Assembly (NCBI GenBank): GCA_029855935.1
Contig: JAGSHN010000012.1
Span: 272,869 to 336,868, forward strand
Length of the DNA stretch: 64,000 nucleotides
From: Candidatus Thorarchaeota archaeon
GTDB lineage: Archaea; Asgardarchaeota; Thorarchaeia; Thorarchaeales; Thorarchaeaceae
Direction: 5' to 3'
Positions 1 through 64,000 of this stretch are shown piece by piece. The position numbers and the translations under genes were made by a program. The notes beneath the pieces were generated by a model that was not told where the DNA came from, did no database searches, and was given only the letters and a program-made list of their open reading frames with translations. Position 1 is the first letter of the stretch. Each line of letters begins with the position of its first letter.

Positions 1-353
1 GGATCGTCCCTGGCATTCTTCAGGTACCACTCTCGGTACAGAGCATGGAAGGTGGGTCCGCCCCTTCTGACCTCATCGTGGTCAATCAGGTCGTCGTGCA
101 GGAGTGACCCGTTGTGCAGCATCTCCATTGCACACGCAGCCCTGTACAGATGCTTCATGTCCACTCCCTCTCGCACCGCCTTGTAGGCGCTGACAACCAT
201 CACAGGACGGAGTCGCTTTCCGCCGCGCATCAGGTACTCTCGTATGTTTGAGTAGTATAGGGCATGTACCGGACTGAGCCTCTTGGCCTCTTCTATACGC
301 ATCGTGAGGTACTCATCAAGTGCACTGTTCACCCGCTCAATCTCGCTCTTCAT
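1..353 (-). CDS. Polyprenyl (geranylgeranyl) diphosphate synthase, partial (N-terminal part; runs off the window start)
   Basis: Reverse-strand translation from ATG at 353: MKSEIERVNSALDEYL...GGKRLRPVMVV...LLHDDLIDHDEVRRGGPTFH. The KRLRP and first DDxxD (FARM) motifs are those of trans-isoprenyl diphosphate synthases. The reading frame is open to position 1. Confidence 0.7.
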   Translation of the reverse strand, partial: MKSEIERVNSALDEYLTMRIEEAKRLSPVHALYYSNIREYLMRGGKRLRPVMVVSAYKAVREGVDMKHLYRAACAMEMLHNGSLLHDDLIDHDEVRRGGPTFHALYREWYLKNARDD

Positions 354-495
354 CAGGCTGTCGAAATCCGCCAAATCGTAACCTCACTTCTTTCTACAAG
401 CCACCAGCAGCCTTGCCACCTTTTTTAGCCTTTCGAGGAATGTCGAACAATAGTTCACAAAGGAACGATTGGCGGCTACCGGTCCTCAGGGTCAC

Positions 496-1410
496 TCAGA
501 CGTAGAGCGTGCCTCTGAGCATGACTACACCCGTCCCGCTGACCTTCACCTGCTTTATCTCGCTTGAGTCGCCTTGGACCTCCACATAGATCTTGCCCGG
601 CCTCTGGACGAAGTGGCCCTGTTCAACCACTATGCTCGTCACTGGTATAGTGACATCGAAGAGGCCGTACTTGATGAGATAGGCGCCCATGCTCCCCGCC
701 GCAGACCCTGTGACAGGGTCCTCATTGATTCCAAGTGTCGGGGCAAAGTGTCTGACGTGGACATCAGATGTTGGCTCAAGAGTTTCTCTTGTGAAGACCT
801 GTACGGAGACCCAGTCTGCATCCTTTTGCAGCTCAACAAGCCGCGGCCAGTCCGGCCGTACGCGTTCGAGCGCCTTCATAGTGCTGACAGGCACCATGAG
901 CTGTGGTGTTCCTGTGCTCACAGTCTGCACAGGATAGGGCGACATTATGTCCGCTAGGGTGAGACCAAGTGACTCTGCGACGTCCTTGGGGTCATAAGTT
1001 CTCAAGAACTTCGGACTCTCGTGCGTGACCTGAACTTCGTGCAGGCCTGATGTTTCATTCTTGATGACCTCTACCTCGAGAACGCCCGCGAGGGTTTCAA
1101 GGGTGTACAGGTTGACATCCCTGACTACCTCGATGAAGCCCTCGTGTGCCAGTGCGGTGAACCCGGCGACCGTGAGGTGCCCCGAGAACGGGACCTCTCC
1201 GCTGGGTGCCATGAACCTGAACATATAGTCTGCTATCTCGGAGTTGTATACGAACACGCACTCCTCAGCTGGTGTTTCTTGGACAATCTTCTCAATTGCA
1301 GAGCTCCTCAGCCTCTCAGCTCCAAGTACCACGAACCCTGGGTTTCCCCCAAAGGGCCGATCCGTATACGCGTCCACCTGCAGGACAGTTATCTCCTGTC
1401 GATATCTCAT
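496..1410 (-). CDS. PhzF-family isomerase (phenazine biosynthesis-like / DAP epimerase fold)
   Basis: 304 aa; N-terminal VDAYTDRPFGGNPGFVV and C-terminal RHFAPTLGINEDPVTGSAAGSMGAYL are characteristic of PhzF/YddE family proteins. Confidence 0.8.
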   Translation of the reverse strand: MRYRQEITVLQVDAYTDRPFGGNPGFVVLGAERLRSSAIEKIVQETPAEECVFVYNSEIADYMFRFMAPSGEVPFSGHLTVAGFTALAHEGFIEVVRDVNLYTLETLAGVLEVEVIKNETSGLHEVQVTHESPKFLRTYDPKDVAESLGLTLADIMSPYPVQTVSTGTPQLMVPVSTMKALERVRPDWPRLVELQKDADWVSVQVFTRETLEPTSDVHVRHFAPTLGINEDPVTGSAAGSMGAYLIKYGLFDVTIPVTSIVVEQGHFVQRPGKIYVEVQGDSSEIKQVKVSGTGVVMLRGTLYV

Positions 1411-1639
1411 TCCTCTTGTCGCCGAGTCTAGCTGTGGTGCCCCTGGCTAATTAACACTCGCCATGGACCTCAAACCAGCGACCATATGAGCGGACGGAGG
1501 ATTCGGACATCGAATCAAAACGGAGATGAGGGAAAAGGTGGCGGGTCGTGGGTAATCGGTAGGAGGGGGAGTTTCGTAATTGAGGGCATGTAACGAAAAA
1601 CTAGCCCACGCACCCGCCTTTCTTAGGCCGCATTTCTCT

Positions 1640-1729
1640 CTTTTTCACTCACCCTCTCGTTTTCTCTTACCATCATAATGTCTACTTTTTCCTACTTAAG
1701 GCTACCGCACTGCCTTCTTTGTTGCAATA
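1640..1729 (+). promoter_or_regulatory. AT-rich putative promoter region upstream of the PHP surface-protein gene (divergent from PhzF)
   Basis: Locally AT-rich stretch (tctctttttcactcaccc...tctacttttt cctacttaag) in an otherwise GC-rich genome, directly 5' of the 1817 start codon. Confidence 0.3.
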
Positions 1730-1816
1730 ATGGCGACAGTGCAGCCTCGTAGGACCTGTTGTGCATCAACAATCTTTATGTCCTGCCGAGCGGCGAGGGG
1801 GCGTGCTGGTGCACAT

Positions 1817-4240
1817 ATGTCGCGTCGAACTATGCTGGTTCTGTCCTGGATAGTTTCAGGCCTGCTCATTGTCACGATGGTCATGCCGACGCAGCAGGCG
1901 GCACAGGTGGGGCTGCAACCTCCCCTCGCCAACATCATGATGACATCATCCTTCGAACCCGCAAGGATTCTGTTTGATGAGAGTCACACTGCCAATGCCA
2001 GTAGTCTCTGGGCGCCAGGCAACGCCTCGCTATTCAGCTGGATGTTGGGCGTCAACGGTTACAACTCGTCGACTAACTTTGACGAACCTCTGGACTCTGG
2101 CATCTTGGCATCGTACGATGTCCTTGTCATCTTCTTCCCGATGAGGCCACTGTCTTCCAGTGAGATCTCGGCTGTGCACTCGTTTGTCGAGAACGGCGGT
2201 GGTCTTCTTATGGTCGGGGTTGACGGACAGAACTGGTGGGGCTTCTCCTCGACTAATCTCAATCCTCTGGCACAGGACTATGGGATACAGTTCAACATGG
2301 ATCAGATAACGGTTGAGACGACGGACTTCGAGGACCACAACATCACGACTGACGTCTCGACGCTCTCTCTTGACGCCGACCAGCTCTGGGGTTGCTCTCT
2401 CGACGTGTCCTCACCTGCTCAGGTGGTTGTCCGGGCAGACGGGAAGCCCGTGGTTGCGGTCTCTGGGTCAGGACTGGGGCGTGTCGTAGCTGTTGGCTCC
2501 CCCGCACCGTTCCTTATGTACCGAAAGGGGGCGAGCAGCGTTGGCCCCTCACACTTCCAGTTCAGCCTCAACGTGATCGACTGGTTGGCAGGCAATCCAC
2601 AGCGAGAGGCTGAGGTACCAGAGATCGCCACAATAATAGTGGGAGACGGTCCATCACTCACGGCAGAGGAGATTGAGGAGTACCACGCCTTTGTGGGGCT
2701 CTACCACGATCACACAACGCACAGTGATGGCCAGAACACCGTCGAGGAGATGCTTGAGGCTGGTCTGAACAAGGCTCTCGATTTTATGATACTCACCGAC
2801 CACTCCTATGACAAACCTGCTCCGAAGGGTGGAATGACCGGCGGTGCTGCCGCGAGGGCCATTGCAAACCGCTATGGTCTGGACATCGTGGAGATCCCGG
2901 GTGCCGAACTCTCATCTGTCCTTCACACCACGGGATGGCCGCTGCAGCACAACGTCTACACCTCCGACCAGCAAGAGGCTGTCGATGGCATCCATACCCA
3001 AGGCGCTCTGGCCACATTCGCTCATCCTACGATTGATCCTAGATATGCGGCGGGCTATGTGAGATATTACGACTATGGTTTCGATGCAATCGAGGTTGAC
3101 AACTCGGGCTTCTTCTACGGAGATGGTGAGGATGGCTACTCGAAGAACTTCCTAGGTGCAAGTGACGGTCATCGGGCGTCACTTGTTGGCCTCATGATGA
3201 ATGTGGCCTTTGTAAAGAATCCAACAGGTCCTCACGGTACGGTGACGGCCGCAGACCTGATGGACGCAGTCCGGAACAGACGCATTGTCATTCTCGACCG
3301 CTTCAACAACCTCGTCTATGGCCAGCGTGTCTGGGTCGAACGCTATCTCGAGATGACGGATGAGGCGGCCTCAGCAATTGGGTCTACGGAGTCGCTGTTG
3401 ACCTCTCTTGAGGACAACGGAGTCTCGGTGGGGCTGTCAAGGTACTATCTTGAGGCAGCCAGAAATGCCCTCGACTCGTGGAATCCGGCACGTGCGCTGA
3501 GGTACATCGCCAACGCCACATCGGAGATTGCACTCAATCTTGACCTAAGCTTTGCCATTCCCAACTACGTGGAACCGAACAGCAACTTTGAGCTCACAAT
3601 CTCGCTTGAGAACAATCTCACAAGCACAGTGTCCATCAACACGACAGTCTTCGCCATGTCGAGCGTGACCCCTGACCCTGTGAACCAAGTCGCCACAGTC
3701 GAGGCAAAGTCGTCGACCTCCATCGTGCGTCAGTGCATGACCGACTCCTCAGGCATTGCGACATTCTGGCTGAATGTCCCATCAATCGATGCTGGCGCCT
3801 ATCTGATGCCGGTGCTCCTCCGCAAGCGCCTGCCGATAGACAACGTCACGTGGACTCTTCGCAGCGACGACGACGGGTATAGGGTCGAGATTCGATGGTA
3901 TTCGGACTCGGAGGCCAAGACTATGGTCCAGAACGCATACATCCACTACAATGACGGCTCTGGAAACACCAGTCAAAAGATGGAGCGCGACTGGAACTGG
4001 TTCACGGCTGTTCTCGGCCCGTATCCTGTGTCCACAGAGATAGTATTCCACATTGAGATCGTGGACTTCACAGGTCAGTCGACCAATCTACCTGAGTACA
4101 ATATGACAGTTGGCCCCACCACCTCGGGCCCACCATCCGGCCTGCTCGGCACTCTGTCGAATCCTCTGGTCCTCGGGGGAATCGGTGCCGCAGTGGTGGT
4201 GTTAGTCGCAATGGTAGTCATCGTGAAACGGAAGCATTGA
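1817..4240 (+). CDS. Secreted/membrane-anchored PHP-domain phosphoesterase with N-glycosylation-rich ectodomain and C-terminal TM anchor
   Basis: ORF 1730..4240; likely start at 1817 (MSRRTMLVLSWIVSGLLIVTMVMP, signal/TM). PHP-domain His/Asp motifs: HDHTTHSDGQNTVEEM, ILTDH, FAHPT, EVDNSG, SDGH. Many N-x-S/T sequons. C-terminal hydrophobic anchor LVLGGIGAAVVVLVAMVVIVKRKH. Confidence 0.55.
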   Translation: MSRRTMLVLSWIVSGLLIVTMVMPTQQAAQVGLQPPLANIMMTSSFEPARILFDESHTANASSLWAPGNASLFSWMLGVNGYNSSTNFDEPLDSGILASYDVLVIFFPMRPLSSSEISAVHSFVENGGGLLMVGVDGQNWWGFSSTNLNPLAQDYGIQFNMDQITVETTDFEDHNITTDVSTLSLDADQLWGCSLDVSSPAQVVVRADGKPVVAVSGSGLGRVVAVGSPAPFLMYRKGASSVGPSHFQFSLNVIDWLAGNPQREAEVPEIATIIVGDGPSLTAEEIEEYHAFVGLYHDHTTHSDGQNTVEEMLEAGLNKALDFMILTDHSYDKPAPKGGMTGGAAARAIANRYGLDIVEIPGAELSSVLHTTGWPLQHNVYTSDQQEAVDGIHTQGALATFAHPTIDPRYAAGYVRYYDYGFDAIEVDNSGFFYGDGEDGYSKNFLGASDGHRASLVGLMMNVAFVKNPTGPHGTVTAADLMDAVRNRRIVILDRFNNLVYGQRVWVERYLEMTDEAASAIGSTESLLTSLEDNGVSVGLSRYYLEAARNALDSWNPARALRYIANATSEIALNLDLSFAIPNYVEPNSNFELTISLENNLTSTVSINTTVFAMSSVTPDPVNQVATVEAKSSTSIVRQCMTDSSGIATFWLNVPSIDAGAYLMPVLLRKRLPIDNVTWTLRSDDDGYRVEIRWYSDSEAKTMVQNAYIHYNDGSGNTSQKMERDWNWFTAVLGPYPVSTEIVFHIEIVDFTGQSTNLPEYNMTVGPTTSGPPSGLLGTLSNPLVLGGIGAAVVVLVAMVVIVKRKH

Positions 4241-4254
4241 GCAAGCTGTGAGTG

Positions 4255-4280
4255 ACCGGACGCATGGAGATGCGTTCGGT
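4255..4280 (+). terminator. Stem-loop immediately 3' of the PHP-protein gene (possible transcript end/attenuator)
   Basis: Inverted repeat accggacgcat-ggag-atgcgttcggt (11-bp stem, one G.T) starting 15 nt after the TGA at 4238-4240. Confidence 0.3.
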
Positions 4281-4337
4281 CAACACTTAATTTATGCGAG
4301 CGCCATCAATAGGCCATAGACCGCGACCGAGGGATAT

Positions 4338-5015
4338 GTGTTGAGTACTCTGGATGAGAGACCATTGGGCAAGCTCTTTGACCTTGTGCTCCAGGTCCTG
4401 TGGCAGGATCAGCTCCAGGTCTGGCAGGAAATACGCAAGCGGCTCGACTCGGAGGGCACCGACGCTGTGCGCTCAGCCTTCGAGGAGGCCCGAGGCCGGC
4501 TGCTGAACGACGTACTAGAGGATCACATCGAGGTACGGTGGGGGATGAACCTCTGTCCCCTGTGCAATGACAGCAATGTAGAGAAGAACGGTATCGCCTA
4601 TGTTGCGCCCAACGGTGATGGCCTTGAGTTCAATCAATGTCTGAACTGTAGGATTGGCATACTCTATGCGCTCGTTTCTGCAAATGCGACAATGGACACC
4701 TACACAATAGGTCTTGGTGCTCCCGACCAGTTCAATGGCATGAGTTTCTACTGGGACGCTGTTGTCCCCACCGAACTGGGACAGTTTTGGCCGCTCTACG
4801 AGATTATCCAACAGGGCCAATGGCTTGGTACGGTGTCCTTTGACGAGAGCGTGAGTCCGAGATATCTCCCCTTCTCCTCGATGAAGCATGGAGTACCTCG
4901 TGGGTCCGCTGATCCTTGGACCACTGACATCCCGGATGACGTGAGAGCAGCGATTGACGAGTTTCTGGTTGCAGCGCGTCATCAGGTGGAAGTGGCACTG
5001 GCCCTTCGGCCATAG
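4338..5015 (+). CDS. Hypothetical protein with CxxC...CxxC zinc-ribbon-like motif
   Basis: 225-aa ORF with CPLCNDSN...CLNCRIG; no family recognised. Confidence 0.4.
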   Translation: MLSTLDERPLGKLFDLVLQVLWQDQLQVWQEIRKRLDSEGTDAVRSAFEEARGRLLNDVLEDHIEVRWGMNLCPLCNDSNVEKNGIAYVAPNGDGLEFNQCLNCRIGILYALVSANATMDTYTIGLGAPDQFNGMSFYWDAVVPTELGQFWPLYEIIQQGQWLGTVSFDESVSPRYLPFSSMKHGVPRGSADPWTTDIPDDVRAAIDEFLVAARHQVEVALALRP

Positions 5016-5026
5016 TCTGTCTGCTG

Positions 5027-5353
5027 GTGAGGCTGTTGCCATCGGAGAAGCTGGTCAGGGATCGAATACCGGACATCATTAGACGCAATGGTGACCAGCC
5101 TGTCGTACGGAGGGCCCGCCCTGAGGAACTGGACCTTCTGCTGCGAGAGAAGATTGTCGAGGAGGCCCAGGAACTACTCGCATCAGGTGCGAACGAAGAG
5201 ATTGCAGACATCCTAGAGGCCCTCTATGCTCTGCTGGAGCACAGAGGCGTCACGCGGGCGGAGGTCGAGACGCTGCGCCTCAACAAGGAGCGAGCACGTG
5301 GAGGCTTTCGGGAGGGATACGTGCTGGAGATGCCCGACGAGAGTGAGATCTGA
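5027..5353 (+). CDS. MazG-like / phosphoribosyl-ATP pyrophosphohydrolase-like nucleotide pyrophosphohydrolase
   Basis: 108 aa; EKLVRDRIPDII...EE..EL typical of small all-alpha NTP pyrophosphohydrolases (MazG/HisE-like). Confidence 0.5.
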   Translation: MRLLPSEKLVRDRIPDIIRRNGDQPVVRRARPEELDLLLREKIVEEAQELLASGANEEIADILEALYALLEHRGVTRAEVETLRLNKERARGGFREGYVLEMPDESEI

Positions 5354-5398
5354 CTTTCCCCTCACATCACTTATCATACTCTGAATCATCGGACAAAG

Positions 5399-5465
5399 GT
5401 TATATCCTGTCACGGCCCGTGTTGTGACAGTTACCACTCCGTTCAGTGGTGGTATTGTATAACGA
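5399..5465 (+). promoter_or_regulatory. Putative promoter/operator upstream of the radical SAM gene
   Basis: TATA-like ttatat and ttgtataa segments plus two short hairpins (ctgtcac-N10-gtgacag; ccact-N5-cagtgg) in the 112-nt intergenic gap. Confidence 0.25.
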
Positions 5466-7133
5466 TTGTGGAGAGTCACAAGCATGGAGATCAAACTCGA
5501 ACCAATTCCTCCGCAGCCGCTCTCACACACCTATGGCGGCAAACCCATCTCGAGATATAAGATACAGAGGTACGAACCGCATACCCTGCCCTACACCACT
5601 CAGTCGATATGTCCTGAATGTCTCATGACTGAGGACAGTGTCCACGTGATTGACGCTCTCATCTATGAGGAAGACGGCAAGGTGATGATGAAAAAGACCT
5701 GCGAGAAGCATGGGGAGTTCATCGATGTATATTGGGGCGATGTCGAGATGTGGCGGAGGGCCCAGAAGTACTGGTTCAAGTCAGTGGGCCTCGACAACCC
5801 GCGTACGGAGACCGTCAACGGCTGTCCGAATGACTGCGGGCAGTGTCCCGAGCACAAGTCGCACACAGCACTGGCCCTACTAGATGTCACAAATAGGTGT
5901 AACCTGCGTTGCCCAATCTGTTTCGCCCACGCTGCGGAGTCAGGAACCGTCTATGAGCCGACTCCCGAGGAGGTCATAGAGATGTTGAAGAACCTCCGCA
6001 GCAACCTGCCAGTTCCGGCTCCTGCCATCCAGTTCGCGGGCGGTGAGCCGACCGTGAGCAAGTATCTTCCACAATACATTCGCTGGGCCAAGCAGGTTGG
6101 CTTCCGTCACGTGCAGATTGCAAGCAACGCCATCCGACTTGGTCGGAGCCTGGAGTACACAAGAGAGCTCAGGGAGGCAGGACTATCGACCGTCTACATG
6201 CAGTTTGACGGAGTCACCCCTGAGCCGTATCTTGCAGCCAGAGGCACAAACCTGCTGCCAGTCAAGCTTCAGGCCATCGAGAACTGTCGCCAAGTCGGGC
6301 TTGACTCACTTGTCCTCGTACCCACTGTGGTTCGAGGTGTCAACGATGACCAGCTTGGCAGAATCATCGAGTTTGCTGTGGAGAATCACGATGTCATCAG
6401 ATGTGTCAATTTCCAGCCTGTCAGCATTACTGGTCGAATCGACTATTCGCAGCGTCGTGAGATGAGAATCACAATCCCAGACTGCATCCATCTCATTGAG
6501 GAGCAGACTGGTGGCAAGATTCCCGCATCTGCTTGGTACCCCGTTCCCTCAATGATGCCGGTCGGTCGTGCGATTGGCCTGATGAAAGGCTCCCCGCAGC
6601 TTGAGCTCAGCTCGCACTTTGCCTGCGGGATGTCGACCTTCCTCTGGGTCAACGAAGACGGTACGTACGAGCCGATAACGAACCTGATCAACGTTGACAA
6701 GTTCATCGAGATACTGTCCGACATTGCAGATCTCTTCGCCGAGGGCAAGAGGGCTGCCAGTGCGCGAGCGAAGGCCAAACTGGCGGGTAGCGTGCGGCAC
6801 ATCAAGCGTAAGGGTCTCATCAAGGACCTGTTGAACGCGTTCCTCTCACGCGGCGACTATGACTCGTTGTCGAAGTTTATGGAGCGCGTCATTATGATTG
6901 GTATGATGCACTTTATGGATCCATACAACTTCGACCTCGAACGTGTCCAGCATTGCGACATCAACTACTCGGTGCCGGATGGCAGGATAATCCCATTCTG
7001 CACAATGAACACGATTCACCGTTCGAGAATTGAGAAGAAGTTCGCCGTGACCATAGACGAGTGGCGCGCACGGCACAGACCCGACAAAGTTGAGGAGGAC
7101 AGCATCTCCAACCCATTCCAGGGTGTCGAGTGA
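5466..7133 (+). CDS. Radical SAM enzyme with N-terminal rubredoxin-like Cys module; architecture resembles archaeal tetraether lipid synthase (Tes/GDGT-MAS)
   Basis: 555 aa. N-terminal CPEC...CEKH (Cys3His/Cys4 ribbon). Two CX3CX2C motifs: GCPNDCGQC and CNLRCPIC, the latter followed by a GGEP-type SAM-binding segment (FAGGEPTV). Additional C-terminal cysteines for an auxiliary cluster. Confidence 0.7.
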   Translation: MWRVTSMEIKLEPIPPQPLSHTYGGKPISRYKIQRYEPHTLPYTTQSICPECLMTEDSVHVIDALIYEEDGKVMMKKTCEKHGEFIDVYWGDVEMWRRAQKYWFKSVGLDNPRTETVNGCPNDCGQCPEHKSHTALALLDVTNRCNLRCPICFAHAAESGTVYEPTPEEVIEMLKNLRSNLPVPAPAIQFAGGEPTVSKYLPQYIRWAKQVGFRHVQIASNAIRLGRSLEYTRELREAGLSTVYMQFDGVTPEPYLAARGTNLLPVKLQAIENCRQVGLDSLVLVPTVVRGVNDDQLGRIIEFAVENHDVIRCVNFQPVSITGRIDYSQRREMRITIPDCIHLIEEQTGGKIPASAWYPVPSMMPVGRAIGLMKGSPQLELSSHFACGMSTFLWVNEDGTYEPITNLINVDKFIEILSDIADLFAEGKRAASARAKAKLAGSVRHIKRKGLIKDLLNAFLSRGDYDSLSKFMERVIMIGMMHFMDPYNFDLERVQHCDINYSVPDGRIIPFCTMNTIHRSRIEKKFAVTIDEWRARHRPDKVEEDSISNPFQGVE

Positions 7134-7468
7134 TCGTCATTCCTCTCCCTCTTCTTTCTTTGTGTGAGCCAGCTTGAGGGATATGTTACGCCGCATGCCT
7201 CACACGTTCTTGTGCGTGGCTTGTCCCTCTACTACTCCCTTCAGACACTTCACTCTCCGTCTAGCTGGCGGTGAAGATGGTGTACCATATCCAGCGCAGC
7301 AGTGATTCTCAAGCAGCTCCGTGAGAGCGAACGCCGCCCCGCGTGGTAACAAGACTCCTCTTCAGGCCCACGTTGGTCTTGCTCTGTTCTCGCGCAATCC
7401 TTAATTACTGCGGTGAGTCCACACTCCACGTTCACCATCACTGTTGAGTCCGAGCAGGGGCATAAGAA

Positions 7469-8920
7469 ATGAGCGAGTTTGAGCCTGTCAAGAATACCAG
7501 GAACATAATCCTGGCAGTTGTTGTGATTGCCGTCATCGGCGTGGCCGGTGTTGGCTTCATCTTCTTTGGTGGACTTGGTGGCCCGACCACAACCACCAGC
7601 ACCGAAGAGGAAGGGAATGTTCTTACGATTCTGACCAGGCACGAAGTTGCCATCCACAGAATATACGAACGGGCATTCCTAGCCACCGACTATGCCCAGG
7701 AACACGGAATCACTGACATAGTGTGGAAGACACCCTCTCCCGAGTACTGGGATGACCTCATTGATGCGGGTCAGATTGACGTCTGTTGGGGTGGCGGCCC
7801 TACGCTCTTTGACCAGCTAATGCGTGACAATCGTCTTGCTCCTCTGACCAGCGATCTGATGCAGCAGGCTGCAAGTCGTGTCAACGACTCCATAGCAGGC
7901 GCTGACATGAAACGATACGACTCACAGGGGCGCCTTATGTGGATTGCAGCTGCAATCTCATCGTTCGGGTTCACTGTCAACCACAAGTTCCTTGATGATC
8001 ACAGTCTGCCTGTGCCTCACACGTGGACCGACCTTGCGGACCCGGTCTATGGGAGTCTCCTGCCCACTGTACCGACCATAGCTATGGGCAACGCACCCGA
8101 CACCACATCCAACACTCGAATCTACGAGATCATCACTCAGGGACTGGGCTGGGACACCGGATGGGTCACGCTTGCCCGGATGGCGGGGAGCGCACGGATC
8201 TATCTCGGCTCTGTCGAGACGCAGTCGGCTGCAGAGACTGGACAGGTTGGAGTGTCTATGTCCATCGATTTCTACGGTTATACTACGCAGGCAAAGAATC
8301 CCGACTGTGAGTACATCCTTCCTGAGGGCCAGACCATAGTCAACGGTGACCCGGTCGCCATTGCAGCTACCACCTCTCACCAGGACTGGGCAGAAGGCTT
8401 CGTCGACTGGCTGCTCACACCGTACGCTCAGTCGCTGTGGCTGAACGAGGAGATCCTCCGAATGCCCGTTATGCGCGAGGCGTTTGACACACCTCTCGGC
8501 CAGCAGAATCTGCAGATGTATGCGACATTCAACAAGACCGTGAAGAATGTCGGAATCGACTTCAACGACACTCTGTCACTTGAGACCAATGCAGCGTTTG
8601 TGAAGTACTTCGAGTCTGTTTTCACCGATGCTCACACCGAGCTTGTGGACTGCTGGACCACGATAGTCCAGGCCTACTATGACGGCCATCTGAACGAGTC
8701 GGAGCTGGACTACTATGCTGGCCTGATGGGCAATCCCGTGACCGTGCAGGATCCAGACACAGGAGAGTTCCATCAGTTCACAATCGAGTACGCGACATCG
8801 ATAAACAACAAGATGATCTACGACAGCGTCTTCGCGTCGGAGATCCATGCACGGTGGACAGCCGCAGCAAAGGTCCAGTATCAGAATGTGATGCAGCAAG
8901 TTCAGGCATTGATATCATAG
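7469..8920 (+). CDS. ABC transporter substrate-binding protein (N-terminal TM anchor, extracytoplasmic)
   Basis: 483 aa; N-terminal hydrophobic helix NIILAVVVIAVIGVAGVGFIFF then a Thr-rich linker. First gene of a binding-protein/permease/ATPase operon. Confidence 0.6.
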   Translation: MSEFEPVKNTRNIILAVVVIAVIGVAGVGFIFFGGLGGPTTTTSTEEEGNVLTILTRHEVAIHRIYERAFLATDYAQEHGITDIVWKTPSPEYWDDLIDAGQIDVCWGGGPTLFDQLMRDNRLAPLTSDLMQQAASRVNDSIAGADMKRYDSQGRLMWIAAAISSFGFTVNHKFLDDHSLPVPHTWTDLADPVYGSLLPTVPTIAMGNAPDTTSNTRIYEIITQGLGWDTGWVTLARMAGSARIYLGSVETQSAAETGQVGVSMSIDFYGYTTQAKNPDCEYILPEGQTIVNGDPVAIAATTSHQDWAEGFVDWLLTPYAQSLWLNEEILRMPVMREAFDTPLGQQNLQMYATFNKTVKNVGIDFNDTLSLETNAAFVKYFESVFTDAHTELVDCWTTIVQAYYDGHLNESELDYYAGLMGNPVTVQDPDTGEFHQFTIEYATSINNKMIYDSVFASEIHARWTAAAKVQYQNVMQQVQALIS

Positions 8921-8957
8921 GAAGTGCGACCTGTATTGAGCTATTGAGGAACAGCCA

Positions 8958-11027
8958 ATGACAACCGGCGAACAGCTCCAGTCGGAGGAACTCGTGGAGT
9001 CTGAGGACCTCATACCCGACACTCTGAGCACTCGCGTTCGAGAGGCACTTCTAGCCCTGCCCGGTGTCGTGGCCCGCAGGGCGAGAAGCTTCGTGGGGCG
9101 AGTCGGAGCTGCTCTCCTGCGTGGGCTACGTGGCCTTGTCGCAATCCTCAGGGACCCCCGGGCTGCCGTATCACGCGCTAGGGAGCGTCTTCATGCCTCC
9201 GTACGTTCTCTGAGGCAGGAGCTGGACACGATGTCAATTGCCCAGTTGGTGGGTGTCGTCGGAGTCTTTGGCCTGTTCCTCGTGGCCCCTCTTTTGAGCG
9301 TCGTGCACTTCTCATTCACCGACCCTCATACGGGGTCCCCCACCCTCGCGCATTTTGTGCGTCTCTTCAGTGACACCAACATCTGGCCCTGGTACTATGA
9401 TGCCGTCAACCAACGATGGGAGTTCTTCATAGACCTACGGACTGTCCAGTTCGCACACGGTGTTCTCACGATTCAGGGCTGGGACTTTGGAGCCATCATC
9501 AACTCCATCTATGTGGCAATCATTGTGACTATATTCTCTGTCCTGCTCGGCGTATTCTTCGCCTTTGTCATCGCCAGATATGACTTTCCGGGCAAGTCAG
9601 TTGTACGCACCGTTCTCATCTTTCCGATTCTCGCGACACCCTTCGTTGGTGCAATCGGAGTGAGATATTTCCTTGGTCTCAATGGCTTCTTCAACAACCT
9701 GTTCTACACTCATCTCGGATGGTGGCCCTTTGCCATCGAGCTTCGTGGGCTGGCCGCGATCATATTCATTCAGTCCCTCTCTTTCTTCTCTCTCGTATAC
9801 CTTAATGCCTACTCGTCATTCATGAGTATTGATCCTTCACTAGAGGAGCAGGCCGAGAACCTGGGGGCAAGAGGGTTCAAGCTGTTCCGAACTATCACCC
9901 TTCCTCTTGCGATGCCCGGAATCCAGGCTGGCGCAATACTGACGTTCATCCTCAGCATCGAGGACCTAGGAACGCCTCTCGTCTACTACGACGACCCACA
10001 GGCACGGAAGACACTTGCCTTTCAGGTCTTCTCTAGCATCGCAACACAGTCCGGCACAATAGACCCGAAGGGGCCTGCCATAGGGATAATCCTGCTGGTC
10101 TTCGCCCTCATCGGTTTCCTCGTGATTCGCAAGTACGCATCTCTGCGTTCATACGAGGCCGGTACCAAGGGTGGTCAGTGGAATCCACGTACTCGTCCTC
10201 TGAGTATCCCGGCCACGGTCCTGCTCTACGTCCTGCTCATCCCATCACTCTTCCTCGCTCTCATACCACAGATTAGCGTCATAGTCCTGTCTCTTGCGAA
10301 GGAATGGCCCACAACATCGCCACTGCCCTCTGTCTGGACACTAGACAACTATCAAGTATTGTGGGCCTATCAGGATGTCACCCGGTCAATCACACTGACG
10401 CTACTGTACGGTGCCGTGGCCACGGTAATCATCGTGCTACTGGGCACCAGTGCCGCGTATCTCATCGCACGTACGGACATCCCTGGAAAGACCGCGCTTG
10501 ACCTGCTTGTCACATCACCAATCGCCCTTCCAGGTATTGTGATTGCCACCGGGTATTTCACACTCTTCTACAACTCAATCTTCTTCCCACCTGGTGCTCC
10601 CGCATTCCTCATAACGATGTCATATACGGTGCGTAAGTTCCCGTTCACTGTGAGGGCAGCGTACGCAGGGCTTCTGTCGACACCTGTGGTGTTGGAGGAG
10701 GCCTCTATGAACCTTGGCGCCACCAAGAATCAGACGTTCTTCAAGATTACTATGCCCCTGATTGGTGTGAGTGTTCTTGCTGGCTCTCTGCTGTCATTTG
10801 TCTATTCTGTCAGCGAGGTCAGCACTAGCCTGATACTCGGCAGCGTGGGCCGTGAGCAGGCACCTATGACGTTCTGGACATACGAGGTATTGCGTCTTGG
10901 TGGGACAATGGGCGGCTACTTCCACGCAGCCTGTCTGGGCGTCCTGATGATGGCGCTACAGATGGCGGTAATTACAATTACCAACAAGATACTTGGTGCA
11001 AGATCCTCAGCAATCACTGGCATATGA
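8958..11027 (+). CDS. ABC transporter permease, fused double-domain (FbpB/ThiP-like), with roughly 90-aa cytoplasmic N-terminal extension
   Basis: 689 aa with about 12 predicted TM segments in two repeated halves. EAA-like loops (LEEQAENLGARGFKLFRTITLPLAMPG; LEEASMNLGATKNQTFFKITMPL). An alternative start at about 9231 (MSIAQLVGVVGVF) is possible. Confidence 0.75.
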   Translation: MTTGEQLQSEELVESEDLIPDTLSTRVREALLALPGVVARRARSFVGRVGAALLRGLRGLVAILRDPRAAVSRARERLHASVRSLRQELDTMSIAQLVGVVGVFGLFLVAPLLSVVHFSFTDPHTGSPTLAHFVRLFSDTNIWPWYYDAVNQRWEFFIDLRTVQFAHGVLTIQGWDFGAIINSIYVAIIVTIFSVLLGVFFAFVIARYDFPGKSVVRTVLIFPILATPFVGAIGVRYFLGLNGFFNNLFYTHLGWWPFAIELRGLAAIIFIQSLSFFSLVYLNAYSSFMSIDPSLEEQAENLGARGFKLFRTITLPLAMPGIQAGAILTFILSIEDLGTPLVYYDDPQARKTLAFQVFSSIATQSGTIDPKGPAIGIILLVFALIGFLVIRKYASLRSYEAGTKGGQWNPRTRPLSIPATVLLYVLLIPSLFLALIPQISVIVLSLAKEWPTTSPLPSVWTLDNYQVLWAYQDVTRSITLTLLYGAVATVIIVLLGTSAAYLIARTDIPGKTALDLLVTSPIALPGIVIATGYFTLFYNSIFFPPGAPAFLITMSYTVRKFPFTVRAAYAGLLSTPVVLEEASMNLGATKNQTFFKITMPLIGVSVLAGSLLSFVYSVSEVSTSLILGSVGREQAPMTFWTYEVLRLGGTMGGYFHAACLGVLMMALQMAVITITNKILGARSSAITGI

Positions 11028-11028
11028 G

Positions 11029-12198
11029 GTGTTAATCTTGGTTGAGATACGGCTGGAGAACCTTCGAAAGACCTTTGGAGATGTTGTGGCGACGGACCAG
11101 GTCAACATAGTCCTAGCAGAGGGTGAGCTCTCGACGCTCCTTGGTCCCTCGGGCTGTGGGAAGACCACCCTTCTGCGTCTGATTGCAGGTTTCTACAAGC
11201 CAGACTCAGGGCGGATATACTTTGACGACCGCGATGTGACCAATCTCCCCCCATACAGGCGCAACACAGGCATGTGCTTCCAGAACTATGCACTCTGGCC
11301 TCATATGTCAGTGTACGACAACATCGCCTACGGTCTGAGACTAAAACGCATCAACGGTATGAAGTACACAAAGGCTGCGATTGACAGGCGTGTCAAGGAG
11401 GTCGTCGAGCTTGTGCGCCTCAAGGGTCTGGAGGACAGACACATCCATCAGCTCTCGGGTGGCCAGCAGCAGCGTGTCGCTCTAGCCCGGGCGCTTGTTG
11501 TCGAGCCCGACGTGCTACTCCTCGACGAACCACTTTCGAACCTCGATGCAAAGCTGAGGATGGAGATGCGTGAAGAGATCATTCGCATCCAGAAGGAGCT
11601 ACGCATCACGACCGTGTACGTCACCCATGACCAGCACGAGGCATTGAGCATCTCTGACAAGGTGGCCGTGATGGACCACGGCTACATTCAGCAGTTCGGC
11701 CCGCCCCGAGAGATCTACGCTAACCCACAGACGATCTTTGTTGCAGACTTCATCGGCCGGTGCACGTTCATCGACGGAGTCATCAAGTCAATCGGTTCCC
11801 ACATCGAGGTCAGACTTCCGAATGGCCAGACTGCTCACGGCAGGGCCACGATCCAGGGTTATCCGTTTGAGATTGGTGAGAAGGTGAAGTGTGCCATCCG
11901 TCCGGAGTCCCTTCATCTGCAGAGACACACCCCTGAGGACAACGAGATTACGGGCACCGTTGTCCGTACAATCTATGTCGGTACTGCTGTTGAGGTCTAC
12001 TTCCAGATCGGTGAGATTCACGCTGAGGCGCTTCTGGGACCAGACACAGATGTGTCGCCGGGGGAAGAGATCACATTGTATGCACGACCGACTGAGGTCA
12101 TGGTGCTGCCACTGGGCGGTGTGGAGGCACTCAAGAAAGTACCTGGCCATCCGCTCTTCAGATCATCAACCTCTACTGCGACGGCTGTGAGTGCCTGA
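11029..12198 (+). CDS. ABC transporter ATP-binding protein (PotA/FbpC/ModC type with C-terminal TOBE domain)
   Basis: Walker A GPSGCGKTT, signature LSGGQQQRVALARAL, Walker B LLLDEPLSNLD. The ORF finder's ATG at 10993 overlaps the permease; a GTG/TTG start at about 11029-11038 is more likely. Confidence 0.9.
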   Translation: MLILVEIRLENLRKTFGDVVATDQVNIVLAEGELSTLLGPSGCGKTTLLRLIAGFYKPDSGRIYFDDRDVTNLPPYRRNTGMCFQNYALWPHMSVYDNIAYGLRLKRINGMKYTKAAIDRRVKEVVELVRLKGLEDRHIHQLSGGQQQRVALARALVVEPDVLLLDEPLSNLDAKLRMEMREEIIRIQKELRITTVYVTHDQHEALSISDKVAVMDHGYIQQFGPPREIYANPQTIFVADFIGRCTFIDGVIKSIGSHIEVRLPNGQTAHGRATIQGYPFEIGEKVKCAIRPESLHLQRHTPEDNEITGTVVRTIYVGTAVEVYFQIGEIHAEALLGPDTDVSPGEEITLYARPTEVMVLPLGGVEALKKVPGHPLFRSSTSTATAVSA

Positions 12199-14212
12199 TC
12201 GTCACAGCGACTCCCCGGTCGAGCGTCAGCATCTCCTCCCCTGTAAGCAGGGCACGTCCCACAGCAAGTATAGTACCTCCCTCGTCCGTGACGAGGACCT
12301 CCTCCCCTGCCCTTAGTTCTGGGCTCGCGTTCTTCACGAACTTGGCGAGGGCCGACCTGCCCTCTGCGACGAAGGGAGCCGCCTCATCATTCACGGCTAC
12401 ATAGTATCTCTCCGGGAGTCCCATATCCTCCAGCGCCAACCCCCCCTCGTACGTGGGGATCAGCAGTCCTGTCATAGGCATCATTGTGAAGAGGATGTCC
12501 TCCCCCTCCCTGATGTAGCGAATCTTTCCCGTTGCTCGCGACAGTTCAACGTTCCACTGTTCGAGCCTGCCGGTGTCACTGATGCCCCATTGATACGTGA
12601 ATAGCGCACGGAGCTTTCTGAGTGTCCATGCTCTGTGCCGTACTCCGGAGGCGGTCTTGGTCACGTGTTCTGTGACCTCCGCCGCAGTTTCCAGGGGCGT
12701 CATGGTCAGCACCTCCGATACAGCCTCGAAGAGAACCTGGGTCGGAGCGCTTCTTGCGAACCACACTACCTCGTCCGCCTCGATGGTTGTCAGGACCTCA
12801 AGGGCTCTCTCGCGTACCGTGTTCAGCGTGTCCGCGTCAAGGTATCTTGGGAAGACCGACTGCTGGACGGGATGAACATGTTCGAACTCCCACGGTACTG
12901 CGCCAAAGGGTGTCAGGTAGACGACAATGAGGCGCTCTGGGGTGGTACGCTTGACGAGGTCAACAACCGTGGGAGTAGTCTCCGCAAAGGGTGTATCTGC
13001 GAGGTGCGGCACAACTATGACGGTCTCTGTTCTCCTATAGGGGTAGGATGTCATTATCCTGTCGTGTAGCCGATAGTACACTGGAAGATGTGCTGTTTCC
13101 GGGCCAGTATAGAACACTGATGTCGTTGTTCCCACAGGATGAGACCTCTCAATCTGATCAGCACGGTGCAGTAGTGTCTGGAGCGCATCGTATAGGCTTG
13201 GATGCGATCTTGCCCGTGCCGAAGCGAGCTGCAACAACTCCCCCTCAGCGATTGCCTGCCGGATGCGTCGCATCTCGGCACTTGTGACGTAGAGGTTGTG
13301 TCTCATGATTGCTGAGCGTCTCTCGCTCTTGTTCGTTCGTTTCAGCTCTTCTACGGTGGTCGAGCTACAGACTGGACAGTCACACGGAAGCTCCCGCAGG
13401 TCTTTGAGATGAACTGTTCCGCTGGTTAGCATCAATCTATCGTCATCGGCGAACTTGGCATAAGACGCTGAGTCAAACAGATCGCATCCGAGCGCCGTCG
13501 CCAGCGCGAGAAACATCGGATGCCCACACCCGAAGAGATGCACTGGCCGGTCTGGTGGGAGGTGCCTCTTTGCTGCAAGTGTCACCCTGACAACATCGGA
13601 GTATCGATACTGCTCCATCAGAGGCACCACGCCCCCGATTGGATGGACGTCAAAGTCGAGCTGGGCGAGCCGCCTCGCCGACATCTCCCTAAGGTCTGTA
13701 TAGACCCCTCCCTGGACGGTACCTGCAAGAAGCATATCGCCCTTCTCCGGTACGGACATCTCTCCGCGTTTCAGGGATGTGAGCACGTCGTGCTCGACCT
13801 GCTGGCGTCCCACGTCTGGTGCCGAGAACACGTCAAGGATGGTGCCCACATCAGAGCCAATGTCGCGCTGAAAACGCACGATCTCCAGCGGGTCTATCTC
13901 CTCTGACGGGAGGTCGTGAAAGTACATCTGGAAGGTCCCCGAGTCCGTCATGACGGGTCCCTCGAAGTCGAGCAGACCGTGGACACCTCTCTTCAGCGCG
14001 GTCTCGCGCAGCTCCTCTCGCCGACTGATGATGTACGAGTTTGTTATCACCATCTGGAAACCGAACTCGGATACCAGCTCCGCGGGTGCTATCTCTGAGC
14101 GACCGGGGTGAATGACGGGCATTAGTAATGGTGTAGTGACTGTCCCGTGTCGCGTCCTGAACTTCCCTATCCTTGCGAGTCCGTCTTTGGTCTTTATCTC
14201 AAAGTCGCTCAT
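12173..14212 (-). CDS. tgtA: Archaeosine tRNA-guanine transglycosylase (ArcTGT) with C-terminal PUA domain
   Basis: 679 aa; TGT catalytic core (RTRHGTVTTPLLMPV...DSGTFQ), Zn site CDCPVC, long C-terminal extension ending in a PUA-like domain. Converges with and overlaps the ABC ATPase 3' end by 26 nt. Confidence 0.9.
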   Translation of the reverse strand: MSDFEIKTKDGLARIGKFRTRHGTVTTPLLMPVIHPGRSEIAPAELVSEFGFQMVITNSYIISRREELRETALKRGVHGLLDFEGPVMTDSGTFQMYFHDLPSEEIDPLEIVRFQRDIGSDVGTILDVFSAPDVGRQQVEHDVLTSLKRGEMSVPEKGDMLLAGTVQGGVYTDLREMSARRLAQLDFDVHPIGGVVPLMEQYRYSDVVRVTLAAKRHLPPDRPVHLFGCGHPMFLALATALGCDLFDSASYAKFADDDRLMLTSGTVHLKDLRELPCDCPVCSSTTVEELKRTNKSERRSAIMRHNLYVTSAEMRRIRQAIAEGELLQLASARARSHPSLYDALQTLLHRADQIERSHPVGTTTSVFYTGPETAHLPVYYRLHDRIMTSYPYRRTETVIVVPHLADTPFAETTPTVVDLVKRTTPERLIVVYLTPFGAVPWEFEHVHPVQQSVFPRYLDADTLNTVRERALEVLTTIEADEVVWFARSAPTQVLFEAVSEVLTMTPLETAAEVTEHVTKTASGVRHRAWTLRKLRALFTYQWGISDTGRLEQWNVELSRATGKIRYIREGEDILFTMMPMTGLLIPTYEGGLALEDMGLPERYYVAVNDEAAPFVAEGRSALAKFVKNASPELRAGEEVLVTDEGGTILAVGRALLTGEEMLTLDRGVAVTIRHSQPSQ

Positions 14213-14300
14213 TCACGGCACCTCTACGTCGTGGCGGACCGAGCAGGCTGGATAGTTGAGCGTTGTCAGTGTGTTCACTAATCGAACTCCTTAAGACAGT

Positions 14301-15626
14301 ATGCCTCGTCGTGGGTCTTTGATGAACGGAGAGCGAGCACTTCTTGTGCAGAGTCGTGGTCCATCCGATCCGGACCTGATGGACGAGTTTGTGGCTCTCG
14401 CAGAGAGTGCTGGGTACTCCGTTATCGGGACAATCGACGTGGTCGGATCCGGATCCGCCCGTTTCGGTATCAGTCGCGGCAAGGTTGAGGAGATTGGCCT
14501 GTGGATCGAGGTCAACTCCCCGGACGTGGTACTGTTCTCTCCCGTTCTGAAGTCAAGTCAGATGTATCGTCTGATGGAGGCCTGGGACATTGAGGTCCGC
14601 GACCGCACTCAGGTCATTCTTGAGATATTTGACCGACACGCGAGGACGCTGCAGGCAAAGTTGCAGATTGAGGAGGCTCGTCTGCGGTACGAGCTGCCAT
14701 TCATACGCCATCAGCTAAGGATGCGTCTGCAACGTGAGCACACGGGGGCCCGGCCTGTGGGTGAGCAGATTGGCGCGGGAGAGGACCTGCTGAATCTTCG
14801 AGTGATGGAGATTCGCCGTAGGATAGCCAGGATTCGCTCGAAGCTCGACAAGATAGAGAGGGCACAACAGCTGAAGAAGAAGAGTAGGTCGAAGAGCGGG
14901 TTCCTCGAGGTCGCCCTTGCCGGATACACCAATGCGGGGAAGAGCACTCTGCACCGTGCGCTGACAGGCTCATCTGTCGAGGTGGCCGACAAGCTCTTCA
15001 CGACGTTGGGCACAAAGGCGGCACTGCTCAGAGGACTTGACAGACCTGTTGTCCTCAACGACTCTGTTGGATTCATAAGTGACCTGCCGCCGTCGCTGCT
15101 CAAGGCATTCAACACGACCCTGATGGAGATTGCAGATGCCGACGTGGTCGTGCTGGTCATAGATGGCTCTGACCCAGTTGATGAGGTACGGAGAAAGACC
15201 GTGACCTGTCTCGACACCTTCCGAGAGATCGGGGCCAACGGAATTCCGATTGTCGGGGCGCTCAACAAGGTTGACCTCGTGACGCAGGACGAGGCCGATG
15301 CAAAGACTAGGGCTCTTGATGACCTGATCGACACCCTCGTGCCAATCTCCGCCAAGACCCGTCTGGGCCTAGAGCAGCTGCTCAAAGAAGTCGAGGCACA
15401 TCTGCCGCCTGTGACACGCTACCGTGTCCTCCTACCCTACGGTCACGAGGGGATGTCTCTACTATCGTGGGTCCACGACAACGCACGAGTTGTCTCCGAG
15501 CAGTTCAACAGTGGCGGGATTGAGATAGAGGTCGACCTCTCCTACGACCTCGCGCGACGTCTGCTCAAGACATTGCCAGTGGGATCTCTCCAGAGAGTAG
15601 ACAGTGAAATTCAGCCAATTGACTGA
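14301..15626 (+). CDS. hflX: GTPase HflX
   Basis: 441 aa; HflX N-domain followed by a G domain with LAGYTNAGKSTL (G1), DSVGFI (G3), NKVDL (G4). Confidence 0.9.
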   Translation: MPRRGSLMNGERALLVQSRGPSDPDLMDEFVALAESAGYSVIGTIDVVGSGSARFGISRGKVEEIGLWIEVNSPDVVLFSPVLKSSQMYRLMEAWDIEVRDRTQVILEIFDRHARTLQAKLQIEEARLRYELPFIRHQLRMRLQREHTGARPVGEQIGAGEDLLNLRVMEIRRRIARIRSKLDKIERAQQLKKKSRSKSGFLEVALAGYTNAGKSTLHRALTGSSVEVADKLFTTLGTKAALLRGLDRPVVLNDSVGFISDLPPSLLKAFNTTLMEIADADVVVLVIDGSDPVDEVRRKTVTCLDTFREIGANGIPIVGALNKVDLVTQDEADAKTRALDDLIDTLVPISAKTRLGLEQLLKEVEAHLPPVTRYRVLLPYGHEGMSLLSWVHDNARVVSEQFNSGGIEIEVDLSYDLARRLLKTLPVGSLQRVDSEIQPID

Positions 15627-15840
15627 GTGACGCGCTCTCTTCATCCCACCCTATCAGCAATATTCAATCGGAAACACATAAAGCAAGGGCACTCCGACCG
15701 AGGACAGGACTGCAAAGGAGTATGAGACTCTGCCGACCAGCCAACTGGAACAACTGCTAGAGAGTGGACACTTCGTCATCACATGCGAGGTCCCCGCACC
15801 ACGCGGATGCAACGTTGACACGTTTCTCTCTCGAGTCCGG

Positions 15841-16665
15841 TTGGTCCAACCCTACTGTCACGCCATCAACGTCACGGACAATGTCGGTGCCACTCCATCG
15901 ATGGACGCACTCGCTGCAGCCCATCTTGTTCTTGATGCGGGTGTCGAGCCCATCCTTCAGATCTCCGGTCGTGACCGCAACAGAATCGCCCTTCAGAGTC
16001 TGCTCTATGGTGCCGCGGCGCTCGGTGTGCGTAACTTGCTATTCATCACTGGCGACTATCCGGATCTCGCCACGCATCCGCACGCGAAGCCTGTCTTCGA
16101 CTACGACTCCGTGGAGGCTCTGAGGATTGCATCGACGCTGATGGGCGGGGTGGACATCAGCGGTGCTGAGATTGATGGCGCACCACAGTTCTTTCTTGGC
16201 TCCACCTTCAATCCCTGCGGCGAGCCGTACGACCTTCACCTCATGCGGCTCAGGATGAAGTATGAGACTGGAGCGCGATTCTTCCAGACTCAGGCAATCT
16301 TTGACATCAAGAGGTTTGCAGACTTCATGACCCATGTTCGTCCGCTTGATGTCTGGGTAATAGCAGGTGCAATGTTTCTCCGCAGCCTGGAGGTGGCTGA
16401 GGCGCTCGCAGCGTTCCCGGGAGTCCGTATCCCCCGGGAGGTCATCTACCGACTTGGAAGGGCAGGTCGGGGCATTGACGACGAGGAGGAGCGACTGGCG
16501 GCCGAGGCCGAGGAGGGGATGCGGATTGCTGTGGAAACCGTCAGAGCGCTGGCAGAAGTCCCAGGTGTCAGTGGCATTCATATCATGAGTGTTGGCTGGG
16601 TAGATGCAATCCCCGATGTCCTCTCGGAGGCCGGCCTCGTGTCCGCGGTGACAAACAGGAGGTGA
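15841..16665 (+). CDS. metF: Methylenetetrahydrofolate reductase (MetF/MTHFR family); conserved N-terminus appears to lie upstream (open frame from 15682) without a canonical start
   Basis: Matches the MetF core (HAINVTDN...ISGRDRNRIALQSLLYGAAALGVRNLLFITGDYP). The in-frame upstream stretch EQLLESGHFVITCEVPAPRG corresponds to the conserved first beta-strand but contains no ATG/GTG/TTG. The TTG at 15841 is the first start-like codon. Confidence 0.75.
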   Translation: MVQPYCHAINVTDNVGATPSMDALAAAHLVLDAGVEPILQISGRDRNRIALQSLLYGAAALGVRNLLFITGDYPDLATHPHAKPVFDYDSVEALRIASTLMGGVDISGAEIDGAPQFFLGSTFNPCGEPYDLHLMRLRMKYETGARFFQTQAIFDIKRFADFMTHVRPLDVWVIAGAMFLRSLEVAEALAAFPGVRIPREVIYRLGRAGRGIDDEEERLAAEAEEGMRIAVETVRALAEVPGVSGIHIMSVGWVDAIPDVLSEAGLVSAVTNRR

Positions 16666-16669
16666 AACG

Positions 16670-17587
16670 GTGTTCATATTTCGGCAGAAGCAGCAAGTCT
16701 TCGACTTTGGCGGGATCCGGATTGGTGGGCAGCCTGGCGAGAACCCGACGGTGCTGATAGGAGGGCTGTTCTTCAAGGGCCAAGAGGTGGTGGAGAACAC
16801 ACGGGAGGGCCGGTTTGACGCCGCCCTAGCTGCTCAGTGGTTGTCGCAGGCGCAGGAGATGTCCGAGAGAACCGGTCATCCCCTGATGATACAGATCTAT
16901 GGACGCACACCCATAGCGATGGAGCGTCATCTCTCGTGGCTGGCCGACAACTTTGATGGACCATTCCTCTTCGAATCAATCAATGCGCGTGCGAGGATCT
17001 ATGGGATAGAGTATTGTGATGAGAGGGGCCTTGTAGACCGCGCGGTCTACAACAGTGTCAATCTCTCTATGACCTCCGAGGAACGTGAAAGACTGTCCGA
17101 GTCGTCCATCGACAAGGCTGTCGTCTTGGGATGGTCCCCTCGGGCGACCTCTCTTGCAGAGCGGATGGAGACAGTCGAGTCAATGGTGAGTGAGGCACGG
17201 CGACTGGGTATGAAAAAGATTCTTGTTGACCCGGGGACGCTCCCGGTCGGGGCTGGCTACGGTCTCGAATACCGTACCGTGCTTGCCATAAAGTCCGAAC
17301 TCGGACTACCCACTAGCCTTGGACCACACAATGCTCCGGCCTCGTGGAGGTTCATCCGTCAGCAGGCCCTAGACACGGAGGTGATCAGGCTGACGACCAG
17401 TGTTGCAGCCACCGTGGTGGCTCAGGTACTGGCCACCGATGCCCTAATGTACGGTTCTCTCGCGAACAGCAGAGCCGTGTTCGCATCTGTGGCACTGGTG
17501 GGAAACGCCATTGCTGCAGCTGCGGCAGAGGCCCACTATGCAGCTGGACTGGACACATCACTCTTTGAACCACCAACATATGACTAG
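16670..17587 (+). CDS. MtrH-like methyltransferase (methyl-tetrahydromethanopterin/tetrahydrofolate:corrinoid methyltransferase, paralog 1)
   Basis: 305 aa; N-terminal MFIFRQKQQVFDFGGIRIGGQPGENPTVLIGGLFF parallels the MtrH consensus MFKFDKEQ.V.DI.GVK.GGQPGE.PTVL.G.IF. Pterin-binding (DHPS-like) fold. Confidence 0.75.
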   Translation: MFIFRQKQQVFDFGGIRIGGQPGENPTVLIGGLFFKGQEVVENTREGRFDAALAAQWLSQAQEMSERTGHPLMIQIYGRTPIAMERHLSWLADNFDGPFLFESINARARIYGIEYCDERGLVDRAVYNSVNLSMTSEERERLSESSIDKAVVLGWSPRATSLAERMETVESMVSEARRLGMKKILVDPGTLPVGAGYGLEYRTVLAIKSELGLPTSLGPHNAPASWRFIRQQALDTEVIRLTTSVAATVVAQVLATDALMYGSLANSRAVFASVALVGNAIAAAAAEAHYAAGLDTSLFEPPTYD

Positions 17588-17592
17588 GAGGA

Positions 17593-18303
17593 ATGCGAGC
17601 ACTCTTGAGCAGAGAATCAGGACCAGAGCGTCAGTGGCCACCCGCCCCCGGAGACTATGAGGTCGGCGATCCACTGCTCCCCGTGGCGATATGTACACTG
17701 GGCAAGAAGATCTCTGTGCCCTCGAAGTATGCCATCATTGGGACCTGCAAGACAGAGAACATAGGTATCGAGAGAGTGATAGTCAACATAGTCTCCAACC
17801 CGAACATTCGCTATCTGATTCTCGCGGGGCCTGAGGTCCCGGGTCACAGAACTGGCTCAACACTGAGGAGCCTGTATGACCACGGTGTCGACCCCCACAC
17901 ACGGAGAGTTCTGAATGCACCCGGTGCGATACCATATGTAGAGAACGTTCCTCTTGAGGCCGTCGAACGCTTCAGGGAGCAGATTGAGCTGGTTGATATG
18001 ATGAACGTGTCAGACCCAGAACGTATCGCTCGACAGGCGGAGGATCTTCTCTCGAGAGGCGCGGAGCCCTTCCCCAAGCCACCCATCTGGGTCGACTTTG
18101 GCCATGCGAAACGGGAGCGTCGCGGCAAACAGCCGAGCGGAGATGTCTGGGTCATCCCGGAATACGGTGTGTCAATCGATCCCGCGACCTCTGTCATAGG
18201 ACGTGGAGCACCGTCTGCGACCGTCCCTGTCGGCAAGGGTCATGTCGTCGTCGAGGTGATCTCCGAAGACGGGGGAACAGTACTCTTCACGAGGGAGGAA
18301 TGA
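17593..18303 (+). CDS. MtrA-like corrinoid-binding protein, soluble (no C-terminal membrane anchor)
   Basis: 236 aa; GDYEVGDP, GTCKTENIGIERVIVNIVSNPNIRYLILAGPEVPGHRTG, GVDPHTRRVLNAPGAIPYVENVPLEAVERFREQ align closely with methanogen MtrA (KTENLGIEKV...NPNIRFL...GH.TGQ...GAPGAIPF.EN...EAVERF). The C-terminus is hydrophilic. Confidence 0.75.
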   Translation: MRALLSRESGPERQWPPAPGDYEVGDPLLPVAICTLGKKISVPSKYAIIGTCKTENIGIERVIVNIVSNPNIRYLILAGPEVPGHRTGSTLRSLYDHGVDPHTRRVLNAPGAIPYVENVPLEAVERFREQIELVDMMNVSDPERIARQAEDLLSRGAEPFPKPPIWVDFGHAKRERRGKQPSGDVWVIPEYGVSIDPATSVIGRGAPSATVPVGKGHVVVEVISEDGGTVLFTREE

Positions 18304-18306
18304 CGG

Positions 18307-19242
18307 TTGTTTCTCTTTGACAAGGAACAGGCAGTGTTTGACGTCAGAGGTGTACGCTTTGGTGGCTCGCCAGGCGAGTTTCCCACGGTTCTCGCAGGGT
18401 CGATATTCTATGATGGTGACAAGATAGTGGAGGATGCCTCCCGAGGAACGTTCGACAGGGCTGCCGCCGAACGATTGATCAGCCTCCAGGATGAGATGTC
18501 GGACACCACGGGGAATCCCTGTGTGGTGCAGATAGTATCCTCTTCTACAGAGGCGATTGAGAGGTATATCGACTTTGTTGCCGATGTCACCGATGCCCCT
18601 ATCATCATCGACTCGACCTCCCATGAGGTACGCATCCGGGGGCTTCGCCATGCTGAGGAGGTGGGCCTGTTCGATGGCGTGATCTACAACTCGCTAAATG
18701 TGTCCATCACGAGGGAGGAGATTGAGGCGCTCTCTGAGATCCCGCCCGAGGCCGCTATTGTTCTTGCCTTCAATCCTCAAGATTCCTCGATGGCCGGTCG
18801 TCGTGCTGTTCTCGAACAGGGCGTCCATCGACTTGAGAGTGGACTGCTCCAGATGGCCGAGCAACTTGGTGTTCAGAAGCCGCTGATCGACACCGCTATC
18901 ACATCAATCGGAGCAGGTGCTGGCTCCTCTGTCGCCTTCATCTTTGTCGCAAAGGCCGCCTACGGCCTGCCCACGGGCGCTGGGATCCACAACGCGCCCG
19001 CATCGTGGCCGTGGTTGATCAGCTATCGCAAGAAGGACCGCGAGGCATTCAAGACCTGTGACGTTTCCTCAAGTCTGATGGTCCAGATGATGGGTGGAGA
19101 CTTTGTTCTATATGGTCCAATCAAGAACGCGCCGCGCGTCTTTCCCGTGGCCGCAATGGGTGATGTCATTGCAGCTGAGATGGCTCAAACGGAGTTGGGA
19201 ATAGAGCCAGCTGAGGGTCATCCTCTGTTTCGGCTCACATAG
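18307..19242 (+). CDS. mtrH: MtrH-like methyltransferase (paralog 2; closest to canonical MtrH)
   Basis: 311 aa; MFLFDKEQAVFDVRGVRFGGSPGEFPTVLAGSIFYDGDKIVEDASRGTFDRAAAERLISLQDEMSDTTGNP is nearly collinear with methanogen MtrH N-termini. Confidence 0.85.
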   Translation: MFLFDKEQAVFDVRGVRFGGSPGEFPTVLAGSIFYDGDKIVEDASRGTFDRAAAERLISLQDEMSDTTGNPCVVQIVSSSTEAIERYIDFVADVTDAPIIIDSTSHEVRIRGLRHAEEVGLFDGVIYNSLNVSITREEIEALSEIPPEAAIVLAFNPQDSSMAGRRAVLEQGVHRLESGLLQMAEQLGVQKPLIDTAITSIGAGAGSSVAFIFVAKAAYGLPTGAGIHNAPASWPWLISYRKKDREAFKTCDVSSSLMVQMMGGDFVLYGPIKNAPRVFPVAAMGDVIAAEMAQTELGIEPAEGHPLFRLT

Positions 19243-19248
19243 GAGGCG

Positions 19249-20682
19249 ATGATTGGCATGCCCTTTCGTTTCATCCGGCCACGCGGTCTGAGCACCGCGT
19301 CCTTGCGAAGGGGACCCTTCTACGTTGTTGCATCTGTGGAGCTGGGTAACACCACGACCAAGTGCATAATCGTGGCCACGGACCTCCGCAATGGCCGGAT
19401 GTACGAGCTCGCCAAGGTGGTACGTCCAACGCGCGACGTCCGTCCCCCAGCACCAGACGAAGAGGTGTTCGGCCGCACAGTGGTCGGTGTTCCTCTCACG
19501 CGAGAGTCTGTCAGCGAGTTCGTCCGTGACGTACTACTTGCAACTGTCGATCGTGCCCGACTCGACCTGTCACACGACCTACACTTTGTCGTCCGTTCAA
19601 CAGGTGTGACTGCAGGATTTGCGCGTCCCGAGGAGGTCGGAGAGATGGTGAAGGCCCTTGCCGACGGGTGCCTCTCTGCTGGTATCTCACCACGCCTGAT
19701 GACCGCCTCGCTGACCCCTGAGAACCTCCCTCCGGGCATCCGGGACTTCACTTGGCTCAGGAAGGTATACTTCGATGGCGCTATCGCAGGTTGTCTGCCG
19801 CCCGCTGACACGGGCGTAGTGGCCAACGAGATGGAGGGCGAGCTCGTCACTGCCGGAATCAAGGGCGCCGCTCGGTCTGCTGGGGTGGACTTCCGCAGCC
19901 CAGTGATCACATTGGACTTCGGAACGACTCTTGCAGGGCGGGTCACAGATGCCTCCCTTCCTTATGCAAAGACCGTGGGTTCTTTTGCGGGTCTTGCTGG
20001 CGCGATTCCCGATGCTCTGGCACGAGGATCCGACCTGGTCGACCCCGAGACTGGTACGGCGCTCGAGCTACCAAGGCCCTCCGGGACCCTAGACGATGGT
20101 ACCAGTGGTATCGAGGAGGATGTGGAACGGGTGCACGGGTTGATCCGCGTGCAGCGGGTGGCCAAAGGCAGAACTCGATTCGGTACGGTCCCTGTTGATC
20201 CCCGTGCTGCAGAGGAGGCTGGACTCGTTCTCGTGGGTGTCGATGTGGGTGACAACGGTTCTGGCCTCGCTGTCCTCACAGAGATTGGTCGCGAGGTCTA
20301 TGACCGTGGCGGTGTCCGCCTCCTGACCCTTCTTATTGACCTCGTACAGGTAGGACTTGTCGAGCGCATCATGAAAGTGGTGGATGCAAGTGGCCTTCTC
20401 CTGAGAGGGACATCACTTGGCCTGACAGGACGTGCCATCCTCACGGGACAGAAGCCACGCCTCTTGGCGCAACGACTGAGGGCACCTGACGGGTCTCTGT
20501 GGGCTGACACCCGTCTCCTTGTTCTTGTCGAGGACGGTCTTGCTATGGGTGCTGGCGTCGCCGCGAGATGTATGAACTCACTCGGGACGCCTAGGAATCC
20601 GATTGGTGGCCGCAGAGGTGACGGCTGCATCATGGCCCAGCGTATGAGGCTACAGGGCGAGAGGCGTGGGAACGGCGGCTGA
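19249..20682 (+). CDS. ASKHA-fold ATPase (hydantoinase/acetate-kinase-like), possibly H4MPT-linked C1-transfer pathway protein or corrinoid-activation ATPase
   Basis: 477 aa; N-terminal phosphate-1 loop VELGNTTTKCII and later glycine-rich DFGTTLAG motifs typical of the actin/hexokinase/Hsp70 (ASKHA) superfamily. No Fe-S cysteine clusters. Located inside the MtrH/MtrA cassette. Confidence 0.4.
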   Translation: MIGMPFRFIRPRGLSTASLRRGPFYVVASVELGNTTTKCIIVATDLRNGRMYELAKVVRPTRDVRPPAPDEEVFGRTVVGVPLTRESVSEFVRDVLLATVDRARLDLSHDLHFVVRSTGVTAGFARPEEVGEMVKALADGCLSAGISPRLMTASLTPENLPPGIRDFTWLRKVYFDGAIAGCLPPADTGVVANEMEGELVTAGIKGAARSAGVDFRSPVITLDFGTTLAGRVTDASLPYAKTVGSFAGLAGAIPDALARGSDLVDPETGTALELPRPSGTLDDGTSGIEEDVERVHGLIRVQRVAKGRTRFGTVPVDPRAAEEAGLVLVGVDVGDNGSGLAVLTEIGREVYDRGGVRLLTLLIDLVQVGLVERIMKVVDASGLLLRGTSLGLTGRAILTGQKPRLLAQRLRAPDGSLWADTRLLVLVEDGLAMGAGVAARCMNSLGTPRNPIGGRRGDGCIMAQRMRLQGERRGNGG

Positions 20683-20716
20683 TGGTCGTCCCCAGGCTGC
20701 GGCGTTCGCAGGCCTT

Positions 20717-21535
20717 ATGAGAATGGTCGTGGCCCTCTCACGCGAGGTATGTGTTCCCTTGCTTGTCATCCCGATAAAGACCCGTATGATCACTCCCGAG
20801 GACGACCTCCTGACGGTGATTGCCGAGGGGATGGAGCATGCTGGCCAAGTCTTTGAGGACCGCGACATCTTGGGGGTGGCCGAGACGCCCCTGGGAACCA
20901 CCGAGGGAAGAGTCGTCAGGCTTGCGGATGTCGAGGTGTCCCCGGAGGCCAAGCGTCTCGCTGATGAGTACGACCTGCTCCCAGAGGTGGCACAGCTCGT
21001 TATGGATGAGGCAGACGAGATCCTTGGTGGTATTCCTCACGTCCTCCTGACGATAAAGAACAACACGCTGATGGCCAATGCGGGTGTCGACAAGTCGAAT
21101 GTGCCACCAGGGTATGCCTCGCTCCTGCCTAAGGACCCACGGGCGAGCGCAGAGCGCATCCGTCGCGAGGTGAGAAGGCGATTCGGGAAAGACGTAGGGG
21201 TCGTAGTCATTGACAGTCGCACTCAACCTCTGCGACTGGGAAACATCGGGATGGCGTTGGGAGTCGCTGGCTTCAGACCCGTCGTTGATGAGAGGGGAAA
21301 GAAGGATCTCTTCGGCAATGTGTTGAGGGTGACGCGGAGGGCTGTGGCAGATAACCTTGCCTCAGCGTGCACACTCGTGATGGGAGAGTCAAGCGAGTCC
21401 GTGCCCGCTGCTCTGGTCAGAGGAGCGCCAGTGGAGTTCGTCGATTCCTCCTTTGACTCTGCCGAGATGTGGATTCCCCCGGACGAGTGCATGTATATGG
21501 CCATCTTCAACAGGTGGAGAAACGCCGAGAGCTAG
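20717..21535 (+). CDS. cofE: CofE-like F420-0:gamma-glutamyl ligase family protein
   Basis: ORF 20666..21535 (likely start MRMVVAL at about 20717). ANAGVDKSNVPPGYASLLPKDP...VGVVVIDSRTQPLRLGNIGMALGVAGF...DERGKKDLFGN...ADNLASACTLVMGESSESVP matches CofE motifs (ANAGIDESN..., IIADTNGR, DDRG.EDL.G). Confidence 0.75.
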   Translation: MRMVVALSREVCVPLLVIPIKTRMITPEDDLLTVIAEGMEHAGQVFEDRDILGVAETPLGTTEGRVVRLADVEVSPEAKRLADEYDLLPEVAQLVMDEADEILGGIPHVLLTIKNNTLMANAGVDKSNVPPGYASLLPKDPRASAERIRREVRRRFGKDVGVVVIDSRTQPLRLGNIGMALGVAGFRPVVDERGKKDLFGNVLRVTRRAVADNLASACTLVMGESSESVPAALVRGAPVEFVDSSFDSAEMWIPPDECMYMAIFNRWRNAES

Positions 21536-21640
21536 CTATTTAAGATAGGTCATATGCCTGATTCCGCGTAGCGAGAGTGGGCCGCGGTCGGGTGTGACCA
21601 CCGGCCGGGGCACAGCCTCGAGTTGTGAGGACCGAACGAT

Positions 21641-22990
21641 ATGAGTGAGAGAGTAGTGCTACTGGATGTCAGATCAGCAGGTGCCTCAGGGGACATGTTC
21701 CTCTCCGCGCTCCTTGACCTTCTTGGTGATCAAGAGGCCCTTATGAGAGTGGCTGCCAGTCTGTTGATCTACGACCCCTCCATAAGGGTAAAGGTCGAAG
21801 AGGTTTCGGCAGACGGTCTGAGGGGTCTGCGCGTGGATATTCATACCGACAAAGGAATACGCCTGTCCCCAGAGTCGCTGCGAGAGGTGATAAAGGGAGT
21901 TGCCGACGAGATTCAGCTCTCGGACATTGCCACCAAGTTCTCATATCGTGTTCTTGACAGGCTGCTTGAGGCGGAGTCCAAGGCCCATGGCACGCCAATT
22001 GACCAGCTCCATCTCCATGAAACAGGCTCTGTGGATACTGTCCTTGATATCGTAGGAACCGCCTATCTGCTAGAGCGTTTCGGTCTCCTGGGAAAGGTGC
22101 GCTTCCTCTCCACTCCGGTCGCTGTCGGAGACGGGACAATTGAGACAGAGCACGGCGAGATGGAGGTCCCCGTCCCAGCTGTCGCAGAAATACTGGTCAG
22201 TCACGACGTACCCTACGTCACGGGAGAGGCCACCACCGAGGCCTTGACTCCGACTGGCGCTGCGATTCTCGTCACGCTTGTCGACGAGTTCGTGGAGTCG
22301 ACAGTAGACATCGAGATAGTGAAGGAGGGTGTGGGATTTGGCTCACGTGACCTGGGGAGGGTGCCGAATGTGATGAAGATTGGGATTGGCAATCGTCCCG
22401 AGGCTGCCGAGGCTGCTCCTGTTGCCGACCGCGTAACCACCACGACCCGCGCGAGAGCTCCCACGGCCAAGCCAGTCACAACAACGGGCAAGAAATCCTC
22501 GGCGCCCACGGGGGTGGGCGTCTGGGAGACCGACCAGGTCCTTGTCATAGAGACCACGGTCGACGACGTAGATGGTGAGGCTATCGGGTCAATCTTCGAC
22601 ACGCTGCTCTCCAGTGGTGACGCCTATGACGTCATAATGATACCTGCCTTTGGTAAGAAGAACCGTCCGTGTTATGTCATCAAGGTGTTGGCTCCCGAGT
22701 CCAGCCTTATGACCGTGGCTGAGACCCTTGTCCGGCATCTCGGCTCTCTTGGTGTGCGGTATACTACGTGGGATCGGCTCAAGGCTGTCCGTGAGATAAT
22801 CGTGTGCCGCTTGGAGATAGATGGCAAGGAATACATGGTCCGGGTGAAGGTCTCGCGTTCACCGGATGGCAGCATCATCAATATCAAGCCCGAGGCTGAT
22901 GACCTGATGAAGGTGTCTGCTGAGACTGGTATGCCTGTGCGCGAGCTCAAGCCGCGTGTGGCGCTCCAAGCCTATGCAGTCACCGACTGA
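21641..22990 (+). CDS. larC: LarC-family nickel-pincer cofactor biosynthesis protein (DUF111)
   Basis: 449 aa; N-terminal VVLLDVRSAGASGDMFLSALLDLLGD is the hallmark LarC start (LYLDCFSGISGDM). Thr/Ala-rich linker, then the C-terminal DUF111 domain. Confidence 0.8.
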   Translation: MSERVVLLDVRSAGASGDMFLSALLDLLGDQEALMRVAASLLIYDPSIRVKVEEVSADGLRGLRVDIHTDKGIRLSPESLREVIKGVADEIQLSDIATKFSYRVLDRLLEAESKAHGTPIDQLHLHETGSVDTVLDIVGTAYLLERFGLLGKVRFLSTPVAVGDGTIETEHGEMEVPVPAVAEILVSHDVPYVTGEATTEALTPTGAAILVTLVDEFVESTVDIEIVKEGVGFGSRDLGRVPNVMKIGIGNRPEAAEAAPVADRVTTTTRARAPTAKPVTTTGKKSSAPTGVGVWETDQVLVIETTVDDVDGEAIGSIFDTLLSSGDAYDVIMIPAFGKKNRPCYVIKVLAPESSLMTVAETLVRHLGSLGVRYTTWDRLKAVREIIVCRLEIDGKEYMVRVKVSRSPDGSIINIKPEADDLMKVSAETGMPVRELKPRVALQAYAVTD

Positions 22991-25289
22991 CGTCTGCAAG
23001 TTGTGGTTGCATCGGCTCTAGATACTGTGCAGGAATCAGCTCCTCGAAGGCCCGAATGCACAGCTGAGCGTACGCCTCTGCGTCATAGCCTGTATCACGG
23101 TCCATCAGCTCTACCGCACGTACTCTCTGCTCAGGGATACGGGCGTCCGCATCGACTATCACATATCCCACACGCTGTCCAGCGTGAATACTTCTCCCAG
23201 CGCTCTTCAACTGATGGGCAACTATTGAGGTTCGTGTGGGAGCGCGATACTCGTCGGGGCTCCGGCTCAGACGTGAGTGTATGACGAGATCCCGCGCATC
23301 GACGTTCCCGACGAAGAGTTTCCTGACAAAGCGTCTGCACACGGCATGGGCCTCTGGAATGAATCTGACAAACTCCTCGCGATTCCTCGCACGCGCGAGA
23401 GTTCTCATCATCTCCATCTGACAGTCGCGTACATAGAGGCATGAGTCCCTCCTGCGTGTGGCGAGTCCCCGAACCTTTATCGCACCGTTTCGATACACCC
23501 CGTAGTAGCGGTTCAGAGGGGCTATTCTACGATGCATTCTCGATGATGGTATCGTGAGCCAGCGATAGACCCCCTTCAGTGACATCTCTATACCTGTTTC
23601 CTCAGTCACCCGTCTGCAGAACTCCTGTATTGTCTCATAGTCCACGGGCCCTCTCATCCTGAGCCAGACGGAGTCGACAATCCCGTGGATGAGATCCAGT
23701 CCCATCCGTTCACCAATCTCTCTCGTCCGGAGCAGCGTCTTTCGGGCAAAGGCGGTCACTGCGGTATGGGCCTCCACCCTACCAAATCTCGCATTCTTAA
23801 AGCCAAGGTATCCGAAACAGGAGACCAGCACACCCTTGAGCGTGTTCTGCATCAGCTGATATCTGGTTGTGTCCCGCCCCTGCTTGATGAGGCGCTTGAA
23901 CTCTCTTCTCCTCCTTATGACGAGCTCGAGCGCCTCAGCCACAATCCCCTTTCTCCGTTGACAGACGCGGTATGGCAGCTCTGGTACATCACGACAGTAT
24001 CGGCCTCCATACCTACACTGTTCGGGTTTCTGTGTACAGATTGTCTCAGGACTGATATTGTTCCTCACCATCAGTGTCGGATACATTGACGAGAAGTCGC
24101 ATTCGACCACATCCTCATAGACATCGGGTGTGGGCTGAAAGATCAGTCCTCCACGGTCGATGAGTGCGAGGACGTTTAGTGACTTCAGAAACTCGGGGTT
24201 CCTCTTCACTGGTGGAATGAGTAGCCCCCTCTTGAGGGCGTGATAGTACTGTATTGCTGCATTGACGCTTCCTATGGACATCCGTGCCACTCGTTGAGGT
24301 GGCGTCATCGCGATCCTGCATCCCTCAACTATCCCATCTAGCCCACGTGGCGAGTAGTAGAGACTTCGACTGGTATCGATATGTATTCGCCCATTGAACA
24401 TCACCTGATTGCCGGGCCGGAAAACGACATGATTGTATTGCCAGAACGATGATGGTTGTCGTTCTCTGACGTTGAGAGGCGTCCCGTCCCGCGAGAGAGT
24501 CAGGATGATGTTGTTGGCTCGCGCCCTGATGGTGAGATAGTGAAAGAGATACTCGTCTCCGCCATTGGTCACTATGATATCGGGGTCTATCTCGTCAATG
24601 GCATGCTGAAGGCATCTGAGGGTCTCCCGCTCGGTCTGTTCTCCGATGACGAGGACTCGCCCATTATCATGCTCTATTGTCACATGATGTAGAGGATCGC
24701 TGAGATGCGGGAAGAGTCTCTGAGAGTCAGCAAAGACCTCCAGTCGTATGATATTCAGTGGTGGAATCTCGTACTCTACATCGTCACGGTCGTCAATGGA
24801 GCGTACTCTTGAGATGGTCATCTCATCTCCCGACCTGTCGAACTCCACCCGCCCGAAGGGGAAGACATCCTCCTCGATGAAGAACTGCTGTACGGGATCG
24901 AGGTCCGCGTGGTATACGACTGCGTCAGGGATCTGATGAAGGTCACGTGCCACCACATACAGTGCAGCCGGTCCTGTCCTGACCCGGATGACTGGTGACC
25001 TGTCCTCATCGTAGACGCTGAGGAATCTATGTATGATCTCGGTCTGGTCAACAAGTGGATGTTCCTCAATGGCTCTGCTGACCTGCTCCAGTGTCCGCTC
25101 GCTATCTCCCTCGATGTGGACGAAGAGTGACGGTCTGAACCCACGATAGATGTATCCGCTTGTGGTCGTGCCCTGTTTTATCCACAGGCGGAGCGCGTTA
25201 TGCGCGTGGTCCACGGTGGCGTCAAGTATCCACCCCCGTTCAGTCGTCCCCGTCATTTTCCTTCCCACAACGCTCTGTTCTCTTCTCAA
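22980..25289 (-). CDS. Family B DNA polymerase-like protein with degenerate catalytic motifs (putative inactivated PolB paralog)
   Basis: 769 aa. Motif A retained (CDFSSMYPTLM, cf. DxxSLYPSI). Motif B weakened (KGVLVSCFGYLG, cf. KxxxNSxYG). Motif C YGDTDS replaced by HGIVDS. Exonuclease region recognisable (DPDIIVTNGGDEYLFHYL). The start may be the second Met (MTGTTERGW). Confidence 0.8.
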   Translation of the reverse strand: MRREQSVVGRKMTGTTERGWILDATVDHAHNALRLWIKQGTTTSGYIYRGFRPSLFVHIEGDSERTLEQVSRAIEEHPLVDQTEIIHRFLSVYDEDRSPVIRVRTGPAALYVVARDLHQIPDAVVYHADLDPVQQFFIEEDVFPFGRVEFDRSGDEMTISRVRSIDDRDDVEYEIPPLNIIRLEVFADSQRLFPHLSDPLHHVTIEHDNGRVLVIGEQTERETLRCLQHAIDEIDPDIIVTNGGDEYLFHYLTIRARANNIILTLSRDGTPLNVRERQPSSFWQYNHVVFRPGNQVMFNGRIHIDTSRSLYYSPRGLDGIVEGCRIAMTPPQRVARMSIGSVNAAIQYYHALKRGLLIPPVKRNPEFLKSLNVLALIDRGGLIFQPTPDVYEDVVECDFSSMYPTLMVRNNISPETICTQKPEQCRYGGRYCRDVPELPYRVCQRRKGIVAEALELVIRRRREFKRLIKQGRDTTRYQLMQNTLKGVLVSCFGYLGFKNARFGRVEAHTAVTAFARKTLLRTREIGERMGLDLIHGIVDSVWLRMRGPVDYETIQEFCRRVTEETGIEMSLKGVYRWLTIPSSRMHRRIAPLNRYYGVYRNGAIKVRGLATRRRDSCLYVRDCQMEMMRTLARARNREEFVRFIPEAHAVCRRFVRKLFVGNVDARDLVIHSRLSRSPDEYRAPTRTSIVAHQLKSAGRSIHAGQRVGYVIVDADARIPEQRVRAVELMDRDTGYDAEAYAQLCIRAFEELIPAQYLEPMQPQLADVSR

Positions 25290-25542
25290 GCTCCGTCAGT
25301 CGCTCTTCCAGATGTCTGACGGTACCGAGGAGGTCAATCAGCGCACTGATGAGAACCACCTCGATGGGCCGGGGGGTGACAATCATTGTCCCGGCATCCG
25401 CGTGGGCGCGAGCGCTGTCGAATATGGCATCAAGCATCGACCTGTCAAGAGGTCGCAGAGTGCGTCGGAAATTATGCCATCGCTCCTCCTCTCTCTCCAC
25501 CATGTCGCGGAAGGTCTGTACAGTTCGGCCCATCTCAATCAC
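25240..25542 (-). CDS. Small hypothetical protein (100 aa) upstream of/overlapping the PolB-like gene start
   Basis: Balanced composition, coiled-coil-like C-terminus (HLEERLTELEKRTER). Sits in an otherwise ORF-poor 610-nt gap. Weakly supported. Confidence 0.25.
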   Translation of the reverse strand: MIEMGRTVQTFRDMVEREEERWHNFRRTLRPLDRSMLDAIFDSARAHADAGTMIVTPRPIEVVLISALIDLLGTVRHLEERLTELEKRTERCGKENDGDD

Positions 25543-25931
25543 CGAGCCTGCCCGCTGTCTGCTCGTTCGCGTCCAGTCTGTGAACGGCCGTCGGCATCCT
25601 CTACCATCGTGTCAGACGGTATCTGTCTTATTGCCACTGGGTGTCTATTCGATATGACATTGTCCTCCTAGACTGATGGCCGAAAGTAAGCAGGCGTGGT
25701 TCGCCTAGTCCCTCTGGGTATACAGGCTGGCGACAGACCCCCAGTACTCAACGGTCCTCGGCCCAGCAAGAATCGGTCTTCTGATGCATCTGGCCTCAAA
25801 AGTGTGGCCCACCAGAGTGCCATACCGCAGGACAAGTTTCTTATTACCCATTCGCACAACACCACAGGACTAGAACGGATGACTGGTAAGCAGTTCTTCC
25901 CGTGCTCACAAATCCGTCTGGTGGTCACGCA

Positions 25932-26498
25932 ATGGTTACGGCACTATTCAAGGTCGTTCTGATGGGCGATGGCTCAGTCGGCAAGACAAGTCTTCGCAGG
26001 GCCTACATGGGCGAGGGATTCCGTGCCTCCTATATGATCACAATCGGGGCAGACTTTGCTGTCAAGAAGATGGTGCTCGAGGGCGGTCACGAGGTCAGCA
26101 TTCAGATCTGGGACCTCGCCGGTCAGGAACACTTCAAGAACGTCCGTTCTACCTTCTACAAGGGCGCCCAGGGGGCCCTTGCTGTCTATTCAACTGTCGA
26201 GCGCTCCTCATTTGAGAACTTGCCCAACTGGATTCAGGAGTGCTGGCATAATGCCGGAAAGAAGATTCCCATTGTTGTCATCGGCAACAAGATTGACCTG
26301 AGACAACAGTTCGAGGGCAATCCTGCCATGCGGCACAACATCGTGACCACGGAGGAGGGTCGAAGGCTCGCAGAGGAGCTGGCCAAACAGGGAGTCCATA
26401 CGTCATTTCTGGAGACATCGGCCAAGACTGGCGAGAACGTCGAGGCAGCATTCCTTGAGCTTGCAATAAAGATTCTTGAGGCTGGTGGGTTGGGATAG
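25932..26498 (+). CDS. Ras-superfamily small GTPase (Rab/Ras-like)
   Basis: ORF 25902..26498; likely start MVTALFKVVLMGDG. G1 GDGSVGKTS, switch I/RabF-like TIGADF, switch II WDLAGQE, G4 GNKIDL, G5 ETSAK. No C-terminal prenylation Cys. Confidence 0.8.
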   Translation: MVTALFKVVLMGDGSVGKTSLRRAYMGEGFRASYMITIGADFAVKKMVLEGGHEVSIQIWDLAGQEHFKNVRSTFYKGAQGALAVYSTVERSSFENLPNWIQECWHNAGKKIPIVVIGNKIDLRQQFEGNPAMRHNIVTTEEGRRLAEELAKQGVHTSFLETSAKTGENVEAAFLELAIKILEAGGLG

Positions 26499-26598
26499 AG
26501 GTCTGTCGCCAACAGATTTGCTTGTTCATCTTGCGCCTCTTTTTTCACAACACTTTTAGCGGTCCCGCCGCGCTTGACAGCCATCATAGAGTGACCGG

Positions 26599-27738
26599 AT
26601 GCGACATCTGATGAGTACAGAGGACCTGTCACTATTCCTCAGACCAAAGACGTTGAAGGCTCCGGCAGAACACGGCTCAGAGATCACCCGCAGGCTTGCC
26701 ATAAACAGGGTTGGACGGATGTACGCAGCTGCAATGCAAGACCGCACAATCCGTCTCTTTGATGTTCGGAACGGCGAGGAGGTGCAGGTCTTTGAGGATA
26801 ACTTTCTCTGCACGAGTATCGCATTCAGTCCACATGGTGATATCATTGCCTCTGGCGGTGTCGACCGCGTGATCAAGCTGTGGGACATCAGAACAGGAGA
26901 GCATCTTGCCACTCTTGAGGGTCACAGCTATCCGGTCTTGAGCCTCTCGTTCTCTCCCGATGGTGACAGACTCGTCTCAGGCGGTGGCGATGCCACTCTG
27001 ATGATATGGGATATTGGCAATCGCTCTCAGATCCGACAGCTGAAGGGTCACTCACTCTACGTCGTCACCTGTCAATGGGACCCCAACGGCGGGCGCATAG
27101 TGTCGGGCAGCGTGGACTCCTTCATCGGTGTGTGGGATCCCGATTCGGGCAAGCGTCTTGCTTGGCTACAGGAACATCACACTGCAGTGCACGCCGTCCG
27201 CTTCACGAATGACGGTCAGACGCTTGCGTCTGGCTCATCCGATCAGACAATAAAGATCTGGGACGCCTCGGTGCCGACGCTGAGGCTGAAACAGACGCTC
27301 CGGCGGCACTCTGCCGAGGTACGCTGTCTTGCCTTTTCATCCGATGGCCGCTATCTTGCGTCCGGGTCAAGTGACAGGGAGCTCTATGTCTGGCTCACAG
27401 ATGGGTACGTCAAAGCAGGCGAGGGTTCCACGCTCAGCGAGATTGATGGCATTGAGTGGCTTCCTGAGAGGTCGGCATTTCTCACCGCGGATGGCTCAGG
27501 TGCAGTCATCCGCTGGGAGGTAGAGGATCTCGAAACGGTTCTTGCACCCTTCAAGGCGCTGTTGTCTGAAATCGAGGCCGACACAACGCACTCCCGGCGC
27601 GAGGAGCTAATTCAGAAGTTCGAGACCCTGAAGTCCCAGTACGATCCTGAAGTGCTGCGTGACAAGAGGGTGTTCTATGCTGTCTGGCAATGCAAGAGAG
27701 GTCTTGGACTGCTGAAGGGCACTCCGGCGAGACAGTGA
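26599..27738 (+). CDS. WD40-repeat beta-propeller protein
   Basis: 379 aa with about seven repeats ending in ...WD: ASGGVDRVIKLWD, VSGGGDATLMIWD, VSGSVDSFIGVWD, ASGSSDQTIKIWD, ASGSSDRELYVW. Confidence 0.8.
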   Translation: MRHLMSTEDLSLFLRPKTLKAPAEHGSEITRRLAINRVGRMYAAAMQDRTIRLFDVRNGEEVQVFEDNFLCTSIAFSPHGDIIASGGVDRVIKLWDIRTGEHLATLEGHSYPVLSLSFSPDGDRLVSGGGDATLMIWDIGNRSQIRQLKGHSLYVVTCQWDPNGGRIVSGSVDSFIGVWDPDSGKRLAWLQEHHTAVHAVRFTNDGQTLASGSSDQTIKIWDASVPTLRLKQTLRRHSAEVRCLAFSSDGRYLASGSSDRELYVWLTDGYVKAGEGSTLSEIDGIEWLPERSAFLTADGSGAVIRWEVEDLETVLAPFKALLSEIEADTTHSRREELIQKFETLKSQYDPEVLRDKRVFYAVWQCKRGLGLLKGTPARQ

Positions 27739-27757
27739 GTTGTTCATACCCTTCGCA

Positions 27758-28435
27758 CTAGAAACTCCTGCCGGAACGCTTCTTGGTCGCGTTGTCTATC
27801 ATGACCTCACACAGCTCAAGGAAGGCCCGTTCGACGTTCTCGCCTGTTAGCGCACTGGACTCGACGTAGAGTGACCCAATCTTGTCAGCGTAGGCCTTGC
27901 CCTCCTCCGTAGAGACCACTCGAATGTCCTCAAGGTCTATCTTGTTGGCAACGACGATCATTGGAATCACTCGGCCTGTGCTGTTGAATGCCTCCTCTCT
28001 CCAGCGGTCAAGATTGAGAAACGTGCGCCTTCTTGTGACATCATAGACCAGGAGGCCTCCCCGTGCGCCCCTATAGAATGACTGCCTGACGACCTCAAAC
28101 CTCTGCTGGCCTGCGAGATCCCATACCTGCAGTGTGACCTTTGCATCTCGACTGGGCACCTGAACTCTTTTGATTGCAAAGTCACTTCCGATGGTCCGCT
28201 TGTAGTCAGACTCGAAATGGTCTTGGGTGAACCTGACCGTCAGCGCAGTCTTTCCCACGGCGCCATCACCGAGCATGACCACTTTGAACCTGTACTCTGC
28301 AGGCACAGGGCTCACATCCTCGTATCGCCATTGTGCTGGCGCCTTAAAACACTTGCCGACTCGTATACCCTCCAATCCGCCTCTGACGGACGGATTTCGG
28401 CGGTTGTGACGTAAGTGTAGGATCGTCTTCCTCAT
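27758..28435 (-). CDS. Ras-superfamily small GTPase (Rab/Ras-like), second copy
   Basis: G1 GDGAVGKTA, TIGSDF, switch II WDLAGQQ, G4 ANKIDL, G5 ESSAL. The ORF's ATG gives a 55-aa N-terminal extension. An in-frame GTG at about 28315 (VSPVPAEYRFKVVMLGDG) would give a canonical-length GTPase. Confidence 0.75.
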   Translation of the reverse strand: MRKTILHLRHNRRNPSVRGGLEGIRVGKCFKAPAQWRYEDVSPVPAEYRFKVVMLGDGAVGKTALTVRFTQDHFESDYKRTIGSDFAIKRVQVPSRDAKVTLQVWDLAGQQRFEVVRQSFYRGARGGLLVYDVTRRRTFLNLDRWREEAFNSTGRVIPMIVVANKIDLEDIRVVSTEEGKAYADKIGSLYVESSALTGENVERAFLELCEVMIDNATKKRSGRSF

Positions 28436-28522
28436 TATGATTTAGTGATCAGGTCCCCAAAATGCACACATCATTTAATAAGAGAATGCGCAATTCGAGC
28501 TTGATTTCCGCCGAGATGATTC

Positions 28523-28903
28523 GTGATGAAGCGCCCTGACTACGCGGAGCTTGCAAGGATACTTGAAGAGATGAACGAGGAGGGTGGGTACTATGCATCC
28601 ATCCTTGCACGCGACGACGGGCTACTGATAGCCTCTGCTGCTAACGCATCGACAAACCGCGAGATAGTCGCCGCGATGGCAGGCTATGTTGCATCGACTG
28701 TCGAGAGGATGCGCAATGAGCTCCATCTCGGAGAGCTGACCGAGATATCGGTCCGGTGCACCGAGGGAAAGGCTGTATTCCGTAAGATTCTGCGTGGGAA
28801 GGATCAGGCGCTGATACTTGCAGCAGTGATGCCGCGTCACATCCGGTATCACTCCCGTGCTCTCGGAAAGGGAGCAACACGGATACGAAAACTGCTTAAG
28901 TGA
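28523..28903 (+). CDS. Roadblock/LC7 (MglB-like) domain protein
   Basis: 126 aa; size and alternating hydrophobic pattern (GGYYASILARDDGLLIAS...ILAAVM) fit the Roadblock/LC7 alpha-beta fold. Immediately downstream of the small GTPase. Confidence 0.55.
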   Translation: MMKRPDYAELARILEEMNEEGGYYASILARDDGLLIASAANASTNREIVAAMAGYVASTVERMRNELHLGELTEISVRCTEGKAVFRKILRGKDQALILAAVMPRHIRYHSRALGKGATRIRKLLK

Positions 28904-28968
28904 GCCGCACGAATTCACAGGTGTACATCTTCACCGTTCGGCAACTCCAACGCTTGAGGAGACGGAAC

Positions 28969-29294
28969 ACTTGACAGACACGGATGCCGACTCGAACAGT
29001 GATGACGTCGGGGAGGACACCTCGGACAAGATCGAGGTCCTCTTCTTCAAGTCGGACACGTGTGCATTCTGTCCCAGGGCGGAGGAGGTGCTTCGCGAAA
29101 CCCTTGAAGAGTTCGGAGCAGACATGTTCAAAGTGATTGTCTATAACGTATCAGAAGACCCCGAGAAGGCAGAGGAATACGGGATATTCGCCCTGCCTGC
29201 GATAATCATCGGCGGGATGTCGGTAACAGGCATACCTGAGCCGGAGATAATAATGAAGATGATACTAGGGTCCAAACTCGGTACGAGGAGTTGA
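28969..29294 (+). CDS. Thioredoxin/glutaredoxin-like small redox protein (CxxC)
   Basis: ORF 28857..29294 overlaps Roadblock; a TTG at about 28969 is the likely start. Acidic N-terminal tail, then the thioredoxin-fold pattern VLFFKSDTCAFCPRAEEVL...FALPAIIIGG. Confidence 0.55.
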
Positions 29295-29301
29295 GTCGAC
29301 A

Positions 29302-30045
29302 ATGAGTCAGTATCAGATTGATAGGGTCAAGACCGGGATACCCGGCCTCGACGAGCTAATAGAGGGTGGATTTCCCCGAGGGGACACCATTCTGATTGCC
29401 GGAAAGGCGGGCACCGGGAAGAGCATTCTCGCCACCCAGTTTCTCTACAGAGGCGCTGTGGACTACAATGAGCCGGGTGTGCTGGTCACCCTGGAGGAGC
29501 CGCCTCGTCTCATCAAGCGGAACATGATGCGGTTCGGAATGGACCTTGACAAGCTCGAGCGCGAGGGGATGCTCTCAATAGTTGATCTCTCGCCCGCACG
29601 GGACACTCCACTGAACATAAGCGAGTATCCGTCATTCGACCTCTCGGGCCTCGAGGCCATCATAATGCATCACATCAAGAAGGTAAATGCCCAGCGTGTT
29701 GTCATCGACACAATCTCCATCCTCGCGTACAAATTCAAGGCGCGGGACATTCTTCGTGAGGAACTGTTCAAACTGTGTGCCCACATCACCAGCACTGGTT
29801 GTACGCTGTTGCTCACAAGCGAGATTCCGGCTCAGGACACTGGCCTTGGCGTCTTTGACATTGAGGCGTTCCTCGCATCGGGCGTCATAGTGCTCTACAA
29901 CGAGAAGATCAGTGACACCTCCCGCTCAAGGTCCATAGAGGTTCTGAAACTGAGGGGCTCGAAACACAGCTCTCGCATTCACTCGATGCGTATTACTGAC
30001 GAGGGGATACGCGTCTGGCCTGGTGAGATTAGTCCCGGAACGTGA
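29302..30045 (+). CDS. KaiC-like / RecA-superfamily ATPase (single domain)
   Basis: 247 aa; TGIPGLDELIEGGFPRGDTILIAGKAGTGKS (Walker A) and VVIDTIS (Walker B), typical of archaeal KaiC/RadA-like signalling ATPases. Confidence 0.7.
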   Translation: MSQYQIDRVKTGIPGLDELIEGGFPRGDTILIAGKAGTGKSILATQFLYRGAVDYNEPGVLVTLEEPPRLIKRNMMRFGMDLDKLEREGMLSIVDLSPARDTPLNISEYPSFDLSGLEAIIMHHIKKVNAQRVVIDTISILAYKFKARDILREELFKLCAHITSTGCTLLLTSEIPAQDTGLGVFDIEAFLASGVIVLYNEKISDTSRSRSIEVLKLRGSKHSSRIHSMRITDEGIRVWPGEISPGT

Positions 30046-30060
30046 TAGGAGGCGAGAGAC

Positions 30061-30780
30061 GTGAGTAGTAGCGACGATCCCGCCGAGGTACCACCGCCGA
30101 CTCTTGCGCGACCGATGCTGGGCGATCTCGTTCAGTTCGGTCAGCTGACACAGGTCTCAATCATGCTTGTCGGCCCTCTGGGGTCAGGCAAGACGACCTA
30201 TGCTGAAGCATTCCTTGCAGAGGGACTGCGTCTGGGCTTTCCGGCGGTCTTCGTCACGACCGATGTGTCACCTCGCGTCATACGCAACGACATGGCCCGT
30301 CACGGATGGCCAGTGGACGAATACGAGAAGGCAGGGCAGTTCGTCTTCATTGACGGCTATTCGGAGAGAATGGGCGCGCCGAGGAGCAGCACTGCTTACT
30401 CACTCTCGAAGGTGGACGACATAACGGAGCTTGGCATAGTCCTGTCGGAGGTGCTCGACGACCTTGTAGTGGCACGGATAGTTGTGGACAGTCTCTCAAC
30501 ACTCATTCTCCACTCCAATCCGGCGACGATGCCGCGGGCCGTGCAGCGTCTGAGTGGACGACTCACTCAGAGCTCCCACAGCATTATGTACATACTTGAA
30601 GAAGGGGTCCACGATGAGAAGACCTACGCCACCTTCTCCTACTTGGCTGACGCTGTCCTGCGCTTCAAGGTGGACGAGTCTGGGCCCGAGCCGAGGCACT
30701 ACGTCCGGATGGAACGGATGCGTGGCACAGAGACCACCCGGGCGTGGATGGAGTTCGTCCTCGAGCGACCAGAAACCTAA
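30061..30780 (+). CDS. KaiC-like / RecA-superfamily ATPase, second paralog
   Basis: 239 aa; Walker A GPLGSGKTT, Walker B IVVDSLS, same fold pattern as the preceding gene. Confidence 0.6.
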   Translation: MSSSDDPAEVPPPTLARPMLGDLVQFGQLTQVSIMLVGPLGSGKTTYAEAFLAEGLRLGFPAVFVTTDVSPRVIRNDMARHGWPVDEYEKAGQFVFIDGYSERMGAPRSSTAYSLSKVDDITELGIVLSEVLDDLVVARIVVDSLSTLILHSNPATMPRAVQRLSGRLTQSSHSIMYILEEGVHDEKTYATFSYLADAVLRFKVDESGPEPRHYVRMERMRGTETTRAWMEFVLERPET

Positions 30781-30809
30781 TAGAGCCAGTCTCCAGTTCC
30801 GGAGTCGAG

Positions 30810-33131
30810 ATGCCCCTCCTGGAATCACCAATCCTCTCCGTCATGCGGGATGTGCTCTGTGGTTCTATGTCCCTTGAGGACGGTCTGTCCGCTCTTCAGA
30901 CTCTTGGCAGGACCCATCCCAGTGAGGTCGATCTGGCCTTTGAGATCGCAAGGGCCATTGAGGAGGTGATTCTGAGGAGGCCGGTCCTTGCGAGCGCGAA
31001 GCTCACGGAGCTGATGGTCCGTCACTCCTTCTCGGAGAACAGGTCACTACCTCTGCTACTCATGCTGATGGAGACACGGTATACGAACTCTTTCAGGAGA
31101 AACGAGGCAGAGCTGCTTCCTGACAAGGAGGCACTCCCTCGTCTGCTGGACATCCTTGGTGAACTTGCACAGTCGGTTGGCGTTGCACTGGAGCTCAATC
31201 TACGACCTCTTCTGCCATTTCTCGCCGATGAGACACTGCTCACCCTTGACGCGATCTATGCACGAGGTCATAGGCCCTCGATTCGTCTGTCCCTCCGCGA
31301 GGCGCACTACCTCGCAAGTCTTCTCATCGATCAGGGGCTGTCTGAGTGCGCAGAGGCCCTTCTCCACCGCGTGCTGCATCTCTCTCGTGATGTGGAGATG
31401 TACGACCTTGCCTACGAGGTCTTGCTTGATGAGGCCTATGTCCTCACTGAACTGGGTCTCTATGACGATTGCCGTGCACTCCTTGCCCCAGCAATCGAGG
31501 AGGCGGAGAGGACAAAAAATCTTGAACGACTGGCCTCGCTGACACTCTGTCTCGTCGTCAATGAGACACGTGACGACGCTGTCGACCATGTCAGAGCAAG
31601 GACGATGGGTGATCGTGCTGTGTCCCTGTTTGCAGAGGCGGTATCTCAGTCGCTACTCCCGCGGACAGAGCTTGCCATGGCCTACCTCGTGATTGGGTCG
31701 AGCATTCTCGGCACGGGCTGGCGAGAGGGCGTCCGAGAGGCCATCGAGAGGTTTGAGTCGGCTCTGCATGTTCTTGACGACATTCAGGATGGAGAAATCA
31801 CGGTCTCTATGATGCTGTTCAAATGTTTCGCCGGGCTGGGCTTTGCACACGCTCTGAGCGGAGGTTATGAGAATACAGAACTGGCGATTGACCATCTGAA
31901 TCGGGCCCTGGCAATCCTCCGCCAGCTGGAACGCAACGGCGAGGACTTGCGTGCTGAGCGTGCCCGTTGCCATCACGCAATCGGGTGGGCGGCACTGCTC
32001 TCCGAGTCCGACGAGTTCTGGGAGAGGGGTATCAGTGCATTCAGAGAGGCCACCAGACTCAGGAAGGTGCTACAGGAGGAGAGGCGCATTCCTCCAATTG
32101 AGACTCTTGGTAGCCAACTTGGTCTGACTCTGTCGGAGCTGAGGACTGTCGAGTCTATTGACGACTCGATGTACACGTCACTTCGCGATGTCCTACTGCA
32201 GTACGTCCCCCTCTTTCCAACGGACTCGAGGTCATATGTAGAGGTTGCCATTGCAGTGTATGATGTGGCGTGGACAATCCATCGTCACGGCCTTGAGATA
32301 TCGCCACGCATACTTCGACTCTTCGACGACATTGTCAGAATGCTCGACGAGAGCAAGGTTGTTGAGGGACGGTCCTTCGTGGCCGGGGCCCAGCTCGTTG
32401 TACCCTGCCTCGCCCGGGAGTGGAACCAGCTGGAGCGCTTGGCGTCTGTTGTGGCCGCCGAGGAAGAGTCCCTCGACGTCGGGCTCCGAAGTGTCGCTCG
32501 TCTAATGGGAGCCCTGGCTGTGGCAAAGATGAATATTGAGGGACTCGACTCGCTTGGCCCTGAGGAGGTGCGTGATCCGGTCTCTCCTGAGGTGCAGGAG
32601 GCAGACCCGCTCCTGGCTGGCTATTGGGCGGCCCAAGCGGCAATCATCCGCTGTGTATCCACATTTCGAGCGGACGGAAGCCTTGAGAACTTCGCCTCTG
32701 GACTTGAGCAGGCCGCACAGCTCTGCGATAGGATTCCCTCTGACCCAGCTGGCTATGAGCTCTCGGAATTTGTCCGGGCGACATCCGCTTCACTTGGCTC
32801 GGTTCTGTATCAGTTTGCCAGCGTACTGAAGTCCAGGCTGTCCGATCAGGACGTGAGGATCACAGACCACACTCGGACGGAGTCGCTCGGGACGAGCGAG
32901 CCCGTCTCTATGATTCTCTCGGAGGACTGGCTTGGGCTCATAAAGATCACAAGTGCCTACCTACAGATGATTGAGCGGGATCCTGACCTAGATCTTGAGC
33001 CGTATCTGCGTGCAATCCAGTCTAACCTCTTGCGGGCTGTGAGGGTGATGGACCGTACGGCCATGATTGAGAGACGCCTTCTCTCCAGACTCGGTCTTGA
33101 GATGAATCGCCGTTACTATATGCGGCGCTGA
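30810..33131 (+). CDS. Large all-alpha (TPR/helical-repeat-like) hypothetical protein
   Basis: ORF 30744..33131; likely start MPLLESPIL at about 30810, right after the KaiC-2 stop. About 770 aa, Leu/Ala/Glu/Arg-rich with helical periodicity and no catalytic motifs. Confidence 0.45.
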   Translation: MPLLESPILSVMRDVLCGSMSLEDGLSALQTLGRTHPSEVDLAFEIARAIEEVILRRPVLASAKLTELMVRHSFSENRSLPLLLMLMETRYTNSFRRNEAELLPDKEALPRLLDILGELAQSVGVALELNLRPLLPFLADETLLTLDAIYARGHRPSIRLSLREAHYLASLLIDQGLSECAEALLHRVLHLSRDVEMYDLAYEVLLDEAYVLTELGLYDDCRALLAPAIEEAERTKNLERLASLTLCLVVNETRDDAVDHVRARTMGDRAVSLFAEAVSQSLLPRTELAMAYLVIGSSILGTGWREGVREAIERFESALHVLDDIQDGEITVSMMLFKCFAGLGFAHALSGGYENTELAIDHLNRALAILRQLERNGEDLRAERARCHHAIGWAALLSESDEFWERGISAFREATRLRKVLQEERRIPPIETLGSQLGLTLSELRTVESIDDSMYTSLRDVLLQYVPLFPTDSRSYVEVAIAVYDVAWTIHRHGLEISPRILRLFDDIVRMLDESKVVEGRSFVAGAQLVVPCLAREWNQLERLASVVAAEEESLDVGLRSVARLMGALAVAKMNIEGLDSLGPEEVRDPVSPEVQEADPLLAGYWAAQAAIIRCVSTFRADGSLENFASGLEQAAQLCDRIPSDPAGYELSEFVRATSASLGSVLYQFASVLKSRLSDQDVRITDHTRTESLGTSEPVSMILSEDWLGLIKITSAYLQMIERDPDLDLEPYLRAIQSNLLRAVRVMDRTAMIERRLLSRLGLEMNRRYYMRR

Positions 33132-35215
33132 CTCTCCGAGTGTGTCACTGGTCTGTACTCACCGGGCCGCGCACCCCACGTTGCCCATCCTGACGTGGCT
33201 GTTCTGAGCTCATTTGCAAGGCCGAACGACTCTCTGACAGGAATCTCTGCCTCGACCTTGTACAATCCGCGCTCCGTCTCAATGCTCAGGACACGCCCCT
33301 TTCTGCGGGCGAGGACGGAGGTGACCTCTCCGACATACTCCTCTGGCATGGTTATCTCCAGATGCATCCACGGCTCCAACAGGACGGGCTCGCCGGTGAT
33401 CACACTCTCACGGGCTGCGTCCAGCAGCGGCTGTGTGACATCTCTCCAAGACGTCTCGGGGCCGGCGGCCCTGATGTCTGCCCTCAGTATCTCAATGGTG
33501 ACCCTTCGCATGCGTTCTCCAGCTACCGGACCATTCCGGATGAGCGCAGAGAAAGCCTCTCTGATCCATTGTGCCTCCTCGGAGTGAGGATTGACTGTTC
33601 TAGTCCTATCAATCAGGTAGTTGAGAGAGTGTCTCTGTGCTGCAAGCACGACATCCTCAGCATCTGGGAGGTAGTCCTCAGGTGTTAGTATGGCACGAGC
33701 AGTAAACTCGCTGGCTGGCGGCCCACCACGTGTGACCGCCTCCCCGTCGTGTGTCATCTGTTCCTTCAACAACACCATAGGCCTTCCCAGAACGACGTCG
33801 ACCCCCTGATGGGAGAGCTTCTCCACTGCTATCTCGACATGCAACTCGCCAGCACCAGAGAGGAGCATCTCTCCAGTCTCGGGGTTGACGCTGAACTCAA
33901 GAGCAGGGTCACAGGCCGCAAACTCTGCAATTGGCTGCTGAATCTTGCTGAGGTCCTTGAGCACCCTCGGCTCGACGGTATACGTCACAACAGGTTCGGT
34001 GGGATACTGCAGCCCCATCATCGGAGCCGCTCTCTCGACCGACGCATCCACGAGTGTGTCCCCGATGGCGATGTCTTTGAGGCCGGTGAGGAATGCAAGA
34101 CTACCGCAGGGGACTGTGTCGAGGGCGACACGAATCTTCGACATCGTGATGCCCACCTGCAGTGTCTTCGACACTCGTCCTGTGCGCAGGTTTCTCAATG
34201 GCGCTGCTCTGTTCAACGTTCCACTGAACACCCGGCCAGTGCTGACGGTACCAGCGTGACGGTCAGGTCGGACATCCGCCACAACAACGACGCATGGTCC
34301 TGCGGGATTGCAAGTCCTGAGCGCTGCATACACACTCTCGTCACACTCGGGGCTCCAGAACCGAGGAACTCTATAGGACTGTGCCTCTACTGGGCTTGGC
34401 GTTGTCCTGACAAGAGAGTTGAGCACAACGGGCGCGATAGGAAACCTGTCCTGCAGTCGCCGCTCGTCCCCAGCATAGTATGCGGAGAGGATATCGTCTA
34501 GAACTGAGAGGAACGCCTCCGCGAGATCTCTCGGACTGTCTCTGCCATCAGTCCTCTGGAGGAGAGTCTCGATGCCTATCCCCCACTTATCGAGAGCGGA
34601 ACCAATGGTCAGCGACCCCCTCCTGAAGGAGATCTCCCATCTGTCAAGGAGGTCGGCCTCAAGGTACTTTCCGAGCATTGCGTTGAACTCGCGCACGACT
34701 CTCTGCACCTCTGAGGCCACCTTGTCCCGACGCAGACGCCTCTCTGTGATCAGCCGGTCTACCTTGTTGACGAACAGACATGGTCGGACGAGTTCGTAAG
34801 CTGCCTGCCTCGTCACCGTTTCGGTCTGGACCATTATGCCCTCTATTGCATCCACCACGACCAGTGCGCCATCGGTGAGTCTCAGCCCTCTCGTCACATG
34901 GCTTGAGAAGTCGATATGTCCTGGAGTATCGATGAGGTGCACAAGATATTCCTCTTCATTCATCGAGTGGATGAGGGATATGCTCGACGCCTTGATGGTG
35001 ATGCCTCTCTCCTGCTCTATGAGGTCATAGTCCATTAGACGCGCTCTTGCTGCGACGTCTTTGGACAGCAGGCCGGATGCAGCTATCAGCGAGTCTGTGA
35101 GTGTGGTCTTCCCGTGGTCTATGTGGGCAATCACGGTGCAGAGCCTGATTCGCTCTGGCGAGTCGACTAGTTTGCTCACCCGTTCGGTGACGAACTTCTT
35201 GTAGAGCCTCGACAC
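33116..35215 (-). CDS. Elongation factor 2-like GTPase paralog lacking the diphthamide His motif
   Basis: 699 aa; G domain AHIDHGKTTL, DTPGHIDF, NKVDR and collinear EF-2 domains II-V. The domain IV loop reads ILRADIRAAGPETSW where aEF-2 has LHEDAIHRGPAQV, so the modified His and flanking residues are substituted. Confidence 0.8.
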   Translation of the reverse strand: MSRLYKKFVTERVSKLVDSPERIRLCTVIAHIDHGKTTLTDSLIAASGLLSKDVAARARLMDYDLIEQERGITIKASSISLIHSMNEEEYLVHLIDTPGHIDFSSHVTRGLRLTDGALVVVDAIEGIMVQTETVTRQAAYELVRPCLFVNKVDRLITERRLRRDKVASEVQRVVREFNAMLGKYLEADLLDRWEISFRRGSLTIGSALDKWGIGIETLLQRTDGRDSPRDLAEAFLSVLDDILSAYYAGDERRLQDRFPIAPVVLNSLVRTTPSPVEAQSYRVPRFWSPECDESVYAALRTCNPAGPCVVVVADVRPDRHAGTVSTGRVFSGTLNRAAPLRNLRTGRVSKTLQVGITMSKIRVALDTVPCGSLAFLTGLKDIAIGDTLVDASVERAAPMMGLQYPTEPVVTYTVEPRVLKDLSKIQQPIAEFAACDPALEFSVNPETGEMLLSGAGELHVEIAVEKLSHQGVDVVLGRPMVLLKEQMTHDGEAVTRGGPPASEFTARAILTPEDYLPDAEDVVLAAQRHSLNYLIDRTRTVNPHSEEAQWIREAFSALIRNGPVAGERMRRVTIEILRADIRAAGPETSWRDVTQPLLDAARESVITGEPVLLEPWMHLEITMPEEYVGEVTSVLARRKGRVLSIETERGLYKVEAEIPVRESFGLANELRTATSGWATWGARPGEYRPVTHSESQRRI

Positions 35216-35225
35216 TCGCCCTACC

Positions 35226-35816
35226 CTACCCTATCATCTCGTAGTCCGACTTGGGGATGACGACTGCTGCTCCACAACTGGAGCATCTGAAGTGGACGTT
35301 CTGGCCACTCGCCTCAGGAGTTCCGCGTAGGGGTCTGCCACACTTACAGACGAACCCTATGAGCCGCGCGGGATTGCCAACGACAAGGCCGTGAGCGGGA
35401 ACGTCTCTCGTGACCACTGCACCACTGCCCACCATACAGTACTCGCCCAAGACGGTGTCGCACACTATCGTGGCGTGTGCGCCTATAGAGGCCCCCCTCT
35501 TCACAAGAGTCTTTGATACCTTCCAGTCCTGCGAGAATGCCCTGGGATACAGATCATTGGTGAACGTCATATGGGGCCCGCAGAACACGTCATCCTCGAT
35601 TGTCACACCGTGGTAGACGGAGACACCATTCTGAATCTTGACCCTGTTGCCAATCACGACATCGGCGTCGATATACACATCCTTACCTATGATGCAGTCC
35701 TCGCCAATCGTCGCTGTTCCTCTGACGTGCGCAAAGTGCCAGATCTTTGTTCCACGGCCAATCTTTGCGCCCTCGTCGACAACGGCCAGTGGGTGAATGA
35801 ACACATCATTGTTCAT
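35226..35816 (-). CDS. Left-handed beta-helix (hexapeptide-repeat) acyl/acetyltransferase with C-terminal zinc ribbon
   Basis: 196 aa; repeated [LIV]G-x-x-x-x-I hexapeptides (IGRGTKI, IGEDCIIG, IGNRVKI) and C-terminal CKCG...CSSCG. Confidence 0.75.
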   Translation of the reverse strand: MNNDVFIHPLAVVDEGAKIGRGTKIWHFAHVRGTATIGEDCIIGKDVYIDADVVIGNRVKIQNGVSVYHGVTIEDDVFCGPHMTFTNDLYPRAFSQDWKVSKTLVKRGASIGAHATIVCDTVLGEYCMVGSGAVVTRDVPAHGLVVGNPARLIGFVCKCGRPLRGTPEASGQNVHFRCSSCGAAVVIPKSDYEMIG

Positions 35817-35850
35817 CTTACATCACGGACAGCTGCACATACCGTGTCTG

Positions 35851-36486
35851 TTAACTCTTTTTCCCGACTCTCCTTCTCGGTCGGGTCTTGGGCGATGCCC
35901 ACAGCGTGCCCTTGTAGAATGACGTGGGAGGACAGCCAACACACTTCTCCGCGACATAGCGTTTGCACTCCCCGCAGTTTCTTCCACAAGGTGCCGTGGT
36001 CTTGTCCTCGCAGGTCGGCGATAGATCCAGTGGGAGGTGTGTCGGCACCAGTGGGGCATTTCCAAACCAGGTCTCCGATCTGCGGACTCCCGGTTCCGTG
36101 CGAAGACTGCATGTCCCCATAGTTGACTCAAGGCTCCACGTGTCCTCGGCGACCATCACTGCAAAGAGATTGTATCTGCCCGTCACGGGTGCTAGCATGA
36201 TGAGGCGGGGGCAATCATGATACTTCTCAAGAATCTGTTCTGCGACCTCCGTGTTCTCGGTCTCGATGGCCATAAACAGCATCTTGATGTCCAGTTTCTC
36301 AGCATTGACCGCTGCTGTCACGCGCAGTATCCCGTCCCTGACCATCTTGTCCATTCTCTTTCCCACTGCAACGTGTGACATCCCAAGCTCTCGACCAATC
36401 TCTGACAGGCTCTTTCTTCCGTCCCGCAACAAAGTTGAGATGAGCTTCTTGTCAATATTGTCGAGTCCCATCGTCAGACCCACCAC
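35851..36486 (-). CDS. Lrp/AsnC-family transcriptional regulator with C-terminal cysteine-rich extension
   Basis: N-terminal HTH LDNIDKKLISTLLRDGRKSLSEIGRELGMSHVAVGKRMDKM then a RAM-like domain. Then a 60-aa tail with C-x7-C-x3-C-x2-C-x7-C-x2-C (CEDKTTAPCGRNCGECKRYVAEKCVGCP). Confidence 0.7.
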   Translation of the reverse strand: MVGLTMGLDNIDKKLISTLLRDGRKSLSEIGRELGMSHVAVGKRMDKMVRDGILRVTAAVNAEKLDIKMLFMAIETENTEVAEQILEKYHDCPRLIMLAPVTGRYNLFAVMVAEDTWSLESTMGTCSLRTEPGVRRSETWFGNAPLVPTHLPLDLSPTCEDKTTAPCGRNCGECKRYVAEKCVGCPPTSFYKGTLWASPKTRPRRRVGKKS

Positions 36487-36571
36487 GGTGTGACCCTCAC
36501 TCCTTCTAAAGTTTCCTCCTGAAACCCCTCGGGTCGAAGATCACGGATCGCGCAGGTGCCAGCGACCTGTT

Positions 36572-37195
36572 TCATACCATTGATGCGCGTTCCCAGTCAT
36601 GCTCGTAGATGTGCGCATTGACAGACAGAGTGGTCACTGTTCCCCTGTCGAGACCCGTTTCTGTTGCAACGCGGCTGAGGAGTTCTCCGAGAGCAAAGAC
36701 GTTTGCTGGCCAGGCCCCGTACATGTCGTTTGACCTAATCATCACACTGAGGTCCACGGCACCATCCCGGACCATGAAGACGAAGTGGTTCAGGCAAGGC
36801 ACCTCGTCGTTTACAGTGTCCCGCCTTGGATCCCAAGTTGTCGCTACCGCCCTCCTGCTATTGGGACTCTGGCTCAACTTCCGAATGACATAGTCAATCT
36901 GGTCTATTGCCTCTTGCCCCCATGACATAAGTCGTTCCCCGTACGTATAATCGAATCCCATCGGGTTGGGGTCCAGTATCTGTGTTGCATACCGCTCGCG
37001 GAGGACACGCTCGCTAAAGGGGTACCCCTCCGGCACTCGTTCGGTGAAGGGGTCTCTGACACAGACCATCAGGTTGTCGAGCCATCGTGTGAGGAGCCCA
37101 CGTTCGTCAACGCGCTCTCTCCCGTGGCCCATGATGTATCTAACAACTCTTTTCCACCCGTCTGCTGGTGTCGCTGCCCTGATAAAGAACGCCAA
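36572..37195 (-). CDS. thyA: Thymidylate synthase (archaeal short ThyA type)
   Basis: 207 aa; NSRRAVATTWDPRRD, catalytic VPCLNHFVF, SVMIRSNDMYGAWPANVFALGELL, VNAHIYEHD align with ThyA motifs ([56 protein letters not shown]). Confidence 0.75.
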   Translation of the reverse strand: MAFFIRAATPADGWKRVVRYIMGHGRERVDERGLLTRWLDNLMVCVRDPFTERVPEGYPFSERVLRERYATQILDPNPMGFDYTYGERLMSWGQEAIDQIDYVIRKLSQSPNSRRAVATTWDPRRDTVNDEVPCLNHFVFMVRDGAVDLSVMIRSNDMYGAWPANVFALGELLSRVATETGLDRGTVTTLSVNAHIYEHDWERASMV

Positions 37196-37429
37196 GACAT
37201 CATCCCTTCTGTCAGCTGCTCTGTTGGAGTCCAGCCCGGTGGCGCCGCTTGGGGGTTAAATAGTTTGGTCAGACAGTCTAGTGCGGCGGTGCCATTGTCC
37301 TGCGGGTACGAGATGTCTTGCGGTAGGTCGATTGTGCATACTCCTTTGGGACAAGATTTTAATGTCGCGGCTACAAAGTGCATCAGGCCCCTCATTGGGG
37401 CAGGGAAGCGTCCGCCGGGAGAGAGAGCG

Positions 37430-37708
37430 ATGACTACCGTAGTATATGTCTTCACTCAAGAGAATTGCCCAAACTGCCCCGCGGCCAAGCGGGTCGTAAG
37501 GGAGGCACTCGACGGCTCTGGAATCGACGTCGAGTTTGTTGACATTCACAGTATGGATTCCGATCTTGAGTTCCGTCTTCTTGAGGAGCAGGTCTTCATT
37601 GCATCAACGCCGAGCATAGTCCTTGAGAATGACGGCTCTCTCCGCCTCCTGTACAGTGGCGAGGTCCCCACTGTAGAAGACATTCGTTCAATAGTAGTAG
37701 GGGAATGA
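37430..37708 (+). CDS. Glutaredoxin-like protein (NrdH-like), upstream of nrdD
   Basis: About 93 aa from ATG at about 37430: MTTVVYVFTQENCPNCPAAKRV... has a CPxC active site with a thioredoxin-fold pattern. Embedded in the longer ORF 37124..37708. Confidence 0.6.
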   Translation: MTTVVYVFTQENCPNCPAAKRVVREALDGSGIDVEFVDIHSMDSDLEFRLLEEQVFIASTPSIVLENDGSLRLLYSGEVPTVEDIRSIVVGE

Positions 37709-37712
37709 TTCT

Positions 37713-39857
37713 ATGACAGACATTAGAGAGTCTCTGATTAGTGACGCAGACATCTGCGCGAGGGAGAAGAAGCTACCGCACGTTCGAACGACCAAGGGGA
37801 CCCTTGAACCATTCAAGGGCCAACGTATCGTCGACAGCCTTGTTCGGGAGGCTGGACTGAGTGTGGGCGACGCACAGTTCGTTGCGGCAAAGGTAATGGA
37901 CAGGATTGCAGCCTCAGGAATCCGGTTTCTGTCAGGGCCGCTCATTCGTGAGATGTGCAACAGCGTATTGGCCGAGATGGGCTTTGAGAGAGAGCGCATC
38001 CGGTATACCCGCGTTGGTGTGCCGATGTATGATCTTGACCAGCTTATCATGCATCCCAACAGGCATACCTCTAACGCGAACCTGATGAGGAATCCTGAAA
38101 CAATCGCCAAGCTCGTCCATGACCAAGTTATGGAACAGCACACATTCCTGACAATCCCTCCGCATCTTGCCGATGCTCATCTCCGTGGAGACATCTACAT
38201 CAAGGACCGCGAGTACTTCTCCACACGAGACTACTGCGCCACCTGGGACCTCCGCCAAGTCTTTCTGCTCGGAATTGCTCCAGATGGTCTTGGAGGTGTT
38301 CACTCTTCTGCTGCGGGGCCTGCCAAACATCTCCCTGTGGCAATCAATCATGCGGCAATCTGGCTTGCGGCTGCTCAGAGCTCTTTCGCTGGGGGTCAGG
38401 GCTTTTTCTACTTCAACACGTTCATCGCTCCATTCCTTCAGGACAAAAGCTACGACGAGGTCAAGCAATCGGCCCAGCAACTGATATTCACGCTCACCCA
38501 GCAGTACGTTGCCCGTGGTGGTCAGGTAATATTCTCAAGTGTCGACCTGACTCCCGGGATACCCAAGATCATGCGCGATGTCCCGGCGGTTCTCCCGGGC
38601 GGTAGAACGACCTCTCTGACATATGCCGACTTTGAGGAAGAGGCCAACCGCTTCTTCAACGCCTTCATGGAGGTTATGATTGAGGGCGACGCCAAGGGGA
38701 AGGCATTCAACTTTCCGAAGCCAAATGTTGTTCTCAGGAAAGAGTTCATGCGCCCAGAGTACGACGACTCCTGGCACTTGGTCGCCGAGCTCACTGCCAA
38801 GTTCGGCACACCGTACTTCGAGAACTATCTGAACTGGCGCTCGTCCATTGAGGCGGGCTGCAGCAGCTGCTGTTCTCATCTGTGGACAGCAAGCAGCGAG
38901 GAGGAGTTGGAGGAGTTCCTCAGCGGCAACATGGTCTTTGGCGCCTCACAGATGGTGACTCCCAACTTTGGCCGTGCGGCGTGGTTGGGCCGATCAGACG
39001 AGGACCGCTTCTTCGAGAAGCTCGACCACTATCTAGAACTGTCCAAAGAGGTGATTCTGGAGAAGAAGCGTCTGATGGACAAGTTGATTGCGAGTGGTAG
39101 TGTTCCCTTCTACACACAGCCCAAGCCAAATGGTGAACCTCTGATAGATATGAGTCGAAGGGAGTTCTTGATCGGAACAGTCGGCTTTGAGGAGATGGCC
39201 ACAATCCAGACGGGCCACCACCTCCACGAGCGCGAGGGTGCAAGGTTCGGGATCAAGGTACTCAAGTACGTAAGGCAGCGAGCCGACGAGTTCCAAGAGG
39301 AAACGGGCCTCCACTTTGGAGTCACGCGTACGCCCGCAGAGAGTGCTGCGGGGCGTCTGGCTCGAAAGGACTGGAGGGCCTACCCCGGGATTCGAAAATA
39401 CCTCAAGGGAACCGGACCGACTGAGGTCTACTACACCAACAGCACAACGCTTGATGTCGCTGCACCCATCCCGCTCAGCGAACGGATCAAGAAGGAGGGA
39501 ATGTTCCATCCGTACATGGATGGTGGTGCGTTGACCCACATCTACCTTGGCGAGGCAAACCCAGACCCGGATGCCATATGGGAGCTCACCAAGCAGATTG
39601 CAACGAGGACGCTCAATTCATACTGGAGTTTTACGAAGGACATACTCTCGTGCCCGCAGTGCTACTATCAGGCCGGCATTGACTGGAGGACAACCCGCTT
39701 CTCCTCAATTGACCAGCTGGAGCATATCCAGTGTCCACGGTGCGGCTATGTGGGCTGCGAAGTATTCAGCCGAATAACCGGGTATCAACAGGCACTGTCC
39801 CAATGGAATGCTTCAAAGAGGCAGGAGTTCATCGACCGCCACAGGTACGCTCTGTGA
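37713..39857 (+). CDS. nrdD: Anaerobic ribonucleoside-triphosphate reductase (class III RNR)
   Basis: 714 aa; N-terminal ATP-cone, C-terminal Zn ribbon CPQC...CPRCGYVGC and glycyl-radical motif SRITGY. Confidence 0.9.
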   Translation: MTDIRESLISDADICAREKKLPHVRTTKGTLEPFKGQRIVDSLVREAGLSVGDAQFVAAKVMDRIAASGIRFLSGPLIREMCNSVLAEMGFERERIRYTRVGVPMYDLDQLIMHPNRHTSNANLMRNPETIAKLVHDQVMEQHTFLTIPPHLADAHLRGDIYIKDREYFSTRDYCATWDLRQVFLLGIAPDGLGGVHSSAAGPAKHLPVAINHAAIWLAAAQSSFAGGQGFFYFNTFIAPFLQDKSYDEVKQSAQQLIFTLTQQYVARGGQVIFSSVDLTPGIPKIMRDVPAVLPGGRTTSLTYADFEEEANRFFNAFMEVMIEGDAKGKAFNFPKPNVVLRKEFMRPEYDDSWHLVAELTAKFGTPYFENYLNWRSSIEAGCSSCCSHLWTASSEEELEEFLSGNMVFGASQMVTPNFGRAAWLGRSDEDRFFEKLDHYLELSKEVILEKKRLMDKLIASGSVPFYTQPKPNGEPLIDMSRREFLIGTVGFEEMATIQTGHHLHEREGARFGIKVLKYVRQRADEFQEETGLHFGVTRTPAESAAGRLARKDWRAYPGIRKYLKGTGPTEVYYTNSTTLDVAAPIPLSERIKKEGMFHPYMDGGALTHIYLGEANPDPDAIWELTKQIATRTLNSYWSFTKDILSCPQCYYQAGIDWRTTRFSSIDQLEHIQCPRCGYVGCEVFSRITGYQQALSQWNASKRQEFIDRHRYAL

Positions 39858-39948
39858 CCGACTATCAAAAGGGCTGGCGCTGACTGTGCAGGGTCGGCCC
39901 ACGCCTCATCCTGTTCTCCAAAGACAGACGACGTGGCTCTCTACACGC

Positions 39949-40233
39949 TCACGTGGCCCTCTGACATAGTCCAGCCCGTGCCCTCAGGATCTCAATGTTC
40001 TGATGCAGCTCACGAAGTCGGTCCTCGATGAGATAGTATAGTGGTTGTCGCATGTCCTTCAGGTTCGGTGCCTTTGAACAGAGCCGCTGGCGCATCAACT
40101 TCTTGAGAGCAAATGAAACAGTTCGTGGTGGAAGTGAAGACTGAGCAGCTATCTGTTTCGGGCTCAGAGGTCCCCTCTTCAGAGCATCGAGGACCAATAG
40201 TGCGCTTCGTGGGAGGTCGTTCATAGTCAGCAT
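39949..40233 (-). CDS. Small winged-helix transcriptional regulator
   Basis: 94 aa; LLVLDALKRGPLSPKQIAAQSSLPPRTVSFALKKLMRQRL is a wHTH signature. Confidence 0.5.
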   Translation of the reverse strand: MLTMNDLPRSALLVLDALKRGPLSPKQIAAQSSLPPRTVSFALKKLMRQRLCSKAPNLKDMRQPLYYLIEDRLRELHQNIEILRARAGLCQRAT

Positions 40234-40299
40234 ATCGAGCCCACATCCAATCTGAGGTGGCGCATTCCTCCTTGTAAATGACCTTTACTATCTATTTCT

Positions 40300-40320
40300 G
40301 GCAAACTATATATAGACTTT
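40300..40320 (+). promoter_or_regulatory. TATA-box-like element in divergent intergenic region
   Basis: actatatatag within the 177-nt gap between divergently transcribed regulator genes (40233/40411). Confidence 0.3.
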
Positions 40321-40410
40321 GTGCCAGATATTCGGTCGAGTATCCAGTTGCTGAAATGCGCAAGTAATAATGGCCGCGTCAGCGAGCAGCAGAGCAATGT
40401 GTGAGGAACA

Positions 40411-41511
40411 ATGAGAGGATCGCCACCAAGACTCGACGAGCTCGACATAGACATCCTTGCGGCTCTTCACCGTCTTGGTGGCAAGGTATCGACTGAGGTG
40501 CTTGGCGATGTCCTACAGCGTCCATCGCGGACGGTGCGATACCGACTGAATCGTCTCAAGAGGTCCGGCTATCTCAAGTACGTCTACGCTATGACGCATG
40601 ACAGAAAGGTCGGGCTTGGCGACAGCATTGTACTACTCAATCTCGCAGAGGGAGTATCCTCCTTGGGCGACATCTTCGGCCAGATTCCTATGTTCTACAT
40701 CTTCGGTTCCACATACGGTCGATACAACGGCTATGTCGTCCACATGTCGTATCCCCTCTCGCGTCCGAACACTCCTCAAACATTCGTGAAGTCCCTCAGA
40801 GAGGCAGGCGTCGTCGATGATGCCTTCCTATTTGGCATCAACGACTTCCACTCGATTGCTGGTGATCCAGTCATACTGGACTCGTCAGGGAGATGGCACT
40901 GGGACTGGAAATCGTGGGCCACTGAGTGTCACAAGAGGGTAGAGCAGGGCTTGCGGGAGTCCATTGGCCTTGAGCTCGATGTCCCGATTGCCAAGTTCGA
41001 CGGTCGTGACATCGACATCCTCCAGCACCTCAAACGTGATGCAAGCGTGACCCTGCGCGAGTTGGGGAGGGTGACTGGCCTCTCTCCTAGTCAGGTCAAT
41101 GCACGTATCAAACGGATGGAGCGAGAGGGGATAATCAAGGGCTATCGTTGGATTCTGGAGGATTTTCAGTCGCCCATCCATCTCTACATCTTCTTCCAGA
41201 CGGACGGTCTTGACAGTCCACTGTTGGGCTGTCTGATGAAGATACCATTTCCAAAGGAGATTGGGGCAGAGACCTCCGACAAGTTCGCGGTCCACGTCAA
41301 GCTATACCCCTCAGACCTGCCAGATTTTCTCAACGCCCTCGACTTGGTCCGCCGCAATCTTCGTTCTCTCAGGATACAGGTGACGCACCATCGACACAGA
41401 GGTCAGCCCGGGGAGTTGTACACGCATTTTGACAGATCTGCTAACGAGTGGGCAATACCTGTGGACCAGTACATACAGGAAATCAGGCATTCGGCGGAGC
41501 AGCAGTCCTGA
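40411..41511 (+). CDS. Transcriptional regulator with two Lrp/AsnC-type HTH domains
   Basis: 366 aa; HTH 1 LDELDIDILAALHRLGGKVSTEVLGDVLQRPSRTVRYRLNRLKRSGYL; HTH 2 DIDILQHLKRDASVTLRELGRVTGLSPSQVNARIKRMEREGII. Confidence 0.55.
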   Translation: MRGSPPRLDELDIDILAALHRLGGKVSTEVLGDVLQRPSRTVRYRLNRLKRSGYLKYVYAMTHDRKVGLGDSIVLLNLAEGVSSLGDIFGQIPMFYIFGSTYGRYNGYVVHMSYPLSRPNTPQTFVKSLREAGVVDDAFLFGINDFHSIAGDPVILDSSGRWHWDWKSWATECHKRVEQGLRESIGLELDVPIAKFDGRDIDILQHLKRDASVTLRELGRVTGLSPSQVNARIKRMEREGIIKGYRWILEDFQSPIHLYIFFQTDGLDSPLLGCLMKIPFPKEIGAETSDKFAVHVKLYPSDLPDFLNALDLVRRNLRSLRIQVTHHRHRGQPGELYTHFDRSANEWAIPVDQYIQEIRHSAEQQS

Positions 41512-41615
41512 TCACGACCAGCCACGTCTATGGTGTGGCCTCGCTCATAGCCCATAGGGCCGAATCGGGCCAGGTCGGCCGTGGGCCACCCGCGCGTGGG
41601 TTAGACTGATGGGGA

Positions 41616-42410
41616 CTACTCTGTCAGCAGGACCACGGCATCGGTGTAGAGGTCATATTCGTCGTCCTCATCTAGGTTGCGGACACACACCTTCTCGACC
41701 TCCCCCTCGCCGCTGACCGACAGGACACGACCCTGAGTTATCACCTTGACGCCGGCCTCTGCCAGTCGTGCTGCCATCTCCTCGTCGACATCAAGCTGCT
41801 CGGCGGGCGTGATTAACACCACTCTGTTGGTCACCGTTGCTAGATCGATTGCGGCCTCGACTGACCGGTCGCCCGTGTAGACCACGAGAGCCCGAAGGTC
41901 CTCGAAGTCCTTCGGACTGCCCAGACTGCGGAAGACGCCCTTGCCAATGTAGTCTTCCAGATTCTCTATCTCGGGAATCTCTATCGCCTCGGTGGCCTCT
42001 GTTGAGCCGGCCTCCTCTGTGTGCTTTCGTTTCTGCATCTCTCGATACTGCTTGATGGCTTCGTGCAGCGCGTCGGCAGCAAGATTGGAACAGTGCATCT
42101 TGATTGGCGGCAGACCATCAAGCTCGCTGGCGACATCTGCTCTCGTCACCTTCATTGCCTCGTCCAGGGTCATTCCCTTGACCAGCTCGGTGGTCATGCT
42201 GCTTGTTGCAATAGCCGAGCCGCAACCGAACGTCCTGAACTTCGCATCGACAATCCGCCCGTCCTCGACCTTGATGTAGACCTCCATCAGGTCACCGCAG
42301 ACAGGGTTCCCGACGCGGCCAACAGCCACGTTCTCGCCCTCCAGTGTGCCTACGTTGCGGGGATTCCTAAAATGGTCCAATACCTTTTCCGAATACTGTG
42401 TTGATTTCAT
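41616..42410 (-). CDS. iscU: IscU/NifU-like Fe-S scaffold fused to about 130-aa C-terminal domain of unknown function
   Basis: N-terminal 125 aa carry the three scaffold Cys motifs (GNPVCGDLM, FGCGSAIATSS, HCSNLAADAL). The C-terminal half (GKGVFRSL...VVLLTE) has no recognised motif. Confidence 0.75.
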   Translation of the reverse strand: MKSTQYSEKVLDHFRNPRNVGTLEGENVAVGRVGNPVCGDLMEVYIKVEDGRIVDAKFRTFGCGSAIATSSMTTELVKGMTLDEAMKVTRADVASELDGLPPIKMHCSNLAADALHEAIKQYREMQKRKHTEEAGSTEATEAIEIPEIENLEDYIGKGVFRSLGSPKDFEDLRALVVYTGDRSVEAAIDLATVTNRVVLITPAEQLDVDEEMAARLAEAGVKVITQGRVLSVSGEGEVEKVCVRNLDEDDEYDLYTDAVVLLTE

Positions 42411-42416
42411 GATCCT

Positions 42417-43589
42417 TCACCTCGTCCTCACCTGATAGAGCGGTGACAGTTCTCTCAGCCTAGCGACGATACCGGGGAGCACCTCGAGGACTCTATCGAT
42501 ATCCTCGTCCTCTGTGAAGCGTCCCGTTGTAAGCTGTAGCGACCCGTGTGCCTCCTCGTGGATCAGCCCTGTCGCTATCAGCGTGTGTGATGGTTCGAGC
42601 GTCTTCGATGTGCAGGCCGACCCTGTGGAGACCGCAATCCCTGCATCCTTGAACGAGAGCAATAGTGACTCTCCCTCGATGCCATCAAATCTGAAGTGAG
42701 CATTGCTTGCCAATCTCTCTGTCGGGTGTCCGTTCAGGTGGCTGTCGGGGACCGTTTCCAGCACCTCCCGTATCAGTCTGTCCCTGTAGCTTCTCAGGCG
42801 CTGCACCTCTGACGGCATCTCTTCTTGCATTATCTCCACCGCTGCACGCATCCCGACAATCGCGGCCACGTTCTCCGACCCCGAGCGCAGGCCTCTCTCC
42901 TGTCCTCCTCCGATGATTATCGGATTGACCCTGTACCTCTTCTGCATATAGAGGACTCCGAGGCCCTTGGGGCCATACACGTCGTTGGAGCTGAGCGACA
43001 TCAGGTTTATTCCATCCCTTCTCACATCGATGTCCACAAGTCCCTCAGCTGCGACGGCATCAGTGTGGAAAGCAATACCGTGCTCGGCCGCCAGCTTGCC
43101 AATCTCCTCGACGGGCTGTATCGTGCCAATCTCGTTGTTTGCATATCCTATCGAGATCAGTATCGTATCGTCCCTGATACGCCTCTCCAGCTTGGATATC
43201 CGGACACGCCCGTACTGGTCCACAGGCACTCTTGAAACCTCGAAACCCTGCGCCATCAGGTACTTGGCGATGTTGATTATTGATATATGCTCGACCTCTG
43301 AGATGATTATGTGGTTTCCCTTTCTCTTGTTCCTCATTGCGTAGCCTATGAGAGCCATGTTGTTCGACTCGGTGGCTCCAGATGTGAAGACTATCTCGTC
43401 GGGGTCGGCGTTGATGAACCTCGCTATGGCACGTCTACTCTCCTCAAGTGCCTCTGTGGCCACATCGCCGACGTGATGCAGTGATGAGGGGTTTCCAAAG
43501 TGCTCTGTGAAATAGGGCAACATAGCCTCTACGACTCTTGGGTCGGTCGGCTTTGCCGAGTGATAGTCGAGATATACCGTCTTCAACCA
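42417..43589 (-). CDS. iscS: IscS/NifS-like class V aminotransferase with PLP-Lys replaced by Asp (likely non-desulfurase scaffold partner)
   Basis: ORF 42417..43694; likely start LKTVYLDYHSAKP at about 43589. FHTDAVAA...NLMSLSSNDVYGPKG aligns with E. coli IscS FHVDATQS...DLMSFSGHKIYGPKG, so HK becomes ND. Active-site loop STGSACTS retained. Confidence 0.85.
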   Translation of the reverse strand, partial: WLKTVYLDYHSAKPTDPRVVEAMLPYFTEHFGNPSSLHHVGDVATEALEESRRAIARFINADPDEIVFTSGATESNNMALIGYAMRNKRKGNHIIISEVEHISIINIAKYLMAQGFEVSRVPVDQYGRVRISKLERRIRDDTILISIGYANNEIGTIQPVEEIGKLAAEHGIAFHTDAVAAEGLVDIDVRRDGINLMSLSSNDVYGPKGLGVLYMQKRYRVNPIIIGGGQERGLRSGSENVAAIVGMRAAVEIMQEEMPSEVQRLRSYRDRLIREVLETVPDSHLNGHPTERLASNAHFRFDGIEGESLLLSFKDAGIAVSTGSACTSKTLEPSHTLIATGLIHEEAHGSLQLTTGRFTEDEDIDRVLEVLPGIVARLRELSPLYQVRTR

Positions 43590-43597
43590 TCTCCCTC

Positions 43598-43954
43598 CTA
43601 GAACCACATTGTAGCGTTCGCATCCAGTACGAGGTCGTTCAGAGTGGCTGCCCCAACAATCTTCAGACCGTCTATCAGCTCCACATCCTTCCACCCGAGC
43701 ATCTGTTTCGACGCCTCACAGACAAATATCTCAATGCCCATGTCCATGCTCTCTGTGATCATATCGTACAGGCTCGGAAAGGAGCCCATCTTTATGGTCC
43801 TTGCTGTCTCAGGCTTCAGGACTCGGAGCGCCTGTCCGAGATAGTATACCTTTGCCTCAATGTTCATGCTCTTCGCGGCCTGTGCCAGGACTAGGGGCGA
43901 GTATTGCCTCTCTGGGTTGTCGCTCGTCTGCACATACAGTATCATATCGCTCAT
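43598..43954 (-). CDS. DsrE/DsrF-like (YchN fold) sulfur-relay family protein
   Basis: 118 aa; size and pattern (ILYVQTSD...VYYLGQA...IFVCEASKQMLG...KIVGAATL) match DsrE/DsrF/DsrH-like proteins. Confidence 0.55.
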   Translation of the reverse strand: MSDMILYVQTSDNPERQYSPLVLAQAAKSMNIEAKVYYLGQALRVLKPETARTIKMGSFPSLYDMITESMDMGIEIFVCEASKQMLGWKDVELIDGLKIVGAATLNDLVLDANATMWF

Positions 43955-43971
43955 ATCTCTCCGTCACTCCC

Positions 43972-44220
43972 TCAACTTGTGCGTCTTATCAGGAACCTGT
44001 GGACCCCGTCCTCAAGCCGCTCGTACTTGACCAGCTCGTGGCCTGTACGTTTGACAAACCGTTTCAGGTCCTCTTCGGCGGCGGGGTCGTCGGCAAGCAC
44101 CTCCAGTATCTGTCCGACCTCAATCTCATCAATGGCCTCTCGGGTCAGGAACAGAGGCTGTGGACAGTACAATCCTATGCAGTCGATGGTTTCTACAGGC
44201 TCCTCACTCATGACCATCAC
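43972..44220 (-). CDS. tusA: TusA-like sulfurtransferase
   Basis: 82 aa; IDCIGLYCPQPLFLTREAIDEIEVGQILEVLADDP contains the conserved CPxP motif and fold pattern of TusA/SirA. Confidence 0.7.
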   Translation of the reverse strand: MMVMSEEPVETIDCIGLYCPQPLFLTREAIDEIEVGQILEVLADDPAAEEDLKRFVKRTGHELVKYERLEDGVHRFLIRRTS

Positions 44221-44262
44221 CTAACTATGGTTAAGTATACTTTCAATTAGAAACTTATAACC

Positions 44263-46050
44263 CTATCTCTGCCAGCCCTCCTCTTCAAAGTGTTCATCTC
44301 GGCCACCACTCCAATCGCACACTATGTTGCCTTCCTGTGTGATCCTCACAATGATCTCCGGCAGCGGCGGGATGAGGTTCTGACCCACTACCGTACTTTC
44401 TTGGTAGGCCCCTGTCAACAGCACCGCAAGGTGGCCGCCCACGAGGGTCTGTCTATCTGGTATTGGAATCCCCTCGACGACGAGGGGATTGTCATGCGTG
44501 AGCGGTCGCCCATCACCCGTGTAGAGCCTCTCTGAGTGTCGCTTCAGGCTGAAGGCTGAGATCTCGCCATCGGAGTCGCAGGTCAAATCCACAAGTCGGA
44601 TGCTGGTCTGCGGGCGCCTGTCAAGATCTGCCAGCGGGACAATCGGGAAATACTGTCCCACCAACAGATGATCCACAAGGTCACTGAATACGCTGAACTC
44701 GCCGATTGCTATGTAGTCAGGCCGGAGAGGGTCGCTGGTGCAGATGGCACTGAAGAACTCGGGATTGGCGAAAGTCCTCCTGCGTACCTCTCTTGTGGCA
44801 ACCTCGGAGATGTACGCCCAGTCCGCAGAGTCGTCGATGTCGTCTGACTGATTCCACCAGTCCTCGTGAACCGCGCTCTCCCACAGACGAAGGAGCCCGA
44901 CAGGATCTCCCACACTCCTTATTGCGCGAATCAGCTCCCCCGCCCTCTCGCGGGCCGCCTCTGATGGGCTGGTGCCGTCTGTCTTGGGGTAGACGCTCCT
45001 GACCTCGCGAACGGCAACGAGCGTGATACGTGACGGAGCGACAACATAGCGGCCGGCTTCGATGGCAATATCTGGCAGGGAGGTGCTCATACTCTCGCTG
45101 GCCGCCGCATCCAATATTCCTGCTATCACCTCTTGGGCATACCGGGAGGCGGTGTCCTCCTCGCCTGTCGGGTGACGACCCTCATAGTCAATCGGAATGC
45201 CGCCGCCTAGGTCGAGCGTCTCCAGTCCTGGAAGACCCTCCCGCCTGAGCAGTGAGAACATCCTCATTCCGTAGCGGGCGAATTCCCTCATGTCGCCCAC
45301 GTCTGAGATCTGGGAGCCGGGGTGGACGAGAACTCCCGTGACGAGCGCACCCATCCCGTTCTCATCCAGCTTCAGGATTGCATCGCGAACCTCGGACGGT
45401 CCCAGGCCGAACTTGGAGCCAATGCCGGTTGATCTGACCCAGTGACCTCTAATCCTGACCAGAGGTCTGAGCCTAAGCATCAGTCGCAGGCTATCAGGCC
45501 AGTTGCGATGTGCCAGCACGACGTTGACATCGCCGGGTGAGCCTAGTGTGATGACTATCCTGTGTCCGGTTTCTATTAGACGTGCCGTCTCTTGGATGTA
45601 CTCCTCCGTCTTCACCCCGTCGCAGATGATGCTTCTCTCGGCGGCCCCCGGGATGGCGACGGTGCGGACGAGTTCGTTCAGTGATGCGACCTCAAGGCCA
45701 TAGTCTGCATCGGCCTGAAGGACTGCTCCAATGGTCGTCCCGCTCGTGCTGGCCTTGATCGGGTAGAATAGTCGCAGATGGCCAGGATATCTGACCTCCC
45801 TCATCGTCTTGAGGAAGACATTCTTGAGATGGCGGGCGCGCTCCATCACGAGTTGTGGAAGACGAAGAGAGACTGATCCACGGACTTCCGCCGTGTCGAG
45901 AATGTCTTTCAACGCTACTCTCTGCTCACCCACTGTGACGCACAGTCGTCCTCTCTCGTCGATGTCGAAGAACCGAAGGTCTCCTCTTCCTAGTCCGTAT
46001 ACTACCCGTGAGTCCTCGATTGACCACGTGTCTTCAGCCATAGTCCACAC
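44263..46050 (-). CDS. speA: Biosynthetic arginine decarboxylase (SpeA-like, PLP fold type III)
   Basis: 595 aa; N-terminal W-x-x-x-DS-x-x-Y-G segment, PLP-Lys region LFYPIKAS, Gly-rich LDLGGGIPIDY. Confidence 0.75.
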   Translation of the reverse strand: MWTMAEDTWSIEDSRVVYGLGRGDLRFFDIDERGRLCVTVGEQRVALKDILDTAEVRGSVSLRLPQLVMERARHLKNVFLKTMREVRYPGHLRLFYPIKASTSGTTIGAVLQADADYGLEVASLNELVRTVAIPGAAERSIICDGVKTEEYIQETARLIETGHRIVITLGSPGDVNVVLAHRNWPDSLRLMLRLRPLVRIRGHWVRSTGIGSKFGLGPSEVRDAILKLDENGMGALVTGVLVHPGSQISDVGDMREFARYGMRMFSLLRREGLPGLETLDLGGGIPIDYEGRHPTGEEDTASRYAQEVIAGILDAAASESMSTSLPDIAIEAGRYVVAPSRITLVAVREVRSVYPKTDGTSPSEAARERAGELIRAIRSVGDPVGLLRLWESAVHEDWWNQSDDIDDSADWAYISEVATREVRRRTFANPEFFSAICTSDPLRPDYIAIGEFSVFSDLVDHLLVGQYFPIVPLADLDRRPQTSIRLVDLTCDSDGEISAFSLKRHSERLYTGDGRPLTHDNPLVVEGIPIPDRQTLVGGHLAVLLTGAYQESTVVGQNLIPPLPEIIVRITQEGNIVCDWSGGRDEHFEEEGWQR

Positions 46051-46123
46051 TTCGGTGTCCGGCCTCTGCGCCGCAATTCCTCATCAGCAAAGCCATTTAA
46101 GGGTGCGGCCTCGATAGTCCCTG

Positions 46124-47200
46124 ATGACGAGAGGCTCTCTCTGCAAGGTTGCCTTTGTCTGGAGCGACCACTTTGAAGAGTTCGACAACGGCCGCAATCA
46201 TCCAGTGAGACAGGGACGTTTCCGTGCAGTCCGCGACTACATAGTATCACAGGGTTTCTACGAGCACGACAATGTCTCGGAGATGAGTCCTGAGCCTCTG
46301 CCAGAGAGCCTTCTTGAGAGAGTTCACACACAGGAGTACATCACACGAATTCGACGGATCTCGGCGACGGGCGAGGGTGATGTCGACATCGACACACCGG
46401 GCTACCGCGGCATCTACGAGACTGCCCTGTGGACCTGCGGAGGAACCATCTCGGGTGTCAAGGCCATTCTCCGCGGAGAGATAGACCACTTCATCTCTCC
46501 TACGGGCGGCTTCCATCATGCCTTTCCCGACAGAGGAGGCGGCTTCTGCGTCTTCAATGACATTGCGGCTGCAGTGCGTCTGCTTCAGGACCGCGGGATC
46601 AAGAGAGTTGCCATAGTGGATCTTGATGTCCATCATGGGAACGGTACGCAGAGCTACTTCCTAGAGTCACCCGATGTGTTGCACATCTCTCTGCACGAGG
46701 ACCCTGAATGGACGTATCCCCATTCCGGCCGTGTGGAGGAGTCCGGGACCGGGAAGGGGTCTGGACTCAGTGTCAATGTCCCCTTGCCGATGGACTCTGG
46801 TGACGACGTGTTTCTGTACTCCTTTCGCGAGATTGTGCCCCCGATTCTCGACTTCTTCAGACCGCAGTTTCTGATTCTTGTACCGGGATTCGACACGCAC
46901 TACCTTGACCCGCTCGCTCATCTAGTCACCACAACACGGACGACCCGAGAGACCACCCTGATGCTGCACGACCAGGCACACAAGCATTGTGACGGTCGTC
47001 TGGGTGTTGTGTCTGGCGGCGGCTACGACCGACAAGCGCTGAGTTGGGGTGTGGCCACTGTGCTCTCGGTTCTGTCCGGCATCCCCTATTCTGCGCCGCC
47101 GGAGAGTCCTCCAATCCAAGACGATTCCGAGACGTGGGAATTGGCCCGTAGGACTGTTCGTGCCGTCCGTGCAAGAGTATTCTCGCAGCTTGGTCTATAG
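46124..47200 (+). CDS. Histone deacetylase-family amidohydrolase (AcuC/acetylpolyamine amidohydrolase-like)
   Basis: 358 aa; GGFHHAFPDRGGGFCVFNDIAAA, DLDVHHGNGTQ, and later GFDTH are the HDAC/arginase-fold metal and active-site motifs. Confidence 0.75.
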   Translation: MTRGSLCKVAFVWSDHFEEFDNGRNHPVRQGRFRAVRDYIVSQGFYEHDNVSEMSPEPLPESLLERVHTQEYITRIRRISATGEGDVDIDTPGYRGIYETALWTCGGTISGVKAILRGEIDHFISPTGGFHHAFPDRGGGFCVFNDIAAAVRLLQDRGIKRVAIVDLDVHHGNGTQSYFLESPDVLHISLHEDPEWTYPHSGRVEESGTGKGSGLSVNVPLPMDSGDDVFLYSFREIVPPILDFFRPQFLILVPGFDTHYLDPLAHLVTTTRTTRETTLMLHDQAHKHCDGRLGVVSGGGYDRQALSWGVATVLSVLSGIPYSAPPESPPIQDDSETWELARRTVRAVRARVFSQLGL

Positions 47201-47330
47201 GCTATTCTTGTGCAGGTATGTCTTGATATGCGCTATTCGGAAATACAAACTATTTATTGTGAGCTATCACTCAATTCCATCAGCAAAAACATACAATTTG
47301 AGCACATTTCACGCAGAAGGCTGATGACAC

Positions 47331-48689
47331 TTGGAAGAGGTACTAGGACCACTCTTCGACGGTTCCCACGAGGCAATCCTAGTGGTGGGAAGGGGGAGAA
47401 GAGTCGTCTATGTGAACCCTGTGATGTGCTCCTTTCTAGACACAGAGGCGGACAAGGTGATAGGCCTCCCAGTGAGTGAGGTCGAGGGCCTTGAGTTCGT
47501 GCTACCGCATGTAGAGGAGATGGCTCGTTCCCGCAAGCGTACGCCCCGAAAGACTCTGCACTTTCCTCGTTCTGAGATTGGTCGTGATGCGGACATCTTG
47601 GTGATTCTCGACCCCGTCAGACTCGCAAGGAGGAAGTACACGCTTCTGCGTCTCCTCGAAAACATGCCAGCCGGGGTTCCAACTGTTTCCGGCTTGGTCC
47701 CCTACGACTGGGTGATGGACTCGCTCATTGATGGTGTAATCATAGATGATCCAAGAGGAAGAATAGTGTATGCCAATAGGGCTTTTGCCAACATGCTGGG
47801 CGTCCCCCGCAGCGAGCTGATCGGTCAACGCTGGGTCCAGTACATGGAGAATCCTGATGAGGATCTCGTGTTTGAGAAGGTCGCTCTTCGGAGGCTGGGC
47901 GAGAGCGAAAGATACGAGATCAACTGGCGTCGAGCTGATGGCACACTGCTTCAGACCCTCGTCTCGGCCGCACCTTTCCGAGATAAGTCTGGCGCGTTCT
48001 CTGGCTCCGTTGCTGTGGTAACGGACATCACCGAGCTGAAGGAGGCTGAGAAGACCGTCAAGTTCTTTGTGGATCTGCTGACGCATGACCTGTCGAACCA
48101 GCTCCAGGTGATAATGACCGCCACTGGCCTTCTTGATGAGGAACTCCCTGCGTCATACATCGACGACGCACGTGCCAGCATAGTCGAGGCCGTCGAGAGA
48201 TGCAACCGCCTCATCGCGAAAGTGAAGCGTGCAGCAAAGGTGCGTGAGCTACCCATCACTGACGTCAATCTGGCTGAGGTACTTGCCGAAAAGGTCAGAG
48301 CCGTCGAACGTGTCTACGAGGCACAGGTCGAGGTCGAGGATCTCAGTGAGCCGATATACGTACGGGCCAACTCTCTTCTCGGAGAGATGATATGGAACCT
48401 ACTTGAGAATGCTGCCAGGCACAACCCCCGTAGTGACCGGCGGATATGGGTTTCCGGGAAACGCGCTGGCGAGTATTTTGCTCTTGTCATAGCAGACAAT
48501 GGTCCGGGCATCAGTGATACTCGGAAGGCCACACTCTTTCAGAAGACCCGCGACTACGGAGGTGTTGGTCTCACACTTGTGGCCCACATAGTGCGTGAAT
48601 CAGGCGGCCGAATAGAAGTCGCCGATAGGGTAGAGGGATCTCCCGACAAAGGGGCAAAGTTCACACTATACTTGCCGCTCGCTGAGTAG
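47331..48689 (+). CDS. PAS-domain sensor histidine kinase
   Basis: 452 aa; two PAS-like segments, H-box LLTHDLSNQLQVI, HATPase_c motifs (NLLENAARHN, VIADNGPGIS, GGVGLTLVAHIV). Confidence 0.8.
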   Translation: MEEVLGPLFDGSHEAILVVGRGRRVVYVNPVMCSFLDTEADKVIGLPVSEVEGLEFVLPHVEEMARSRKRTPRKTLHFPRSEIGRDADILVILDPVRLARRKYTLLRLLENMPAGVPTVSGLVPYDWVMDSLIDGVIIDDPRGRIVYANRAFANMLGVPRSELIGQRWVQYMENPDEDLVFEKVALRRLGESERYEINWRRADGTLLQTLVSAAPFRDKSGAFSGSVAVVTDITELKEAEKTVKFFVDLLTHDLSNQLQVIMTATGLLDEELPASYIDDARASIVEAVERCNRLIAKVKRAAKVRELPITDVNLAEVLAEKVRAVERVYEAQVEVEDLSEPIYVRANSLLGEMIWNLLENAARHNPRSDRRIWVSGKRAGEYFALVIADNGPGISDTRKATLFQKTRDYGGVGLTLVAHIVRESGGRIEVADRVEGSPDKGAKFTLYLPLAE

Positions 48690-48721
48690 AAAAGGACCTA
48701 TGAATGTGTCCCGCCTCTACT

Positions 48722-48997
48722 CTAGCTTTGTCGTTGCAGCAGGTTCTTGATGCGCCGGAACAGCCCCTCGTAGAACGTCCTCTTCGCCACTCCGTTTATC
48801 CGGAAGAAGCTAGTGTCAATTCTATAGAATTGGCGCTTGATCTTCTCGTAGTCGCGAATCCCCCTCTCTACGACATAGCGCTGAATCACATCGGCGACCT
48901 TCTCCGGGAAGTTATCGATGTACTGGAATCGGTTGAGTTGAATGTGAAACAGAGTCATCCGGAGTATGTCCTCTCTGCTGACTGTTGCTACAGCCAT
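48722..48997 (-). CDS. Small hypothetical protein (91 aa)
   Basis: Basic, helical-looking ORF; no motif recognised. Confidence 0.3.
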   Translation of the reverse strand: MAVATVSREDILRMTLFHIQLNRFQYIDNFPEKVADVIQRYVVERGIRDYEKIKRQFYRIDTSFFRINGVAKRTFYEGLFRRIKNLLQRQS

Positions 48998-49130
48998 GAC
49001 ATTGGCCCCGTCATAGTATTATGACGTCATTGATTTAAAGAATTGTGAGAAATCCTCCCGCAAAAGACGTTCTCCTAAGAGACTTCATTAGTGCCTGTGT
49101 CCGGCACTACCGCCACGGACCTGATGGCAA

Positions 49131-49826
49131 ATGAGAATCAGCTCAATCATTGACATAAGCCTCGTTGATGTGCCCGGTGTGCCCGTCACCGTAATCTTCA
49201 CCGGAGGTTGCAACTTCGACTGTCCGTATTGTCAGAACTCTGCATTGATTCCTCTGGACTCTGGTGAAACGATGAGTCCCTCAGAGGTAGCGCGTCGGGT
49301 CTCGGGGTTTCTCTCCGAGGGGTTTTGTATCACAGGAGGTGAGCCGACAATTCATCGGGACCTCCCTGACCTTCTCAGGGCGCTCAGAGAACTCTCTCCG
49401 AAACACGTTAATCTGAACACGCAGGGGTCGGTGCCGGGTGTGCTCAGAGCCTCCTTGCCCTATCTTGACTCCGTGTGGTTTGACCTGAAGGCACCACCTG
49501 CCCGCTATCGGGAGATCTCACGCACGAAGTCCGACCCATGGCCCCGCGTTCTGAGGAGCTTCAGGATGCTCCGCGACTCGGATGTCCAGCTGTGGCCCAG
49601 AACTACATACGTGGGAGGTCTGATGACCCGCGAGGATCTGCTCGGTATTCTCGATGTTCTCGTAAGCGAGGGCTATGAAGGCCCCTATCACATTCAGAAT
49701 TATGTTCATTCGGACGGTGTCCGGGAGGATGAGGCGCGACGCCTGACGCGACCTGCACGCGAGGACGTTGAGTACGTGGCCAGGACGGCTCCTCCCGAGA
49801 TTAGAGTCCACATTGATTGGCGTTAG
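49131..49826 (+). CDS. nrdG: Anaerobic ribonucleotide reductase activating protein-like radical SAM enzyme (NrdG family)
   Basis: 231 aa; PVTVIFTGGCNFDCPYCQN (CX3CX2C) near the N-terminus, GGEPT, short length typical of glycyl-radical activases. Confidence 0.7.
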   Translation: MRISSIIDISLVDVPGVPVTVIFTGGCNFDCPYCQNSALIPLDSGETMSPSEVARRVSGFLSEGFCITGGEPTIHRDLPDLLRALRELSPKHVNLNTQGSVPGVLRASLPYLDSVWFDLKAPPARYREISRTKSDPWPRVLRSFRMLRDSDVQLWPRTTYVGGLMTREDLLGILDVLVSEGYEGPYHIQNYVHSDGVREDEARRLTRPAREDVEYVARTAPPEIRVHIDWR

Positions 49827-49966
49827 GACATATAGTCTGTGAGGATGGCATCCGGCCCATCCAAAGGGCGACGTTCTTCTCCCCGAGGCCTGTCGATTCC
49901 CACAGACAAGCTTTTAAAAGCGGTGAACAAGACCCCCTTTTGACCACTCAGCTCCTAGTTGAGTGA

Positions 49967-50728
49967 ATGGAGCGTCTGAGCATGTTTCGCACGCAGAGCA
50001 TGGAATACGACAGAGCAATAACTGTCTTCTCTCCTGAGGGTCGTCTCTACCAAGTTGAGTATGCCACAGAGGCTGTGCGTCACGGTCCGCTGGCCGTTGG
50101 TGTCAAGGCCGTTGATGGCGTCGTGCTCGTGGGTGAGAAACGAGCGCCGCATCCCCTCGTCGACGTTGACACGCTCAAGAAGATACTTCTCATCGACGAC
50201 CACATTGGAACCGCGATTGCAGGTCTGCATGCTGACGCTCGCAAGCTAATCGACCAGGCTCGCATTCAGGCACAGATCAACAGGCTCCGGTATGATGAAC
50301 CAATCTCTATTCGCTCTCTTGTCGTGGATATCTGTGATACAAAGCAGGTCTACACGCAGTTTGGCGGAGTCCGACCCTTCGGGGTATCGCTCTTAGTCGG
50401 AGGTATTGATGATGCTGGCCCGCAGCTCTTCACGACCGATCCCTCAGGTTCGTTCTGGGGCTGGAAGGCCACCGCGATAGGAAAGGAGTCCGACACGGTC
50501 CGTGACTTCCTAAAGGAGAACTATCGCCCAGACCTCGACATGGATGGTGCAGTCAGTCTTGCACTAAGTGGGCTCCTGAAGCCAGCTGGCGAGCAGGCTG
50601 ACATCGACCCGGCCGAGCGGGCACGACTGATTGAGGTCGGCAGAATCGATACGACCGACAAGGTGTTCAGAATTCTCCCCCACAGCGAGGTACAGGCACT
50701 CCTTGAGAGCGTCCTGACCAAGTCATAG
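49967..50728 (+). CDS. psmA: 20S proteasome alpha subunit
   Basis: MEYDRAITVFSPEGRLYQVEYA N-terminal signature and conserved alpha-subunit core. Confidence 0.9.
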   Translation: MERLSMFRTQSMEYDRAITVFSPEGRLYQVEYATEAVRHGPLAVGVKAVDGVVLVGEKRAPHPLVDVDTLKKILLIDDHIGTAIAGLHADARKLIDQARIQAQINRLRYDEPISIRSLVVDICDTKQVYTQFGGVRPFGVSLLVGGIDDAGPQLFTTDPSGSFWGWKATAIGKESDTVRDFLKENYRPDLDMDGAVSLALSGLLKPAGEQADIDPAERARLIEVGRIDTTDKVFRILPHSEVQALLESVLTKS

Positions 50729-50773
50729 GCCCTGGCGGTCATTGGCATCTCTGTCCTCCCCTGAGATGCCTGT

Positions 50774-51661
50774 CTATCTCTTGCATCTCTCCACAAGATA
50801 GTCCACTATCATCCCTGCGATGTCCAGTCCAGTGACTCGTGAGAGGGCACTCCACGACGGTGATGCATTTGCTTCAATCACACACGGTCCGTCACCCGAC
50901 TCGATTATGTCCACGCCAGTATAGTCCAGTTTCAGCGTCCGCGCAACCTCTATGGCGCATTCTTCGTACTCCCCGTCGATGTGGGCCAGCTCGGCCCGGC
51001 CCCCACCATGCACATTCGTTCTCCACTCACCGGCCACGTTAGGAGGTAGATACCTGTACATAGCGCCCACAACACGATCTCCGATGACAAATACTCTGAT
51101 GTCCCGATCTGGCTTCTTCACAACCTCCTGCACGTACAGGACCTGACCGAGCTGATGGAGGAATTTCATTGCACGATAGGCCAGCTCCGGGTGTTCGGGC
51201 CGCATGGCGCCCATTCCACGAGCGCCTATCATAGGCTTGATGATCACGTCTCCTACCTCCTGAACAAAGGCCACCGCAGCCTCAAGATTCTCGCCAATGA
51301 AGGTACGTGGCACTCTGATGCCGGCCTTGTGAAGTGCAGTCAGTGTAGCATACTTGTCCTTCGCCCGTCGAAAGGAATAGGCGGGATTCATCACGTAGAT
51401 GCCAGCGTCCTCGAAATGCTCAAGCAGGCTGATGCGGAAGGTTATCTGATCCCCCGTTCCGTAGCCAATAGTCCTGACAATGACACCGTCCATATCAGAA
51501 ACGTCCTCATTGTCGAGATGGATGAACCTGTTCGGTATCTGTGCCGCCACGTCAGGAAGGCGAAACGGAATGACCTTGTGTCCTCTCGCCCTCATCGCCT
51601 CGATGAGAGTCCGCGTCGCCCAGTTGTTGACATTCTCGTGATAGCTTATCCCGAAGAACAT
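50774..51661 (-). CDS. RimK-family ATP-grasp alpha-L-glutamate ligase (MptN/CofF/RimK-like)
   Basis: 295 aa; ATP-grasp motifs (VIKPMIGARGMG, RVFVIGDRVVGAMYR, EANASPS). Confidence 0.75.
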   Translation of the reverse strand: MFFGISYHENVNNWATRTLIEAMRARGHKVIPFRLPDVAAQIPNRFIHLDNEDVSDMDGVIVRTIGYGTGDQITFRISLLEHFEDAGIYVMNPAYSFRRAKDKYATLTALHKAGIRVPRTFIGENLEAAVAFVQEVGDVIIKPMIGARGMGAMRPEHPELAYRAMKFLHQLGQVLYVQEVVKKPDRDIRVFVIGDRVVGAMYRYLPPNVAGEWRTNVHGGGRAELAHIDGEYEECAIEVARTLKLDYTGVDIIESGDGPCVIEANASPSWSALSRVTGLDIAGMIVDYLVERCKR

Positions 51662-51751
51662 ACGACTCTTCTCCGGATGCTCACTGCGACGGCTCTCCGC
51701 CGACGCTTAAAAGATGAGCGAAATCGCTCTGGATGGTTCATCAGGCCCCGC

Positions 51752-52432
51752 CTAGTCAAGTCGGCCCTGCACGAAGTGCAGCAGATCCTCATACATCGGG
51801 ATGTTCAACAGAAACGAATTCAGTTTGAACACTGGCACAATCGGGACTCCCTCGTGGATCACAACATCCTCCACGAGCCAGGTCACAAGTACTGGAAGCA
51901 CGCGATACTGTCCCGGCTTCAGACTCCTCAGACGTCTCCTCAACGAACTGAGTTCTGAGGCCAGACGGACTGATCGTTGCAGCTGCCGCTCTGCGGCCTC
52001 TCTGAGGGCCGATCTCTTCCCCGAGCGAATCCCCCACATCTTGGCGTCGACTGTGACTATGGTCCAATCCCTCACGCCAATCACGTCTATCTCCATTCCA
52101 CGACGGAGTTCGTTACCCCTCTGTCTGAAACTCTCCACACAGTCGAACTCGTTCATCTCAAGGATTGCCGCCACTAGCCCCTCAAAGTCTTTCCAGTCCA
52201 TCGCCTTGACGACACGCTCGATGTCGACTCCCGCCGCTGCAGCCCGCATTGCAATCTGTATTCTTGTTTCTCTGGTCAGCACCCAGCCTCCCTCGATATT
52301 GCGGACCGCACCGAGCTGCGAAAGCAGAGTGGCGGTTTCGTCATCGCACTCTTGGATTGCCTGCCCGTCCCTTGACCGTTCGAGGAGCGATATCAGAATC
52401 TCGGACTCTGTCCTCATCACGGTTACCAACAC
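51752..52432 (-). CDS. Hypothetical protein, possible PD-(D/E)xK nuclease-fold domain
   Basis: 226 aa; EIDVIGV...VTVDAKMW resembles a D...(D/E)xK nuclease motif. Weak. Confidence 0.3.
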   Translation of the reverse strand: MLVTVMRTESEILISLLERSRDGQAIQECDDETATLLSQLGAVRNIEGGWVLTRETRIQIAMRAAAAGVDIERVVKAMDWKDFEGLVAAILEMNEFDCVESFRQRGNELRRGMEIDVIGVRDWTIVTVDAKMWGIRSGKRSALREAAERQLQRSVRLASELSSLRRRLRSLKPGQYRVLPVLVTWLVEDVVIHEGVPIVPVFKLNSFLLNIPMYEDLLHFVQGRLD

Positions 52433-52480
52433 AGTGCTTTAGTTTATAACATCGATGTCCTGACAGAGTAGGGGATTGAG

Positions 52481-52975
52481 ATGTCGGAAGCGGAGGAAGG
52501 ATGGAGGCGTGTCATTCACGCCTTTGAGGACTGGATTGACTATGAGGCCACAGAGTTCGGTCCGTGGACTGCATACTTCTCAATCGAGCATCTTCAGGCC
52601 CTGACGTCTGCTGAGCGCTTGGGCTGGATGCAGAAGATGTGCGATGAGATAATCCCGGGGAGGATCGACAGATGTCGCGAGGCTGGAGTCGCCCTTGAGG
52701 ACTTCCTTCCCTTTATGCCGGACTCTGACTCCATCGACACGGTGCGCTCGATGATTGACCTGTGCTCGGTACTTCAGGACAGCATGATGCGAATGAGCGA
52801 TCTGATTGTCGAGATGAGCGAGAAGTACTCCGAGGGCGGCCTCGAGGAGATAGTGCAACTTCTCTCTGCCGTGGCAGAGGTGGAGGAGGACATCCGCCAC
52901 CATATGAGCCTCTTCAGCAAGGGTTTTGCGAAGTTGAGGTCACTCGGGCTGGAGCTGCCCACCGACTTTGGGTGA
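52481..52975 (+). CDS. Hypothetical acidic protein
   Basis: 164-aa ORF in a clean intergenic context; no motif recognised. Confidence 0.35.
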   Translation: MSEAEEGWRRVIHAFEDWIDYEATEFGPWTAYFSIEHLQALTSAERLGWMQKMCDEIIPGRIDRCREAGVALEDFLPFMPDSDSIDTVRSMIDLCSVLQDSMMRMSDLIVEMSEKYSEGGLEEIVQLLSAVAEVEEDIRHHMSLFSKGFAKLRSLGLELPTDFG

Positions 52976-53136
52976 ATCGTCCTACCGACTGTGTCAAGCC
53001 CGGCGGAAGAGTTAAGTGCCAATGAACCGAACGTGTGTCCGACCCATCTGTGATTGGGACAGCTATAACGAGGTGAAAAGCGAAGTGGGTAGTGACATAG
53101 CCCCTGCCCACCAGTGTCGGGTCAGACACCAAGAGG

Positions 53137-53523
53137 GTGACTACCAAATTCAGCCTCGAGGTGTCCGAGTTCTTCTGCAGTGAGAGTAAGGACTGTCTCT
53201 CATCTGGCTGTCCGGTCGTCGAATCTCTCGCGGGCTCTCTCTTCAGGATGGCTAGGTACCGTCTCTCCGATCGTCTGAAGACGGTGCTGCTGGCCGCCGC
53301 TGAGGTACTGCGCTTTCACGAGATGACCGTGACGGCTCTTGCTGATGAGGTGTCACGACGGACCGGAATACCATATTCGACTGTAAAGTGGAACCTGAGG
53401 TCATTGGTACAGCTGGGACTCGTGGCCGGTGGCGACAACAGTCGGAGAGGTCTGAAGGCAAGTCTCACTGCAGCAGGAAGGATGCTGGCGGACTATCTAC
53501 TCAGCCAAGAGTCCGAACCGTGA
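53137..53523 (+). CDS. Winged-helix transcriptional regulator (putative)
   Basis: 128 aa; EMTVTALADEVSRRTGIPYSTVKWNLRSLVQLGLV is wHTH-like. Confidence 0.45.
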   Translation: MTTKFSLEVSEFFCSESKDCLSSGCPVVESLAGSLFRMARYRLSDRLKTVLLAAAEVLRFHEMTVTALADEVSRRTGIPYSTVKWNLRSLVQLGLVAGGDNSRRGLKASLTAAGRMLADYLLSQESEP

Positions 53524-53579
53524 CGCCTTGCCGAGAGGAACGGGGGTGCTGCCCCCTCCTCCACTGGCGCTGCACAGCT

Positions 53580-54257
53580 TTACGTGCCAGTATCACGGGA
53601 TCTCTCGGCAGGGCGTTCCCACGTCTGATTGAGCGCTGTCAGGGTCTCGTCGGGCGACAGACCAGCGGCAATGACGATCTCGACCAGTCGACGTCCGTCG
53701 GGCTCGATCTGCCCGAGGTTCCATTGTAGCCCGATGGCCACATCGCCCGGTCCGGCCGCACTAGACCTCCTGAGGTCGCGTCGGACTCTGCCAATTCTCA
53801 GCCTATTGGGGGAGGTCACATCCCAAGCGTCCGCCTTGGGTCTGGCCGAAACGCCAACATGGACTGGTGTCGGGTCCGACATTGTGGCAACGCCGAGTTG
53901 TTGGTCATATCTCCCACTGTCGTCGTTGTGACTCCCAGGCCCCCCTAGGTCGAAGTCCATAAACAAGTAGATTCTGGCATCCTCAAGTTGCTGGTCGGTT
54001 ATGTTCTGCACCGTGGGACGCACCCACAGAGCCGGAGTGTTCTCGCTCCAGAGATCAATGGTCACACCCAGTACAGATGTGTCGCGTTCCTGTGGAGTGT
54101 GTTCGTAGGTCACCGAGGCGCCGTATCTACGCCTGTGAATCTTGGGCTCGCTGTACGATGAGGTCTCGGTCGCCTTTGCTCTGTATGTCCTCCCATCGAT
54201 TCCATAGGAGAACCAGAACCCTGCGAGATCATGTGCGGGGTTTCGAAGTAGTGTCAT
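53580..54257 (-). CDS. Hypothetical protein
   Basis: 225-aa ORF, beta-rich composition; no motif recognised. Confidence 0.35.
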   Translation of the reverse strand: MTLLRNPAHDLAGFWFSYGIDGRTYRAKATETSSYSEPKIHRRRYGASVTYEHTPQERDTSVLGVTIDLWSENTPALWVRPTVQNITDQQLEDARIYLFMDFDLGGPGSHNDDSGRYDQQLGVATMSDPTPVHVGVSARPKADAWDVTSPNRLRIGRVRRDLRRSSAAGPGDVAIGLQWNLGQIEPDGRRLVEIVIAAGLSPDETLTALNQTWERPAERSRDTGT

Positions 54258-54610
54258 CTCCTCACCATCCGGGCTGATCAGGCTGAGCCGTCTGATGTAG
54301 AAGCCCGAGCGACCTACGCCTCAACTGAGTATCTCAACGGCGTACGTCACGTCCAGACGTGGTCTCTTGTCTCCAGTCTCAAGAACTTCTGCTATGCGAC
54401 TCATCGTACATCTCCCGGACGTTTGGTCTGATAAACATCACCCATCCAAGGGAGGCCCTCCTCGTGCGAAGATATGGATGACACGACCTAGGAGTGTGAG
54501 CATGGCCGTTCGAAGTGCCGGTGCGGGTCCAAGTGTGTCCTCTCTGCTCTTGCTTCGCAAAGTTGATATGGCTGTCAAAGAGCGACTGTTCAGACTGGTG
54601 GCCCACAGCC

Positions 54611-55849
54611 ATGACAACCCTGACCATCCCCCAGCTTCAGAAGTGGTATCGAAAGAAACTGCGTGCCAAGTCAAAGGACTTCATCAAGAAGGCCCAGAAG
54701 AGCTACAAGGCCGTTGACAGGGCCCTGAAAGAGGTTCAGGCCGTAGCACGCGAACTGCGTGAGGCGAGTTCATCCGAGGATGACAGTGAGACCGAGGGCA
54801 TAGCAGCGAGGTTTGCAATGAAGATAGATGAGATTGTGGCGGCCTTCGATCTGCAGAAGGAGATCACATATGAGGGAACCGAGGCGATGCAGGCTGAGAT
54901 ACAGCGTTTCATCCAGGAGCTGTGGGGCGCTGGCGCACGTTGGATCAGGCGCATGGACAAGCGTCACAAAGGCACAATAAAGCATCTGGATGCCTACATG
55001 AAAGACCTGATCAACGAGATGAAGACAATCGGGAAACTGTTATACGAGTACAGCTGGATCAAAGACCTTGAACGGATTGCCTCGCGCATCGATACTCTTC
55101 ACGACCTCACACACGGAAGAGAGCTCTACGAGGAGTCTATCCGGCAGGTCACTCAGAAGATTGAGCAGGCGCAGCGTGAGTTTGACGAGGCAAAGAGAGA
55201 ACTGGAGGAGTTCCGGGCGACATCGAATGTCAGCGAGATACTCAGCCTTGACCAAGAGGCTGAGCGGATAGCGGGACTACTCCGTATGCGCCTGAACACA
55301 TTGAAGAAGCCCGTGAAGAAGTTTCTACAACACGACACAGGTGTCAGGGTGTCTCCCGCCGGCTCTAGAGCACTCAACGACTACTTTGATGATCCATATC
55401 GTGCAATCACGGAGGAGCCCGACGGCTATCCCGGGCTGATAGAGGGTCTTGAGGCTCTTGAGGAGGCGATCGGAAAGGGTGCACTGCCTCTCAAGGACCG
55501 GCTTGCTCGACGGGCTGTTGAGGAGATCGAGCTGATAAAGAAGGGCGCGCTGCGTGAACTGCAGGAGAAGGCAAAGTCCGTGGAGGAGCGTAAGAGGCAG
55601 TTTGCTGGTTCTGAGATCTACGCCCGTGCCGCGGAGCTGGAGGCCCGGTTCGAAGAGGCACGAAAGAACTTGGAGTATCATAAGAATGACTTGCGACGGA
55701 TTGCTGATGAGATTCGGCGCCAGCTTGAGAAGATGGAAGAGTTCCGCAAGCGAATCGAGCAGGAGATCAAGGAGGCATTTGGCGAGACGGTCCATATCAA
55801 GATAGAAGAGACCCTTGAGCCCCTGTTGGCCAAGTGCAACGTCGACTGA
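54611..55849 (+). CDS. Coiled-coil protein (K/E/R-rich)
   Basis: ORF 54515..55849; likely start MTTLTIPQLQKW. Continuous heptad-like charged sequence (AKSKDFIKKAQKSYKAVDRALKEVQAVARELREA...). Confidence 0.5.
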   Translation: MTTLTIPQLQKWYRKKLRAKSKDFIKKAQKSYKAVDRALKEVQAVARELREASSSEDDSETEGIAARFAMKIDEIVAAFDLQKEITYEGTEAMQAEIQRFIQELWGAGARWIRRMDKRHKGTIKHLDAYMKDLINEMKTIGKLLYEYSWIKDLERIASRIDTLHDLTHGRELYEESIRQVTQKIEQAQREFDEAKRELEEFRATSNVSEILSLDQEAERIAGLLRMRLNTLKKPVKKFLQHDTGVRVSPAGSRALNDYFDDPYRAITEEPDGYPGLIEGLEALEEAIGKGALPLKDRLARRAVEEIELIKKGALRELQEKAKSVEERKRQFAGSEIYARAAELEARFEEARKNLEYHKNDLRRIADEIRRQLEKMEEFRKRIEQEIKEAFGETVHIKIEETLEPLLAKCNVD

Positions 55850-55888
55850 CTCTTCGTCTGACGTGACAGTCCCACTGGAGGAAGATGA

Positions 55889-56710
55889 ATGCGAGTACTG
55901 GTCACATCTGAACAGGACTCGGCTAGCAAGACTATTGCCTCGGTCCTGCTTGACGAGTACGACTTTGAGGAAACCGGCTCTATGTTTGAAGGTCATCCTG
56001 TGTACAGGCTGGACAGTGAGGATGCCCTTCTGATAATGAGCGAGAGGGACCTGATCAACTGCGGTCACCTCGACGCCCACTTTGATGCTGAGGCGTTCAT
56101 CTTCTGTTCCCGACACAAGGCCAAGTCGGGTCGTCCTGCGTTGCTCGTCCACAGCACAGGCAACTTTGGGGACGAGGCTCTGTTCGGTGGCCAGCCTCGA
56201 AGCCTGTCGGTATCCACCGCCAGTCTTGTTTCAAGGGCACTGAGGTCTCTTGTTCGTGAGCGCGAACGACTTGGTCTTGATGAGTTTGACGTATCGCTTG
56301 AGGTGACGCATCACGGCCCAACAGAGTTGAACACGCCAATGCTCTTCGTCGAACTTGGTAGCGATGAGAGCCATTGGAATCACGTCGAGGGTGCGAGGGC
56401 TGTTGCCTCTGCTGTGATGGACTCTCTTCGTGAGCCCTTCGCGGAGGAGTGCGCCATTGGTTTCGGGGGAAACCACTATGCGAGCAAGTTCAGCAAGGCT
56501 GTTCTCAGTGGAGGGCTGCTGATAGGTCACATCGCGCCCAAGTATGCTCTGGATGGTCTGTCCCCCCAGATGGTCCGGGAGATGGTGCGCCGCTGTCGGG
56601 AGCGAGTGACGGCCGCAGTCATTGACTGGAAAGGCACGAATGCAGGGCAGCGTAGTCAAGTACTGCCTGTTCTTGATGAGATCGGTATAGAAACGGTGCG
56701 CTTGGGTTGA
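55889..56710 (+). CDS. dtdA: D-aminoacyl-tRNA deacylase, archaeal DTD2 type
   Basis: 273 aa; FIFCSRHKAKSGRPALLVHSTGNFG and VSLEVTHHGPTELNTPMLFVELGSDESHW match DTD2 motifs (SRH.S, TVH.TGN, ATHHGPT, VEIGS). Confidence 0.7.
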   Translation: MRVLVTSEQDSASKTIASVLLDEYDFEETGSMFEGHPVYRLDSEDALLIMSERDLINCGHLDAHFDAEAFIFCSRHKAKSGRPALLVHSTGNFGDEALFGGQPRSLSVSTASLVSRALRSLVRERERLGLDEFDVSLEVTHHGPTELNTPMLFVELGSDESHWNHVEGARAVASAVMDSLREPFAEECAIGFGGNHYASKFSKAVLSGGLLIGHIAPKYALDGLSPQMVREMVRRCRERVTAAVIDWKGTNAGQRSQVLPVLDEIGIETVRLG

Positions 56711-56824
56711 ACTGGTGTAGTCTATTCTCTCACGCCAGTGACACGAATGCCACGACGTCTGCGAAAGGCTAAATACGCTGTACGTGGCAGTCCCAATATT
56801 GCACCTGCTTGAAGAGGGGAAACG

Positions 56825-57895
56825 ATGCCGGCTGAAGAAAAGACCGAGAGTAGTGATTTGGAGAAGGCAATCGACAAGGTCAAGTCCGAGATAGCGTTGC
56901 TCAGGGATGACATTGACCCACTATCGACGCTTCCGGACATCGCAAAGAGTGTCGAGACTCTTGGCGAGTCCGTCGCCGCGCTTGACAAGAAGTTGGAGCC
57001 AGTCGCGAGAACGGATGACATCCTGAAGGCCCTGACCGACCTTGCAGGGATTGTGAGAGAGGTCCGAGAGCGGGTCGATTGGACGCCCATCGAGGAACGA
57101 ATCGCGGCCCTAGAGAAGCAGGTCCAACAGGTAGCTGAGCGTGTTGACACGTCCTCGGTGATGGAGAAGATCGATTCGGTCGAGAGGCAGGTCCAACAGG
57201 TAGCTGAGCGTGTTGACACGTCCTCGGTGATGGAGAAGATCGATTCGGTCGAGAAGCAGGTCCAACAGGTGGCTGAGCGTGTTGACACGTCCTCGGTGAT
57301 GGAGAAGATCGATTCGGTCGAGAAGCAGGTCCAACAGGTGGTTGGTCTTGAGGAGCGGCTCGATCGTCTGTCAGACATCTTCAATGAAACACGCGAGATT
57401 GTCAGTATCATCGTACAGCAGCTTGACGACATTGAGCGAAAGTACAACAAGGCCCTTGAGGAGGTCAAGAAGGCTCTTGCATTGACTGCTAAAGTGGCTC
57501 AGCAGGCGGCTCCCGCGGAGGTAGAAACGGCGCCAGCCGCGGCTGTAGCCCCCAAGAGGAAGCCAACGGCTGAGAAGGCCAAGACTGCTCGGAAAGGTGA
57601 GCCAGTACCTGAGAAGGAGATTCCTGCGACCATTGATACTATGATGGAGCATCTGCTGTCAAAGGTCACCCCTCATACTGAGGCAGCTGAGATGGCTCGC
57701 CTGCTGGAGGAAACGCGTGACCGGCTAACGGACCTGATAAAGGAACATACGCCCGTCATCTTTCAGTTTGGCAAGATGGCCCGTGAGTTGAAGTCGTATC
57801 CTCCCACAGCCACTCTCAATGAGAATGACATTGCCCGGCTCAACAAGGAGATAAGAGCGTGGGCTGCAAAGCTCAAGGAGATCGCCGAAGGATAG
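56825..57895 (+). CDS. Coiled-coil protein containing 69-nt (23-aa) near-identical tandem repeats
   Basis: 356 aa; repeated unit KQVQQVAERVDTSSVMEKIDSVE about 3.3 times, flanked by further coiled-coil sequence and an Ala/Pro/Lys-rich linker. Confidence 0.55.
   Translation: MPAEEKTESSDLEKAIDKVKSEIALLRDDIDPLSTLPDIAKSVETLGESVAALDKKLEPVARTDDILKALTDLAGIVREVRERVDWTPIEERIAALEKQVQQVAERVDTSSVMEKIDSVERQVQQVAERVDTSSVMEKIDSVEKQVQQVAERVDTSSVMEKIDSVEKQVQQVVGLEERLDRLSDIFNETREIVSIIVQQLDDIERKYNKALEEVKKALALTAKVAQQAAPAEVETAPAAAVAPKRKPTAEKAKTARKGEPVPEKEIPATIDTMMEHLLSKVTPHTEAAEMARLLEETRDRLTDLIKEHTPVIFQFGKMARELKSYPPTATLNENDIARLNKEIRAWAAKLKEIAEG
57113..57345 (+). repeat. Tandem direct repeat, 69-nt unit, about 3.3 copies, near-perfect
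   Basis: gagaagcaggtccaacaggtagctgagcgtgttgacacgtcctcggtgatggagaagatcgattcggtc recurs with only 1-3 substitutions per copy. Confidence 0.8.
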
Positions 57896-58079
57896 GATGA
57901 ATCTCGACTGCTATCTGTTGCTGGCAACAAATCAGATGGTCAGTCTATTTCCCCGATATGCACATAGATTTATCTCCACGCGTGCGGACTCAGCTCACGG
58001 CTCCGGCTTGGAGGCGTTTCGGCCGATAAGGTCCTGTCCCCAACCAAACTAGACCAGTTGAACGTGAGTTGAGTGACGT

Positions 58080-58880
58080 ATGCATCTACACGATAGCGCT
58101 GAAAAACTTGCGAAGCGGGTTCACCTGCTTGATCCAGCAGCCGACCTGCAGCTTGTGCGGGAGATTGTTGAGCTCCACGAGGCCAAGTGCACACGCTGTC
58201 AGGAGGATCGCCTGAGTTGCACGGTCCGGCCCTCGTGCAAGGATCGCAACTTCTTGAACGCGTTGATAGAGGTCGGTATCAATCCGTCCGTTGACCTCGA
58301 CTTCTGCTACTCTCAGCATCTGAATCAGCTCCGCCGGTTCGTGCTTGAGGGCAAGGGTCGTCAGATGTTTGACCGACGTGTGCCCATCAGGGACCTGCTG
58401 TCCAGTTTCAAGTTCAGCTCAATCCGTCAGTTCACGACACAGATGACAAAGCGTTGGCGTCGTCATGCCAGAATCCGTCATGGCGACCTACTGCTCATTG
58501 GCGGGGACGACATCCTCTTCCACTTTGACTTCTCACGTGGAATCGTTGAGGTCAATCCTTGGGATGTCGAGGTTCGAGACTATGTCCTGTTTGACCAGTA
58601 CGTGCGCCTGCTTAGCAGTCTGTACGGAATTGAGGCAGAGAGCTTTGATGCGACGCTGAACTGGTGGATACTGTCTATCAATCTTGGCCCCACGGGTGGA
58701 CCTATCGCTGACGAAGTGCTTGCCCATGAGGTGGTGTCAGAATTCGAGGCTGTTCACAAGACAGCGGACGAGGACTCGGTCGTTCTTCAGGCCGAAGTGG
58801 TGCTCAGAGAGGAATCCCGGTCAATCCGGGTTGGGGCCATTCGTACCCTGTTCGCTCTGCTGGCAAACAGTGGGGGCTGA
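58080..58880 (+). CDS. Hypothetical protein
   Basis: 266-aa ORF; N-terminal CTRCQ...C...C cluster; no family recognised. Confidence 0.4.
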   Translation: MHLHDSAEKLAKRVHLLDPAADLQLVREIVELHEAKCTRCQEDRLSCTVRPSCKDRNFLNALIEVGINPSVDLDFCYSQHLNQLRRFVLEGKGRQMFDRRVPIRDLLSSFKFSSIRQFTTQMTKRWRRHARIRHGDLLLIGGDDILFHFDFSRGIVEVNPWDVEVRDYVLFDQYVRLLSSLYGIEAESFDATLNWWILSINLGPTGGPIADEVLAHEVVSEFEAVHKTADEDSVVLQAEVVLREESRSIRVGAIRTLFALLANSGG

Positions 58881-58936
58881 GGGGGGACTGCTCTCAACGT
58901 GATACATACTGGAGTACGGCGGCGAGGTGGAACTGA

Positions 58937-61900
58937 ATGAGTGAGGCGAAGTCGGTACGTGCTGTCATTCCTGTCATAATGGAGAACCTGCATCTCACAG
59001 AGACCGATGCCCACGTCATACTCCCAATCATCATCGGAGGGAACATGACTGTCGGTGCAATCACGCTGGTCTCTGGTCTGTCCAAGACTAAAGTGGAGAG
59101 GTCATTGAAACGCCTGATCGAACGCGGGCTAGTGGCCGAGGTGAAGGGAGTAGTGCCCGTGTATCGGGCCCTCCCCCTGAGTCTCGCCCTGTCGGACCTG
59201 TTCACAGGGACCATCACACAGCTTGATGAACTCGTGGACAAGATTGCAGGGACCATCGATGAGGGCCTTGCAGCGATGGACTCGGCCAATACCGAGATGC
59301 GGGACGCACGGCGGGAACGGATGTCACTGTTACACAGTGCGTTCGAGTCTTACGAGCGCAATGTACTCGAGCATATCCGTCTCCAGCTGCAGAACATGTT
59401 TGACTCCTCCCAGCAGGTCCTCTCCTCGTTCTTCGTCTCGTTGGAGTCGACTGTGAAGGGGCTGGAGTCCCAGCTCGATATTGACTTGGGCGAGGAGCTG
59501 CAGTCTCTTCAGCACGAGTTGGATGCGGTCTACTCCGAGATCTCCTCGCTCTTGGCACGGTTCAGTGAGGAGTTTGACATCGAACTCGACGAGGCGATGG
59601 GGGCCTCAACAGAATATATGCAGCGCCTCACTATCAGGGCCGGCACTCTGGTCGAGCAGGTACGGGAGTCCCTGCAGTCAGTACTGAGTCTCTTGGAGGA
59701 ACGCCTTCAGTCCTTGCTCTCTGAAACACTGAAGAGCGTGTCTACCCGCTCCACCGCGTCGGCCAATAGGGCCGTTGAAACTCTCCAGTCCGCGTCAAGC
59801 GAGCTGAAGAGTGCAGTCGATGACATGATTTCCTCTCTCAGTGATCTCTACGTCCGTACGCGTGAGATCTTGGCCCAGAGCATCCAAGACGCCCGGAGTC
59901 AGAACGAGGAGCACGCGGCACTGATTTCCTCTCGGATTCGGGAGGCCGCAGAAACAGCCGGGCTGCTACGCAGGGATGTCGACGCGTGGAAGGCAGAGGT
60001 GTCTGCTCTTATCGAGAGCGCTGCCAACACAATCAACACTCATCTCCAGCAGCTCTCTGCCAACGATGCGTCTTACCTGAACACCGTTGAGAACGTGATA
60101 ACATCTCATCTTGAGAAGGTCTCCGCGGCCGTTTCCGAGGAATACAAGGGGGTTCGCAACGTACTCTCTACGATCCGCGATGAGGTCACGGGTCACTTGG
60201 CGCGTTCACGTAGTGAGGTGGTCCAGCTTCTTCAGAAACAGAACGAGGCAGATCTGGCCCGTGTAGAGCAGGCCCGTCAGAAACTTCTGTCGGAATTGGA
60301 GCAAGGGGTAGACAAGACTCGAAATACGCTGCGGAAACAGATACAGGCCGCGGCAAGAGATGTAGAGTCTGTCCTGCATACTGAGACGGGCGAGCTGCGG
60401 TCGCTACTTGAGAATATGGACAGTCGTGTCCAGTCTGCATTCACGTCTGTCATATCCGCGGCGAAGACCAAGAGCAAGAGCATTCTCTCCGAGGCAGAGG
60501 AGCTGGCCCAGGCATTCGAGGGATCGCTTCAGGTGCAGCTTGCGGAGATTCTCAACGAGTTCTCCTCCAAGTTCGAGCAGCAGGTGCAGGAGACCAAGGC
60601 TCTATTCGAAACCATCAATTCCAAGCTCGATGAGCGCTTCGCCGAGGGAGTATCGACGGTCAAGTCACACGTCGAGCGTGTCGAAACAGAGATCGAGGAG
60701 GCACTGGCCGATCAGATATCTCGGATCGACCGACAGACTCAGGACATCCGTCAGGAGTTTCACGCCCAAGTCGAGGAGATCACGCAGCAGTTCATCTCCC
60801 TCGTTCAGGGGCTTGAGGCGTCATTCAACGGATTCCTGACGAACCAGACGATGGAGGCCCGTGATATGATCCAGTCGACACACACGTCGTTCAGAGCGGC
60901 CGTCCGACGGGAGATGAGCTCCCTACGCGAGGACTCGTTGAAGCTGCAGCAGGAGTACGCTTCCACAATGGCGCAGAGGCTGGAGGAGCTGATCGCCTCG
61001 GTGGCAGCGGCTAAGCGTGCAATGGAGGAGCTCGCTGCATCGAGGCAGGAGCAGGTGTCGAACGGCCTCCGGCACACACTTGGTCTAATCGGTCAGACAC
61101 TTGACGGAATCGAACAGGGTCTCGAGGAGATAAGGGGCGGCACCTTCAAGCAGATCAGCGATAGCCTCCTCCAGATGGCTCGCGAGTTTGACGCCTCTGT
61201 CGAGAGCGCGACCGCAATTGTCACAGAACGTCTTACTGGTGCTCAGAAGACAGTCCTGACGACACTGAGACGGGGTGTGACTTCGGCCAAGAATACCACA
61301 GAGGCCTTCTTCTCGGAGGAAACCGGGGCGCGTCAGAAGATGCTGGCTGAGGCGAGTAAGAAGCTGGACGCTCTCTCCGCAGTCCTTTCCTCAGAGCTCT
61401 CGGAGAAGCTGGACGCCCACGCGGTTGCTCTTGGCGACCGAGAGTCCGAGCTGGTCCGCCTGCGGAATGCTCTGCGCGAGGAGAGTCTGTCTGCAATCCG
61501 GGAGCGTCGCTCCGAGGCTGCAGAGTCAATCGAGGGGGCAATTGCTTGGGTCGACTCAACAATGAACAACATCGCGTCCTCCCTTGAGGCAACGGGCGAC
61601 AGTCTCGACAATGGTATCTCTGTCGTTGAGCATCAGCTGGTCAAGGCATCGTCGAGTATATCCAAAGAGGTCCTCGACAAGAGCAGTGAGCAGATCAATC
61701 GCATTGAGAGTGTGTTTCTCGATCTGCTCAAACAGATACAGACATCCTATGGTGAGCGCGTCACAGAGTTCTCCGAGGAGGGTCTTGAGCAGGTTGCACG
61801 TTCTCTCGAGGGCATCGAGGCCTTCCGTTCCGAGTGTGCAACCCTCCTCAAGGAGGTCGAGGAGAGCACCCCGTTGAGTGTTGATGAGGTCAACTCTGAG

Positions 61901-62839
61901 ATTGCCGGACGCCTCGATGCAATCGCATCCGAGATGAGTAGTGCTGTTGACGGCCTTCTGTCGGAGCACAAGACGGCAACAGTCCAGCTAAAGAGTACCC
62001 TCCAGGAGTCTCGTGACCGAATGATTGAGACCATCAAGGGATCTGTTTCGACGGCCAATGTTGGAGTTTCCACACACTTCGAGTCTGCTGGTCTTGCTCT
62101 CAAGACCCGCCTCAGTAGCGACATCTACTCGGTCCTTGAGGAGCTGCGTAACGAGCTGGCCACGCAGGGTGAGATTCTCGCCGCAGCCGTTTCTGAGTCC
62201 ACAAAGATGGTGGGTGATGCAATGACGGAACTGAGGGACAAGAGGGCCGAGATTCTCAGCGAGCTCGAATCTGAGTTTGACCGATCGCTGAAGAACTGGC
62301 TGTCCTCCGCGCGCGACGAGCTTGGGACGCTCAAGACATCAATGGACGGGACCGTTGAGCGTCTGAGGGCCGTCACCAAGAACACTCTCGATGTGGTCAG
62401 AGCGGTCGCCACAGCCAGCCACCTCATTGCTGAGTCGTCGCGTGTTTCGACTTGGTATCTCACAGGGGCCAGTGAGACGTGTGCGCACATTATGGATATG
62501 GCGGCCCGTGCCACGTCATCCATCGTGATCTCTGTCCCAGACCCATCATGCCTGAAGGTGCGCCGGCTGTCGAAGGCAAAGAAGGCGACACGGCGCGTGC
62601 TGATTCTCCCGCCGCCCGAGGATCCCGAGGCCAAGTTCAAGCCTCCCGCAGGCTGGAGAGTCTGGTATGTAGAATCTCCCCCCTATCTCGCCGTGAGGGA
62701 CGATGAGGAGATAGTTGTCGGAGGGATTGGTGATGCAGACACACCCTTCGCTGTCGTTTCTGTGGACAGAGCGTTCTTGAAGATGTATCACGACATCTTG
62801 GGTCCACAACTCGTCAGCCTTGGGAAGAGGGAAGGGTGA
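58937..62839 (+). CDS. Giant (1300 aa) coiled-coil protein with N-terminal winged-helix (TrmB-like) domain and small globular C-terminal domain
   Basis: N-terminal ILPIIIGGNMTVGAITLVSGLSKTKVERSLKRLIERGLVAEVKG (wHTH). About 1000 aa of uninterrupted E/Q/L/S/A-rich heptad-like sequence. C-terminal roughly 150 aa non-coiled. No Walker motifs. Confidence 0.6.
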   Translation: MSEAKSVRAVIPVIMENLHLTETDAHVILPIIIGGNMTVGAITLVSGLSKTKVERSLKRLIERGLVAEVKGVVPVYRALPLSLALSDLFTGTITQLDELVDKIAGTIDEGLAAMDSANTEMRDARRERMSLLHSAFESYERNVLEHIRLQLQNMFDSSQQVLSSFFVSLESTVKGLESQLDIDLGEELQSLQHELDAVYSEISSLLARFSEEFDIELDEAMGASTEYMQRLTIRAGTLVEQVRESLQSVLSLLEERLQSLLSETLKSVSTRSTASANRAVETLQSASSELKSAVDDMISSLSDLYVRTREILAQSIQDARSQNEEHAALISSRIREAAETAGLLRRDVDAWKAEVSALIESAANTINTHLQQLSANDASYLNTVENVITSHLEKVSAAVSEEYKGVRNVLSTIRDEVTGHLARSRSEVVQLLQKQNEADLARVEQARQKLLSELEQGVDKTRNTLRKQIQAAARDVESVLHTETGELRSLLENMDSRVQSAFTSVISAAKTKSKSILSEAEELAQAFEGSLQVQLAEILNEFSSKFEQQVQETKALFETINSKLDERFAEGVSTVKSHVERVETEIEEALADQISRIDRQTQDIRQEFHAQVEEITQQFISLVQGLEASFNGFLTNQTMEARDMIQSTHTSFRAAVRREMSSLREDSLKLQQEYASTMAQRLEELIASVAAAKRAMEELAASRQEQVSNGLRHTLGLIGQTLDGIEQGLEEIRGGTFKQISDSLLQMAREFDASVESATAIVTERLTGAQKTVLTTLRRGVTSAKNTTEAFFSEETGARQKMLAEASKKLDALSAVLSSELSEKLDAHAVALGDRESELVRLRNALREESLSAIRERRSEAAESIEGAIAWVDSTMNNIASSLEATGDSLDNGISVVEHQLVKASSSISKEVLDKSSEQINRIESVFLDLLKQIQTSYGERVTEFSEEGLEQVARSLEGIEAFRSECATLLKEVEESTPLSVDEVNSEIAGRLDAIASEMSSAVDGLLSEHKTATVQLKSTLQESRDRMIETIKGSVSTANVGVSTHFESAGLALKTRLSSDIYSVLEELRNELATQGEILAAAVSESTKMVGDAMTELRDKRAEILSELESEFDRSLKNWLSSARDELGTLKTSMDGTVERLRAVTKNTLDVVRAVATASHLIAESSRVSTWYLTGASETCAHIMDMAARATSSIVISVPDPSCLKVRRLSKAKKATRRVLILPPPEDPEAKFKPPAGWRVWYVESPPYLAVRDDEEIVVGGIGDADTPFAVVSVDRAFLKMYHDILGPQLVSLGKREG

Positions 62840-63296
62840 TCCTGTATCGAATTGCGTCTTCATCGCCGTAGTACAGGGGAATCCGGTCGCAGGGCACCAT
62901 CCCCATCTTGGCGTAGAGCAGTCTCGCCGCACTGTTACTCTCGCGAACCTCCAGTTCGCAGGTGACAACACCGATTGCTCTCATATCTTCCAGTGCGTGT
63001 CTCATCAGGCGCTCCCCGATTCCCCTTCGCCTGAAACTCTTGTCCACCGCAATATTGAGTATCCGACCGCGGTGCTGTGAAGGGCTGTCCTCCCATATGA
63101 TGAATCCGACGACTTGCCTATCGACCTGCGCCACAAGGGCCACCAGGCGCTCAGACGACCTCAGCAGGGTGTAGCCTCTCATCCTGCCAAGCTCCTCAAA
63201 GATGTCGCGGGTCCAGGGCCTGGGAAACGAGCTCCTCTCTATTGTGTAGACCGCCGCCACGTCCTCTGAGGTGAGTGGCCGAATCGTGAGCTTCAA
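62814..63296 (-). CDS. rimI: GNAT N-acetyltransferase (RimI-like)
   Basis: 160 aa; GNAT motif A QHRGRILNIAVDKSFRRRGIGERLM and the overall RimI pattern. Confidence 0.8.
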   Translation of the reverse strand: MKLTIRPLTSEDVAAVYTIERSSFPRPWTRDIFEELGRMRGYTLLRSSERLVALVAQVDRQVVGFIIWEDSPSQHRGRILNIAVDKSFRRRGIGERLMRHALEDMRAIGVVTCELEVRESNSAARLLYAKMGMVPCDRIPLYYGDEDAIRYRITLPSSQG

Positions 63297-63306
63297 TGCA
63301 GACGCC

Positions 63307-63651
63307 TCACGTGAGACTGTGACCGCAATATGGACAGAACAGAGCGTCCTCAGGCAGAGCTCTGCCGCAGACGGGGCAGACTCTCTCGGTAGACGGAATC
63401 GGCGGGTTGAACATACTCACGGTCTCGAACGAACGCCAGGCCAGCCAGACCGACAGAATGACCATAAGGAGCATAATGCCAGCCAACGCCACGACCATAG
63501 CGACCGGGACGTTCTCTCCTACTATTCCAAACGGGAAGACTATGATGACCCCGCTTCCGGAGTTCACAGTGAGAATCACAAGTCCGGTGGCGATAAGGAC
63601 TAGGCCGAGCCCGCAGAGAAGATCCGCCCTGTGGCTCGTCCCGACACTCAA
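63307..63651 (-). CDS. Small membrane protein with N-terminal double zinc ribbon
   Basis: 114 aa; one predicted TM helix (GLVLIATGLVILTV) and N-terminal CPVCGRALPEDALFCPYCGHS. Confidence 0.45.
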   Translation of the reverse strand: MSVGTSHRADLLCGLGLVLIATGLVILTVNSGSGVIIVFPFGIVGENVPVAMVVALAGIMLLMVILSVWLAWRSFETVSMFNPPIPSTERVCPVCGRALPEDALFCPYCGHSLT

Positions 63652-63653
63652 GT

Positions 63654-63980
63654 CTATATCATCCCTCGCTCCTTCAGTTGTGCGACGATACTGGCGTATC
63701 TCTCGTCGTTGCTAATCATCTCGTTGACTGCCTGTTCTTGCATATGGGTACCAGGCAAGACCTTTACGCGAATAGTGTGGTCCGGAAATTTCTCCTCGAG
63801 CTTATGTCTGATGAGAACCCCGATGAGACCGCCCATCGGGCAGTAAGCGGCAGTAGGCTTGAATACAACGCTGATGATTCCATCGTCAACACGCACATAC
63901 TCGGGTCGTACTATGCCTACTCGGGGGTCGGTCACCGGGATCGGTATCTCCGGATCTGTGACCTCCTGCAACACTTCCAT
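63654..63980 (-). CDS. DUF59/MIP18-family Fe-S assembly-associated protein
   Basis: 108 aa; LQEVTDPEIPIPVTDPRVGIV...KPTAAYCPMGGLIG fits the DUF59 pattern (V.DPE....LGLV...T.T.P.CP). The frame stays open to the window edge, so the true start could lie beyond 64000. Confidence 0.6.
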   Translation of the reverse strand: MEVLQEVTDPEIPIPVTDPRVGIVRPEYVRVDDGIISVVFKPTAAYCPMGGLIGVLIRHKLEEKFPDHTIRVKVLPGTHMQEQAVNEMISNDERYASIVAQLKERGMI

Positions 63981-64000
63981 GACCTGCTCGACAGTTGTCA

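Follow-up and report, generated by a model that had tools for sequence, protein, structure and literature searches.

What can an IscS homolog contribute to Fe-S cluster assembly when the lysine that binds pyridoxal phosphate (PLP) in cysteine desulfurases has been replaced, and where does the sulfur then come from? This question is raised by an operon in a 64,000-nucleotide stretch of Candidatus Thorarchaeota DNA (the window, to which all positions refer). Since 2012, a lysine-less IscS of Archaeoglobus fulgidus (AfIscS) has stood as a structural oddity. AfIscS has no desulfurase activity and contributes a cysteine ligand to the [2Fe-2S] cluster bound by IscU (PMC7585200; PMC8918507), and the D199K exchange failed to rescue activity (PMC8918507; PMC7585200). 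The (IscS-IscU)2 complex in which an IscS cysteine ligates the cluster is known only for A. fulgidus (PMC7585200; PMC8918507). Sulfide has been proposed as the sulfur source of this complex, and the matter has explicitly been stated as an open question (PMC8918507). IscS1 of Methanosarcina acetivorans reportedly also lacks the lysine (PMC7585200).

Gene and operon structure

The lysine-less iscS gene of the window is located on the minus strand (42417..43586) and encodes a 389-aa protein of type I (IscS/NifS/MisS-like) with a class-V aminotransferase fold, starting with TTG. A previous reading of the sequence alone had placed the gene at 42417-43589. The stop codon (42417-42419, minus strand) was correct, but position 43589 belongs to an in-frame TGG, and the TTG at 43586 is the only plausible start. 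This TTG follows at 5 nt a ribosome-binding site that we read from the sequence (GGAGGGAG, 43597-43591, minus strand) and lies 11 nt past the dsrE stop. An ATG at 43590 was ruled out as a start since it is out of frame. Also ruled out was a longer reading frame from a GTG at 43694 (425 aa), which would overlap dsrE by 97 nt; homologs comprise 385-392 aa, and the TTG at 43586 reproduces the database gene call P0001, to which the 389-aa protein is identical.

Four genes form the operon in the order tusA, dsrE, iscS, and iscU, with intergenic gaps of 17, 11, and 6 nt. For the first of them (43972..44220, minus strand) three starts are conceivable (44220, 44217, or 44211), so that TusA comprises 79-82 aa; it carries the motif DCIGLYCPQP and matches Pfam TusA (PF01206) at 1.3e-25. 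The second gene (43598..43954, minus strand) encodes a DsrE-like sulfur carrier of 118 aa (Pfam DsrE, PF02635, 1.6e-14) with its active-site cysteine at position 79 (TGT, 43720-43718). The iscU gene (41616..42410, minus strand, 264 aa) starts 6 nt past the iscS stop.

In profile searches, the window IscS matched Pfam Aminotran_5 over residues 4-366 (2e-73), and full-length homology to 59 PDB desulfurases was observed at E < 1e-20. Nevertheless, the protein failed to reach the curated cut-off of any NCBIfam equivalog model for cysteine desulfurases, including TIGR03402 NifS (478.9, cut-off 530.75), TIGR02006 IscS (407.7, cut-off 643.2), and NF010611 (412.2, cut-off 548). When we searched the window by tblastn with this IscS and five Lys-type homologs (E <= 1), only the lysine-less gene was matched and no second canonical desulfurase was found. 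Similarly, Pfam searches of 49 ORFs of the window yielded no other Aminotran_5, SufB, or SufC. Our assignment of the window to an Asgard (Thorarchaeota-like) archaeon is based on labelled relatives that share up to 84% identity and on genes for Ras-like GTPase, WD40, and Roadblock proteins in the same window.

Active site residues

When we aligned the window IscS with E. coli IscS (sequence from NC_000913; active-site positions are given in E. coli numbering), the motif SLSSNDVYGPKG was opposed to SFSGHKIYGPKG, and LMSLSSNDVYGPKG was confirmed from the window DNA. The alignment puts Asn on His205 and Asp on Lys206, exactly as the sequence-only reading had it. The two codons (AAC GAC, 42986-42984 and 42983-42981, minus strand) specify residues 201-202; the codon numbers 199-200 given previously follow the A. 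fulgidus protein. Because the lysine is replaced by Asp, no internal aldimine can be formed. Alignment of the IscS family revealed, in addition, the loss of Gln183 (Ala in the window protein) and of the substrate-binding Arg354 (Gln). Judged from these residues, the contacts to PLP O3' (Gln183 to Ala), to the phosphate (His205 to Asn), and to the cysteine carboxylate (Arg354 to Gln) are predicted to be lost, and the fold, the remaining cofactor pocket, and the mobile-loop cysteine are preserved. This cysteine, Cys325 (TGC, 42614-42612, minus strand), lies in the STGSACTS loop, where its retention had already been claimed, and is the counterpart of Cys328 in E. coli IscS and of the cluster-ligating cysteine of AfIscS.

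A sequencing error or a decaying pseudogene can be considered excluded as the origin of these substitutions. Both an ENA assembly and a Logan assembly of run SRR13622960 contain the 4,435-nt operon without a single difference, so that three assemblies carry the same DNA, and the reading frame is intact. Restoring the canonical residues would require three base changes, two for GAC to AAG and one more for AAC to CAC. Moreover, Asn-Asp was found in 238 of the 240 closest homologs, which come from many phyla: in 119/120 of the closest relatives of the window IscS, with Asn-Tyr in the remaining one, and in 119/120 relatives of A. fulgidus IscS2. Here the lone exception is Asn-Lys, probably the engineered D199K sequence. 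We found no support for an error or for decay.

Two censuses of lysine-less sequences, a first one of 124 clade members and an A. fulgidus-related set of 120, indicated that the four residues are substituted together. His205 was replaced by Asn in 124/124 and 120/120 sequences, Lys206 by Asp in 124/124 and 119/120, and Gln183 by Ala in 124/124 and 114/120. For Arg354, we found Gln in 121/124 members of the first census and Leu or Val in all 120 of the second. Among the Lys-type sequences (E. coli IscS and 133 homologs), Gln is found in 128/134, His in 113/134, and Arg in 133/134 cases. His104, Asp180, and Ser203 are kept in 100% of the lysine-less clade, Thr76 in 123/124 and 120/120, and the loop cysteine likewise in 123/124 and 120/120.

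Lysine-less fold-type I enzymes that depend on pyridoxamine phosphate (PMP), such as ColD, exist, and the strict conservation of the Asp and of the cofactor pocket could signal a retained cofactor-dependent activity instead of a purely structural role. According to this explanation, the protein would still be an enzyme, carrying PMP or PLP non-covalently and catalyzing chemistry other than cysteine desulfuration, with the Asp acting catalytically or pairing with the cofactor. It would account for the essentially invariant His104, Asp180, Thr76, and Ser203 and for a replacement residue that is nearly always Asp and does not drift. The invariant pocket fits the non-covalent PMP present in crystals of wild-type AfIscS, the IscU complex of which was modelled with PLP (PMC8918507). 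Thus, the earlier statement that AfIscS binds no PLP was imprecise, although its desulfurase inactivity stands. However, published tests of AfIscS found no activity (PMC7585200; PMC8918507), the anchor for an amino-acid carboxylate (Arg354) is gone, and we see no newly conserved residue that could act in catalysis. Furthermore, the genes conserved next to it encode sulfur carriers and an Fe-S scaffold rather than a small-molecule pathway. We regard a residual enzyme as improbable.

Relatedness to A. fulgidus IscS2

The best solved relative of the window protein is A. fulgidus IscS2 (AF0564; PDB 4EB5/4EB7/4HVK; 4EB5_A, E 2.4e-146), of which the D199K variant is also available (PDB 4R5F). Global identity amounts to 57% with this protein and to 42% with E. 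coli IscS, and SSNDVYGPKG in the window protein corresponds to SSNDIYGPKG in A. fulgidus. We constructed a neighbor-joining tree (distance only, without support values) in which the four active-site columns were masked. Here, one split comprised all 34 Asn-Asp tips, including A. fulgidus IscS2, and 3 other lysine-less sequences, but not a single Lys-type sequence; this clade test used the best split of the unrooted tree, since the midpoint-rooted version failed owing to the position of the root. The previously claimed sharing of the Lys-to-Asp exchange with A. fulgidus is borne out by the motif, the identity, and the common split.

The two proteins also agree in Asn-Asp, in Ala at Gln183, in the absence of Arg354, and in the cysteine loop, but differ at residue 354 itself (Leu in A. 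fulgidus, Gln in the window). In both genomes, iscU follows immediately downstream and dsrE lies immediately upstream. On the other hand, the nearest A. fulgidus tusA is located about 6 kb off, whereas the window tusA lies within the operon, and the A. fulgidus IscU comprises only 153 aa and lacks the C-terminal domain described below. Taken together, the window IscS is probably, though by no means certainly, a catalytically inactive paralog of the type I cysteine desulfurases and an ortholog-level relative of A. fulgidus IscS2. As an inference from homology, the role of a structural scaffold partner, which had been suggested for it before, is the best supported one (match to A. fulgidus IscS2, tree split, literature).

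The IscU fusion protein

The adjacent IscU fusion predicted by the sequence-only reading was recovered 6 nt downstream as an NifU_N domain with a C-terminal extension. Residues 1-130 constitute the IscU scaffold (Cys38, Asp40, Cys63, His106, Cys107, LPPIK), and residues ~145-264 a degenerate thioredoxin-reductase-type NAD(P)H domain. Profile searches returned NifU_N (2.4e-50), Pyr_redox (6.8e-5), and TRX_reduct (8e-10); the protein scored above the cut-off of the scaffold model TIGR03419 and below that of SufU. An AF2 model (pLDDT 88.7) matched 4EB5_C in Foldseek at 6e-17 and TrxR/AhpF at about 1e-10, and its C-terminal 120 residues superpose on the NAD(P)H domain of low-molecular-weight thioredoxin reductase/AhpF with an rmsd of 1.7 Å. 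Compared with thioredoxin reductase, this domain is devoid of the FAD domain, of CxxC, and of the GxGxxA and HRR nucleotide motifs; when we looked for CATC, GGGNTA, and HRR in it, all three were replaced. The domain, which has neither redox cysteines nor a dinucleotide-binding motif, may serve as a docking or regulatory module.

Gene neighborhood and sulfur carriers

Inspection of related loci indicated a strong association of the lysine-less IscS with sulfur carriers. Among 32 lysine-less loci with upstream sequence, TusA was encoded at 30, DsrE at 25, and either of them, directly upstream, at 31, whereas neither carrier occurred at any of 36 Lys-type loci (Fisher p = 1.5e-18). This association spans archaea and bacteria. 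IscU adjoins the lysine-less IscS in 27 of 30 clade loci, and its fusion to the degenerate thioredoxin-reductase domain was seen at 23/30 lysine-less but 0/37 Lys-type loci (p = 4e-12). The same core is present in A. fulgidus (as dsrE-iscS2-iscU), in a Hadarchaeota MAG, and in a metagenome contig, the IscS of which is source-labelled Thaumarchaeota. The association does not hold everywhere: one Bathyarchaeia lysine-less locus lacks both carriers, A. fulgidus has dsrE without an adjacent tusA, and at one Methanobacteriota locus the tusA-dsrE-iscS genes have no adjacent iscU.

The carrier cysteines showed no variation among related loci. The nearest solved protein to the window DsrE is the DsrE3A-type SSO1125 (3MC3, 7.7e-12), the cysteine of which aligns with Cys79, and this residue is kept in 29/29 related loci. 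The window TusA matches E. coli TusA (1DCJ/3LVJ) at about 2e-12, with GLYCPQP aligned to GLRCPEP, and both Cys14 and Cys19 are kept in 32/32 related loci. DsrE3A-TusA carriers of sulfur oxidizers (Metallosphaera cuprina; SSO1125) share the dsrE-tusA pairing with the window, but they are tied to sHdr and lipoate-binding proteins of dissimilatory sulfur oxidation, whereas the window carriers are tied to an Fe-S scaffold pair. Furthermore, DsrE3A has a Cys-X7-Cys arrangement and the window DsrE a single cysteine.

If the window IscS were purely structural, free sulfide might serve as the sulfur source, and the co-transcription of TusA and DsrE might have a different cause: they could, for instance, buffer or detoxify reactive sulfane sulfur or supply the thiolation of tRNA or cofactors. 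Such an arrangement would agree with the source proposed for AfIscS-IscU (PMC8918507), with the ability of the MIS and SMS systems to use sulfide (PMC13066941; PMC12192291), and with the single locus that lacks both carriers. However, the contrast between 31/32 and 0/36 loci, in archaea and bacteria alike, would be difficult to account for if the carriers had no functional connection with the lysine-less IscS type, and the intergenic gaps of only 11-17 nt also argue against unrelated carriers. We therefore consider sulfide as the sole source rather unlikely.

In E. coli, the IscS-TusA-TusBCD relay (TusBCD being DsrEFH homologs) supplies tRNA thiolation, and TusA Cys19 is about 4 Å from IscS Cys328 in the complex (PMC2854127). 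This relay (PDB 3LVJ) resembles the window in that both encode an IscS-type dimer alongside a TusA with a CPxP cysteine and a member of the DsrE family. By analogy, the window cassette could traffic sulfur to a target other than Fe-S clusters, with IscS as adaptor and the IscU-like protein as SufU-like acceptor. The scaffold signature of the IscU domain, its scores against TIGR03419 and SufU, and the lack of a thiolation enzyme within the operon speak against this idea, which we rate as very improbable. There is also a difference in direction: in E. coli, sulfur moves from the active IscS via TusA to tRNA, but the window IscS is predicted to be unable to make a persulfide. Therefore, any sulfur flow must begin elsewhere. 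At least 87% of the lysine-less clade retain the charged residues of the TusA-docking patch, which is compatible with docking, but the clade sample is of low diversity and this confounds the figure. In the window IscS, Asp takes the place of Trp45 in the E. coli patch, and the TusA Arg31 partner is Asp as well.

Discussion

The reading we lean towards is that the non-catalytic IscS holds IscU, lends Cys325, and obtains its sulfur either from TusA/DsrE, as sulfane sulfur, or from sulfide. The functional steps of this scheme are carried over by analogy from A. fulgidus or read from gene order. As in the A. fulgidus structures, the lysine-less IscS would dimerize and bind one IscU at each end, forming (IscS-IscU)2. 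PMP or PLP would probably be bound non-covalently, as a ligand with a structural function, and Cys325 would provide the fourth coordination position of the [2Fe-2S] cluster that forms on IscU. The conserved gene order suggests that the sulfur does not come from cysteine but may be delivered as sulfane sulfur on the co-transcribed DsrE (Cys79) and TusA (Cys19). TusA might dock as E. coli TusA does on IscS, with the transfer reversed (TusA-SSH to Cys325 to IscU), and free sulfide is a possible parallel source. What we observed for TusA and DsrE is association only, and the proposed direction of sulfur flow is conjectural. The previous reading, which had denied the protein the role of a sulfur donor, was right as far as PLP chemistry is concerned, but it missed the upstream tusA and dsrE genes, with which a relay via Cys325 is plausible.

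A two-gene iscS-iscU core without nearby chaperones or carrier proteins is also characteristic of the MIS system (MisS-MisU, e.g., Methanosarcina acetivorans IscS2-IscU2). By definition, however, MisS is an active cysteine desulfurase (PMC13066941; PMC12192291), whereas the window IscS has no catalytic lysine and shares its operon with TusA and DsrE. Its catalytic residues being absent, the protein is not predicted to supply sulfur from cysteine, and this sets it apart from MIS. More tentatively, and with less confidence than we have in the scaffold role, we propose that the tusA-dsrE-iscS-iscU(-X) cassette, with its lysine-less iscS, may constitute a distinct cysteine-independent route of Fe-S assembly. 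Along this route, sulfane sulfur would pass from TusA/DsrE via the loop cysteine of the dead IscS to IscU. It would occur widely among Asgard archaea, Archaeoglobi, and Hadarchaeota, with exchange between these and anaerobic bacterial phyla.

The window IscS belongs to the already known inactive IscS type, and the gene context is the new part. We found no description of the tusA-dsrE-iscS-iscU cassette in the full-text literature, most subscription journals being outside the scope of this search, and IscS is not discussed in the papers on the DsrE family that we consulted. In the searchable literature, the cassette appears to be undescribed.

Our data indicate that the lysine-less IscS is not an oddity of a single organism but a large conserved clade of Asgard and other archaea and of several bacterial phyla, in which four active-site residues are co-substituted and TusA and/or DsrE is nearly always encoded alongside (dsrE in A. 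fulgidus). This association suggests a testable answer to the sulfur-source question of these Fe-S assembly complexes, which can now be addressed at the bench with proteins that have already been crystallized. If the relay is real, it would answer where the (IscS-IscU)2 complex of A. fulgidus obtains its sulfur. Current annotation labels all proteins of the lysine-less clade as cysteine desulfurase, and Asgard metabolic reconstructions are probably wrong where they treat these proteins as donors of cysteine-derived sulfur. The predominant IscS type among the recovered Asgard MAG matches would then not be a desulfurase, and this would matter for the link between Asgard archaea and eukaryotic NFS1 that has recently been claimed (PMC12872458).

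Authenticity and family placement of iscS*

The iscS* gene, which encodes an IscS homolog with Asp202 in place of the PLP lysine, is the single long minus-strand ORF of its region and ends at 42417. The sequence-only reading had placed it at 42417-43589; the end was retained, but 43589 falls in an in-frame TGG and the start was corrected by 3 nt to the TTG at 43586, which is located 5 nt after a GGAGGGAG site and 11 nt after the stop of the upstream gene. An ATG at 43590 was rejected as out of frame. Translation from 43586 yielded a protein of 389 aa, which was identical to the database gene call (P0001) and carries LMSLSSNDVYGPKG and STGSACTS. When we aligned this protein with E. coli IscS (from NC_000913), Asn201, Asp202, and Cys325 corresponded to His205, Lys206, and Cys328, and this alignment confirmed the Lys-to-Asp exchange, the preceding His-to-Asn exchange and the retained loop cysteine noticed beforehand. 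The sequencing or assembly error that had been considered as counter-explanation was not borne out: The 4,435-nt operon recurs without a single base change in an ENA metagenome assembly and the Logan assembly of run SRR13622960, it takes three substitutions to obtain CAC AAG from AAC GAC, and Asn-Asp is present in 119 of the 120 closest database proteins (74-100% identity; Asn-Tyr in the remaining one). On these grounds, an artefact was ruled out. By their source labels, these 120 proteins belong to Thor-, Hod-, Hermod-, Odin-, Sif- and Promethearchaeota.

The protein matched the Pfam family Aminotran_5 (2e-73) and stayed under the curated cut-off of each NCBIfam cysteine desulfurase model. 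By a wide margin, its best solved relative was A. fulgidus IscS2 (AfIscS2; 4EB5/4EB7/4HVK; E 2.4e-146); active desulfurases among the solved structures reached 1e-101 or weaker, and global identities were 57% to AfIscS2 and 42% to E. coli IscS. With AfIscS2 as the seed, 120 proteins were obtained, their sources being Archaeoglobi, Hadarchaeota, Bathyarchaeia, and others; 119 of them have Asn-Asp. Among the best 150 representatives (50%-identity clusters), the lysine was kept in 133 and absent in 17. In a neighbour-joining tree, calculated after removal of the four active-site columns (distance tree without support values), one split united the complete set of 34 Asn-Asp sequences (AfIscS2 and the window protein among them) with three further lysine-less variants, and lysine-bearing sequences were absent from it. 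Ten more lysine-less representatives were dispersed across lysine-bearing lineages, and this placement suggests that catalysis was lost several times independently in the family. These IscS-type cluster representatives (P0147, P0148, P0163, P0165, P0198, P0227, P0232, P0243, P0256, P0270) carry the motifs His-Thr, His-Met, Gln-Gln, Gln-Gly, Arg-Ser, Gly-Arg, Asn-Gln, and Ser-Asp. The iscS* gene is a new AfIscS2-type inactive paralog, a kind already known, and by the tested catalytic residues its product would belong neither to the active type I desulfurases nor to MisS.

Active-site residues

We compared the active sites (E. coli numbering) of 124 window-related Asn-Asp proteins, 120 A. fulgidus-related proteins, and 134 Lys-type sequences (133 homologs and the E. 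coli reference). Gln183, present in 128/134 Lys-type sequences, is Ala in 124/124 window-related and 114/120 A. fulgidus-related proteins. Similarly, His205 (113/134 Lys-type) is replaced by Asn in 124/124 and 120/120, and Lys206 (134/134 Lys-type) by Asp in 124/124 and 119/120. Arg354, which holds the carboxylate of the cysteine substrate, was found in 133/134 Lys-type sequences; it is Gln in 121/124 window-related proteins and Leu (93) or Val (27) in the 120 A. fulgidus-related ones, where Arg is never observed (0/120). Owing to the substitutions at these four positions, canonical-route catalysis by the lysine-less clade appears excluded on four counts. Within this clade, His104, Asp180, and Ser203 are invariant, and both Thr76 and the loop cysteine are retained in 123/124 window-related and 120/120 A. 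fulgidus-related proteins, which indicates that the remaining cofactor pocket and the cysteine loop are still under selection.

This pattern agrees with the published picture of AfIscS, which is without desulfurase activity, is not rescued by D199K and ligates the IscU-bound [2Fe-2S] cluster through its own cysteine (PMC8918507; PMC7585200). The earlier statement that AfIscS binds no PLP was imprecise, since the free protein holds PMP non-covalently and the complex was modelled with PLP (PMC8918507; PMC7585200). With this bound PMP on one side and the lack of desulfurase activity on the other, a PMP-dependent activity retained by iscS* is an unlikely rival explanation.

The operon and its surroundings

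In the window, iscS* (42417-43586) is the third gene of a minus-strand operon, following tusA (43972-44220) and dsrE (43598-43954) and preceding an iscU fusion (41616-42410), with intergenic gaps of 17, 11, and 6 nt. TusA carries the GLxCPxP cysteine as in E. coli TusA and a second cysteine five residues upstream. This second cysteine (D-C-x-G-L-x-C-P; residues 14-19, 44164-44181, minus strand) is present in 32/32 cassette loci and absent from E. coli TusA, and the resulting C-x4-C pair might bind a metal or carry a tri- or polysulfide. In the alignment, the only cysteine of DsrE occupies the position of the active-site cysteine in the DsrE3A-type protein 3MC3. The IscU domain has the full set of scaffold ligands and LPPIK, and for the C-terminal ~120 residues of the fusion the NAD(P)H-domain fold of low-molecular-weight thioredoxin reductases was predicted (AF2 pLDDT 88.7; Foldseek ~1e-10, rmsd 1.7 A). 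Here CATC is altered to RSLG, GGGNTA to YTGDRS, and HRR to TPA, and the extra domain is a degenerate module. This stand-alone thioredoxin-reductase-type domain (41619-41978, minus strand) has lost the CxxC, GxGxxA, and HRR motifs. More than 100 Asgard proteins share the conserved fusion (~259 aa), which was found solely beside lysine-less IscS; many orthologs share a single conserved linker cysteine, and the window protein has Glu there.

Just upstream of tusA, a PLP-dependent Orn/Arg decarboxylase-like gene (44263-46050, minus strand) lies divergent from a histone-deacetylase-family gene (46124-47200, plus strand). Three of the compared loci (L008, L010, L030) likewise have the decarboxylase-like gene upstream of their cassette, which may reflect a polyamine link or coincidence. 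No active desulfurase was found within the 64-kb window.

The gene content of the window matches what an Asgard archaeon should have, with Ras-family GTPases, a WD40 protein and a Roadblock protein. Two Ras-family small GTPases, the WD40 propeller and the Roadblock/LC7 protein form a eukaryote-like signature cluster at 25902-28903; next in order are genes for a thioredoxin-like protein and for two KaiC-like ATPases. MTHFR, MtrH, MtrA, MtrH, DUF2114, F420-glutamyl ligase (CofE), and a LarC-type nickel insertion protein are encoded in series at 15841-22990 (plus strand) and make up a C1 and methyltransferase module of an organism that is not a methanogen. At 36572-39857, the anaerobic ribonucleotide reductase NrdD has a thioredoxin-like protein and a short gene resembling thymidylate synthase as neighbours; further along, 49131-49826 encodes a radical-SAM activase-like protein.

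The cassette in other genomes

A one-genome-per-species scan gave 80 loci, and these and four more were searched with the window's neighbours. The locus sample was ordered by similarity to the query, and a locus was counted in the denominators if its upstream sequence spanned at least 800 nt or its downstream sequence at least 900 nt. TusA was encoded upstream in 30/32 Asn-Asp loci and DsrE in 25/32, compared with 0/36 Lys-type loci for each; for either carrier, the ratio was 31/32 versus 0/36 (Fisher p 1.5e-18). IscU was found downstream in 27/30 Asn-Asp and 34/37 Lys-type loci, and IscU with the extra domain in 23/30 and 0/37 (Fisher p 4e-12). The cysteines of the carriers are invariant in related loci.

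Loci at 63-72% identity carry the depositor labels Zixibacteria, WOR-3, Aminicenantes, Stahlbacteria, Acidobacteriota, Humimicrobiia, and Actinomycetota, MAG taxonomy being taken as deposited. Several bacterially labelled loci lie on 140-380 kb contigs, which suggests that the cassette moved between archaea and bacteria. The order tusA-dsrE-iscS*-iscU-fusion was seen at this IscS identity in L011, L012, L014, L015, L017, L018, L021, and L023-L028 (MAGs labelled Zixibacteria, WOR-3, Aminicenantes, Stahlbacteria, Humimicrobiia, and Actinomycetota). The order tusA-dsrE-iscS*-iscU, with unfused IscU, was found in a Hadarchaeota locus and on a metagenome contig whose IscS bears the source label Thaumarchaeota; one Bathyarchaeia locus has iscS*-iscU alone. 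A Methanobacteriota locus (L036; MAG CP070732.1, 5249-7224) involves tusA-dsrE-iscS* and no adjacent iscU. Its lysine-less IscS is more distant (54% identity) and has a basic C-terminal tail of ~30 aa, and a large surface protein is encoded downstream in place of iscU.

Comparison with A. fulgidus and proposed mechanism

As in the window, a dsrE gene (42% identity) directly precedes iscS2 in A. fulgidus. However, the A. fulgidus IscU (153 aa) is unfused and the nearest tusA is 6 kb off; the adjacent TusA and the IscU fusion set the window system apart from the characterised pair. The DsrE homolog upstream of the crystallised IscS2 (locus L084, 5668-5991, AE000782.1) may be shortened, since the called gene has 94 aa only and its frame is interrupted by stops ahead of the aligned part. 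The AfIscS literature examined yielded no mention of this homolog. We found no description of a clade-wide TusA/DsrE link in full-text literature, DsrE family papers, and Fe-S reviews, a coverage that leaves out most subscription journals.

By its sequence, iscS* has lost canonical PLP chemistry and has retained the rest of the cofactor pocket, the cysteine loop and the adjacency to IscU, and its gene is linked to both sulfur carriers, TusA and DsrE. By analogy with A. fulgidus, the protein would form an (IscS*-IscU)2 complex with Cys325 as cluster ligand. A sulfur destination other than Fe-S is an unlikely rival explanation. In the E. coli IscS-TusA structure, TusA Cys19 lies ~4 A from IscS Cys328 (PMC2854127). 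Gene order and this structure point to a route in which DsrE and TusA would deliver sulfane sulfur to Cys325 or IscU, the E. coli relay in reverse. A less likely competing explanation takes sulfide as the sole sulfur source, and it has to be set against the linkage to the carriers. With respect to delivery by TusA, the charges of the E. coli TusA patch (Glu49, Asp52, Arg55, Arg220, Arg237) are like-charged in at least 87% of the lysine-less clade and commoner there than in the lysine-bearing sample, the clade sample being less diverse; Trp45 of the patch is lost. This conservation is no more than compatible with TusA docking on IscS*.

For eukaryotic NFS1, a 2026 study reported an association with Asgard archaea (PMC12872458). 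Among the Asgard IscS proteins recovered in our searches, the predominant type would be catalytically dead, and this bears on how that association is read.
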